From positions 92,467,482-92,531,481 of the forward strand of contig JAUZTB010000107.1 in the NCBI GenBank assembly GCA_034780895.1: a stretch of 64,000 nt of DNA. The letters are read 5' to 3'. This DNA comes from Rhynchobatus australiae (lineage: Eukaryota). This document shows, piece after piece, positions 1 through 64,000 of this stretch. How positions within the stretch are numbered: position 1 is the first letter of the stretch; every line of letters starts with the position of its first letter. The notes under the pieces are model-generated. The model saw nothing but the letters and a program-made list of their open reading frames with translations. It was not told where the DNA came from and made no database searches. The translations under genes were made by a program, and so were the position numbers.

Positions 1-2775
1 ATTTTGTGCACATTTTTCGATGATTAGAGAGGAGTGGAAAAGGAATCATAATTCACCTCTTTCCCTTAGGGTGGAATATAACCCTGACTTTTATTTTTGT
101 AGGGTCATGACCTCCCTCCCCTTCATTTCCCTCAAGAAGTCCACATCTATGATGTAAAGGTTTCATCTCTATGCACCAACCATTTATAACGACTATGTAG
201 TTATTGTGATTTTTTAAATGGTTCAATCAAAAGATTAACTTCAGCACTAACTTCACATGAACAGATGTTTGTCTGAACATCCACTGGAAAATATGCAAGA
301 TTCACTGAAAACATGATGATAATGGTAAGTTGGCACAAATATTTTATTGCTATGTCTATCCACAGAGATGCATAAAAGGTTGATATTGTGCCAATGGCTT
401 TTATCACCATTATTACATTAATTAGATTAAATAACAATAAACAAAATATACCTGAATTGTTCAGTGGGGTTAAAGCAGAAACACAAACTAATAATAAAAT
501 ATTAAAAGAATGAAGAGTTTTTTTTGTATTGGACAATTATTTTACATGGGCAATGCTAATCTTGATATCAACAGTAACGTTTGTTACTTATTTGTCATTT
601 ACACATCATATCTTTGTGCATACATTAGTCACAAGGGGCAAAGGAACACACCTACACATTTACTGTAGCTCTCCACAGTATAAAAAGTACAAAACAGATG
701 CCTGCTGTTAACTGTTGTGTCTCCACCCACCCAGTGGGCAACATTTATTGTTTAAAATGATATAATATTAACAGCTACTCCTTACATATTCAATTGAACC
801 AAATCACTTATAATATGTAACCTTCAAAACCATGCAACTTTCACGATCTATCTGTGAATCAGGTTTAAGATATTGTAAATATCAAGAGGTGGCAACTGCA
901 AACAATGAGAGCTGTGTGTTTGAATTGTGAAAACGATTCGTTATCATTTACACTGAAAACACCCACACATTTTAATAAAAATTGGGACGATCGGAATGCC
1001 AAATACCAAATGATGTGTCAAGTAAGTTTAAATGGGTTTACTCGCAATGACCCCACCGATACTAGGATGAGGCCAAGGCAATTAAACGCTCAGGCATTCA
1101 TTGAAATTTAGAAGACTATTAACAGCAAAATACACTTTCAAACTATAAATAACGCATTTCCAAATTAGAAGGACTCTTCAAGAGGAGCAATTATTAAAAC
1201 CGAGGAGACAATCGAAATCGAAAGTATCCTGAGCCCATCAATGATTAAGCGATGCAATTAGTTGAGACAGCTACTTCATTTAAAACATCTCCTTCCCTCG
1301 AAATATTATTTTCATAGAATATATTTGCATTTCTTTGGAGGAACTGGTTTTATCTAGTAACGACTGAAGGTTAAGAGGCTAGTCTCTGTTTACTTAACCT
1401 CCAAGCACTATAACATGCAAATCAGACAGCCTCTACGGGAGCTGCTCCAGGTCATTAACTTGCAATAACTTTCAGGGACACACTACTGTATTGTAAGGTG
1501 CTGTTAGATTAATCTTAACTGAGTCAACGGCCTCCTCTTTTCTCAATTGCGCCGATCACTTTACAGTTCATGGAAATTATATAAAACGAGGGCAGCTGCA
1601 GAGGTCCAGAAACTGCAGCCGTTCAGAGTCAGTTTGTGGATAAAATAATCGCGGCCTGTAACACTCTCGGCACGCAGTACAACAGACTGCGCTCACCTTA
1701 ACTTTCCCGATATACAGATGGCGGGGAAAACTATCGCCGGCCAGAGGAGTTTTGCGCTTTTTCTAAATATTTTATCATATATTAATATTAAACATGTATA
1801 TTTTAAGCTACATAGAGAAATTATATACCCTCCTTGTGTTTCTAAAGCACTATAAAACTTTGATTATCACAGATCGAAGGAGAAGACACACTATTCTGTT
1901 TGTCCTAGATGTATATAGGTCATGTTGGTAAACACCTGGAGCGAGGTTATGCACATCTGTCCCAACTAGCTTCTCGGTAACTAGGGGTATACACAGGGAG
2001 GAATGAAAATGGAAAGGTTTTGTCCTGCTGAAGATCGTGCTTATCCGCCTGTCCCTTCTTGTTAATAATTAGATATAGTTAACAAAGAGAAAGTAACAGA
2101 AGCCGGGACCCAAAGTCACTCCGACTGCGCCAGCCGGTGCCATTCAAGACTCCCTCTCTCGCTGGTTCTGGGGAACAGACTCGCTCAAAAGTGCGGCACG
2201 TTCTGCAGGTGCCGGCTTAAGCCCAATTACTGGAAAAAGACATCGATGAGAAAGCGAGCTANNNNNNNNNNNNTGTCTGTTCCGGCTGCAGATGTGCCTC
2301 TGGTTTCATGAAGAGCAAGATCTCATTCCAGATCCGGTGCCCCGTCTTCAGGGCGAGTGGACAAGGGCAGTCAAATGTTCCAGTAATGCGGCAAGAACCC
2401 GCGGGAATTATATATTGATGCACTTTATTTCTGCACTGGTGCGGTGGAACGTTTTGTATGAAGGGGAGGCGGGTGGTGGTCGCTGTTCAACGGCTCCCAG
2501 GCTTCAGGGAGTTCGCGGTGTCGAGGGCTCCAGTTCCCAGGTCGCGAGTGCCCCGTGCTACCGAAGTCTTTTCCACCGGCCTGGGCCACGGTGATACCGG
2601 GAGGTGCGTGTGTGTGTGTGTTTAGGGGGGAGAGCGATGGTTTGATAACACTGGATAGGCGGCGAAATTTAAGTTTGAGCAGTAAACTTAAACGAAGAGC
2701 AACTTTCTCCGAGTTTGTCGGCTGGTTAGCAGTGAACGAGGCGGGTGACCCAGCCATTTACCTGCAGGGAGCACG

Positions 2776-2818
2776 GAGAGAGAGAGAGAGAGAGAGAAAG
2801 AGGGAGAGAGAGAGAGAG
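2776..2818. repeat. (GA)n microsatellite
   Basis: Directly visible, slightly interrupted. Confidence 0.95.
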
Positions 2819-3503
2819 GTTGAAGAGAGCCAGCAGTGGAGCGAGGGCAGAGGCTGCACCCCACAGCCGGCCGNNNNNNNNNNNNNNNNNNNNNNNNNNN
2901 NNNNNNNNNNNNNNNNNNNNNNNNNNNNNNNNNNNNNNNNNNNNNNNNNNNNNNNNNNNNNNNNNNNNNNNNNNNNNNNNNNNNNNNNNNNNNNNNNNNN
3001 NNNNNNNNNNNNNNNNNNNNNNNNNNNNNNNNNNNNNNNNNNNNNNNNNNNNNNNNNNNNNNNNNNNNNNNNNNNNNNNNNNNNNNNNNNNNNNNNNNNN
3101 NNNNNNNNNNNNNNNNNNNNNNNNNNNNNNNNNNNNNNNNNNNNNNNNNNNNNNNNNNNNNNNNNNNNNNNCATCAAGTTGTGAAGAATCACAGGGTGGG
3201 ACTTCGGGGGAGGGCAGCAACTCCTGTGGGGATGGTCGATCCCCGTCCTGACCCGCTCGGCTGGGATAAGGGGAAGGGGGGGGGGATTAATTTTGGGGGG
3301 GGGGGTGGAGTGGGAGGACGGCGGGTACAGAACCGCTGCTCAGCCTCTGGACCTGCTCCCGGCTGAGTAAAGGAGCAGATCCGTGCAAACACGCGGCTTT
3401 GCCTGGACCGAAAGCGCCCTTTCCCTTTCCTTTCCCTGTCTCTCTGTCTGTCTCTTCCTTTCTTCTCCCTCTGATGAAGTGTCAGAAGCGTCCTCGATCG
3501 CCG

Positions 3504-3520
3504 AGGTCAGCGAAAGGTCG
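3504..3520 (+). promoter_or_regulatory. DR5 nuclear-receptor element (candidate RARE)
   Basis: AGGTCA-gcgaa-AGGTCG: two half-sites with a 5-bp spacer. Confidence 0.55.
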
Positions 3521-3610
3521 TTATTGGAGAGAGATCTCCTGGAGAGCTCATTAAAAAGACAGTAACCCGGTGACCGGCGAACATGGGCTGGATTTAAAGA
3601 GACAGCGTCC

Positions 3611-3614
<4 letters not shown>

Positions 3615-3650
<36 letters not shown>

Positions 3651-3651
3651 G

Positions 3652-3696
<45 letters not shown>
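3615..3696. repeat. (CT)n microsatellite
   Basis: Directly visible. Confidence 0.95.
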
Positions 3697-3699
<3 letters not shown>

Positions 3700-6339
3700 T
3701 GCATTACCTTAGGCTGGAAGTAAGGATGCAATGAAAGCTCCGACTTTTAATAACACGCCTATCAGTAACCAACATTAGCCAGAACTGGCAAACCCCACGC
3801 TGCCGCGGCCGCAGTCTAACCGGCAAAGCATTATCGAGTTAACTGCTCGGTACCTCCTGTTAACACAATGAAGATCAATAACTAATCAGAAAAGGGAAAA
3901 ACAAAAACAGGCCCAATTTGAACAATTTACGAATGTGTAGCCTGTTTACAATAGAGAACTTTTACCCTTGGGATTAAAGTTTGCTTAGAAACGAAAGTGA
4001 GTTAAATGTACACACTGAATTTTTCAAAACGTTTGTATTTAATGATGGCAGTTGTTTTAGATACACGTTTTATAAGCAAAATATCCACGTGATAGCTCAA
4101 ACAACAATTTCACGGAGATGTATTTCACTTTGTTTTATGATTATTTTCTCTCAACAATTCCTCCCGCTCCCGACACNNNNNNNNNNNNNNNNNNNNNNNN
4201 NNNNNNNNNNNNNNNNNNNNNNNNNNNNNNNNNNNNNNNNNNNNNNNNNNNNNNNNNNNNNNNNNNNNNNNNNNNNNNNNNNNNNNNNNNNNNNNNNNNN
4301 NNNNNNNNNNNNNNNNNNNNNNNNNNNNNNNNNNCACAGACTGTTAATAGGCACCGCTGCCCAATTTTGCACAATTCGACGTGTTTTTATTCAACCATAA
4401 ATGGGATCCGTTCCCATTGATGTAACTTTGGCCAGACTGCCTTGGAAAACTCGCCGAACGAGAGCTGCCAAAATGAAGAGGTTAGGACAGGCGGGGGGCT
4501 ATTCTCCCCTTCCCCCCGGGAACATATCATCATCGCTTTGACGCAAAATAGTTTTGCAAACTCTTCGCTATAGGGGTGATGAGGAAAGTGTTGAGACGGA
4601 TGGTTTTAGGTTGAAAAATTACTAATTGTTAAAGAACTTTTTCCATACGACAAATACGCGTAAAACAATTGAATGCGACGTGATCTAACAAAGTAAATGA
4701 CCCTCCAGTCCCTTAAAGGTGAATCACTGTTGCACTGAAAGTGATTTTATCCACACATATTAAATATTACATATACATACCCTTGAACGAGGATTGTTAA
4801 GATAACTTCAACGGGTACTTACAAACACACAAACATATTCAAGCACAGAGAAATGCATGCACTCAGAGATTCACATACAGATCCACACACTCAGTGATAC
4901 ACATTCATATGAAGGCTCCTCGTCAGAAAAGAAGCTCATTTCAGGACAAGCAGGAAGAACAGATCAGAGGTCGCGAATAGGAAAAGGATTTCCCATGAAC
5001 AAACTGATCAGTCAGTGTCCGTGGCATTCCTGCCTGCCCCTTGAGTTTATCTGCACTGACGATATTCCAATTCCTTCATTCTGGTGGCCCCGGGGGAGAA
5101 CGTCCAACTATCTGCTAATTGACTTGTTCGACGTTTCACAAGGTGCTCGGACGCCGAGGCCTTTCTCCGCTTGGTTACCTTCCCCGTTCTCTCCAAGTCC
5201 AGAATCCCTCCCTCACTCTGCTATCCCAGGTCTTCAGGTGGAGGTATCTTTCTGATGCTGACCCCCGAGAGGCATTTATAACATTGCCTTCAGATCATGT
5301 AGTGAAATAAATGATACTTTTCATTGCTTTCGTTTAAAGTATGCGGATTTCTTTCAATAATGGCTACAACGAAGTACTATCCACTTTACAAAACCTGTTC
5401 CGAGTGGTGTTAAACATTTAATGAGAGATACTCCGGTGGTGAAGGAATAAGGAGAGGGTGTGGGCACTTTCCAAATAGCACTTTAAAAAAGCTTCCATCA
5501 CACTTTTTTTAAAAAAGGAAGACACAGTCACAGTTTTGTTCTATGGTCATTCACAATATGAATGTAGGAGAGACTTCCAAATACGTACTGACGTGTGCTG
5601 CACCTTGTGTTTTGGTGTTAACTTCCTCAAGATGAGTAACTTCTTTGCCCCGAGGACCCTCATACAGGGATAGTATAAGCCGTGCCAAAGTACCCCCAAA
5701 GAGCACGCCGAATTTACTTTTATTACTTTAACTAAATCGCTCCTTCTGACATTGCGAAGGATTCAGCGTGTGTCTGCTGTGCGAACGGAGAAACTGTTCT
5801 TTGTTATATTTTCAGGTTGAAATGTGTTTTTGTTTTGCTGTGTGTGAAATTACTGACGTGCGACTTTAACTGCGACGCCAGGTATTGCCGGAAAAACTCC
5901 GGGACTCCTTTGTAAATAGCACCAAAACCTGGCTTGAGATTCCCATAGCCTCGCAGCGCTGAGAACCTTCACTGAGCCCCGGTTGCTGACCGCCAGTTTC
6001 CTGTCGTTCCTCAAGATGTCCATTGTTGGAGCTTTTTAATTTAGCAATAAATTGGGCAAGCTGGACCTATGAGCTGTTCTATTTTCTTCCTGTCAGGATG
6101 AGGGATTTGTTTTATGATGCATTGTGTGTTAAATAGAAGCAGCAGTGAGCTGGGAAACTGATTACTATTCTGTGGAGTTGTTCTGCTTTTCTGATATAGA
6201 GCTGGCTTTTTTTTAAAGAAAGAGCACAGTTCTCTGAAAAGCAGGAAATGTTGCTGTGTAAACAAAAGCGTTGAGTATCAGGAGCACGTCCTGGGCAAAT
6301 TAGCTTTCTATTGATAAGGCTGAGTGAGACTGGGAGCTG

Positions 6340-6560
6340 GACTGGGTTTCATGGCGCGTCAGTGTCAGAAAGCAACCAGCAGATGGCAATCGCAATCGAT
6401 AGTCAGATGATCTGACATTAGTTTTCCATTTTGGCCAACATACCGTTTGTTTTTGCACATAGCCAATCGGCTCATCACCGCATTACTCCGAACCGCTGTC
6501 GTTTTAACTGCGTTTGGGGAAAAGCTCATAACTTTCGGTCGCCTTTCATTTGATTTCTTG
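6340..6560. promoter_or_regulatory. Enhancer/insulator-like block with a CTCF-like core and CAGATG E-boxes
   Basis: CCAGCAGATGGCA (6376-6388) fits the CTCF core; second CAGATG near 6404; CCAAT near 6463; unique sequence. Confidence 0.4.
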
Positions 6561-8161
6561 GGGCTGGGATCCGAGTCTTAGTCCCCTGTCCAACGCTGGG
6601 ATCCAGAAAGCTGCTTTACCCAATTGTAACTTAAAGAATGATCTTAACAATAACCAGGGCCACTTGACGATGAGACCAAGTAGTCGAGGGGTTACTGGAC
6701 AATTGGCTGTGACATCTCGCATTTGGCGGAAAAGTCATTGAAAACGAGGAAACGACTTATTAATAACTTATTCTGGGCTGTCGTGTTAATGAAAATAACT
6801 CGGTCCTGCGGCAACTTTTAAAGGGGCAGTGGTCTGGAAGATCTAAATGGGCAATGATTAATCACAAACTGAGTTTTCTTGCCGAAAGATAATTGTCGGG
6901 GTTATATTATTACATCTGCACCTCTCGAAAAAAGGGATACGCACTCTCGTTCTCTTGCAAACCAGGCGTGCGGTTAGAGGCACAGAGAACACACACACAT
7001 TCAGAATCACTTCCACAGATAGACATATGGACATTCACATTTATATAAAGTAATTTACACACACTCGCACACACGCTCAGATAGATGCGTGGACATATTC
7101 GCCCGGACAGAAACACGCCCACAAACATGCACAGGGAAACTCATACGCTTACTAAGAAAAACACAATCCCTAAGGAGATATCCGCTCGCATTCTGTTGTA
7201 AAGGCCTACTGGATAAAGACGTTGCCCTGTGTAACACTGCGCCCAGATCTCAAACTCGGCACCACATTTTACTTCGAGGTCTCTGACTGGGGATAGGGAG
7301 CCCCGAATCCTGGTTATTACGTGGTGGTAACCCGTAAAAGCTGGGCAAGAAAGTTTGATGCAGAGTATGGTGTTCTCTGCAGTAAACAGGCCGTTGGCAC
7401 TCACTCTTGAGGCTCATCCATTGCGAATGACTAGGTGGAGTAGATTGGTCAAACTGTACTCTGTGAAGGGCAGGGTGAGCCCTACAGTGGGCATTAATGT
7501 AAAACGTACAACAGCAAACTGGCAGCCAGGCTTTTTCTTTTCCACTGATTTCAACTGAACTGAATATGGGTTCGCTGAAAACAGACTGTTGCCAGTGCTG
7601 CTTTACCGCCCAAGTCCATTTTAACTGCCTGTGGTTTTAGGAAACTGTGAAGAAAAACTACTGAAAAGAGGAGAAATACAGACACAAACCCAAATATATA
7701 AACACACAGACATTTTCACAGTGACAAGGGCACTTTATTGCACTCATCCGGAACAGTTGCGCTGGCCCGGGGCAGTTACGACAATACACTGCAGGATATA
7801 CCACCTCAGTCATTGTACCCAACTATTGACTCAATATTGGATACATTTAAATAATTGCCACCAAAGACGGACTTCTTTCCTGACAACTAAATGCACAAAA
7901 CTAAATTTGCCAAGCATACCAAGTCGATGGGGCCTATTTGAGATGTTCTTAACATCAGTCCATTGAGAACCTTGTATCACCTCATGCCTCTTACGTTGCT
8001 GACTTTACTTCAAAATCTGAAATAGTTTCACATTGAGGGACAGACTAACGATGGAGTAGGATACATAGAGTCACACAGTACAAATAGACCAGAAATAAAA
8101 TACATAACAGCAATACAGGAATAAATAGCCGGTCTCTCTCGTGCATAGACTTACACAGAAT

Positions 8162-8163
<2 letters not shown>

Positions 8164-8191
<28 letters not shown>
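8164..8191. repeat. (CA)n microsatellite
   Basis: Directly visible. Confidence 0.95.
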
Positions 8192-8196
<5 letters not shown>

Positions 8197-8844
8197 CGCA
8201 CATACACATTCACAAACTCTTATTGAAGCAAACTCCAAATGTTCCCAGACACATGCAATGGAATAATTTTTTTTAAAAAATCACAAATAGAGATATGCAA
8301 ATACCAACGCACAAGGAATTGGCGTTTAAACTTTGCACACAAACTGACAATAATAATACTGACATTTTTAAAGGCACAGATATTCAAAACATAATGAAAT
8401 GCATACTTAAGGAAAAAATGACCTATTTGGCCTTTTGAGCCCATTCTGCAAATAATATAAACAACACTGAAGTAATTTCTTTTGTACAAAATGTCATATT
8501 GACATGTGTCATCTCCCTCTTAAAATGAACTGGATTTTTTTAAAAAGTAAGAGCTTTCCTCTTTAAACAACCTCTTGGCAGACATTTCCTGAAAATATGC
8601 AAGAACACCAGAGAATTTCAGAACAGGAAAAGGCCAGTAGTCCTGAAAACCATTTTTTTTTTGGAGAGTGACAAACATAAATGTAGTAGTTTTAAGATAG
8701 GCAATGTCCCGAGACGCTTGACAGGACTGAAATAAATGAATCGATACCGAGCCATAAATCAGGGGGAGTTGATGGGCATCTGTGTGAGAGAGAGAGAGAC
8801 GGAGAGAGAGAGAGTACGTTGCAAAGGTACGTTGAAATGGGGAG

Positions 8845-8935
8845 AGCAGCTACAGGGTATGGGTTTGTTCCCTTGGGCGCTGGCATGGGCCAGATGGGCC
8901 AAATCGCCTCCTTCTGTGTTGTATTGTATAATGTA
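8845..8935 (+). mobile_element. CR1 (HER1-like) LINE/SINE 3' tail fragment
   Basis: gatgggccaaatcgcctccttctgtgttgta resembles the elasmobranch CR1/HE1 3' end. Confidence 0.6.
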
Positions 8936-9629
8936 CTAAGAGCTGAAAGGAGAGATTAGGAGGAGCAATAGAAGGCATGGCTTAAAGGTGGGTTTTGAGA
9001 AAATTCTCAAAAGATATAGTGAATGGTCAAGAGGGGATGTCCCAGAGGGAATTGTGCNNNNNNNNNNNNNNNNNNNNNNGACAAATGGTGAGTTAATGAT
9101 CTGAGTCAGAGGAATTAAAGGCATGAGAGAGATGTAAAGTTGAAAAAAGGAGCTATTATTATGTGGGAGGAGAGGGGTGGAAGTAGCAACGGTGAATATC
9201 ACCTTCTCGCCATTGATCAATTATTTCCTTATCCCCCTTTTCATTCTCCGCATCACTGATCTTCCTTAATAACGCTCCTTGAATCTATTATGCCTCAGGT
9301 AAAAACGTTATGCCCAATTTCTCAGCTTCCTTCTCCATTCCTAATTTTGCTCATTTGGGCCCATAGTTCTGTGGGATTTCCCTTGCCAGTCTCTCCAACT
9401 TGGTATGCTGTACTCCTTTATTCAAATACCTTCAACTGCTCCATCATCCCTCTATACTCGAAACACTCGAAGCTTACGAGGTCATTCAGAGACAGACGTT
9501 GCTGAAGTCACATGGAGATGTCACATTTCCTTCCCTGAATTAGTGGCATTAGTTTTTCTGTCAATCCAACAATGGTTACCATCGGTTTTTCTTCAATTGT
9601 GGATTTACTTAATTACTAAAGTGCGGGCC

Positions 9630-9730
9630 TTGTGTGGGCAACTGGAATGAGTGCAGATGGGCAAAACGGTCAGCATGGACGTGGTGGGCCGAAGGGCCCG
9701 TTTGCTTGCTGTACAACTCCGTGACTCTTT
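9630..9730 (+). mobile_element. CR1 3' tail fragment
   Basis: ggacgtggtgggccgaagggcccgtttgcttgctgta terminal motif. Confidence 0.65.
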
Positions 9731-11829
9731 GACTCAACTTGAATTTCAGTTCCCCAGCTGCCATGGAGGGATTCGAACTCTTATCTGGATCAAAAGTCTG
9801 AGCAGCTGGAGCATTTCAAAAATCTGGCACCCTTGATTATGCCATTAGTCTTTCCTAATCTCGGTTCCAGTCCTGCTTGACGACTGCTATTCTCTGAATC
9901 TTTATTAAGCAGCTTGACTTACATTCATTGGAATTGTATTCACAGTTACAATTTTAACATATATCTGGTATTTCCATTCCTGATACCGGTGTTGAGTTTG
10001 CTTGAAATATTGTGGATAATTAATTTCCTCCATAATCCTCAAAATCACAAAAATGCACTCATCTCTTCCCATCCTCAAGAAAATACACCCAAGCTCACAA
10101 TAAACTCTCTCCGCAATTTAAATGTAAGAAATCCCAACAGTCGTCAGATCCTGTTCCAGGGGACCGTCTGATTTCTGGGAAACAGGTCTCTGAGTTGGTC
10201 TCACTTCGCTCACCCCATGAACTCCACCTGTTCTTCCCCCGTGGATCACCCACGGTAAATGCACCTGGCGGGCACCAGCTCCCCAGAATCGAAGTAAATG
10301 TGTGCCAATGGAAGATAAACCTTTGTGTTCTCCCAAAGGTAACAATATCCTCCCAATAGCTAGTCGGCCAGAACCACGCAAAGTAGTGTAAATGAAACGC
10401 TGGAGAGGTGAAGTGATTTTAAGCGACAACGGCAGAGAACCTGCGCTCACTTCCTTTCGACTGAAAAGAGACGCCGTCAACAAACTACACATTCCGAACC
10501 GTCAGCAAGCAGCCGGCAGTGTAGCAGAGAGAATGGGACTGCCACTACATCAATATACGTCTTGCTAAAGACATTGCATTTGATCAGATTCATTACTTCC
10601 CTTTATTCGCTCATTAACTAAAGATAATTATGTAAATCACAATCACGCTGGGTTTAAAGCTGTTTAGTGAAATGTGGGTATATTTGCTGCCACTGACCTG
10701 TTATCTACCTTAAGCGATGCTTCCCTGGAATTATAGCATGTGGTTTATGCAGCCCTAAGCCACATGCGCATATTTCAGTGGGATATACCTGTGGTACAGT
10801 GTATCTGAGACTGTGTAGTGTTTGTGATTCTACCTTTGTACCATCTGTTGAGTATCTTAGATGTGATTACGAGAGGGATGCTAGTGTATTGAATTCTCAT
10901 CTGGAGTCTGAAGAGTCAGACGCTTAATTTCGGCCACTTCATTTCGAATTTGATATTTGTGCCGGATTTGAGAAACTCTTGACATCACCTGAGCCGTGGA
11001 CTTGGTGAGTGGGTCCAGCCACCCGAACCTGTAGTATGACACAACCTGGGCCTCGTGAGACTGATCTTGTCCTCTCATCCCGACCAAGATTCCATATTAG
11101 TTTCACTCGCCCCCAATGGGTGGTTCATGTCAGACGTTCTAGTTCCATCGGAAAGGGAACTAAAAACGCCCTGTTGTCTCACAACTTTCCCCACTTCGCC
11201 ACAAGAGGACATTTTTTGATTCGGCATGCAAAGAGGTGATTTGTTAATCAGAGTCGGGGAAGGAAAGCAGCGACCTGCAGCTCCTGCGGAGATCTTAACA
11301 TCAGTAACCCTCCCGGTGCCAATTGACAAGACCGCGCGCTTTCCTTCCACCCATTGACACGGTGCCTTAGAAACGTTCCTATGAAAACACAATGCAAGGT
11401 TTTACAAGAGGTTGACTGTGATAATGGACGAACTTAAGCGGCGATTCAGAGACTGCTGGCCGTTCTGTATTCAGACGGCCGCCTCCAATCTGAAGTTGTA
11501 CTTTGATGGTATTGACGGGTCATAGTCACGACATCCATTAAGTACCGTCACGAGTTAGATGAAAAATCTTGAGGGGTCAATACATTTAATAATATTTGCA
11601 TTAAAACTTTGAATAGAACTATTTACGAAAATCTAGTCCATTAATTTAAATTAAAAATTTCAGCATCATTCTGTGAATTTTCAGTCTACTTTGAACGTTT
11701 ATTTTCCATGTGATTTACAAGGACTACTGGAATTCTCCCTTTATTCGAGAAGACAGTACAAAACCACTAAATGCTCAAGCTTTGAAAGGTGATATATCAC
11801 CGGACATTTTATAAAGTTTGGACCTTGAT

Positions 11830-12153
11830 GCCAATTAGTGAAGGAAAATGCTGGAATCCATTATCAAGAAAAAATTTGGAAAATCATAAAGACAATCAAG
11901 CAGAATGAATGTGGCTTTATGAAAGCAAAATTACGTTTGCTCGAGTTCTTTGAGGATGTAACAAATGCAGTGGCTAAAGGGGAACCAGCAGGCTTTCAAT
12001 CAAGTGCCACATAAAAGGTTATTGCACTATAGTCTAGAGGGTTGAGGGTAATATTTCAGCATAGATAGTGAAGTGGCTAATAGAAGACAAAGAACTGGAA
12101 CAAATGGATCATTTTCAGATTGACAATCAGTGAGGTGCCACAGGCATCAGTGC
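11830..12153 (+). mobile_element. Decayed CR1 reverse-transcriptase fragment
   Basis: Frameshifted motifs KMLESIIK, GFMK, LLEFFEDVT, AFNQVPHKRLL, NGSFS, VPQASV; ends at a gap. Confidence 0.85.
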
Positions 12154-15100
12154 NNNNNNNNNNNNNNNNNNNNNNNNNNNNNNNNNNNNNNNNNNNNNNN
12201 NNNNNNNNNNNNNNNNNNNNNNNNNNNNNNNNNNNNNNNNNNNNNNNNNNNNNGATGTACAGGCCTCTGTGAAAATACATTTCTTCTCATATCGGTTTTG
12301 TATGGCTGTAGACGGCGTAGTGGTGATTTTGCATTTGAGAGCATATAGGCAATTATATCTGCATGTGTGTAATAGTTAAGGACTGTATTATATGACCGTC
12401 TTTTTGTTGTAATTATTTACATGTGTACCGACGTTTAATTAATGGGATCTGTTGGTGCCAGTCAGACACCGGTCGCTGGGGTTCTGCTGCCTCGGTAAAA
12501 GATTTTGTTTTAAATACCACTTATGACGGACTGTACAGGCAGTTTTCTTGAATCCGAAGTGTACTGCCGGGAGAGTTATGGTTTTCTTCTATCTAGTTGA
12601 TTCAATTTATCAAACACTTTGGATCTCACTCCAGCCCCGGAGCTCCAGTCAAGAGGAAGCGATCTCCAAATCGTAGGGGCTGCTGGAGGGAATTCCAGCC
12701 CGCAGGATCTACATTTAATTGCCCGCATGTTACATGGTGAATAATGCGCAGATTACTGTGGGAGACATCAGGTTGAATAGAACTATGAATCTCAAATATA
12801 TATATATATATAAATGGGGAATCAGGGCGATATTTTAATTAAAAATATTCAAACAGAGAGGAAAAGATTGTTAATTAGATTGTAGCATTGAATAATTGCT
12901 TTAAAGAGAAACAACTTCGCGAAGTTAACTGTCCACATCTCTCTAAATTCTCTTCGCTTGCCCAGAACCGTTTGTTTATCCAATTGGATAAGAATATGGA
13001 TACAACGGGGGAGAAACACTTAAACAGGGCTACACTTTATTTTCTCGTTTTGATTCCAAACGTTTCAATTTCTGGCTGTTTAAAAAATCAGATTAAATTA
13101 AATCGATTTGAGGCAGAAAGTGCTCCATTTGTCTGGATTCGTGTTTACGTTCTGTCAATATTGTGACATTATTCCTCCAGTTACTGTGACGGGATCTCCC
13201 GTGTTTGCTTGTATTTTTGCGATTCTTTTCCAAGATATTTGTTGGCCTCGCTTGTAGTGTCGGTGTGATTTGATTGCCATTAATCACTCTCACAATTACC
13301 AGAGCTCTCCACAGTTATACTTCATCAACGTTTCTCCGTTCGCTTCATTAAAACGACACCTTCTCTGATTAAACAGGAGACACCGAGCTCAGGATCTGGG
13401 ACCGATCGCTGCGTTCAATGGGAAACCAAATCGGAAACCAGAGCAAGTTTTTTTTTCCGGGACCTTTATTCAAGCATTTGATTCCTTATTATTTGAATGT
13501 AGTTTTTGAAAATTTTTAAGGTCTTCTTTCTCTGAGATTTCTCTCTTTCTTTGTCCTCCCCAAGTCCCTGCCGTGATTTCGGTTTCACTTGCCCCGATCA
13601 GTGTCACAACGCCCAGAAGGACAAGTTTCGCTAATCGCTTGTTCTGACTTCAAAAGGGTTCTGGACTTGGAGAAGGCCGTCGGGAGGTTGGTATCAGTGA
13701 TCTGTTTATTGCTCCACGTGGGGAAGCTTTTTAAATATAGATATTGTATATTACTAGTCTTCTTCAAACACTACTTGCGGGTCCTAGTCCTTGATTCAGT
13801 ATTTTACCTGCTCAGACATTTAGTTGGGTCGGATATCGACTTAAATTCACGGATGAAGTCCGGGATCTCCTCTGTTGGGGTTTAGGATTGGACGAAAGAC
13901 TTGCTTCGACATATCCAACGTTCCAATGTACATTTAAATACGGGGCAGGTTATATCCAGTTAAAGCACTATTAGATATGTATTCGTAAAGAAACCGTAAA
14001 GTGCTGGATCACTTCACTGGTTTATCTCTTAGCTGAAACATTTTAATTATAACTTGTAGGGAAAAAAATGCCAGCTTTTAACCAAATTGCAATTCAAGGC
14101 CAAGAGAGATTTTAAAACAAAACTCATGCTTAGCTGTGCCGGAATGGGAAACACAAGGGGAGGGATATTCAAACCTCGATTATAGATTGCCAAAATAGTG
14201 TGTGGCATCAGCTTTTCACACCCGTTTCCCACATTGGTGAGTCTATAACAACTGGAGACAATCAACATATAGCGCCTACCAAAGGAAAACGGTGCCACTT
14301 TGAGTCCACGATATTACTTTGTCTATCATGTTCCTAGAAAGTATTAAAGAGGAAACAATCCTGATACATATTTTCCTTTAATAGTTATTCAAGTGCTCGT
14401 AGAGCGACGACCCGTTGATTTTTTTTCAAAAACTGATCAAAACCGAGGGAGAGGATTGGATGCGTTGAAGTTTTTCCTTGAAACAGCAGCTCATGTGGTC
14501 TAATTAGTACATTTATGTAAATTAGATGCAGATAAGATTTACTGTTGCAAATGATATTGTTAGGTATCCGCCGTATTNNNNNNNNNNNNNNNNNNNNNNN
14601 NNNNNNNNNNNNNNNNNNNNNNNNNNNNNNNNNNNNNNNNNNNNNNNNNNNNNNNNNNNNNNNNNNNNNNNNNNNNNNNNNNNNNNNNNNNNNNNNNNNN
14701 NNNNNNNNNNNNNNNNNNNNNNNNNNNNNNNNNNNNNNNNNNNNNNNNNNNNNNNNNNNNNNNNNNNNNNNNNNNNNNNNNNNNNNNNNNNNNNNNNNNN
14801 NNNNNNNNNNNNNNNNNNNNNNNNNNNNNNNNNNNNNNNNNNNNNNNNNNNNNNNNNNNNNNNNNNNNNNNNNNNNNNNNNNNNNNNNNNNNNNNNNNNN
14901 NNNNNNNNNNNNNNNNNNNNNNNNNNNNNNNNNNNNNNNNNNNNNNNNNNNNNNAGATGTCGAATGTGTAAGTTAATTTAATCAGTTCGGTGTCAATTGA
15001 GTATATTAGTGTTGGAATATTTTTATCTGCGACAATTCCAGTCTCACTGTGCTAATTACAACCAAAGGTATCCCGGTCCCAGGTTCTGCCTCTTGAACCC

Positions 15101-16680
15101 CATCATTTCTCGGATGGAGATTTCGCTTTAAGTACTTGACACCTCTTTCTTTCTAGAAGCCCTTCATATCAGCAATCCTCAGAATGCAGCAAGAAATAGC
15201 GAATCAATTTATGACTTCTGATTTCCCATCCATCCACTTGCTTTGCGAAGAAAAAAATGAAATTTTAAAGATTATTGGTGTTTGTCAATATGATAGGAGA
15301 TCAGACAGCCGCACAGTCCACGGTATCATTTCTGCAGATCAGTTTAAGAATTTTCGACGCACTGCAACAGTGAAACCGCATTTGTGTCCAACGTTACACA
15401 TCATGAAGTTTATATAAACAATCGCTGGTTCTGAATTGAATGATTGGGACCAATTTACAGAGCCCCAGCCTGTTAACACCTGCAAAACACAGGATCTGGT
15501 ATTTACACTTCGCACATTAGACGAACTAGTTAAGCGATTTTCCCCATCAAGAAAAGGCTTCCAACTCATTCAGAAGTAGAAACAGAGGCTGGATTAAACT
15601 ATTGTTTAAAAGAACACTACCTATCTAATGTTGAAACAGTAACATTTCAGGAGGTGTGGGAGATTTAATGGGTTAATTATAGACAGAAGATTCGTATTTA
15701 TCTGAAGAGTGCCTGGTTCAATTAAACGCAGAGTTTTGGGCACCATTCCTGCCATTTTACCTGAAGGCTTTTAAGGTAAAACAGGATTTCTCCTTCAACC
15801 TGTAACTTAAGTTGCAGTTAAAAAAAAATCAAGATCGCCTTTCCTTTCCCTATCCCCAGCCCCAAACCCACACAGTTCTACAATGGGCCCCCACCAAAAT
15901 AAAAACAGACTCAACGCGACCACCCCACCTTCCCAAGAAAGAAGCTGATCAACAAATTTAGCCGGAATGGTTATTGGTAATGGAAGCTGGATGTGATGTG
16001 ATAGCTGATGTACTAGAGAACGCAAAACACAGACCAGCATGCTTACGGACTTTTACAATAGTCCATCCAAGGAAGCGACGTACGCAGCGATTTAATACAA
16101 AAGGTCAGCAGTGTTTCCTCAACATTGTTTTGTTCAGCTCGTAACATTTTGATTGCAGCCAAGTGAAAGATATGTTTATCTTAAAAAGAGTCAATCTTTT
16201 ACTCAAAGTATTAAGGAGTTAGTATTACGCCAAGATAGATACTCCCTCAAGGATGTAAATGGACACCGTTTTAAGGGTTACTTTCACAGACTAACCAGGA
16301 ATAAAACAGAAGGTCTTGTGGTGGTCAAAACCCTCTCACATGTGCTGTGCTAATGGCTTCCCTGTGCCCGGGGTGCATTCCAACACATCATTAAGAACTT
16401 GTTTTATTTCGTATATATTATCAGTGGCGATTCACCGCTACATACATTCTGCAGTCAGCCGGGGGTTCCTCTGGAAGGGGCGATTGACTGGAGTTCATCC
16501 TCTTCTTGCGTCTAATGTGCTGAACGGACAGTTGCTCTTTCATCTAATAAAAATTGACGTTTGACTTGTAGTAAGACGATCATTTCACGTGGCCTATCCG
16601 GTCTGTTTTATTTGATTCAGTTATTCTGCACGGGTTCAAATGTGCATTGCAATTTCATCAGTTTGTTTCTTCGTGAAAAT

Positions 16681-16723
16681 AATGGAGGAACATTTAATGG
16701 AGGAACATTTTATGGAGGAGTTT
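16681..16723. repeat. 15-bp tandem repeat, about 3 copies (AATGGAGGAACATTT)
   Basis: aatggaggaacattt aatggaggaacattt tatggaggagttt. Confidence 0.85.
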
Positions 16724-19700
16724 CGAAGCTCTGATCTATATCAAGGGCCCGAGTCGTGGGTTAGTTACGGCATTTAACACAATCAATTATTTCTTTTAAA
16801 AGAAGCTTTGACTAGTAATCAGTCAAACATCGTCGAAGTCGAAAGCCATTTAACTTTCCTTTTATATTAATTTCTACATGAGATGTCACAAGAGCCAATA
16901 AAATAAATCCAGAATGTGAGTGGGAAGAGATAAACTCCCACTGTACTATGATGGCAAATTGGAACGAATTAATAGTTTTCGAGATGTTTGCCAGACATTT
17001 TAAACGAATTATATTGGAAGTGACTATTGAGTAATATTGATAGTCACGACATTGATCTTGTAGGAAATATCATATGCCGACAACGTGTTTAGAAGGCTGA
17101 AACAATTTAGTTAAAAGATAACATAGATATGCCAGTCCCTTTCTGGGTTATAGAGGATGAGATATTCAAATTGCTTTTAATATTCTCCTAGTCAAAATAG
17201 TCCATTTGCTGATTTTTCCCCTCGAAAATTGCGTTTCTGCTTGCCAGGTAGAGTTATATAGTATGGCTCTCAGCTCTCTCCTGGATACAGGCACATAACT
17301 GAGAGACTGTTACATTCCGCCACAGTAAAACAGTTTTCTTGAAAAAGACAGAAGCCTTGCCGCAATGCCCTGCACTTCATAAATCACATCTTTATATGGA
17401 CAAGGTCAGGGCACCTAACAGCTCAGACATAGGTCTTTGCAGAGTTTCTGCNNNNNNNNNNNNNNNNNNNNNNNNNNNNNNNNNNNNNNNNNNNNNNNNN
17501 NNNNNNNNNNNNNNNNNNNNNNTTATTTTCATTTGTTGGGGGTCAGCTCTGCTTGCCAGTGTTGCTGCAGGGCTGATTTACTACAAATTCCATGCCTTTG
17601 AGGGACTGAATGGTGTGTTTTTTAGAATTAGCACCGATTATTCTGCCTCCTTCTTGTGGTATACTGTAAACAGGAAACCAGAACGGGAGACTGTCCTTTA
17701 GCAGACGCATAGTAGTCCCTCTCTTCTCCTTTAATGAAGCAGAAAGCTTTATTATTTTACACCGGAGACGCACTAATAGAATATTGTGTTGTGCAGCGAG
17801 AGAGCTCACTTCAAAACTCCAGAGAACAACCCCTCCAGTGTCAGCACACTGGAGCCTGACAGATTTTTAATGTCATTAGCAACGGTTAGATTGTCAGGTC
17901 ATCTTATTTATATTTGATGTGGGTTTGCACATTAACTTCCTTTCCCCCTCCCGTTTCGTTAGCCAATGAATACTTTACATCTATCATTATATTATTCAAT
18001 GCAAGTATTTGAACGCGGGAGGGAAGAATTGGGGTGGTGAACACACAAATCACAGCGCATTTTACTTTCTCCATTTAAAGCTGGGTGACTGAGTTTGTTG
18101 AGGATTCATACATTTTCGATTCGAGGGACGAGAACACGTTCGGAAACAATACTAAAAGTAAACCAATCATTTAGAAATATCATTATTCTCCCACGGACGG
18201 CTGGAGTCACGTTGATAACACTTTTTGCTTCTCTTTTTCTTCAAATGTAATTCTTTGGAAGCCCCACTTTTATATGAAAAAAAAATGCCCTTTAAGGCCC
18301 CGCGTCGCTTAGCATTGTTTTCGATCTATTACACGCGAAGCAAATGATCAGGAGGACGTTGCCTCCGACACAGCCCCGCGGGTGGTGCCTTCATACTTGC
18401 GTAATTCGGTTCAATATTTACAAGGCGCTGCGTGGTTAGAGCAGGGTTCACCCCAGCCCAGGCTGGGAGAAACTGGCCTCCTCGCTCCGAGTTACTCCCT
18501 GGCGCGCAGTTATACTGCTGTTGTTGCATCAACACAAGCTGAAGTCCGAAGTCTAAAGCTCAAAGGTATCGAGGTCCCATCGAAGGGTTTGGATAGAAAT
18601 GCAGTCATCGACAGCACGAAGGAGGCCATCCGTGCCGTTAGTGTCCCTCCCAGCTGGGGGGAAGGCAGGGGGAGAGCTTTCCTACTTTATCCCACTTCCC
18701 AACTCTAAATCCCAATCATTGTGGGTTCCCCTGCAGACGCACTTCATCGAATTCCTTTTACGTGGGATAATGGGTTTGCTTATATCACACTCCCGGACAT
18801 TAAGCCGGTGCACTTCGGGTGAAGTAGTTGTGTCTGTGCAGGAGCCAGGGCCACATATTCCATGAGACCACCGTCCCCTTCCCTATCTCCAGGTCCATTG
18901 ATTCCGAAAAAGATGATCATTTCTTTTACCAGCAACCCTCTTGCAACAGGAGACTTCAACGGATCTAAGCAGAGTGTTACAGAGCTCATTCATTGCGACT
19001 CCCTGCCATATACTGTTGGCAATATGGCTTAAAAAGCCAGCCCAGGGTCACACTTATTATCTGCCTCTTACTATAACTGCAGACTCCCCTGGCTGTGTCC
19101 CTGAGCAATAGTAACAGAAGAATCACATTGGGGCTTTTTAGAGTCCATGTGATGCCAGTCTCTCAACATGGGTCTGCTAACCATTTCTTGGGTTGTTTAA
19201 TATGTCAACCATGAGGATGTGAAAATGATGCCCCTGACGTGATTACTTCTTCTATACTGAATCTTGTTAATGAATCATTTGTCAAATCAGTTGATTTAGT
19301 TCAGTAAATTCATACCATTTCAGGTCAAAGAATATCTTTTGTCATCCTCAGCAAAGATTATTTTAGCTAGAGACCCTGATGAACTGGGATCCTTGCAATA
19401 ATCACTTGAATAAGTGCAAAATGAGTAAGCAAGTGTTGTATTCTAAAACACCATCTTTACCCAAGTAATTCTGGTATATATCAACTTAATTTGGCACAGA
19501 GAAGGACATTATTGCTGGCAAGCAATGTTGAAATATTCAACAAAGTGCTACTCAATATTTCCCATGGTGGAATTCAGTTTATACATTAATCTTTAATGTG
19601 AAATTATTAAACATTCTTTTGACAGTGTAAAGTGGGGTTTGGCTATGTAGCTCAGGAATTAGCCCTTGATCTGTCAAGTAGAAATGGGGAGATGAGATAC

Positions 19701-20129
19701 CCTCATTCCCTCTCGCCAAGTGGCCAAATCCTATTATTTTGCCTTCACTGCAGAAAATTTTTGGCTTAAGTGATCTGTTGGGCACTTTTTAAACTTACCT
19801 TTCAATATCTCAAGATTAGCCACCAATGTAGCTGAGCTCAATACATGCACAGGCCTCCATGTGGGTGGCCTTCCTAGAGCTCACAGTTGGCAGTATAATT
19901 CAAATCAGTTAACTGCACATAGTAAATTTGGGTAATATTGTAATGATTCGCTTATACCCTGTTGTGTATAAGCAAATACTATTGTAAATACACAGATCTT
20001 TTCTTCAGAAAAGCCCTTCCATTTTTATCTTTAAAGTATCAAGTCTAAGTAGTTAATTGTGGTATTAATTGTGGGTTTTGGTTTATAGACTTTAAACTTA
20101 ATGCTAAGAATTTTTTCCCCAGTGAATTG

Positions 20130-20215
20130 ACTGTCAAAGTGTACGAACAGTATGCAAGACAAGTTTTTCACTGTAACTCAGTGACAATAATAAACCAATA
20201 CCAATACCAACACCA
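20130..20215 (+). mobile_element. Rex1/Babar LINE 3' tail (same family as 30433-31032)
   Basis: gcaagacaagtttttcactg...gtgacaataataaaccaataccaata matches the reverse complement of 30433-30500. Confidence 0.75.
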
Positions 20216-23200
20216 ATCTTTGACCATTTAAAAATCAACTAAAGAAATGCATCTATCAGAAAAGCTATCATCTTCACCATCCCCATCACGTTAGTGTAGA
20301 TGGATAAGCAAACTATCCACTACATAGGAAGGTTAAGTATATTAAGTAAATAACAAAACAACAAAGTGTTAACACAATCTTGAAAGAATAATGTAAATGC
20401 TCCAGCTCAAATGAGGCACTGATGGTGTGGACAACAAAGTGAGTCCCAGTCATATTGTTAACAAGAAAAATATGCAGCATTTACTGTAGGTGTTAAATAT
20501 TGGCCTGGATTTTGTAGTTCCAGGAAATAGAAGGTTGTCTGCTATAACTATTCATACCTTGGGCATGTTTAGTTTAACTTTTTTTTGTGAGGCAATTTTT
20601 TGAACGTGTAATCTGACCATGGCACAGTGAGGAAAACCGGGTAGCTGACACCCAAGAGGAAAGGGTAAGCAACTGTATATGCCATTAACCGGTTTGCTTG
20701 AAGGATTGTGAAACTAACAGTGCAAGGACAGAGAAGGAAGTATAAATGAGGCTGGATAGTTTCATGTCTGAATCAGGTGCAGAAAGACAAACAAAGGGAG
20801 TGCAAGAAAGATTAGATTAACAAGAGAGAGAAAAAAGGAAGAAAATAGATTTTAAATGTTAAAAAAATTTAGCTTTTTTAACACCTCCAGCAACAAGTAA
20901 AACCTGAAGAGATAATATACAACAGTTGTAAGAACTAATTTTTGGCATTGCTGTTTGGCAACAATTAACACCTTGCACATTGTTAAAAGGATACATAAAT
21001 GGAAATGGACAAGCCTTAATTTCCTGTGTTAAGTTTAGTCTATATATACTCTGGAAACACCGCAACATCACATCATTCAATGTGGAATACAAAGGGGATT
21101 AGACGGTGGGATACCATTTTCACGCATCTGATGGTGGAGTGGTTCATCCAGAAGAGCAACCTTTGAATAGTTCAGTTCAACTGTGTCTGCTCCTCATGTA
21201 AAGTTGTTATACCATTTGGCAACAAATAACAGCAAGCTTCGCCATTACTTGATAAGAAGGCTTGGCCCATATCTCATTTACATAGGAAATGCAGTACATT
21301 TGAGCCTTGTATAAAAAAAAGCACACAGTTTGTACAGAAGATCTGTAATATTATACAAGAGCATCCTTGAGCACAAGATTTCATGGAAATGAACATATGT
21401 GTAAAAGTGAAAATCTAGAGCGATAGAATATAACTATCTACAAACATAGCACAATGCCAAATACAGAAAGGAGCTCTATGTAAAGAAAAAAAGTGCAGCA
21501 CTGTAATAACTGTTAGATATCATTACACCATGAAAAGGTTAATGAAACATGTAATTTATCAAAGTGCCCCCAGTCCTGGGAAATATATAAATANNNNNNN
21601 NNNNNNNNNNNNNNNNNNNNNNNNNNNNNNNNNNNNNNNNNNNNNNNNNNNNNNNNNNNNNNNNNNNNNNNNNNNNNNNNNNNNNNNNNNNNNTACAATA
21701 TTATATATCCCTACTGAATTTGCTGGCACAGGTTATAGATTCAAAGAATGAACTCAGCCATCTTTATTCCACCCTGGCCCCATGAGTGACTCTAGATCCC
21801 CCAATGTGGTCAACACATCAGTTTCAGGGGAAATTGGGGTTTGACAATAAATGTCAACGTTTCCAGTGACATCCACATCCTGCGAACAAATTGAAACATA
21901 CTTCTAAAAAACACAGTAGTCCTCCAAACTTCGCTTAGATGGCTGTTCTTCCTGTGAGTGCTGAGTATGTGATTGTCAGCAGGATTTTTCAATGCTTCAT
22001 CATCAAAGCAAGGCCTGTTTCTATTGTCCCTTGATAGTCAAGTGTATGCATTTAACAGCAGGACCCCTGGCTGATTTCTGTCTCCCTAGCCCAGAAGAGT
22101 TAGCATGTCTGCTTCTGCTACAGCTGAACTCAGGTAACAATAAGAGCACTTAACAAATCACACTGCTTCCTTTTACTTAGTTTGTCAGTTGGGTGGCATC
22201 GATGCTGTTTTTTTATCTATAAAAAGGTAACACTAATGATTGATCTGTACAAGAGCATAAAGGCTTGCACTGTTTTATTATTGTATATAGTTTGTCTTTT
22301 ATTATGAATAAAGTTTATTTTGGATAAAAAAAGTCTGTCAGTTAGGGTGGAGGCAAGGAGGGTTGGTGGGGGTGTGGTGGTGTCCTTGTGGACAGTGATA
22401 ATCAGACAACTCCCACATTCCAATTTTATGACCTGAACTAGAAGTGACATTGTGTCATAGCATCTGAAACATAGGAATTACTTCACTGCGTGTCACAGGA
22501 AAGTTAAGTTCACTGCACTGTTGCAGCAGAATCTAATCATCCAACACTCACATGCATGCTGCTTGCCTGCAACAGAGCATTATTATTTTTTCCACAAACA
22601 ATTGTTATATTTCAGTAAAAATGTACATACTATTTTAGAAAGTTCTTCATAATTGTCTCAAATTTTATATTTATATTATTCAGCAGAACACTTTTCCATT
22701 TTTATTTTGCATAATCTCTCTCAATCTGTTACCAATCATATTAATAATCTTTTCTGACCAAACCAGAGTTGCATGACAAATCCCAATAGCCATTAGAAAC
22801 AAAATTAATTGAAGAAGACCACTGATCAAACTTTCCCAGGTTTGTTTCCCAAGGATACTAAATAACCACAGGTAGATCTTTATAAGAACAGAATAACCAG
22901 AGGGATTTCTCTCTGATTATTTAAGTTACAATTGTAGTAGTTAGCAATGGTAATGTAAACTCAAAAACAATTAAAAACTTCAAAAGGGAAGATCCTAAAC
23001 AATGAGCCATAGACCTTTATAGCATTGGAAGCCAGTAGTTGTACTTGTGTCTGTGGCCATAATCAGACTAGTGGACTAAAACCAAATTTACTGTCCTGCT
23101 ATTTACCTAGCACTGACCACCAGTCCCTCCCCACCACAGATCTCCAGCAGCACCTCCTTACACTACATCAACCCCCAACTCCACAACTATCCATCTGCTT

Positions 23201-23309
23201 CAATAAGTTATCTTGTTTGTATATTATATATTCAAACGCATTTGGGATTTACTTTTAAAAAGCACATAGGATTTACTGTTTTGTAAACACATTATAAAAG
23301 ATATGGAGA

Positions 23310-23850
23310 AACATTATACCTTTATAAATTACTGTTTAGACATCACATGGAGAATTTTGCTCAGTTTTAGAGACAATACTTTAGAAAGGATGTTAATGCT
23401 TTAGATTTACTGGAATGGTAGCAAGACTGAGGGTTTCCAGTAATGTGGAAAGACTATAGAAGTTGGGATTTTTCTCCAAGAGCACAGCAGGGTAAGGGGA
23501 ACATAGTGGAGATATTCAACATTCAGGAATTTTACAGAGTGGATAGGGAGAACATTTCTACCATCACCTTAAATTTGTATCCCTTGGTTACCCATTATCC
23601 TGTCAATATATAAGGTGATTCTAAACTAGACAGGAGATGAAAAGAAATGAGCAGGGAGGTTTTATGACCTGGAATCCATTGCTTGAAAATGTTAGTGAAA
23701 ACACTTTCATAAGGGAATTGAAAGTATTAGAAGGGGGAAAAGGGCCCAGGAATAGAGCAGAGGAGTGGGGGAGTAGTTGGATCACTCTTTAAAGGGACTA
23801 GGTGCAGAGATGATTATTTGAATGGGCTTCCATGCAGCATGATTGTAGAG
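23310..23850 (+). mobile_element. Decayed CR1 LINE 3' portion
   Basis: Degenerate LY..L.R.H.E...QF, RKD..AL, ERL..LG.FS.E motifs followed by a CR1-like 3'UTR. Confidence 0.75.
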
Positions 23851-25489
23851 TGAGGGAGATAAATATCTAAGCATGTGTTTAAGCTTGCAGTAGTTTTTTT
23901 TATGATGTACATAAAAATCACCCATGCTTTTGGTATACAACAGATGTTGAATATTACTTGGAGGTGGCTATGCAAATAACCTACAGAATTTTACTCCTTG
24001 ATCCTGCTCACTGGAGCCCTATTGGAAGGATCTCCAAGAAGTGTCTTTGACCATGTTACTGACACCTGCATTCAGTCATGGCTACATAAATGAAAAGCAA
24101 AAATTGCATGCAAGACATTTAACTAAAAAAAGCTTTGATAATATTGTGAAGTGTGATTGTATATAATTAAGTTCCTTAATCTTAAAACATTGCACATTCA
24201 TCTCCTGTTGTATATAGATATAGTAAAACTAGTGGTCATACCTATTAATATTAGTCAAATTTTGTATTCACTCTTTATTGATACCTTTATGGTTTNNNNN
24301 NNNNNNNNNNNNNNNNNNNNNNNNNNNNNTTTTACTTGTGGAATTCTTTGTTATCCATTGTTTATTCCAACTAATTTTTGTTTACATCTCATTTTGAATA
24401 GCTGTTTTATTCCAGCTTTGACTTATCACTCCTCTTTCCTTTCTGCCATGCTCAGCTTCCTGTCCAAGAGATTTGGCATGTGACCTTTGCCAGGCCTGTC
24501 TTACTGTGATAAAATGGCACAATGGCCAAACAAGTTGTCCAAAACCAGTCAAACACTGAAGAGAAGTGAAGCATGCTGTACTGTGTCAGAGTTTCATCTA
24601 CTTCTTTCAGTTTTATACTTCTGAATGGCATTTTACTACACATTCATGAAATAGAAGAACAACAGAAAATTTTTGTCTTCGGAGCTGAAATCATGCGAAC
24701 AAAATATTCATTTATTTTCCTTGTGCTCTACATTATTTTACTATCTTGACCCTTCTCTGATCCCAAGTATTTTTCCAGCTTTACGATATTTGTATCTGCA
24801 CATGCAAGAGCATACTATTCACATGTTCTTTCATATCTTTACATGCTTTCTCTAATGCTGCAAGCCTTTTTTCATTCTGTGGGTAGAGTAGCAGTGCTTA
24901 TGCAAACATACCCTCAATGTACTACTCAGTGCAAACTTATTCACAGACTCGTACTTTCTCACATGGTCATTTGCGGTGTTAGAAAATGCTCAATAAATCT
25001 TCACACATAAATGCAACTCACAAACTTAAAACTGTTTATGAGATTTCATGCATCAATTGCCTAAAATATATACAATGATATATAATTCTAGCAGTTATTG
25101 CAATATTTATGTTATTTATGACATTAAAAAATCTCTTCTGTGTACAACAGAGGAAATTCATTACTTTGAATTTTATTTATAGTAGGAAGAATTTTATAAC
25201 ATTATTTTGTTCTCTAAGTAAGTCATATTTTAATTTTAAGTTTAGCAAACATTTGTTTAAGTGTTCCTGACTCTGCAAATATCATATATTTACCCTGCCA
25301 TCCTAGCTCGATTCCTCTTCGTACTTCTCAATAAATTTGTAGCAAATATCAAGACTGAAGCTATTGTCTCCAGTCACTGTCACAAACTTAGTTCTAGAGC
25401 CACTAACTCTATCTCACTACCTAAACCATACTCTACATTGGTGTCATAATTGGCTCTGAGCCAAACTTAGGACCATATATTTGCTGTTG

Positions 25490-25613
25490 CGAGCCAGGTT
25501 GCCATTTGGTGAATGTCCCTTTAAGGTACCTGGACAGCAGAGTAGTGGTGTGTGTGTGTGGTGTCATCACGACAGCAAGATTACAATGTGCTGATGGATT
25601 TTGTTCGGTGAGT

Positions 25614-25671
<58 letters not shown>

Positions 25672-25950
25672 ACACACTGATTGCTGGTCTCCGCAACAAT
25701 GGATGAAGANNNNNNNNNNTAACCTGTAGAGGGAAACAGGTATTTCTGTGGGTGGCCCTGTATTGAATGCCTTCAGGGTGGCAGATACTTTGGAACAAAG
25801 TAAATGGAGATCATCAGTGATTGAGGTGTCGTATGGGTTTCACCGTGGAACATGTGGATTTTGTAAATTCTCTCTACATTCTCTCTACGTTTTGTCTTCA
25901 GTCAACGGTGGTTTTGCAAAAGCCTTTGCTCACGTTTCACCTGACGACTT
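25490..25950 (+). promoter_or_regulatory. Candidate plus-strand promoter/first exon, or enhancer
   Basis: Local CpG cluster in a depleted background; CCCTTTAAG 25517-25525; (GA)n; strong Kozak acaATGG at 25699; donor-like CAG|GTATTT near 25739. Confidence 0.35.
25615..25668. repeat. (GA)n microsatellite
   Basis: Directly visible. Confidence 0.95.
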
Positions 25951-26499
25951 GCTGAACTGAACTTTGAGAATTATTCCTGGACTTGGAGTTTGGGAATTTG
26001 CCACACATACACTTTGAGTTTAGTTTTGGGGTTAATGTTTAATATCTAATATTTTTACTTTTCTTATTATCATAAATAGTTATTAATAAGATAGTTTCTA
26101 ACNNNNNNNNNNNNNNNNNNNNNNNNNNNNNNNNNNNNNNNNNNNNNNNNNNNNNNNNNNNNNNNNNNNNNNNNNNNNNNNNNNNNNNNNNNNNNNNNNN
26201 NNCAGAGAAGGTGCAGAAAAGATACAGAAGAAGCTTGACATTATCTTTGACAGATTGCCTGTAATTCCGGTATTTTTTCATGTAAACAAAAACAAAGTCT
26301 GCTTATGATACTCAAGCCAAAATTGACTCCAAAGAGGTGATATCAGGAGCCCCATCTGGTGGAAACCATTTGAGAGCAGGATGTTGATAATATGATGTTC
26401 ATGTATATGTAGGTGTCTCCCATCTGTGTTGTAACAGCCCATGAAATGGTGTTGTTTGTTACCTCCAGGCTTAACTATACCAACAAATTTCTAACCATC

Positions 26500-26950
26500 C
26501 TCTCTCATTTTGCTGTCTATGAACTTGAAATCATCTCATCTTTGAATATAATGACTCAGTCTGCACAGAACCCTGGTTAGAGAATCCCTTATGTCATGAC
26601 TCTCCGAAAGAAGAAATTCCTCTTCATATTGATCTTAAGAGGACATTTTTTATCCACAGACTCTATCAAGCTCCTTCAAGATCTTAATATGTTTCAAGGA
26701 GATCGCTTTCTAAACTCCAAAGAGTACAAGCCCAGTGTGCCTAATCTTGATTCATTAGGTGACACCTTCCCACCTAAAATCAATTTTGTGAATCTTCTCT
26801 TTATGGTCTTTAAGAGAAGCATATCCTTTTTTAAATAAGGGGACCAAAACCTTGCAGAGTTATCCAGGTGTGGTCTCACCAACGTACTGTAAAGTTGCAA
26901 CAAAAGATCCTTACTTTTATACTGCATTCCTCTTGCAATAAAGACAAAAA
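26500..26950 (-). mobile_element. CR1 LINE RT C-terminal fragment
   Basis: ORF 26694-26999: IARGMQYKSKDLLLQLYSTLVRPHLDNSARFWSPYLKKD...RRFTKLI...RLGTLGLYSLEFR, typical of CR1 ORF2. Confidence 0.9.
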
Positions 26951-27039
26951 CAGTTAAATTGTTTTCAATGAAAAAGGAAGCTAAAATTAGTGCAACCAAG
27001 TGTACAATTTTCAGCTATGTATGATGACATTGCTGTGAC

Positions 27040-27110
27040 CAGCCAGAGTGGAAATGATTGGGTAGCTCCCCTGTCAATCATTGCTGTATGTGACAGATTA
27101 ATTTTATATG
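27040..27110. promoter_or_regulatory. TALE (Pbx-Meis/Prep) motif cluster
   Basis: CTGTCAATCA (TGATTGACAG on minus) 27071-27080; TGACAG 27091-27096; TGATTGG 27055-27061. Confidence 0.45.
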
Positions 27111-27851
27111 TATAATTTATGTAACTGTCTTTTCATTGTCTTTTTCTGTATAAGTGGCTCTGCTCTTATTTGGAAAATTTATTGTGATTTCTATTTTCTT
27201 CCTCCCTTTTCTAAAAAAAAACAATTTGGTGAATATTGGCTTTCTTTGGTCCACCACAGACTGTTTGCTGTGAAGCACATGCCCCACCCACATCCAACTC
27301 ATTGGCTGATTCAGAGTACCTATTCACAACACTGCAAGCTTTTAGTTAGGCTGAGGCGAGATGACAAGAAATATTTATTTTCACACACTGCCAGGACATA
27401 TGGAATTGCTAAGATCCTATGAAAAAAAAATTGGACCATTTCCTAAGAGAAGGTGGTATTCCTGCATAGAGGGAGATCAGCTGGTAATAAATTTAGATTG
27501 CAATGGTCCATGGGCAACTGCAGGCACCTGGAGGTTGCTGTTTCCTCCAGAAGCCAGAGAGGAAATTATGAGAGAGTTCCTGAAACAGTTTTAGATTTGT
27601 CTTTTGCCATTCTCAGAAGATAGTCTTGCCAGTGTGCAAGGTTAGTTTTGACTGGCTCACTGCATTTAATCTTTTGTGGTGTTGTGTTTGAATAAAAACA
27701 TGGAATTTGTTTCTTGTTTCTTATTTCTTGGGTAATTCTTAAAGAAGGAAGGAAAACTTCTTAAAAATAATCCTTAAATAGCAACAGGGAGCAAGTAAAA
27801 CAGGCATCAATGCAGCTGAGAGGAAAATTGCTGAGTGACAAAGAATGTAAT

Positions 27852-28628
27852 GGGTAGAAATTTGTCTTTAGTGAGTGTGTTAAATGGGTGCTCAGGACTG
27901 CCTGTTATGCATCCCTCCAGATACTGACATCAATAGAACTGAATAGGTTGAATCGTGCTGGCTGTGGCCAGCAGTTCTGGCATTCAGCCATTCAAACTGA
28001 AGTATGTCCCAGACTTAGACACTTGCCCTGTTAGTCTCGGTCTTGTTGACAGATTTGGAAGGCTGGGAAATTGCTGGGGAGTTGCCTCTTGGATCCCACG
28101 CCAGATCAGAGCTGGCCTGGGATCAGAAACCCCATTGATTTCAGTAGGGATTCTAATCCTGCAGGTTAGAAGGCAAAGGAAGAGTACATTCAATTTGAAT
28201 TATTGTTGTGGTTTTTACTTACCTGGTTATTTATTATTTAACTTTTATTAACTTTTGCGCTTTTAATTAACTTCACTTTTTGCTTAAATTTTAAATAATT
28301 TTTTCTTTAATTATGTACAATTGTATTAGCTTTTAATTGTCTCTGAATATTAGAAATTTTAAAAATGTGTACAAGTTAGCAACAGATTTGACAAAGCTCC
28401 CCCTGCAGCTTTACCTTTTGCTGAGGGTACTTCAGAGCAGAGTTTCCACCCAGTGCTGGCCACACCCAGACCCCACCTCCAGACTCCAGGGTGCAGAGGG
28501 CCACTAAGTCAGTCCCTCCACCACCAGCCAGGTTAACTTGGGTGGATGCAGTCCAGCTCAATCTGGCTCAGTATTGGCAATGGAGTATAATGTGTTTACA
28601 GCTGTGGGCCAAAGGTAAATTTCTAAAG
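27852..28628. mobile_element. Decayed non-autonomous TIR DNA element
   Basis: tagaaatttgtcttt (27855-27869) and aaaggtaaatttcta (28611-28625) form a 13/15 inverted match; a similar terminus lies at 36190-36206. Confidence 0.5.
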
Positions 28629-28881
28629 TCTTTTCATTTTACTAATCATTCAAAATACTCACAGCAGCCAAACTTTAAAGAAATATCCACGATGAATTAT
28701 TGTTGTTTTTGAACCATGGCAAGGATTGCACCCGATTTTAAATTTGAAGTACAATTAAAATACAAGTTGTGAATTTAAACATTTAATTGCAATGTGAAAG
28801 GAAAAGTTTTTGAAGGGTAATGAAAGGGAATGGCAGTTGTTATGCACTATACATGGAACTAGGTAGCTTATGGGGGTCATT

Positions 28882-28883
<2 letters not shown>

Positions 28884-28920
<37 letters not shown>
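28884..28920. repeat. (CA)n microsatellite
   Basis: Directly visible. Confidence 0.95.
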
Positions 28921-28922
<2 letters not shown>

Positions 28923-30309
28923 TCAAGACCTGCACTGAAGAAGTGAGGTGAAATGCAAAGGATGAGGGGGCATCATGAAATTGAATATTTATGTGAAGGA
29001 CATTTGTATGGTTCTGCAGTTATTACAATGGGAAAACAGCTGGAACAGCTAACCTGAACTCTAGATACCATTGAGATGCCCTTGATCTACACACCCTCTG
29101 CATTCCATGTTATTCATGAGAAAGATCTAAAGCACTCATTCATAAAGTGAAAATCAATGTTATGTGGACCATGTTCACAACAGTACTGACAAAACAAATT
29201 TAGTCTGCAAACAAAAGATATTTCACTCTGGTGGAGGCATGTCATGCAAATCTATGGAGAGGATAAACTACTTCATAGTTGGATGTAAGCATCACCTTGA
29301 AAAGAACATGCTACAATTAATGAGGTCATACAGTTAAGGTTTGAAAGGATAGGGTTCACAATCTTTATGTTCATTGAATTTGACTAATAATTAACTTTTG
29401 GCAAACTGCAGCAGTGTGTGACGAGGCTCTGGATTTTGCAAAAGCATAAAGCATAAAGCATCAGGGCTTAAATTTTAGACTTTGGAGACTAGGACACAAC
29501 GAGAAAAGAACTTTTCAAATCTTTTATTGTAACACACTAGGAAATATAAGAGTCTGACTTGTTACTTGAGTGTTTAAGATAATAAGTAGTTGCACTGGAT
29601 TACAAACAGGTATGTCAATCTCTGAACATAAATGTTGTCTAAAATGTAATGCTCTGTTTGCCACCATGTAATTTACTGCTTTGACCAATGGGACATCACT
29701 GGTATCCTTCCTTGGTTGGTAGTGAAGCAGGTCGAACGTGCTTTTTGAAACTCTGGCACATTTGGAGATCTCATGCATCCCAGAGTGAATTATTTTCCAT
29801 GGATCAGCATGAACTTCGTTTAGTCATTAAAAATGAAACACAAATCAATCTGATCTTCTTTTACTTAATTTGAGCATTGTGGATCTGGGGCAACCAGTGG
29901 GTACAATGGGCTTGACCTTCTGTGAAAGTAAGGACGAGGCTAATAACAGAAATTTTATTGTTACATCAAGTGAGTGCATATCCATGGTTAAGCATGACAA
30001 TCTCGGAGGAGCTATTTTCTACTCCTCCATAAACTGCTCAAGAATATCATCTCACCATTTGAATCTCCATTCTACTGGATTGAATGACACCAAGTTCTGA
30101 AAATGACATGTAGGCACGGAGTAAACCTGCTGCAGAAGGTAGGGTTTGTCCATTCCAGTTTAAGTACATTTTTAGCAGAGCCACTCATCTTAATTACTAC
30201 CATATGACCTTTCTGTCACTGAAAGGTAAAATTTGCAAATGTGGAGTCTCATTCCATCAGGTTTACATATTATGACACAAAGGATACCATTTGCCCGCTT
30301 TCAGCGGAA

Positions 30310-31185
30310 CAATCTCATCTCTCCTATTCCACCACACCCCCTCATTTCCCTATACTCCTTCAACTTACTCCCTCTCCCTTTCTTGATTCTATTGCTACTT
30401 ACCTACATTAAGGGGTAATTTACAGTAGCTAAGTATTGGTATTGGTTTATTATTGTCACTTGTACTGAGGAGGTAAGTGAAAAACTTGTCTTGTATACCG
30501 ATCGTACAGGTCAATTCATTACACAGTGCAGTTACATTGAGTTAGTACAAATTGCATTGAGGTAGTACAGATTAAAACAATAACAGTACAGAGTAAAGTG
30601 TCACAGCTACAGAGAAAGTGCAGTGCAGGTAGTCAATAAGCTGCAAGGTCACAACAAGGTAGATCGTGATGTCAGAGTCCATCTCATCTTATAAGGGAAC
30701 CATTCAATAGTCTTATCACAGTGGGATAGAAGCAGTCCTTAAGTCTGGTGGAATGTGCCCTCAGGCTCCTGTATCTTCTACCTGATGGGAGAGGAGAGAA
30801 GAGAGAATGACCCGGGTGGGTGGGGACTTTGATTATGCTGGCTGCTTCACCAAAGAAGCGAGAGGTATAGACAGAGTCCAAGGAGGGGAAGCTGGTTTCC
30901 ATGACGTGCTGGTCTGTGTCCACAATGCTCTGCAGTTTCTTGAGGTCCTGGGCAGAGCAGTTGCTGTACCAAGCCACGATGCATCCAGATAGGATGCTTT
31001 CTATTGTGCATCGATAAAAGTTTGAGAGTGTCAAATTACCTATTTGTATGCATTTGTATGAGGAAATCAAGATTCCAGTAGAACTCCATGCAGTAACACA
31101 GAGAATGTATAACCACTACACAGGTAGCATCTGGTCAATATTAAACTTGGGTCCACAAAGCTGTGAGGACTAACTTTTGCATCAT
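30310..31185 (-). mobile_element. Old HE1/V-SINE-like element split by a Rex1 insertion (halves 30310-30432 and 31033-31185)
   Basis: ggggtaatttacagtagctaa on the left continues as aattacct...gaggaaatc...gagaatgtataaccactacacaggtagc on the right; reverse complement of the SINE at 63013. Confidence 0.6.
30433..31032 (-). mobile_element. 5'-truncated Rex1/Babar LINE (RT C-terminus, 3'UTR, (CCAATA)n tail)
   Basis: ORF 30684-31070: NFYRCTIESILSGCIVAWY...PTHPGHSLFSPLPSGRRYRSLRAHSTRLKDCFYPTVIRLLN, diagnostic of Rex1. Confidence 0.92.
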
Positions 31186-31383
31186 CTTGACAGCTACATT
31201 TGATTATTAACAGAAATTCTTCAGAAAAAGTTCTTTGCTTTATTTTTTCTTTCAGCCTCTTTCATGTCTCCCTCTCTCTCTCTNNNNNNNNNNNNNNNNN
31301 NNNNNNNNNNNNNNNNNNNNNNNNNNNNNNNNNNNNNNNNNNNNNNNNNNNNNNNNNNNNNNNNNNNNNNNNNNNNNNNNNNN

Positions 31384-31606
31384 CAGAGAGTGGTTGGTGC
31401 ATGGAATGCGCTGCCTGGGGTGGTGGTGGAGGCAGATACGTTGGACAGGTTCAAGAGATTATTGGATAGACATATGGAGGAATGTGGGATAGAGGGATAT
31501 GCAGGAGGAAAGGGTTAGATGGTGTGAGGTGTGGTTTGATGGTGGCACAACGTGGTGGGCCGAAGGGCCTGTACTGTGCTGTATTGTTCTATGGTTCTAT
31601 GGTTCT
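31384..31606 (+). mobile_element. Young CR1 LINE 3' end with (GTTCTATG)n tail
   Basis: QRVVGAWNALPGVVVEADTLDRFKRLLDRHM, then gtgggccgaagggcctgtactgtgctgta and ttctatggttctatggttct. Confidence 0.92.
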
Positions 31607-33374
31607 CACTTGTTTCCACGTTTCTTGCTTCCTTTCATGTTCTGCAACTTCTTCAGAGTATAATCGTGAATTTTATCGGGGAGTCTAAACTGAAATATAT
31701 TACTGCTAATTCAAAGATAACATAAATTAATTTTTTGGAGATTTTTCAAAAGAAAAACACCATTCCTTTTTTCAGCTAATAAATAGGGAATACTCATGAA
31801 AAGCCAGATCTAGGAGCTGCTTCACCAGCCAACTCTTTCATGTGTAGTTGAGTAGTTGCTTCTCACTACAAGGTTCCTGGCTCTCTAGAAATTGCACTTT
31901 ACTCACCAATGTAGATGGCTGACATTTCATTTCCCAGATTGCATACAACTTCCTTTTGTAAAGAATTATTGGAAGCATTTCTCAGTAAGTAGTTTACTGG
32001 AAAAAAACTGTTATACCCTGGAGTAGAAGCTATCTGATCTAGTTATTATCCTGTATTTACAACAAAGGGAACTGTATAGATCAAAGATTTTATTCAATCT
32101 AAAGGCATGGAAATTACTTACTCAACTTTGGTAGAGATAATTTACCTCAAATAAATAAATACATTGATCAGTTCAGTTAAAATATCTATACATTACATTA
32201 AAACACAATTGACACCACAGTTACAATTATATAGNNNNNNNNNNAATTGACCAAATATACGTTATAGTTTAACTTAAATTTAGAAACACAGAGCTGCAGG
32301 AAGACTTGCAGAGGGACATCTGACTTTGAAGCATCTCTTTTTATTGAAGTTTTTTTAGGTTGGAGGTGGAATTTGAGTGAGTGGTTGGCACAGAGATACA
32401 ACAATTCTGGTCATTCACCAAAATCTCTCCTTTGTCCTCTGGTTACGAAAGAAATATCAAACAGCACAACCATTTTTGTATGTCCCAACTGCCACTGCAT
32501 CCTTTTGTGTTATCAGTTCCATGACTTTGTGGGTGCAATTTTTTCCCATTGCAATATGGTGCAGATTGGGATTCTCTCAGCTACAGCTCCCACTATGTCT
32601 AATTAGCTGAGTGTCAAAATAATAATTAAAAGATTACATTCTATCATATTGCCTTGTTTCAATGAGTAATAAAAACAAAAGCAAACAAAGCTCATGCAGG
32701 TAAAGTGATTAGACTGAAAGGAGATTTTGGACATATCCTACTGCAACTAACAGTGTCTAGTCTCACCCATAAAGAGCCATTGGTGGAATCATACAAAGTA
32801 TTCCTGGGCATGACTATTGGCTTTCAAGAGAGAGCAGAATGAAATGAAAAAAAATATTTTGTCGCAGCTTATGGTGACATTTATTGAGGTCTGTGTTTGA
32901 AAACAACATGATTTTAATGCTAAAATAACATAACAGTGCTTTCATAAATGAGGTCAAACACAAGACTGAAATGGTGTAAAGTGGCTGAAGCCAATATTGT
33001 GATGAAATTGCTGATGACCTTTGCTGAAACTTACCTTCATGAAAGTTGAGATGACATTATGAAACATGAGCAAACTGTGTGGAGGAAGATTTTCACAGAG
33101 GCATATCAGAAACAATAAGGAGGTATTCACTGATTATGGCCAATAAAATAGAACAATGTTAATGACCAGAGAAAGCTCAGTTAAACATTTTGGTTAAGAA
33201 TTTACATTCAACATTTTCTACAGCAAGTGGAGACATATGGTGACATATTTGTTATTACTAACACATGATTGCAAACACCTGCTTCTACCATCTGCAAATG
33301 GTAGAGGAATGTTAATCCTCAGCATATAGCTTAAATTATTAACATTGCACTTGTGATGACAGATCATTTATTTG

Positions 33375-33450
33375 AAAGACTAACTGTGTTTCCCTCCCTA
33401 CAGATGCTGCTTGACCAACTGAGTATTTCCAGCACTTTCTGATTTACTTT
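33375..33450 (+). mobile_element. Penelope-like terminal repeat fragment
   Basis: acagatgctgcttgaccaactgagtatttccagcactttctg; related copies at 37370-37435 and 62690-62812 (minus). Confidence 0.55.
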
Positions 33451-34057
33451 CTGTGGAGACAAATATCAGATGTCAAGAAGGAAGGTGTGAAATCTTACAT
33501 AAAAGCAAATTTTACAGGGATCTGGTTACAGTATGGATTTGTAAACTGGTGAAGAAGTCAAATGTTATCACGTTACAACTGCAAGCAAAGTAAACCAACA
33601 ATGCTGTCCAGTGTTCTGGATTATTCAGCCATGTGACACTTCGGTAGAAGGAGCTGGAATTGTGTTTGGCTTTCTTCTCCACAACCTGTTTTCAAGTCCA
33701 GCAAGACTGTGGGAATAAAGTCTTCTCCCTCTTGTCATTCAGGCATCTTACGAGCATGAAGTTTCGTAAAATGTCAACCCTGGTCTTCTGTTAAGTGGGT
33801 GCATTGCACAAGCTGTTCTTGATTTGATTTTGAATTGCATTTTATTCACAGATTATAAGGAAGTTTGGGAAAGAGAAACATCATATTTGAAGGTGATCTT
33901 CCAAGGCTTGAGTTAAGTATGTTTTGGGAGCAGATTATTGAAAGCTTTACTCTGCAGATTCAATCCAATACAATATATCTGCTTGGTTCCAAATCTTGGT
34001 TCAGATCGGAATAATCTTCTGACTGAGGTAACTTTATCATGGTGGGCAATTTATATT

Positions 34058-34811
34058 TCAGAATCAGAATCAGGTTAATTATCACTGACATTTGTTGTGA
34101 AAATTGTCGTTTTGNNNNNNNNNNNNNNNNNNNNNNNNNNNNNNNNNNNNNNNNNNNNNNNNNNNNNNNNNNNNNNNNNNNNNNNNNNNNNNNNNNNNNN
34201 NNNNNNNNNNNNNNNNNNNNNNNNNNNNNNNNNNNNNNNNNNNNNNNNNNNNNNNNNNNNNNNNNNNNNNNNNNNNNNNNNNNNNNNNNNNNNNNNNNNN
34301 NNNNNNNNNNNNNNNNNNNNNNNNNNNNNNNNNNNNNNNNNNNNNNNNNNNNNNNNNNNNNNNNNNNNNNNNNNNNNNNNNNNNNNNNNNNNNNNNNNNN
34401 NNNNNNNNNNNNNNNNNNNNNNNNNNNNNNNNNNNNNNNNNNNNNNNNNNNNNNNNNNNNNNNNNNNNNNNNNNNNNNNNNNNNNNNNNNNNNNNNNNNN
34501 NNNNNNNNNNNNNNNNNNNNNNNNNNNNNNNNNNNNNNNNNNNNNNNNNNNNNNNNNNNNNNNNNNNNNNNNNNNNNNNNNNNNNNNNNNNNNNNNNNNN
34601 NNNNNNNNNNNNNNNNNNNNNNNNNNNNNNNNNNNNNNNNNNNNNNNNNNNNNNNNNNNAACACTACCTCGTTATTCCTCTTTTACACTATTTATTTATT
34701 TTTGTAACTTATAGTAATTTTTATGTATTTACATCTCGCACTGTACTGCTGCCATAAAACAACAAATTTCATGACATATGTCAGTGTTAATAAACCTGAT
34801 TCTGATTCTGA
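34058..34811. mobile_element. Two inverted Rex1-type 3' ends with (TCTGAT)n tails flanking an N-gap
   Basis: 34058-34114 is approximately the reverse complement of 34755-34811. Confidence 0.7.
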
Positions 34812-36464
34812 GGAAATATGGACTTGAGTGCATTGATTTTTATTTTGTTTAACACAAAGGGTAGGAATGCATCCTTCATTGATTGTGCTAAGTAGTGAGT
34901 ATGTGTTCAAATCCACTTCTGAATTTTGGTCTGTTAATGACAAAAACTGGATTTCTGAAGCAGAATGAAATCCTTGTGTGCTACTTTTTCACATGGTTGG
35001 CAAGTAACCAGGAAAGAATTTTTTACCCCTATGTATTAAATCTAACTTCAATTGGATTAATTGCAGCATGCTATAACTTTACAAATGAAACTATTGCCCC
35101 TTTGGATCATTGAAGTAAATCTGTTATGTTCAGATGGTTTTGGATCTGTTACATTTCCAGAGATTTCTGAACAGAGTGGGAACAACAGGAATGATTCAAT
35201 TTCTGAGCAATCATGAATGGGAAATTTATCATTTATTATTGTTTCTTTTGGATAGAATCATGAAGAAAATATCCACAGCACTCAGGCAGATCTTATAGTG
35301 AGAATGTTAGGTTCAACTTTTTTCAGACATGCCAAATGCTTGGCAGCAGCATATAAAAGGTCCCCTCCTCTCCTGCTTTCACCTGTTCCATATAGTCATA
35401 GAGTGGTAGACGTGATGCAGCAGCAATCAGTCACTGCCTTGGGGACAGTTCTGTCTAAGACAGAAGTCAAGATGAACCCAGACTAGTTCACCCAGAACTT
35501 CCCAGAACCCCTTGCAATTTAAAAAAAATATTGGAAACTCCAATATGGAGTTCCATTTATGGAGACAGGCAGCTCACAATATGCAGTAGTGAGCATTGAA
35601 GAACCCTCTGCCCCTGTCATCCAGTGAGAACCTTTTACACTTGAGAGTTTCATAGAATGTACCCTCAGTAATTGTCATGGTTCTGAGTACTGGCCCTTGA
35701 TTTGGCTCCTTACATGCCTTGTTATACAGCACATGGATTCCATGCTGAACTGATTGTATAATGACACACACCTGAGCCCCATCAGGGGCCTAGCATAAGT
35801 ANNNNNNNNNNNNNNNNNNNNNNNNNNNNNNNNNNNNNNNNNNNNNNNNNNNNNNNNNNNNNNNNNNNNNNNNNNNNNNNNNNNNNNNNNNNNNNNNNNN
35901 NCCTACTCAGATCTCTGAGGCAAGATTTCTTCCAGCTGCTGGTGGTGTTTGGTCCTGAGGAAGTATCCTGACTCCAGTGTGCTGCATTTGGGTTCTCTGT
36001 GAGCTTGCTCTTGCTCAACATTGTGATAGTAATTGCTCTTCAGTGGATAGAATGCTTATTAGATGATTACTTCTATCTAACATTGATGTGCTACCTGAGC
36101 CTACTACAGCTCATGAAAACTTTTTATATCCCACACTATTTTAGATCTCCATTGAAGTCAATGAAATTGAATGTTTAGTTCTGATGTCCAAAGATGAATT
36201 TCTACCTATTATTGCTTTGGAATGTTTGACTATTTTAAGGTGCTTTTTAAGTGCATGTTCTGCAATATGGGTAACATTGGCAAGAGGCTATTAGTTGCCC
36301 TAGGTGTGCTAATAATTAAGTTAACCATGTAGTGTGAGGCTGGTAGGAGAGACAGGTGTTTTTTTTTCCCCCACAGGTCTCTTTCCCCAGAGGAACTACT
36401 GGGTTTTTAATGGCGATCAGCCAATTCTCATGAGTGAAGAAGTCATGCCCCAAGTCTTTGGTGA

Positions 36465-36700
36465 GACCACAGCTAGAATACAATGTAGAGTTTTGCTCCC
36501 TTTATCTGAGAAGGGATGTATTTGGCTGAGAGGTAGTGTGGGAAGAAAGGTTGTGTTTTGAAGGATATTGAGCAGGATGGATCTGTGCTCACTGGAGCTT
36601 AGAAGAACGAGAGGTGATCTCAATGAAAGATGTAGGATTCCAAGAGAGATTAACAGGGCTGATGTTGTGAAGCTTTCTTCTCTAGATGGGCCCCTTACCT
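36465..36700 (+). mobile_element. Decayed CR1 fragment
   Basis: RPQLEYNVEF and SLELRRTRGDL motifs. Confidence 0.7.
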
Positions 36701-36999
36701 CAGAATAAGAACTTGACTGATTATGACTAATGAGGAAATATTTCAGAGTTAGGGTTAGAACCTCCTGCCAAGACCACGTGGGTAGAAACAGGTTTTCTCT
36801 GGACAAATCTTGAAACAGGGAAAAATGAAACAGTGACGGGGATATCTTGCACCTGTTTTGCCTACATCATTTCAACAGCTTAAATGACCTTGGGATATCA
36901 ATGAAAAAGTGCAAAACTGAAGTGGTAAATTGCAGTATTGCTTTGCAGAACACTTCTGTCCCGATTGCAAGGGTGATTGTGAACTTCTAATCACCCCTT

Positions 37000-37435
37000 A
37001 CTTTAATTCTCCATCCCTCTCCATTTTGATCCATGTCTGACTTCCTACACTGTTCCAGTGATGCCTAGCTCAAGCTCAAAAAAAAAGTACCTCCCCTTTG
37101 GCCTGCACATGTTTTAGGACTGGAGACTTAATATGGAATTCAACAATTTCAGGTAATAGCTTTTTCTTCTCTTCATATATGTTGCTGGATATTTTAATTT
37201 CAATGTGTTCTCTTCTCTTTCTTACACCTGTTTTTAAAGTAATAACTACCTTGACAAGTTTAGTTTGCATCCCATCACAAATATCCCTTCTGTCCTCCCT
37301 TATTCTACAATTTAAAATCCATTTGTTTTCTCACTTTGAGTTCTGATGGAAGGTTCTCAATCTGAAACACTGACAGTTTCTCCCTCTGTGGATGCTGTCT
37401 GGCCTAATGACTGCTTCTGCATTTTCTGTTTTTAT
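37000..37435 (+). mobile_element. Penelope-like element 3' end
   Basis: LNMEFNNFR* near 37125-37156 resembles the GIY-YIG C-terminus and is followed by the terminal repeat also seen at 33375. Confidence 0.55.
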
Positions 37436-40094
37436 TTACATTGAAAATGAAGAGGAGATTGGGTTGAAAAGTCAAACCAGAAAATGCTTCATTTTAAAAA
37501 TTCTCTTTCTATAACACATCTAAGCATTTGTTTACTCAAACTACCTTAGGACAGGAGTTTTGTATGTCTTATCACCTTTTGTATCTGGATTTTGTTTGTT
37601 GTTTTGCTCTGTGTGCAATGTGCCTGAAACCAGATCATCTACTATGTTGTATGACTTGCATATAATGTCACAACTTGGCTACATAGCCTCCAGACTTTCC
37701 AAATCAAAAGATGAAAGTCTATTATCCTCAATGCATGGATAAAAGGGGAAGCTCTGTCAATTCAGGAAGACAGGGCTTTTTTAATTAGTACTGTGACCAC
37801 ATATTAAAAACTGTCTCATATGTCCAAGGTAACCCATTCCCAATATTTAAATGCACACACATCCAAAGAGAATGGATCTGTGATTTACAATTTAAAGACG
37901 CATTTTATGAATTTTGCATTGTGCTATCTTCCATAAGATTCAGGTAGCCTAGACCACGTTCACCTCAATGCACTCTGCAAAATTTTTAAAGTTAATCATT
38001 CATTTCAGGTCTCTTTCCCCACCTCAGAATGGGTATTTTTGTCAAGGAAACAATGATAATGTTATTATTGACAATGAGATCCCATTGCATCTCCTGGGTG
38101 CTGCAAGAAGTCAGAGCATCAGGGGTTCTCCACTGAAAGAGGAAGCAACTCCACCACCCAACAGATTGGCTGATGAACATCAATTAGCTACCATGTGAAA
38201 ATCTGAGAACAGAAATTATAGTATTCTCCACTGCAGTAATGTGATGCATTTTGTGAAATATACATGTGTATCTTAAAACCAGTATCACCCATAACTTAAA
38301 TGTACAAAAGAAATAGCTAAACATATGGTTGCACCTGGAAACGATAGGGTCCTGAACTACAGACCTAGCCTACAAACCTCACCTTCCCCCATGGCTTTAC
38401 TCACTGGTTACATGTGATAGAAGCACTGTTATTGTCAGGAACAGCTCAGCACAGAATCTGTACCTTGATGAGGAGAATGACTTTACTATGTGGTTTTCCA
38501 AAGCATTTGTAGTTACAGGGTAAACTGTACAACAGAACACGCTAAATGGTACTGATCTGTGTGACCAATGGTCATAAAGTACAATACTCATGCTATTATC
38601 CTCAGAACTCATCTGGCATTGCAGCTTAAAATGTACTGTAGGAAGTTCATGCTCTATACAACAAACATGTTGAGGTATATTTAATAGTATTCTTATTCAA
38701 GACAGAGCATGATAATTTAATCAGCCAGGTGGAATTAATGCCAATTCCTACAACTTATTCTCCATTCATATTCTTGTTATCACAGCCCACATTCTGCAGT
38801 CTGCCTTCTGCAGTTCAACAATATGCATTGCTCATAGTCTCTAATTTACCTGCTGATAGGTTTTTGTTGGAATTCTTTTAAGTTTGACAATGACAGTATC
38901 TCTGATGGGCAACAAAATGAAAATTGTTGAAACATCTTTCCATGAAGTATGGTGACAATCCTTTACTAATTTTGTCATTTACTCACATCCATGGACTTTA
39001 AATGTTGGACTATAATTCAGAGTCTTCAAATGTGTTATGCTCGGTAGTACCATTTGACTCCCATTGACAAACACCCATCTATTTTTCTGCCCACGTACAA
39101 GTTATGAGTCAGGACTGAAAAGTCCCTGCCGACCAGTACATTTAAAGAAGCCACATGAACAAAACAGAATCGGCAGTGACCTCTAGAGTCAGCCTGGGAT
39201 ATATCTTTACTGTAAATCTGAATTCTGCAGAACTGAGCCAAAGTACTAAAACATGAACAGAATAACAGGGAGGCACTGTTTTAGTCATACTGAGGCATAT
39301 CTATCTTAATGTGAAGCTCTGATGAAGAGAATACTTAACAATTAGCAGGAAACTTGGTTACATGGTATAATATTTCTAAAGTTAAGTACATAGTAAATAC
39401 TTAGATTGTTCAAAGTGCATACAAGATTTTAAGATCAGTCGACCCCGGACTCTGAAATATTGATTCAGTTAACACTGAATAGCAAACTATAGCGATCTGA
39501 ACAAGACAAGGTCATGTGATCCTGTGTGATTTTGGAGACAAGTCGCAGACAGGAAAAGATTCAATAAGGTAGCTTAATAAATTTCCCAATTCAACAGAAC
39601 ATAGTCATACCATCCTACTTTCATTTGTTTAAAAACACCTGACAAATACATCAAATTGAGGGGACAATGGTGTAGGCATACTACTTCTTTAGAGGTGAGT
39701 GCAACTGAGATTGAACATAGGATTCAAATCCAGAGCAACTTACTTATCAGAAATACATAGATCAGGGGACCTGATTTCGTGGGAACACTGGAGTTGTATC
39801 ACACATTTTGTCAATAGTAGAACATAACTCTAAGAATATTTTGTAAAATCAATTCATTTGTATAATAGAGCCCAAACTGCAGGTCATCTATTGTGCCAAG
39901 AAAGTCCTGGGCAGCCTCTAATAACAATAAAACATTACCCTGGGGAGAAATATGTCCTTGTGTGTAGCCACTATAGATATATGATATTGGAAATCACTAT
40001 ATATTGAAATTAGTTTCTGAAATTTGAAGTAAATAGAACTAAATTTTGGAACCAAGTCGACATAAGGGAATGAATTCCTACATCCAAAGTTTTA

Positions 40095-41600
40095 TTTCAA
40101 CAGCATTTATAGTGTAGCAACATGTTCCAAATCACTTTGCAGAAGTATTATCAAATACATTTTGATACCAAGCCACAAAAGGAGATATTGGTGAGATGAC
40201 CCAAAGCTCGTTCAAAAAAAGTAGGTTTTTAAGGAACATCTCAAAAGATAAAAGTGGAAAATAGTGAGGGAATTCCAGAACACAGAGCCTTGACAGTTAA
40301 AGCAGAGCTACCAATGATGGAGGGATTAAGAGCATAACATATCGAGGCAAGAGTAGGCCATTTGGTTTCTCAAGTTTACTCCACCATTCCATCAGGTAAT
40401 GGGAGGTCAGAGCATTGGTCCCCTTTAAGAACATGTGAAATGAGAACAAGGTCATTCAGCTCCTCAAGTCTGCCCTGCTATTAAACCAGATCACAACTGA
40501 TCTTCTACCTCAAATGCCAATTTCCTGCCCTATCCCAATATCTCTCAATGTCTTCAACATATAGAAAGTTCTGGCTCTCTGCTTTGAATATAGTTAGTGA
40601 CTGAGCCTCTACAGCCCTCTTGCATTGCAAAAAGTCCCTACCATCTGGGTGAAGAATTTTCTTCTTACCTCAGTACTAAAAGACCATTCCCATATTTTGG
40701 GGCAGTAACTCTTGGTTGCAGACACCCCAGCCAGGGGAAGCACAATCCCTAAGTGTGCCCTGTCAATCTCCAAAAAGAAACAAGCAGATTTCAATGAGAC
40801 CACTTCTCAGTTTTCCAAGCTCAATTGAGTATAGCCCCGGTCTCCTCATTCACTCCTCACAGGAATCAATCTGGTGAGCCTTTGCTGCACTCTCTCTATT
40901 GCAAGTATATCCTTCCTTAGGCAGGGATAAGCAAGAAGCCAGCACTGGAGAAGCACCGAGATCTTGGAGGGTAAGAGGAGGTTACAGAAGTTGGAAGGGT
41001 AAATAAGATTGAAAAGTTGAAAATTAGATGGAGGATTTTAAAATAGATCAACCATAACCTCGTCAAATGGTGAAGCAAGCTTGAAAGGTCAATTGGACTG
41101 ACCTTGCTACTGTTTTTTACATTTTTGTAAAGGTGTTGCTTAACAGAGAGGCAAAGTTAGTCAGCTAGTACAGGGAAGATGGTGAAGAAGAATTGATGAG
41201 CTGAAGATCTAGATGATCTCAAGTTTGTGGATAGTGTAGTTACCAAGAGGTAACTATCGAATTGATGAGGGTTTGAGCAGGAGATACCTTTGATGGACTT
41301 AGAGAGAAGAATTATTACAAAACTGCCAATAGGCAGATTGATGATGGCGCAAAGTTTGTCTCAGAGTCAGGTATGAAATCAATGTAGAGTTTGGTTCAGT
41401 CTTGGGACAGATGCCCGACAGTGGATGGGGTCAGTGACTCTGGAACTAAGTTTGTGACAATGACTTCAGTCTACCTGACATTTAACTGGAGGAAGTTTCT
41501 GCTCATGGAATGCTGGATGTAGGCCAGCAATGTGACTGTCCATGGACACTGGGGAAAGGCTGGCGAGAGAGAATTGAGCATTGTGAGCGTATGTGTCGAT
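40095..41600 (-). mobile_element. Old L2-like LINE interrupted by CR1 pieces
   Basis: L2-like tail at 40095-40330 (gcatttatagtg...aagccacaaaaggagatattgg) resumes at ~40930 and ~41125. Confidence 0.5.
40333..40925 (-). mobile_element. CR1 fragments (two 3' tails)
   Basis: gagtaggccattt, taagaaca...ggtcattcagctcctcaagtctgcc, tctgggtgaagaattttctt, gcaagtatatccttccttagg. Confidence 0.75.
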
Positions 41601-42443
41601 GTGACACTGATTTTAGAAAAAACTGGGATGTAAAAAAAGCTTGAGTGGAAGCAGAGGCACAAGCAGGCGTAAACTGACCTGCCCTTATGACCGCTTATGA
41701 GTTGAGAGCCTTCCAAATTCTGGAGGCAGAGACAAGCAGAAGCCGAGGAGAGAAAGGGCAGAGACCTTCCTCTGGCTCATGATCATACTATCCTTTCCCT
41801 TTCTTTCTATCCCAACTCACTCACTCCATGCCATTGGAATGCTGAAGTATGCACACAGTCAGAAGGATTTTCTCTGTTTGCTGAAAGTTCAAAGTAAGTT
41901 TTAAATGAAAATCAAAGTGATAGACTCACCCCTGATTTTCCACCCTTTTGTTTTCTCCCCCATTGCTGCCCGAGGCATTGGTCTGACTCGAGTTTAAAAT
42001 ACATGTTAAATCAGAGTGTCTGTGATACATTGGGAGCCTCCTGCCCCACTGTTGCAAATTAAATATCCTACTTGGAAAAATTGTCATTGGTAAGTTTTTG
42101 CTCAAGTCATTGGTCAAAAAGCAGAGCGTCCGAGAAGGCAATTGAAAAGACTGGATTGCTTCACAAAAATAATAAAAACTGCATCAGTAGGTGAATACAT
42201 TGGCCTGTTGACCAGTCTCATGTCAAAGGCTAGGCCTCCCATTATATTTTCCAGGTGATCATTCTGCACATACTGCTGGCTGTCTTTCCAAATGGTAAAA
42301 ATCACACTGATTGACTTTTCTGTTTGCCGTGATATAATACTGGCAGCTTAACTGACAGTAAGATATGTTTTTCTGTAAGTTCTTGGGGTTCCAACCTGCC
42401 AGATCTGCATTGCACCCTATCTTCTTAAACTTTTATTTAAGAC

Positions 42444-42725
42444 AAGATTAAGAAATCTTTATTAGTCACATGTACATCAAAACACACAGTGAAATGCATC
42501 TTTGCGTAGAATGTGCTGGGGGCAGCCCCCAAGTGTCGCCATGCTTCCAGCGGCAACAAAGAATGCCCACAACTTCCTAACCTGTATGTCTTTGGAATGT
42601 GGGAGGAATCTGGAGCACCCAGAGGAAACCTACACAGACGTGGGGAGAACGTACAGACTCCTTACAGACAGTGGCCAGAATTGAACCTGGGTTGCTGCTG
42701 CTGTAAAACATTATGCTAACCGCTA
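42444..42725 (-). mobile_element. tRNA-derived V-SINE-like element with Rex1-like tail
   Basis: Reverse-complement match to 61560-61891 and 63619-63880; B-box-like ggttcaattc on minus. Confidence 0.85.
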
Positions 42726-42730
42726 TATTT

Positions 42731-42821
42731 ATACAGCACAGTAACAGGCCCTTCCAGCCCAACGAGCCCGTTCCACCCAATTACACCCATGTTAACCTAC
42801 TAACCTGTATGTCTTTGGAAA
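42731..42821 (-). mobile_element. Truncated SINE with CR1-type tail
   Basis: atacagcacagtaacaggcccttccagccc...taacctgtatgtctttggaa. Confidence 0.65.
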
Positions 42822-43244
42822 AAGCAGAAGTTGGGCCAAATAGAATTGTACACTCTGTACTGTAGTTAGATGAGTGCTAGTAACAATATTTCTTATATAA
42901 TATATGCACTGTACTTTCATAATCCAACCAAATTATTTTTATTGAAACTTTTCTTTCAGCACTTGTTATTATTCAGCTTGCAATCATTGATTGGACATGG
43001 CTAGAAATAAGGGGATAGTCACAGGAGGTATACATTATAATAGCAGAATCACTATTAGCAATTGCTGTCCGAAAATAAGAGGGCAGTGGTAATGGTCTGA
43101 AATTATTGAGCTAATTGTTTGAGCCCAGGCTGCTAGAAATGGGTGAGTGCTGCTCTTTAGGCTTCTGTTGAACTTCATTGGGAGACTGAGGACAGAGAGA
43201 TCAGAGTGGTATTGGGGTAGAGAATTGAAACCTGCAGAGAGTAA

Positions 43245-43700
43245 TGGACTCATCCCAATGCATCACAGGTACATTCCTCCCAACCATCGAAAGTATCCAC
43301 ATGAGGCACTGCCTCAAGAAGGCAACATCCATCATCAGAGATCCCCACCATGCTGCTTCTCGCAGCTACCATTGGGGTCTGAGGACCCACACCACCGGGT
43401 TCAAGAACAGCTACTTCCTTTCAACCGTTCTGTTCTTGAACCAACCTGTATAACCCTAATCACTACCTCAGTATAGCAATACTGTGACCGCTTTGCACTA
43501 TAATGGACTTTGGTTTTCATGTTCTAATTGTGTTCCTTATTGTATAGTTTTGTATAATTTATATTTAAATTATATTTTCCTTGTGAGTGTTGTATCTCTG
43601 ATGCTATGTGCCCGTGATGCTGGTGCAAGTAAGTTTTTCATTGCACTTGTGCATACATGTACTTGTGCATATAACAATAAATTCGACTTTGAGTTTGACA
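43245..43700 (+). mobile_element. 5'-truncated Rex1/Babar LINE, second subfamily
   Basis: ORF 43244-43453: ITGTFLPTIESIHMRHCLKKATSIIRDPHH...RTHTTGFKNSYF...FLN; 3'UTR ends aataaattcgactttgagtttga. Confidence 0.85.
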
Positions 43701-43838
43701 GAGAGGCTAACTTGCACTTACNNNNNNNNNNNNNNNNNNNNNNNNNNNNNNNNNNNNNNNNNNNNNNNNNNNNNNNNNNNNNNNNNNNNNNNNNNNNNNN
43801 NNNNNNNNNNNNNNNNNNNNNGGCTAACTTGCACTTAC

Positions 43839-44060
43839 GTCTGCCCTTTCAGTTGAATGGAAGAGAACCTATGGCTCTAGTACAAAGAAAAATGAGTGAG
43901 TTCCTTCAGTGTTCTGGCCAACATCACTTAAAGACCTTTATTGATAACTATTGTTATTTATGAGATGTTAACATCTACAAATTGATTGCAGCATTTTTCT
44001 ATGATTCCAGAATGGTAATTTCTTAGAAGTAATTTGTTGACTTAGAAGCATTTCTATATG
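43839..44060 (+). mobile_element. Deu-domain SINE remnant (SacSINE1/AmnSINE1-like)
   Basis: gtctgccctttcagttga...cctatggctcta...gagttcc...gtgttctggccaac resembles the Deu core; related pieces at 45325-45480 (minus) and 52530-52745. Confidence 0.5.
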
Positions 44061-44599
44061 CATTGCGTAGGTGAGAGGCTGTATACCAATGCAAGCTTTT
44101 TTTAAACCCGAAATAAAAACAGGTTACTTGTTTATCATCTGACAGGATAAAATGTAAATAAAGTTCAGATACAAACCCTTAAGAAACATTGGTTTTGTTA
44201 CCCATAACACTTATTGTCAACTGACTCTTCTGCCACTGATGTTATCCTCAAGCTTCATTGTACCAAGCTGACTGGTACACTGATTTGAACATTTCAAATG
44301 AAAAGAAATCTCATTTTCTATTAACTGAAACCACAACCAGTTATTCTAATTGGCCTAACAACTACAGTATGGGCCTCAGGGGGAACCATTCCACAAATGT
44401 CGTCTCCCATTAGTGTCAACAGTTACACCAATCTGATTACATTCACATCAAGGAGGAGCAATTCTCATTTTTCTATAATGATTACTTACCTCATTTAATC
44501 ATTGGGAAAAATAAACAATTTAAATGTCAAAGTTAAACACTGGAGAAGATTCTAATCAACAAGATATTCACAAAGACTTCTTTGTCGCTATTTTCAATC

Positions 44600-47500
44600 C
44601 CATGAGTTTCAAATAAAAAGTGCAGAATTTGACTGAAAATTATTTTAAACCAGATAAGTACTTTAAACCTATGGATGCATCAACAATTTTTGCAAAAGAT
44701 TGCAATCTCAAAACAATAACTAGGTTTTATTCATATACATGCTGATGGACCAACTGTGTATTTACAGCATTTTCTACTTTTTTTACTTCAATATACCAGT
44801 ACCTGACAATAACAAACGGAGAACAACAATTAATGTATTTCCAAGACAATAACTTTAAAGATTGGACATGATCCAGCCAGATAACTAAACCAAACCAATT
44901 AAACTCCTTGGGTATTTGTTTCATTATCAATTGATCTAAGCATAGTAAAAACCACTTACCAAAATATAGGGAGCAATTACATGATCAAACTTTATCCATT
45001 TTAAGCAAATCCATACCAAACAGATCCAAACCTATCATCACTATATTCTGAAAGTATGTCCACATGAAATAACTCAAAAGTCACTAACAATTTAACATTA
45101 AAGTTTTCTGAACACAGTAATTTCTTCCATGTCTATCAATTTCAGATACATAAACAGCTTTGTATCACACTGTTACAAATTCATCAACTATTTCACATTA
45201 AAGAAACCCAAAGTCAGCATTAATTCTGCACATATCTACTTCAAACTCATCAATAATCCATGGCAAACACAACATCCAAATAAGAACCAATGTGGAAATA
45301 TGTAGCATCTTTGTTCTAAAGCATTTCACAGGCGATTAGTCTTGAAATGTAGTCACTGGTGATATGCAGACTTAACAGCCATTTGCACATAGCAAGTTCC
45401 CACATACTATAATTAAATGAAAAACCAGTTCACATGGTTTGTTTATGTGGGTTGAGGGATGAATTGAGAATTGATAGAGGGTTTGTAATCATTTAATCTG
45501 GAAAAGACAATGATTTTTGTAAAGGAAATATGAAATTAGCAGTGAGTTTGGAGTAACTGCCTTTAATGATTCTAAATGACAAGATGGCAATTCTAAATTG
45601 AACCATCAATTCAAAACACTCCAAAATGATTCACAAATCCACATCTCACTATTCCAGATGAAGAAATGCCAAAACCATTTACACTGCTACATTAATTCCA
45701 TGTCCAACTATTGCAAACTTATAAATAAGTCAGCACTCAGGAGATGATAAGCTCAACAATCCATATCAATTGCACACCAGTTATTTCATATTTACAGTGA
45801 ATTGCACAGCATAAGATTTTAAAATCACTTCTAGTTCTGAATTAATCCCACATCCAAAAATAAATATTACCTACTATCCCAGATCAATTAATGCAAATTT
45901 TCTGGCAGTTCACAACAAATGATTTCAAATTTGTTGGCAATTCTAAATCAGATGAATACAGAAATAATTATTCCATATGTTCTGTATATTCTTGTCTTTG
46001 GGGGATCTTAAACTTCATCTAATTCATTGATAATTCCATATTTCACTTCATACTTACAGATCAAATCACTGAAAGTTGCACATGTATTAAACTTAACTTT
46101 ACTGATAATTCCAAATGAAACTGAAATGCAGGGCAGTTCATGAATAAACTAATTATATTTACAAAGAATTGGGAATCACAGCTGACTTTCTGTATTTTTC
46201 CAAACTGAATGATTGCTGTATGTCTGATTGGCCAAACAATTCAGCTTGAAATTGTTACAACTGATTTTCGAGTAATGCATAGAATTTTGATCAATCCAAT
46301 TCTTCCTAGATTTAACATGGGAAGCAATTGTGGTTAAAGTTTTTCCAACTTTCTAAGATATTTCATTGTAAACAGCTCTACATGTCTCATATCCAAAAGA
46401 GCAACCTCTTGTTAGATTATTCTCAACTCTTTCCTTTCAATTTATTATAAATAATAAAGTTTCAGTCAAATTTATTAATAAATTCTTCAAGTGAAAACAC
46501 TTGAACAGCAAACAGTCTCTCAGATTTACAGAAAAGAAAAGGAAGATAGCTTGGAACAGAATTGTTTGCACAGATATACCCAAATCTCCATTGAATTTTT
46601 AAAAAATTATTCTAATTTACTTTCATCTATTGCAAATAATTCCATGTCCAAAATGATTTAAGTTCCAAATAATTCATTATTTCCAAACACTGGTTCTAAA
46701 CAAATTACATTTTTTTAAACCATTGAAATAATTTCAGTCAAATCACGCTAGGCCATTTATGTAAAACCATCCCAACTGTTCTGCATTAATCCACTTGAAA
46801 ACTTTGCACTAGTCTAACAATTCCTTTGTAATCTCTTCAGACCATTTCTTAACAAATTATTTTGAATGTTTCCTCTTTCAGCTAACACAAACAAACCTAT
46901 AAAAAGCTCTTTATAATGTGTTGGATTATCATCTTAATCTAAGCAAATGAATATCAAATTATTCTAACTTATTTCCTATCAAAGAATTCCAAACAATTTC
47001 TTCATACCAGTCTAAAACACACAATTAATTAAATTACCTAACTACTCCAAATTACTTCAAACATTTTTAGAGCATATAATTCCCTCGGAATGCACCTAAT
47101 CATATTAAATTATACCAAATTGACAAAGAAAATTGAACAAATGCATAACATAATTTGTTCACTGAACAATTTAAATCAAACTCAGATCTCAGCAAACAAC
47201 AACACCACCCTCCCATCAATATTTTATATCTCGGTTGCATACTACACAATCCCATATCTGGTAATTTCCCTTCTAAACAAATCTTCGCAAACTATTCCGT
47301 GCAAATACCATAGAAACCAGCTCATCAGCTCATAAAACAATTATCTGAAAAATAATTTCATGTGAAATTATTTAACATCAAATGTTTTAGAATCAATCTT
47401 TTCTGGCATATTAAACAGCTTTTTGTAATTGTTTAAAAACTATTTCCAATTAAACAATTTCACATCAACCTATTTCAGCAGTTCCCAATTCAAACATTTC

Positions 47501-48960
47501 CTCATCAATGTATTCCATAATTAACAATCAAACACCAAAATAATCCCCCATCAAACAATTCTTTGGCAATTCCTTCTCATGCAATTCTCTGTGCAAATGA
47601 CTCTTGATCAACAATGTTAACTGTTCCGCTGCAGAGTATTTGAATAATTCCCCACAGAAAATTATTCTCCTCCAAACAGTTCATGATCAAGCATTCAGAT
47701 AAATTAAAATAAAAAAACACAAAACAATTCCCACTCAGCAAACTTTAAGTAATTCTCAATTTCTTATTAAGATATTTCCTTGTAAATAATTTCCTATCCC
47801 AGAATAATTTAATTACAAACAATTTGTATTCAAATAATTATATTTAGGACATTTCTGCTCAAATATTTTCTTATTAAATTATTCCACGTTTAATTTCCAA
47901 ATCATTCAAAAGAATCACTTCAGACAATTTCCAAACTTTCCAATAATTTAGCAAATGTTTCCAACAAATACTTCTTTTAAAAATAATGTAATAGTTAAAA
48001 TGAATCCTAATCAAATATTTAAATTATTTTCCAACAAACTTTTCTACTGATACATCATAAAATAACAGACATATTTAAATGTTTTTAATTCCATTACACA
48101 TTACTCAATTCAAACTATTCTCTTATTCTTAAAAATGTCACAACAAATCAATCCAAATTATTTAATGACCAACTAATCAAAACATTCTCCCAATCAAATG
48201 TTGAACCTGAGCTGTAATTCTGTCCAGTCATTCTGTAACAATATTCAAATAATTAACTGGAGAACATTTGCTGCCAAACTATTCCATATAAAACTATTTC
48301 ATATCAAACCATCCCCTACTTTCTGCAGTCTAAATTATTATTCAATCAACTCTCCATGAAAACATATAATTAATCATATATATTTTAAATACTTGTATCA
48401 GTATATTCAAACACATACAAAGAAGTATTCAATTTCCTATCAGTATTTTCCAAGCAATTCCCAAACTACTTGAAACAATTCCCAAATATTCTAAATAATT
48501 CCATATGAAACTATTCCACATCAGAACATTGCATGCATTAATTTTCAATGAATGTGCTGTAATCTTACGAGTAGTTTCCTATTTGCTTCCAACTTATTAA
48601 ATTATTCCACAACAATTCCAGATTAAATTACTGCAAACAATTACTGCACACAAATTCTTATTATGTGGTTCTAAACATGCAAGCATTTCTTTATTAAACT
48701 AATATATATTTTAATTAGGATATTTTATCAGCCTATCTTAACCACTTCCTCATTAAGCATCCTGAATAATATATCTCTTACAATTCCATACCACATTGTA
48801 CTGCATATTTCTGACCTCATTGTTGACTGAAAACCTTGCCAACAAAAATCCTATTCAACCATTCTGAACAATTTCTTTGTAAATATTGAGATGGTTCAAT
48901 ACGAAATTGTTTACATGCTGATAGACAGAGATTGCAACCACGATGCATTCCAAATAATGG
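44600..48960. repeat. Degenerate ~15-bp tandem array, G-poor on plus (approximate consensus AAACAATTCCACATC)
   Basis: Recurrent aaacaattcc/aaactattcc/aaataattcc units, e.g. aaactatttccaatt aaacaatttcacatc and aaacatttcctcatc at 47437-47496. Confidence 0.7.
45325..45480 (-). mobile_element. Deu-domain SINE 3' remnant
   Basis: gaaatgtagtcactg...cagccatttgcacatagcaagttcccaca...ggttgagggatgaatt. Confidence 0.55.
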
Positions 48961-51059
48961 CATATTCAGAAGTCTGCAACATTTTCATAATTCACCATTA
49001 GAAACCTTTTGACAATCTGTGTCAAATTACAGGAAAAACAGAACAGTGCCACCGTATATGAGTTAAAATTCAATTACTAGTTAGAGCTTCTGAGTTGCAG
49101 GGAGCTGATGTAAATCACAGATATTTATACGGCTCAATTAATGACAGAGTTGGATAAGTACGAGTTCAAACATTTGGCTGTGGGGTATAAAATGTATTGT
49201 GAGATATGATACTTCCCAGACACTGGGACCCACCAGGTGAATCACCACATTCTTTACCATTCCTGGGCATTCCTAATTTCCCATCAAATTCAGTCTCAGA
49301 ATGCCACAGCAGAACTCTTTTTCCAGAGTCAGGAGAATTACACATACAGTAAATAATTTTTATTATTAGCAGAAAACAACAGAACTTGAAGTAAATAAAA
49401 AATCCCACTATTCAGGAGGCAAACACTGAACTACATAGCCCCCTGATGTCTCTGCTTTAGTCTTTTGCCTGTGCTGGATTAGCTAACCTCAGCTGGAGCC
49501 AGGGTTCGGCTGTAGATTGCTAACAGTAGCCTCAGTTTCCCTAAGTGGGGAAGGGAAAAAGGAAGAAATCATATTTAAGATTATGCATTTGGTCTAATCC
49601 ATTCCGAGCCCACTGTCAATGTGAAAGTTTTGTCCTCGATGTTCCCTAACTTGATAATTCAATCTGACATCTCAGGAAAAGGTGTTTGCAATTTAGTGCT
49701 GATAAATTGCTACAATCTCAGATGTAGTATTGACATACTAGTCCTATTGCCACCTCCTGTCCCACTGGGAGACCTATAGACGCTAGGAAGTTTCCCAAGG
49801 TTATAGAGTAGTCAATTACTATTTTCAAGTGTGATATCACAACAAAACGTTCATTATCTCATGTGTCAGAATTAAGACCATTTTATTTTAAGACATTTAC
49901 TAATCAATGAAAGAGATAACTCTCAGTATTAATAGTTCTCTTTAAAAATAATGTAATAAAACTAACATATAAAAAAATTCCAATCTAATTCCTTGGTCGA
50001 ACTACCTCCTTTATCATTGTCTCACACAGACAATTCTATGGAGCAGCGGGTAATTTGATACCATTTGGGTAACTGTGTTGGAACACACTGATGACAGGTT
50101 CTACCATGTTACTTCAAGCAAACAAAAAATATGTGAGAAGACTGGCACAGCCATAAACACACATGTTCAATGGTTGTAAACTGCCAAAGAAACATAAACA
50201 GATAAGGGCAGGGAAGGGTGGGATTGCAGTGGAAATACTGATATTTTCAGCTGACAATGGAAATTTACCGAATGCCCTAATAGGTATTGTTTCTATAACA
50301 AAAGAGGACAGTTCAGGCCTTTGTGGTCCGGCACAGGTTTGAGGGATTTCCAGACAGGCCATTCAAAAGCCATACCATCCACTCGGAAGCTGAGGAGGTG
50401 GTAACCCCAGTTCTCCCCACTGAGCTCTCTGCTGGCTCAGAGTAAGATATTACATTATACAAGCCTTTAAGGCATTCAGTTGTGTGTGACATGGCTTTAA
50501 TAACTGTCAATGCAATGTAAAAAGAATCTAATTTAAGATGTTTTAGAGTAGGATTAATCTTGAAACCTGAGTTCCATCACGCTAACCAAAGCAGCCATTT
50601 GGTACATGGAGCTTCTTCCACTGCAGCCAGAATGAAACTAATAGCAGTGCTTAAAAGAGCTTTGTCATTGCAGGGAAGTCAGCAAGTTAGTTTTTTGTTA
50701 CTGTTTATACTGGGGCATATCAGACAGTGGTAAATGACTTTTTTATTTGAAGCAAGCACGATTTTGATGTAGCTTCCTATCAATACATTACATGTTTGCA
50801 GGCAAGGATGAAAAGCTAACTTGTTATATATCATTATTATACTCTGATTAAGTTCATTTTCCAGCGTAGAGAGTAAGAGTGAAACTTTGTATAAGAGCGA
50901 GACAAATATATTTGGATTTAAGGTTCATTTTTATATAAAATTGCAAGTTTCTATTGCACAATATTTGATCAAACTAAACATGTGTCTTGTGCAGGCACAA
51001 ATTGACCACCTGAAATAAATGATTTTGTAACTCATGATCAACTGAACAAATTATTCTGC

Positions 51060-51850
51060 CTTATAGAAGAAAGGAACAAACCATTTAGCCTGTTCAGCCA
51101 TTCATTCAGGCCATGACTGATCTGTGACCTAATTCCACATGTCTGCTTCAGCTCAGTATCCCTTATTACCTTATTACCTTTAGTTACCAAAAATCTATCA
51201 ATCTCAGATAATAAAAAAATAAGTTAGCCAGCATCAACTAGTGATTGCATAAGCTAGTTCTAAACTTCCACCACCCTCTGCCTGCAGAAATGTTTCTTAC
51301 CTCATTTCTCAAAGGCTTGAATCTAACTTTTAGTCCTGGACACCCCAACCAGCAGAAATGGAGTCTTTCTGTGTATCCTATCAATTCCTCTTAATACTTT
51401 GGAAACTTCAGTCAACTCATCCTCAAACTTTTACATTCCAGGAAATACAAGCCTAATTTGTGTAATTTAACCCTAGAAGTCTATCTGTCAAAGCGGAAAA
51501 CTTGTGCTGCATGCCCTGAAAGGCCACTGTATTTTCCGAAGGTGTGATGCTTTCAACTGCTCACAGTCTATTCAGGAATATGTACTGATGCAGAATAACA
51601 TTACCCCATTGCCCTCTCATCCTCTGGATTACAGTCAGCATTCCACAGGCCTTTTGGATTATTTTCTATATCTGTTTGTGACACCTTAATAATTTTTAGT
51701 GCATGGAACCCCAAGTCTCCTTGGCCACAGTTGTTCCTGGTTCTTCACCATTTAGAAAACACCTGGTTTCAGTTCTTTCATTCTAAAGTGGATGACCTCA
51801 CCTTTGTCCACAGTGAAATTTACTTGTTATAGTTCAGTGCCTTAATGTAT
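51060..51850 (-). mobile_element. Decayed CR1 LINE
   Basis: ccatttagcctg tail, aaatctatcaatctcag, ccaccaccctctg...gaaatgtttctt, aagtggatgacctcac. Confidence 0.7.
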
Positions 51851-52529
51851 TTTACGACCTTGTCGTCAAGTGTGACCTTGAGATGTACTTTTCACCATAC
51901 ACTCTCTGTTTCCATTGCTGGAATATATCCGTGCCCTGCTTTCCTCTAGGCATGACTTTTCTAAACACACTGGTGGCCTCCTCTTTTCTCGTCTCTGTAA
52001 GGTGCCATCTTCTGTATCTCTGCTTTCCTTCTCCTATGTCGCATCCATTCCTCCACCTCATCATCCTGGGAAATGCCTCGGGACATCAAAGCATCCATGT
52101 AAGTATTGTTACACTGAGCAATGTAGAACCAGACGGGAGGTAAGTACCCTTAAATCAAGACCTTGTCATGATCTGGGGTGCATTGCCTTCAAGGATGATG
52201 AAAACAGACTCATTTTTTCACTCTCTGAAGAGAACTGGATTATGTACATCCAAAGGAATATTCTGCAGAGTTACTGGGAAAGAGTAGGACCTGGGACTAA
52301 CTGTAATGCTCTTTCAAGGAATGAATACAGGCACAATCAGCTGAATGGTATCCTTCCACACTCTAGCATCCAGGATAACATAAAACTCAGCTTCACACAC
52401 ATACATCTGATTCAGATCATTTTTTAAAATGTACTCCAAGAATTTGTACCTGTGATCTATTGTGACATTTTAGAACAAAAATCAGACACTGTCACATTGC
52501 TAAGTAAAATTTTATTTCAGGAGGTAGAG

Positions 52530-52745
52530 AAATCTCTTAAGGGGATGTAAAAAAGCTCTGTGGCACTAGTCAAATAAGAGCAGGGGTTAACTCCTGATGC
52601 TGGATGATTTGTATCCTTCAAATTACATTGCAGAAACTGGACATTAATTTCCTTGCTGTTTGTGCAGCCTTGTGTGATTATACTTCAACAACAATTCTTC
52701 CCCATCTTTCACTTTGGGGTGTGACAGGGGCTATGCAATACAATT
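52530..52745 (+). mobile_element. Deu-domain SINE remnant
   Basis: ggatgtaaaaaagctctgtggcacta...aagagcagggg...ttgctgtttgtg. Confidence 0.5.
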
Positions 52746-55700
52746 GTTTATGTTTTGTCTGATTTCTAACTACCTTAATAAGAACCAAAATAACTGATAT
52801 GACACATCACATGTAGAGGAAAATAGATCCTTCTGAGATTGAAGCAGGACACCTTAGTCAAATAGAGTGGCAGGAGTTTCATCTTATTTGGAATTATGCT
52901 GCGTTTATCCAGGGAAACCTTTAGGATGTCATCTGGTCCCTGAAGTGGAAGCTCTTCCTTTCCCGGGTTCTAGCTCCAGCATGAAGAGTTCAAAAGAATC
53001 CACACAAAAGAAATCTTTCCTTTGCTTTTTCCATCAGTCAATCCTGTCAGTTTTGTTTTAAGGAAACACTCCTGCTGGGGTGGTGAATTATCCTCGATTT
53101 GTCTCATAAAGAACAAACATTTCAGTACACAGGCTAACCAGCTGCACACAGGTATAATGGACTGGGAAAGAATTGATTGTTAAACTCCGTGGATTGGAAA
53201 CTTTCTTGGACTGGAAGAAATTTTATCAAAGGCAATTTAAATTTTAACAAGCTGGTTTGTGAGATAAATTGCACCATACTTTGCTTGCACGTATCTGGTG
53301 ATTTTTCTTTAAAAACCCATAATTTAGAATTTTAAATATATTGTTTGTAATCTCAATCTTGAATGACAACAGATTTCAAATCAATCCTTCCCATTTAAAT
53401 TTAAGAGCAGTCTTCTAGTTCTCACTACTCTTTGGTTTGAGGTGATCTGCTCCAAATGCTCAGAAGCCTCAGGTTCCCAAATGGTGCAGATTACAGGCAA
53501 GCAAATGTGAGTGCTCATCTCTACACAAAACAAGATAGCTCAATCTACTCACAAGGCTGAGCGATATCCAGTCAGCACATGCGGTGTCTGCACAGCAGAA
53601 CTGCAGAGGGCCCTTTAGAAGCAGGTGCTGCTGATTAGGGGCTTATTTGAACAGGCAGCTACACTGCTCTGCAACACTCTGATGTGAAACCAGTCTGGGC
53701 CGCTTCCTTACTCCCGCTAATTCACCTCTTGCCCTATATCTGCATTTGCGGGCCCAAGTTTCACTCACTTTAAACAACATCACTCAGGAGTTGTCAAACA
53801 ACCCCCGTGTTTGTGGATTCCCCCCCCAGTTCCATGCTTTTAAGCTTGCTCCTCAGAAAACCTTATTTCTTATTTTAAGTCCATTTCTGAATTAGGGCTG
53901 GCTCCCTTCCTTCCTTTCGAAAGCCTTCTGTTCTACACTCTTGCACAGGGCTCCACTTAGCAGGGTGCATATTTGCCACAGTAAAGTGTATTCCAGGATT
54001 CCGGCACTTATCACACGCTGTAAATCAAGTGAAGGAGAATATGTGGGGTGGGGCCATAGCTGCGGGCACACAGAAAGGTAGAACACGAGAGAGAAAGCAA
54101 CTCCAAGAGGGGAAAGCAAAGCAGGAAGACGGAGGAGAGGAATAAAGGAATGTGGGGAGGAAGAATGCAGCTGAAGATCTGGAGAAAAGCAGGAAGAAAG
54201 GCAAACCTGAAATAGGAGAGTCAGAAAAAAGGAGGGGGTGAGGACTTGGTGTTAGAAGAAGCACGGATGTGAGATAAGCAGGAATCGTTTGAAACTGAAC
54301 AAAAGGAAAATTACAGTTCAATAGCTGTCCAAAATGGGTGTGAAACTGAGTGGAGACCGTTTGGACCATTGAACTTGTTATTGGTATAGGACCTCCATTA
54401 AAGGTTTCTGGTGGACTGCTGTTGCTAACTGGTAGCTTCTAGTCTAAACAATGTGCAAAACCACTCACATCCTGTGATGAGCTGACAGGCCAGTTTGGAG
54501 GATAGGAGGCAGGCAATCAATGGAGTCCTCAACAAAAGAGCCTAAAGGTCTGTGGCATTCTCGCTTCTCTTAGGCAGATAAAAATAAAGTATAAATAGTT
54601 CTATGACTGTTTGTAAGCTGCCTCCCCTGAGTTCTTTATTGCCTATTATAATCTGTTCATTTCCTATGTCAAAGAAGTTGGACATGCAGGTTCCATGCTC
54701 CATCTGTTCAGAGCTGAATTTTGTGGGTTGGTTTCTTATAATAAATGGGGGAACTAAGTTTTTGTACTTCAGCAACCTTACCTCCGGTTCAGGTGAGGGG
54801 GAGAGCACTCAATCACCCATTTCTGCCTGGCCATTCCATTCTTAACATTGCATGGCTGTGTGATGAATTTCCCTTCTCTGTATTTTTGATTTCTTGTGAA
54901 TGTCATGTGCTAAGCCCTAGAACTGCATCTTCACTAAAATGTTCATACTGTTTAAGCACCACTGATTGTTGAGTTCATTAGAGGATATTGTGCAAACGTA
55001 GTTTGTTGGTGTTGGTGCTATCTGTAGCCAGGCAATGTCCCTGCTTAAAGCATTCTTTACTGACAAGAAATCCACATGTTGGTTTAAGCCTGAACATTCA
55101 ACTTTATCCTCACTTCACAGCTTAGCCTTTCNNNNNNNNNNNNNNNNNNNNNNNNNNNNNNNNNNNNNNNNNNNNNNNNNNNNNNNNNNNNNNNNNNNNN
55201 NNNNNNNNNNNNNNNNNNNNNNNNNNNNNNNTCCTTAAAGGGATGAATCTGCAAGTAATTTCACCATTCACATCAGATTGTTTATAGAGAGTGAAGCCTC
55301 TCAAACTTCATGCCTCAAGAGTGTGTACATAAAATGGACAGTCTGATAGAGCAGAGTGTATTAGATTTCGAATTGTTTGACAGGACTCCTCTGCCTCTTT
55401 CAGTCAGACAGGAAGCAGTCAATTTATTAATGCATAGGTTAAGACCTAGCTGATGTTACTGCCCATACTCTTAAGAGCTGAAGTATACGATAGGTAAAAA
55501 TGCATATAAACGAATTGGCTAACTTGGGCATTTGTGTAACTTTACTATTCATAACAAATCTTGAGTTGAGACAGTAAGTACGAAATAAAATAAATCAAGG
55601 ATAAGAACACGCAGAGTGCTCTGTTAAATAAGGGAGAATTCATCAACTAAGTGGTGGAATTCACTGAGTGCAACAATCACATCTTAGGCTCAATTGTGTT

Positions 55701-56429
55701 CTATGAGTTGCAAACTTTTTAATTCTTAAGTACTCATTTACACTGTTAGGAGTACGTCACATCAACATGTGGATTGTAATGCTCATGGGAGAGCCATCTC
55801 TGAATGTGCCAGTTTTGGCATTAATTACTTGAGAATTATGCATTAATAACTGCAACATTCTTACTGTATCAGATGTTCTAAAGGAATTATATTGNNNNNN
55901 NNNNNNNNNNNNNNNNNNNNNNNAGTATATTTCTATACTGTATTTCATTATCAGTCACTATAATAAAGGTACAATCCTAGAGTTCTAGGAGTTAGACTCA
56001 GAGACAGTGAAGGGACAGTGGTGTATTTTCAAGTTTAGATGGTGTGTCTTGGAATATCTGTTTACTGATTGACCTATGGCCATAGATAACTTCAGGATGA
56101 TAGCTGTGGTAAAAATCTCTTCAAATAATTCCTTTTCATCATGATCATTTTGATTAAAACAATAGAAAAAAATGAATATAATATGCAGATAGTGACAACA
56201 AGAGTGGAGATGATTGGGTAATCCCACTGGAAATCAAGCTCGGCATCCACATTACTGGAAGTGACTGAGAATGATTTCATGCACATAACTTAGGCTCCAC
56301 TCACTGCATTTTTCCCTTGCTTTTATTGGGAGAAGGTGTTGTAGTTACTATTTCCTCCGCTTTTTAAAAAAGTAAACATTGAATCAGAACACACAGATTC
56401 TGGCCTATTCCTTGCAGTTGCCATTCAGG

Positions 56430-56525
56430 GTCATAGAGTCATACAGCAATGGAAACAGGCCCTTCAGCCCACTCTGTCCATGCTGACCACCAAGTACCCA
56501 TCGATACGAATCCCTTTACAAGCAT
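56430..56525 (-). mobile_element. CR1/HE1-type 3' tail
   Basis: gtcatagagtcatacagcaatggaaacaggcccttcagccc. Confidence 0.7.
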
Positions 56526-57927
56526 GTTTTCTAAAGCTTTGAAACCCCATCCATGACCAGAATGACTGTGGCTGCACTAGATGGCTCAACCATGGCTTGC
56601 ACAAGGCTAATATATGTCAGATATGAAGTCTATCTGGTCCCTCAGCTCAGCAAGTTATGGGATACATCTAGACCAATGGCGAGTCCAGGGGCAGAACAAA
56701 AGGTAAGACCAAGTGTATCTGACCTCCAGTGTGCTCCTGACTTCTGCATTGCTCTAAAGTCCATTTTGTGGCATCGGTGCTTTCTAACCCTTTGTTTCCA
56801 AGTCCATTGGCTTTGTCCGTTTCATAAAAGATTGGTTGCAGTAAGGCATATGTTCTGCTCCACCGCATTGGCTGACAGTGTGTTGTCAATAAACATGACA
56901 GTATGAAATTCAAATCATCGAGTCTGTCCATAACTTGCCACAGAGGTTCATGATCAGGGGTCTTCTGTTTGCAGTTTGACAGAAGGTTGAACTATTTTAG
57001 CTGAAGGTGCAGGTCAATAATGGAGCTTCAGCACAGGGTATGGAGCCATGATTGCCCACATCTCTATTTCCTGATTTTTTGCCAGGCACCATTCAGAGAA
57101 ATGCTGAATAGAACTAGGATGGTTCCTCCTCTACAGGGGGTGAGGGGGATTCAAGTTACCAGGCGACAAGACACGGTTAACAAGCTAACAATGGGTTTGC
57201 AGAGAGATCTGTGAGCATGGTGAGGTGCCTGTGTGTGGTGCAAGGGGAGAGGCAACATAAAAAGAGGAGGAAATGAAAATTGGAAGAGAAAGTATGTCCT
57301 GCCAGCTTCTAAGTATACAGAAAAGTAACAGGCCTGTCACGGGCTGAGCACAGCCAGGTGTGAGCACATCTTACAGAGAAACTCAATGACAGGTCTTCAA
57401 ATCAACTTTCTGTGATCTCAGGGCACATAACCACTCTTATCTTGGTCTGCACATCCTCAATTATAAGAAAAAAAACAGTGAAATACTTTTAGTGATAATA
57501 TTATAATCAATATCCCAACTTTGTGGCAAATATCTGATAAGGGATGTAGGAAATGTCAAACAGAATTTACTCATTCTAGGATTGCAGACTAGATCTTACT
57601 AAGTAGAACAAAGGGTTTGGTAAACATCTTGGATATATTTACCTAAGTGTATAATTTGTGCCTGTGTATATCACCACTTTCATCAGCACTTATGCTATGT
57701 GGTCCTGCTAAACTGTATACATTACATTGTATATTCCTCTTAAGTGTATGAACTTTGCCTTCACAATGTATTAAGCTTTGGTTATTGCAGAATATAGATC
57801 ATCAGTAATGCACTGTCATTCAAACTCATTCCATCCCTTTGCAGGCTAAGAAACACTCTGAACAATGACCCATACTCCCAAAGTAGTTTTCTTTTTAGTG
57901 TAACAGCTTTTAGTTGACTGTACTTTG

Positions 57928-58109
57928 CAGGTCCTCCCCAGCTTACGAACGCCTGACTTTTGTACAGCCCATACACACAATGAGTGTTTGGGAGACTGGC
58001 AGGAGGGATTTGCTGGTTGCTGGAGGGCTTCGGGCATCTTTTGCCATGCTGGAACTTGGTTCACAGAACTTGTGAACGGTTCAGGGTTACATAACCTGAA
58101 GAGGACCTG
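57928..58109. mobile_element. Tc1/mariner-pogo (Tigger-like) MITE
   Basis: Imperfect ~20-bp TIRs caggtcctccccagcttacg / cataacctgaagaggacctg; TA follows the right end, TG precedes the left end. Confidence 0.65.
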
Positions 58110-59719
58110 TACTGATACAAAGTTCAGAATGCAGAAACCTTAAGTAATAAAAAAAATTCTGGGAATAAATGTTTAAAATTCAATTGCATCTGAAGAGCTG
58201 CAATTTGTTACAAATGTATTTATTTATCTGTGTGAAAGTTCCACCCTGGAATACTCCTTTTCATCAAATTTAATGTGTACATTTGGTTGCTAATGTTCTC
58301 AAAGCTGATCAATGTAAGATGCATAATAGTGGTGTTGGTTGACGTGCCATGTGACTTTCCTCCCTTTGCGCACTGGTTTCCTTCTCCCATTCAAACAGAC
58401 ACTGAGAGCTCTGTGTTTGATCAGGGTAGAATCCTAAGCAAGAATCTACATCTCAACACTCCACACTTCAATTTGTTTCTCGATGGACTTATTAGACAGC
58501 TAGGTCTACAGTATAATCCCCTGTTAAGAATATATTAATTTGACGACAGGTATTAATGCTTTGTTTATGCATACACTTAAGAGGTTATCAATGAAGAGTA
58601 ATACCCTATACAGGCATCGTGTCTGTGTTGTTATACGCTTTCAAGCTCTTGATGGTACTTTTTTTTTGCTGACCCTTAAGGTGGTTGGAGGCAAAGTTAA
58701 AGAGAAGCATTTCAGCCTGAGGGATGATTGAATAGAAAGAAAATGGGGGAGGGGGGCATAGTCTTCCTGATAGACCAATTTCCCAGTGCTACATCGGCAG
58801 TAGGATTGATTGATGAATCCCTGCTCTGTCGTGAGCTGCCCCTTCAGAGCTGATCACATAAATACTCATTCAGCTCAAATTTTGCTTCACAAGACTCAGA
58901 CAGCTTTGTTCTGTCACAGATATCATTGGAGAGAAAATGCTCCATTACTCACCCTTAATTAACTTTACCAGGCTCTGCTGGAACCAATATGGGCCCAGAC
59001 TAAATCCCTGGATTTAACTAGGATTCCCTGCCTGGAAAAAAACATGCAGCACTTTAGTGGGCTTTCTTACTTCCTGCTCACCCAATTGTCTTAAATCGGA
59101 TTTATCTTCACATTTTCTACTTTTCTGACAGAAGCAAATCAGAAGGGCTACTACTGTTGACTTGGTATAAAATAAAAGTCAACATACTTCATGTATGTTT
59201 CTATGTTACCAGATTACAAACTAATAGGGGTGAGCTGTAGACAGCTATTAATGGAGTGCATTTATTTGAACCATGAAAACGAGGAAGTCCTTTTTTTTCT
59301 TTCAGTTTTTATGCATGCAGATACTGATTCACATTAAGTCCTTTCAGATTGTCTGATGCAACACCTAAACTGAAGCAGAGGAATAGTTTTCAATATTTTC
59401 TAATGAGCAATATTATTACTGATTATGATCTAGAAGCATTTCAGTCCAATTGATATGGATGTTATTCCAAAATCAAAGTTCTTTACATTTACATTTTCTT
59501 TTATTAGTTCACTTTTATCGTACATCGGTCACTTTTTTAGGACTATTTTTTTACAAAAGTGATTAGAAAATCTTAATCAGGTACTTGAATTTGCACTGAC
59601 TTATGGGAGATCGCATTTNNNNNNNNNNNNNNNNNNNNNNNNNNNNNNNNNNNNNNNNNNNNNNNNNNNNNNNNNNNNNNNNNNNNNNNNNNNNNNNNNN
59701 NNNNNNNNNNNNNNNNNNC

Positions 59720-59762
59720 GTGTGAGTGTGTGTGTGTGTGTGTGTCTCTCTCTCTCTCTCTC
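59720..59762. repeat. Compound (TG)n(TC)n microsatellite
   Basis: Directly visible at a gap edge. Confidence 0.9.
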
Positions 59763-61404
59763 TTCCCTTCTCCTCACCTCCCTCTCCCCCGCCCCCCACC
59801 GGCTCCACTAAAGCCATGCTGAGACACCGCATATTTTTACTGAAAGAATAAATTTTACATTTTAAGGAAAACACTCATTGAAAGGACACACAAATTTCAA
59901 TCAGAATATAGTTAAAGGCCATTTCTCCTGAGGTTGAACTGCTACCCTGAGGCCAATCAAATCAGTGAACTCTTTGCTTTGCCGTGATTGTAGAGCACTA
60001 CACACCACAAGTTCTGCTCAAAAGTAAGATTTTTTTTTATTTTTATTTCTTTTGATGAAGGATGAGGGCAAAGGGACTTCACAACAAGTTGCCCTTGAAT
60101 CGCTTGATGTGATAGCCTTGTTAGAATTACACTTTGTGGAGAGAGAGCAGAGTGAAAAAGGGCTCACTTAGGCATCAGCCCACTCTACAGCAGACGTTTG
60201 TTATTTTTTTCCCTGGTAGAAGTCTCTCTTTGTTATGTTTTACACAGGCCTTGGACTCTGGCCTGCTTAATCAACACTACTGTTGACTGCTGAGCTGGTA
60301 AGATGGAAATAGAAGTGACCACTTCAAGCTGTTCACCATTAGGAGACAGCTGGTCCATTTCAGAGACTCTGGCACATTGACATCTTAACAAATCCTTCCT
60401 GTAAATCCTGCGATATGGGATTCATTAAGATGCTGCTTAGGGTTATCTGGGAAAGGTGTAATAAGCTTTCAGGCCAGCGACAAATATTCTTAACCCTATA
60501 AATGCCAAATTCTTCTGCAGCAAACAACCACCATTGCCACAGATCAGAATATTGGCTGTGAAAAACTATTTTAAAATTCAGAACCATTTCCAGATAAAGA
60601 AAATATTAGGTATCCCAAGAAAAGATGTGTTATGTCAGCCGTTGACCACATTATAGTGTAACTTAAGAGAAACAGTTCACGGAAAATCTAAAGATATGTT
60701 TGACCCTGGCATCACATTTCATTTGTGCAAAGCTGTTTCCAACTACCTAAATCTCTTGGATTAAATAGATAATCTAATTTTGACGAGATTAATTATATTG
60801 GAATTAAAAAAAAGTAACTGAGTTAAGCCATTTTCATGGTCACATACATATGGGCTCCATATTAACCAATGTCAGCTTGCACCCAGGGCAACTGAACTCC
60901 AGTCAGGATGTAACATTGGATTTACTGATTCAAAGAGTCAATCAAACTTCAGCTTCAGGTTAGCTTGCAAAATGAATGCATTATGCTAGTGCATTCTTCT
61001 ATTCCTGTTCCTAACTTATCCAAAGTTCAAAAACAATTCTTGCAACAATGAGAGAGGAATGTCCCTTGGTAAATGCTCCAGCAATAATGTCATCAATTAT
61101 TGATTCACTTTCACAAGGACTCACTAGATCAAGCATGATTGACATCTGATATTGATTAAATATAAGCCGTCACGTCTGCCAAGTGGTTATTCTCTGTCCC
61201 CATTTGAAGTAGTATGGTGACTTTATGGCCCATGTTTTAGGTTAAGGCTATTAGCCCTCAGCAATAATAAGGAGTAAATTAGACATCACTTTTAAATGTC
61301 CTCACATGAAGTTAAACATGGAAACCACTAAGTCATTCTCCAAGTTGACCTGATCTATACAGGTTTTGATACACTGGTGTCTCACTGAGATTTGTGGCAT
61401 TCAG

Positions 61405-62145
61405 GCAATTGCAACACTTGAGAATCTCAGACAGGAAAAAAGTAGCCTGCGTGATTAGCAACCCATCCACCACCTGGAATGTTCATTCCCTCCACCAGCA
61501 GTGGCTGCAATGTTTACCGTTGATTAAATGCACTGCACTTACTCTCAAAATGCACTGCAGGCGTGGTAGTGTAGCGGTTAGCATAACGCTATTACAGTGC
61601 CAGCAACCTGCGTTCAATTCCAGCCACTGTCTGTAATACATTTGTACATTATTTGTATTTGTACGTAATTTGTACATAGTTATTTGTACATAACCTGAGT
61701 CTGCGTGGGTTTCCTCGGGGTGCTCCAGTTTCCTCCCACATTCCAAAGACCTGCAGGTTAGGAAGTTGTGGGCATGTTGGTGCCAGAAGCGTGGCGACAC
61801 TTGTTAGCTGCCCCCAGAACACCCTATGCAAAAGATGCATTTCACTGTGTGTTTCGATGTACATGTGAATAATAAAGATAGCCTATCTATCCTAGGCTAC
61901 CCCATTAGCACCTTCTAAATTCACAACATCTAACACCAATATGGACCAGGGGAGCAAGGACGTGGGAACACCATTACCACACCCTCCAAATAATGGACCA
62001 TCCTGACTTAGAAATAAATCCTGTAACTCCCTACCCAATCAACAGTTCAAGAAGCTGTTTCACCACCACCTTCTCATGAATAATTTGGGATGGACAACAA
62101 ACATTGGCTTTTCCCAGAAAGCCCACATCCTGAAAAATAAATAAA
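61405..62145 (+). mobile_element. Old CR1/L2-group LINE 3' end interrupted by a SINE
   Basis: ccatccaccacc...cattccctccacca...atgcactgca, then the SINE, then gggaacaccatt...catcctgactt...caccaccaccttctca...gcccacatcc and an A-rich tail. Confidence 0.7.
61560..61891 (+). mobile_element. tRNA-derived V-SINE-like element with Rex1-like tail and internal tandem expansion
   Basis: A-box-like tagtgtagcgg; B-box-like gttcaattc; body gggtttcctcggggtgctccagtttcctcccacattccaaagac; tail tttcactgtgtgtttcgatgtacatgtgaataataaag. Confidence 0.88.
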
Positions 62146-62155
62146 GGACAACAGA

Positions 62156-62320
62156 GTGGCGCAGCTACTAGATCTGCTGCCTCACAGCTCAAAGGACCCT
62201 GATTCAACCCTCATCTTAGGTGCTGTCTGTGTGGAGTTTGCACGTTCTCTCTGTGACAGCGTGTGTTTCCTCCCACATCCCAAATATGTGGGGATTGGTA
62301 GGTTACTGGACACACATTGG
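62156..62320 (+). mobile_element. HE1/V-SINE-like 5' part
   Basis: gctgcctcacagc...gtgctgtctgtgtggagtttgcacgttctc...cctcccacatccc. Confidence 0.8.
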
Positions 62321-62689
62321 CCCAGCTAGTGGACTTGCTGCCCTTCAGTGCCAGAGATCAGTGTTTATTCATGAACTTGGGTGTTGCCTGTATGNNNNNN
62401 NNNNNNNNNNNNNNNNNNNNNNNNNNNNNNNNNNNNNNNNNNNNNNNNNNNNNNNNNNNNNNNNNNNNNNNNNNNNNNNNNNNNNNNNNNNNNNCAAGGG
62501 AGGGGAGGGTGAAGGTGGAGTCATCTGCTGGAGGGTGATAAACAGCAACACAAAGGCTACCAGTGCTAGACTCTCATAATCATTTCCACCCATTTATAGC
62601 TCTGGTCAGGAACTGATAGATCCTTGAATGAATTCTCCCACTTTTTTTTTAACCTAAACTAATCACTCAGTGTCGTATGCAAAGCAAAA

Positions 62690-62812
62690 AGAAAAACTGC
62701 AGTTGCTGGAAATTTAAAATAACATCAGAAAATGCTAGAAATACCCAATTGGTCAGTCACATCAGTGGGAAGAGAAATGGAGCTAACGTTTCAGGTCAAA
62801 GACCCTTCGTCA
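62690..62812 (-). mobile_element. Penelope-like terminal repeat fragment
   Basis: aactgcagttgctggaaat...cagaaaatgctagaaatac...gctaacgtttcaggtcaaagacccttcgtcag. Confidence 0.6.
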
Positions 62813-63012
62813 GGTGGTCAGGGTTCTGATGAGGAGTCCCAGACTGTTATATGGCTGTTGTTGTTCCATTTCTTTATATGTGAGTGAATTGCACACGGTC
62901 TGTGGAGGAAGTGGACATGATTGGAAACAATGGTCCCTTCTCAGCAGATACTTCTCCATCCTAAACTCCTTCTTGCAGCCTTAAGTAGAAACCAAGTTCA
63001 TTGTTAGAAAAT

Positions 63013-63375
63013 TGGCACAGTTGTGGGACTGGTAGAGCTGCTGCCTCACATCTCCAGTGATCTGGGTTCAATCCTGACCTCTGGTGCTGTCTGTGTGGAG
63101 TTTGCACGTTCTCCATGTGACGGTGTGGATTTCCTCCTGGTGCTCTGGTTTCCTCATCCCACATCCCAAAAATGTGTGAGTTGGTAGAGTAACTGACCAC
63201 TGTAAATTGCCCCTTGTTTGTGGGTGAGTAGTAGGATCTGGGGGAAGGTGTTGAGAATTGATTGCGGGAGAGAAAGGCTTAACATGGGATTAGTTTAACT
63301 GGGTAGCTGATGATTGGCATGGACTCAGTGGCCTGAAGTGCCTGCTTCTGTGTTATATCTCTCCATGACTCAATG
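63013..63375 (+). mobile_element. Near full-length HE1/V-SINE-like element with CR1-type tail
   Basis: tRNA-like head with gggttcaatcc; V-like body; tail ggcatggactcagtggcctgaagtgcctgcttctgtgttatatctctccatgactc. Confidence 0.88.
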
Positions 63376-63618
63376 AAGGGCATAAAGTTGAGGTTATTAC
63401 TCTCTGGATAGCCACAGGGTGCGTCAGAAATTGCTAGAACTTCAACATTCAAGTGTAATTGATTTTTTAAATGATGTGACATGTATAACTTAATCCCAAA
63501 TAGCTACTGCAGGAATGAAAATTTGATTTTTCATGTGCTGAGTTTCACACCTCCTGACTATGATCTTCGGAGATGTTTTACCTCTCCCTGTTAATCTCAG
63601 TGATTTGTCCAAATCCTA

Positions 63619-63880
63619 TGGTAATGTCGCAGTTAGCATAACTCTATTACAGTGCCAGTGACCCGGTTTCAATTCTGGCTGCTATCTGTAAGGAGTTTGC
63701 ATGTTCTCCCCGTGACTGTGTGGGGGTGCTCCAGTTTCCTCCACATTCCAAAGACGTATGGGTTAGGAAGTTGTGGGCACGCTATGTTGGCACCAGAAGC
63801 CTGGTGACACGTGGGCTACCTCAAGAGTACGCAAAAAATGCATTTCATTGTGTGCTTTGATGTACCTGTGACTAATAAAG
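63619..63880 (+). mobile_element. V-SINE-like element with Rex1-like tail
   Basis: Colinear with 61560-61891; ends catttcattgtgtgctttgatgtacctgtgactaataaag. Confidence 0.85.
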
Positions 63881-64000
63881 TTAGTCTTTTGTGATTGATA
63901 TTGAATTGACCATTATAATATATATCTCCTGGCTTTGACTCTGCATAGCTCAACAAGGGTTCTTCAATCAACTGGTTGAGAAGTCATGTTGCTGCTGCCC

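Follow-up and report, generated by a model that had tools for sequence, protein, structure and literature searches.

The window, the whole 64,000-nucleotide stretch of Rhynchobatus australiae DNA that was analyzed, contains three Rex1-type LINE 3' ends, termed copies A, B, and C, together with terminal fragments of further copies. Their features, in window coordinates, are the following.

20140 to 20208, plus strand: terminal fragment of another lineage A copy.
30433 to 31040, minus strand: copy A, a 5'-truncated Rex1-type LINE of the young subfamily A2.
30684 to 30686, minus strand: stop codon of the copy A open reading frame (ORF) remnant, followed by the 3' UTR (30446 to 30683) and a hexamer tail (30433 to 30445).
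30655 to 30662, minus strand: proximal let-7 position of copy A, homologous with the B and C sites.
30637 to 30644, minus strand: position of a family-level miR-18 8mer (GCACCTTA), with one base changed in copy A.
30583 to 30627, minus strand: family-level word cluster of copy A, with a miR-148/152 word (30621 to 30627), two family-level miR-17 words (30615 to 30621 and 30594 to 30600), and a miR-101 word (30583 to 30589).
30558 to 30567, minus strand: distal let-7 site (lineage A) of copy A, matching let-7 nt 1 to 10, with the 8mer at 30558 to 30565.
30446 to 30480, minus strand: terminal stem-loop of copy A with AATAAA.
34061 to 34114, minus strand: terminal piece of a further lineage C copy with its tail outwards, lying across an N run from copy C.
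34660 to 34811, plus strand: copy C, a lineage C 3' UTR with its hexamer tail.
34664 to 34670, plus strand: proximal let-7 7mer-m8 of copy C, with the stop 11 nt upstream (3 nt in subfamily C3).
34683 to 34690, plus strand: decayed miR-130/301 8mer of copy C, after which the family has an AU-rich TATTTAT element.
43229 to 43699, plus strand: copy B, a 5'-truncated Rex1-type LINE of lineage B.
43457 to 43459, plus strand: stop codon of copy B, followed by the 3' UTR (43460 to 43681) and a hexamer tail (to 43699).
43449 to 43470, plus strand: bipartite let-7 site of copy B, with the 8mer at 43463 to 43470, 3 nt past the stop.
43475 to 43485, plus strand: miR-137 and miR-144 words of copy B.
43493 to 43500, plus strand: family-level miR-130/301 8mer of copy B, 33 nt past the stop.
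43637 to 43681, plus strand: terminal stem-loop of copy B with AATAAA, holding a chance miR-130 7mer (43641 to 43647).

Tail, domain order, and relatives form the basis of the putative Rex1-type label. In the window, the copies break off below the reverse transcriptase (RT), and a Pfam search of the copy A peptide returned no family. RT-matching stretches reach the same 3' ends in other genomic copies, and homologues contain PF00078 and PF09004. The coding part of copy C is absent or hidden by the N run (34115 to 34659), and its identity was taken from its relatives. Candidate relatives in the genome number at least 4805 for copy A, at least 1852 for copy C, and at least 5211 for copy B. CR1-like 3' ends in the same genome, which we take to be CR1, differ from the Rex1-type ends. 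Hexamer tails are present in A, B, and C, which fits the 5- to 7-nt tandem repeats that follow the Rex1/Babar 3' UTR in passages of PMC4635592. The Rex1/Babar non-LTR retrotransposons in passages of PMC4635592, PMC6274825, and PMC13343379 are alike in RT, conserved 3' UTR, this type of tail, and high ray coverage; these passages describe no microRNA site, and PMC13343379 lacks the word "miRNA." A literature search whose coverage left out most subscription journals found no report of microRNA sites in Rex1. Viral contigs probed for relatives gave 73 pattern matches and no relative.

Every seed match listed by the first-pass annotation lies at the position and on the strand it assigned. Each element was compared with its 29 other best-matching copies in the genome (the best 30 of 40 scored matches, a sample biased towards the query). 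There, the let-7 8mer behaves as a family feature, being present in 22 of 29 A copies and 21 of 29 B copies. The lineage C site is a 7mer-m8 in 18 of 29 copies and an 8mer in 13 of 29, the last base of the 8mer belonging to a decaying CpG. The miR-130 8mer is likewise a family feature (16/29 B and 14/29 C copies), and the tttacacta of copy C, noted earlier as one change away from it, is a decayed real site. Lineage A copies share the miR-17 7mer-m8 (18/29), the miR-17 7mer-A1 (21/29), and the miR-148 word (25/29); in copy A, positions 30583 to 30620 are a 20-nt tandem duplication. The miR-101 word occurs in 21 of 29 A copies, but the older A1 majority sequence lacks it; within lineage A it is restricted to A2/A3, and it is also found at one place in E. 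Other listed words did not prove to be element features: miR-137 (5/29 B copies only) and miR-144 (0/29) are minority or private changes, and the miR-130 7mer at 43641, which sits in the terminal stem, ends in T in 5 of the 17 copies having the word, copy B included. Each of the three UTRs does carry a let-7 site, as claimed, but not independently, the sites of B and C being one ancestral stop-adjacent position. In copy A this position is broken, as it is in A2/A3, while it is intact in the older A1 majority sequence; the intact site of copy A is the second, distal one, in which the upstream pairing of lineage A with let-7 nt 10 to 13 is mutated. The miR-18 8mer position of lineage A is the place of the miR-130 8mer in B, C, D, and E.

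Sampling of 224 Rex1-type 3' ends from the ray genome yielded six lineages (A to F), a sub-lineage near A being taken together with A1. The lineages form one clade; synonymous sites between them are near saturation, and the 3' UTR bodies are unalignable among four groups (A, C, B/D/E, and F). All words were ranked without a seed list. The let-7 match CTACCTC was the sole 7-mer common to all six lineages, and the let-7 and miR-130 8mer sites, CTACCTCA and TTGCACTA, were the sole 8-mers found in at least four of the six. The base preceding the let-7 word varied (T in 3, A in 3, and C in 1 of seven lineage-level sites), as expected of conservation confined to the seed. Fourfold sites unchanged across A1, C2, and B numbered 5 of 29, so that about 0.0007 intact 7-mers would be expected per 150 nt, the fourfold-site counts being small (29 to 40 for the main pairs). 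Conservation of the let-7 match is beyond neutral, bounded at the seed, and present on the sense strand only. The control comparisons proposed earlier agreed: the antisense strand of 10 subfamily UTRs held none of the annotated words, and none of the let-7, miR-130, and miR-17 words was found in three CR1 ends or three SINE families; no L2 3' end was recognized in the sample. A SINE with a Rex1-like terminal is without the words, yet it multiplies. The ray genome encodes let-7, miR-130, and miR-17/18/19/20 hairpins (Rfam), with mature ends inferred from known vertebrate arms.

These data bear on whether the words were inherited from one ancestor and survived by chance, the seed matches being recognized post hoc. 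The single clade, the shared ancestral position of the proximal site, and the small fourfold-site counts are in line with this, and for miR-137, miR-144, and the 43641 word it holds. The minute neutral expectation and the unalignable UTR bodies argue against it, as do the two surviving 8-mers, which are both exact 8mer sites, and an independent enrichment in other animals (see below). We consider chance inheritance improbable and already largely refuted; shared ancestry, raised as a caveat at the outset, holds but does not account for the retention of the sites.

All seven lineage-level let-7 sites, six of which are one ancestral position, form runs of 4 or more uninterrupted pairs that include let-7 nt 11 to 13 at offsets of +3 to +6, compared with 0.03 to 0.09 per random flank and 0.01 to 0.22 per shuffled own flank. 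The pairing spans nt 11 to 16 in B (+5) and D (+4) and nt 11 to 14 in lineage C (+6); the B site extends across the stop codon, and copy B itself retains nt 11 to 14. An A lies opposite let-7 position 1 in 4 of the 7 sites. The geometry of the 3' pairing is close to that published as best for let-7a, for which passages of PMC8940178 report that nt 11 to 16 pairing at +4 is particularly effective. Predicted pairing of the let-7 word within the RNA was 0.06 to 0.50 and fell below the UTR mean at each of 11 sites. That the word forms one side of an RNA structure required for reverse transcription is hardly credible given these values and the SINE that has a Rex1-like end without it; the terminal stem-loop exists, but it holds the 43641 word, to which the structural role suggested earlier does apply. 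Upstream Arg-Tyr codons and other stretches were considered as partners of the let-7 word and rejected, no partner being common to the sites. Pyrimidine-rich words tend to be unpaired anyway.

The let-7 word lies 2 to 3 nt from the stop in B, D, E, F, and C3, 11 nt in C1/C2, and 22 nt (proximal) and 110 to 121 nt (distal) in lineage A. Sites within roughly 15 nt after a stop codon are blunted by ribosomes; the sites of B, C, D, E, and F fall inside this distance, the A sites outside it, and the miR-130 sites (22 to 73 nt after the stop) all beyond it. Since Rex1 is described in part of PMC13343379 as having no ORF1, its ORF may be translated in the ordinary way, which would put the stop-proximal sites within ribosome reach. 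Such a position, 2 to 3 nt from the stop in five subfamilies, is odd for ordinary repression, and raises the possibility that these are real microRNA sites directly helping the element. A silencing complex at the stop codon would favor particle assembly in germ cells, by shutting translation after one round, by stabilizing the RNA, or by sending it into germ granules or P-bodies. The same conservation evidence applies, direct gain would explain retention without host-level selection, and in Caenorhabditis elegans germ-line miRISC stabilizes targets near P granules (passages of a review, PMC6357968). We nevertheless consider direct help, by all these routes jointly, rather unlikely: the distance from the stop varies (2, 3, 11, 14, 22, and 118 nt), the SINE multiplies without sites, a site-less A variant recurs, and AU-rich decay elements, which fit destabilization, are co-enriched in other animals.

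This last result comes from 33 non-redundant Rex1-type UTRs of other animals. Against dinucleotide shuffles, the miR-17 8mer (6 versus 0.32 expected) and the miR-130 8mer (5 versus 0.62) were enriched (0/400 for each), and both stayed so against 4-mer-preserving shuffles (6 versus 2.06, 6/400; 5 versus 1.49, 2/400). AU-rich elements were present in 18 of 33 UTRs versus 3.5 expected, and all three enrichments were on the sense strand only. let-7 was found in just 3 of 33 UTRs, against 0.5 expected, and ranked 155th among 3791 words. An A followed the miR-17 word GCACTTT in 9 of 14 cases (p ~0.002), but position-1 A was not enriched after miR-130 (5/16) or miR-19 (4/11) words; in the ray genome an A followed the miR-130 word TTGCACT in 5 of 6 cases (p ~0.002; B, D, and E are related). 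Alternatively, the words could be protein-binding or localization motifs resembling seeds, with their TGCAC core acting as the UGCAC germ-plasm signal bound by Rbpms. Passages of PMC4798249 report that Xenopus nanos localization and Hermes/Rbpms binding need UGCAC repeats; TGCAC is found in 22 of the 33 UTRs versus 12 expected, four to five times in lineages A and D and one to three times in B, C, and E, and GCAC plus one base matches some seed almost always. This explanation is quite unlikely, leaving CTACCTC and its 3' pairing unexplained; the 8mers, unlike TGCAC, remain enriched with 4-mer counts fixed, and E has one GCAC and the first 102 nt of F have none. The nanos1 mitochondrial-cloud signal, as described there, resembles the Rex1 ends in its repeated UGCAC within a 3' UTR and differs in having neither the let-7 word nor the 8mer extensions. 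MicroRNA and Rbpms functions could overlap.

The first-pass annotation further proposed that Rex1 spreads ready-made microRNA-site cassettes. Thousands of copies carry the words, Rex1-type copies are transcribed in a related species, and L2-derived target sites are known in human (PMC6433296). That the host keeps the sites as regulatory cassettes in gene 3' UTRs is nonetheless very improbable. Across a random sample of dispersed copies, agreement with the majority is 0.881 in let-7 columns versus 0.879 in other UTR columns, which indicates neutral decay and speaks against spreading as a selected function; whatever selection acts on dead copies, it cannot maintain a word in the source lineages; and 25 candidate frames of the window, a survey short of full annotation, gave no Pfam match for a gene around the three copies. 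Bulk host co-option was rejected, the let-7 columns of dead copies showing no excess conservation.

Losses of the site were also observed. Six of 36 A2/A3 copies have one common change that breaks the distal let-7 site in addition to the lost proximal one, and the same change accounts for 40 to 55% of the RNA reads covering this place in a related species; its recurrence suggests that a let-7-less A branch was probably amplified. The RNA came from three raw stranded runs of one study, of tissue not known. The distal let-7-breaking base was commoner in sense than in antisense reads (55/40, 53/43, and 47/44%), ranking 1, 1, and 7 among the 40 listed differences, of 260, and the proximal let-7-making base was poorer in sense reads. 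However, a neutral marker of the old subfamily shifted equally (odds 0.52, 0.62, and 0.81). The skew is suggestive, leaning as predicted for site-dependent repression, but is confounded with subfamily. For lineage B, at low depth, the miR-130 letters had no consistent skew, and the let-7 position was not among the 40 of 69 differences listed.

Collectively, conservation far above neutral, its restriction to the seed, 3' pairing, and a position-1 A signature at some of the words support the proposal that Rex1 retains host microRNA sites: judged from sequence, the let-7 and miR-130 words of ray Rex1 are probably selected microRNA target sites. If they are, somatic restriction would be their likelier purpose, and we give about even chances to the full account, in which selected sites reduce Rex1 RNA or protein in somatic cells while sparing germ-line copying. 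In the replicating lineages the let-7 seed match has stayed exact, with the miR-130 8mer kept alongside it in four of the six, while the surrounding 3' UTR diverged. Argonaute would bind at these sites, and repression would follow. let-7 is expressed in differentiated cells and miR-130, miR-17, and miR-18 in dividing embryonic cells, and the words could cover both. In the germ line, repression is predicted to be weak, and the element would still be copied; source copies that are quiet in the soma would be less harmful to the host, persist longer, and give rise to more copies. A broader and more tentative suggestion is that Rex1 writes itself a host-style decay code, with sites kept and re-invented, AU-rich elements, germ-line-only activity, and a switch valid in any new host. 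Its source lineages would be selected to hold canonical sites for the most conserved vertebrate microRNAs, namely let-7 with optimal 3' pairing, miR-130, and miR-17/18; the seeds of these are identical in all vertebrates, so the switch would work in new hosts, which could help account for Rex1 being transferred horizontally more than any other CR1-group LINE.

Transposon control by microRNAs is commonly seen as a host defense to be escaped, for which one base change suffices. A site kept by multiplying lineages through near-saturated divergence points instead to an element that restrains itself or makes use of the silencing machinery, and bears on germ-line confinement of LINEs and on the frequent crossing of Rex1 between species. 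The lineages also provide a natural series of let-7 sites in which the 3' pairing is conserved. The closest known case is human LINE-1, which let-7 represses via a site in ORF2 (passages of PMC7658363, where action of miR-128 on L1 is also cited): the same microRNA acts on LINE RNA as a proposed guard of the soma, and a ribosome-traversed site can work. The human site, a non-canonical offset 7mer, shows poor conservation in mouse L1, is missing from zebrafish L2s, and was interpreted as host defense, whereas ray Rex1 has a canonical bipartite site that lies at or after the stop and that its own lineages have kept across near-saturated divergence. Human L2 and miR-28 (PMC6433296) are alike in that a LINE 3' region carries and scatters target sites, but that microRNA is element-derived and dead copies were co-opted. 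In ray Rex1, the microRNAs are ancient host genes, and selection would act on source lineages. Zebrafish miR-430 reportedly (Mishima, 2006) clears germ-line mRNAs from the soma. Its targets have 3' UTR sites confining RNA to the germ line, as proposed for Rex1, and its GCACTT core is shared with the words enriched in other animals, but they are host genes. Some RNA viruses keep host microRNA sites that limit their tissue range; there, as would apply to Rex1, a parasite is selected to retain a repressive site, though as an infectious agent rather than a genomic retrotransposon.

The three Rex1-type LINE 3' ends in the window, copies A (30433-31040, minus strand), B (43229-43699, plus strand) and C (34660-34811, plus strand), are 5'-truncated members of abundant families, with at least 4805, 5211 and 1852 candidates, respectively, in the 2.2-Gb genome of Rhynchobatus australiae. 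By identity, the nearest named proteins come from rays (73-75%), and Rex1 coverage is reported to be highest in rays (PMC13343379). Copy C shows its UTR alone, preceded by an N run, and its coding end was supplied by relatives. The first-pass annotation had proposed let-7 sites together with clusters of other miRNA seeds in these UTRs, and each seed word is present where claimed. For each element, retention was counted in its 29 closest other copies, a sample skewed in favour of the query: 22/29 A and 21/29 B copies retained the let-7 8mer, 18/29 C copies the let-7 7mer-m8, and 16/29 B and 14/29 C copies the miR-130 8mer. The miR-137 and miR-144 words of copy B recur in only 5/29 and 0/29 of its relatives, and the miR-130 7mer at 43641 lies inside the terminal stem as a minority variant. 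These low counts indicate that this part of the proposed clusters is noise, while the let-7 and miR-130 sites are real at the family level. Elsewhere in the window, lineage C ends at 34061-34114 and 34660-34811 form an inverted repeat facing outwards across a 545-nt N run; a copy of an unclassified repeat family (repeat cluster 21) at 35758-36032 is interrupted by an N run; and a 6-kb low-GC stretch (0.29-0.33) at 44001-50000 has no long ORF and a strongly negative GC skew (-0.17 to -0.36).

Sampling covered 160 evenly spaced 10-kb segments of the genome plus targeted loci, in which a coding-end profile found 236 Rex1-type 3' ends; 224 were kept after a length and N filter. Six clusters, lineages A to F, account for 208 of these (A, 76; C, 50; B, 37; D, 29; E, 9; F, 7), with singletons left out; lineages E and F each derive largely from six short pieces chosen by likeness to one copy, and the UTR of F is known over 102 nt only. 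In a tree without F, the five lineages with sufficient coding sequence form one clade against outside elements. The UTR bodies of B, D, and E can be aligned with one another (z, 12-40), whereas those of A, C, B/D/E, and F scarcely can (z, 0.5-3.8; C-F, 7.0). Agreement at fourfold-degenerate sites is 0.32 between subfamilies A1 and C2 (34 sites), 0.43 between A1 and B (35 sites), and 0.49 between C2 and B (37 sites), and 5/29 such sites are invariant over all three.

When all words were ranked over the six lineages without a seed list, CTACCTC was the sole 7-mer common to 6/6 lineages, and CTACCTCA and TTGCACTA were the sole 8-mers in at least 4/6. The conserved words are the let-7 7mer-m8, the let-7 8mer and the miR-130/301 8mer; the neutral expectation is ~0.0007 intact 7-mers per 150 nt, indels ignored. 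The base preceding the let-7 word varies across lineages, so that conservation ends at seed position 8. At the position of the miR-130 site, lineage A carries a miR-18 8mer and lineage F a miR-17 7mer-A1 instead. The same genome holds seven let-7 loci above the cut-off, and also encodes miR-130 family hairpins and a miR-17/18/19/20-type cluster, mature ends being taken from known vertebrate arms. Two of the seven let-7 loci (L253 and L257) begin with A, not U, and differ in their 3' half.

None of the annotated words occurs on the antisense strand of 10 subfamily UTRs. The let-7, miR-130, and miR-17 words were likewise absent from three ends and three tRNA-type families that we take, from the look of their sequences, to be CR1 and SINE, and from one further repeat; one miR-101 and one miR-144 word were found in these controls. 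The terminal of one SINE family is Rex1-like (z, 9.4 against A1 and 10.9 against the outside Rex1-type locus L304; one CR1 end, 5.7), and this family is without let-7 and miR-130 words. Its copies in the window are as follows.

Copies of the tRNA-type SINE with a Rex1-like end (last 50 nt resembling the Rex1 terminal stem-loop and tail)
42438-42706, minus strand
61699-61888, plus strand
63644-63888, plus strand

Judging from this likeness, Rex1 probably mobilises the SINE; since the SINE is site-less, this suggests that the miRNA sites are dispensable for recognition by the reverse transcriptase. The let-7 word is predicted to be unpaired in the RNA. In random dispersed copies, let-7 columns match the majority no better than other UTR columns (0.881, 612/695, versus 0.879, 7818/8892), which argues for selection on source lineages and not on dead copies.

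Outside this genome, 89 loci of host-animal DNA from metagenome and MAG records were collected, 68 with an ORF end and downstream sequence and 39 with a recognisable terminal, giving 33 non-redundant groups, some of which may be linked by distant homology. Among these loci, L375 to L383 are animal Rex1-type LINEs in contigs of bacterial genome assemblies, that is, host contamination. The top 7-mers are of two kinds, AU-rich words, TATTTAT being the most enriched (18/33 versus 3.6 expected), and GCAC words, namely TTGCACT (11 versus 2.4), TTTGCAC (10 versus 2.3), and GCACTTT (9 versus 1.5); they occur 0-1 times on the opposite strand. In lineage C, TATTTAT comes after the miR-130 site. Against 3-mer- and 4-mer-preserving shuffles, the miR-17 8mer (6 versus 2.06; 6/400) and the miR-130 8mer (5 versus 1.49; 2/400) were still enriched, with P values uncorrected for the 13 words tested, while the let-7 word was present in 3/33 UTRs (0.5 expected; 3/400 shuffles). 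The let-7 site is thus a mark of the six-lineage clade and a few others, whereas miR-17 and miR-130 words are widespread in Rex1-type UTRs. A UGCAC localisation signal, as described in PMC4798249, may account for some of the GCAC core; it does not account for the let-7 site, and we consider it quite unlikely to explain the words.

An unplanned check of 3' pairing revealed that at 7/7 lineage-level let-7 sites an upstream run of at least 4 bases pairs with let-7 nt 11-13 plus an adjacent base, at a register offset of 3-6 nt. Composition gives a chance of 0.03-0.09 per site, and shuffling of each flank 0.01-0.22; six of the seven sites represent one ancestral position and are not independent draws. 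In lineages B and D the pairing extends over nt 11-16, at offsets of +5 and +4, respectively; in B, D, E, and F the pairing bases are the final ORF codons, with differing amino acids and frame. Among outside sites, the upstream pairing of the L304 site involves nt 12-17 with offset 0, and two sites in L297 have no notable upstream pairing. The ancestral, proximal site lies 2-3 nt past the stop codon in B, D, E, F, and C3, 11 nt in C1/C2, and 22 nt in A1. The ribosome shadow after a stop codon covers the 2-3 nt and 11 nt distances of B, C, D, E, and F, which counts against these proximal sites, although let-7 acts on L1 from a site within ORF2 (PMC7658363). Pairing of nt 11-16 at +4 is reported to be particularly effective for let-7a on seed-mismatched sites, with 4-bp pairing preferring +2 (PMC8940178), and g11-g16 pairing to be required in vivo (PMC9161110).

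In lineage A, the younger subfamily A2 and A3 have lost the proximal site, and a recurrent change at 30561 breaks the distal site (30558-30565, minus strand) in 6/36 A2/A3 copies (L008, L010, L012, L017, L024, and L232); the let-7 site is therefore not indispensable. A related DNA run shows this change at ~20% of contig depth, and in RNA of another relative it accounts for 40-55% of reads; its carriers are possibly an escape subfamily. Three raw RNA runs of a related species, from one study, were mapped on copy A, with read direction set by reference to a zinc-finger exon whose strand is known. Sense reads contained the base breaking the distal site more often than antisense reads did (odds, 1.85, 1.53, and 1.14); it ranked 1, 1, and 7 of 40 listed differences, with 220 further differences outside that list. 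The base restoring the proximal site was poorer in sense reads (0.59, 0.77, and 0.97). Both skews run in the predicted direction, but the shift at a linked and neutral old-subfamily marker is just as large (0.52, 0.62, and 0.81), and the signal was not consistent in lineage B. Sense depth fell short of antisense depth in lineage A (0.80-0.90 at its site) as well as in lineage B (0.42-0.69 at its site), as intronic orientation bias would equally yield. The strand skew is a lead only. In one run (X19), ~6300 reads join the Rex1 terminal (30433-30470, read antisense) to one other sequence, indicating that one strongly expressed transcript in the related species contains a Rex1 end in antisense orientation.

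We give about even weight to the proposal that miRNA-loaded Argonaute on Rex1 RNA restricts the element in somatic cells while sparing germ-line copying. Argonaute with let-7, miR-130 or miR-17-family guides would bind Rex1 RNA and, together with the AU-rich elements, cut its lifetime or translation in somatic cells. Early embryos contain little let-7. In growing oocytes, as reported for mammals, miRNAs are too dilute for repression (PMC7430632); repression would thus be weak in the germ line and early stages, copying would continue there, and quiet source copies would persist. The main rival, that the silencing complex is recruited to Rex1 RNA for the element's own benefit, seems to us unlikely. 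In the literature searched (few subscription journals), we found no report that Rex1 carries conserved miRNA sites or that any LINE is under selection to retain such sites. Transposon-derived miRNA target sites are already known for L2 (PMC6433296), and let-7 control of a LINE is already known for human L1, where it proceeds via a non-canonical, poorly conserved site.
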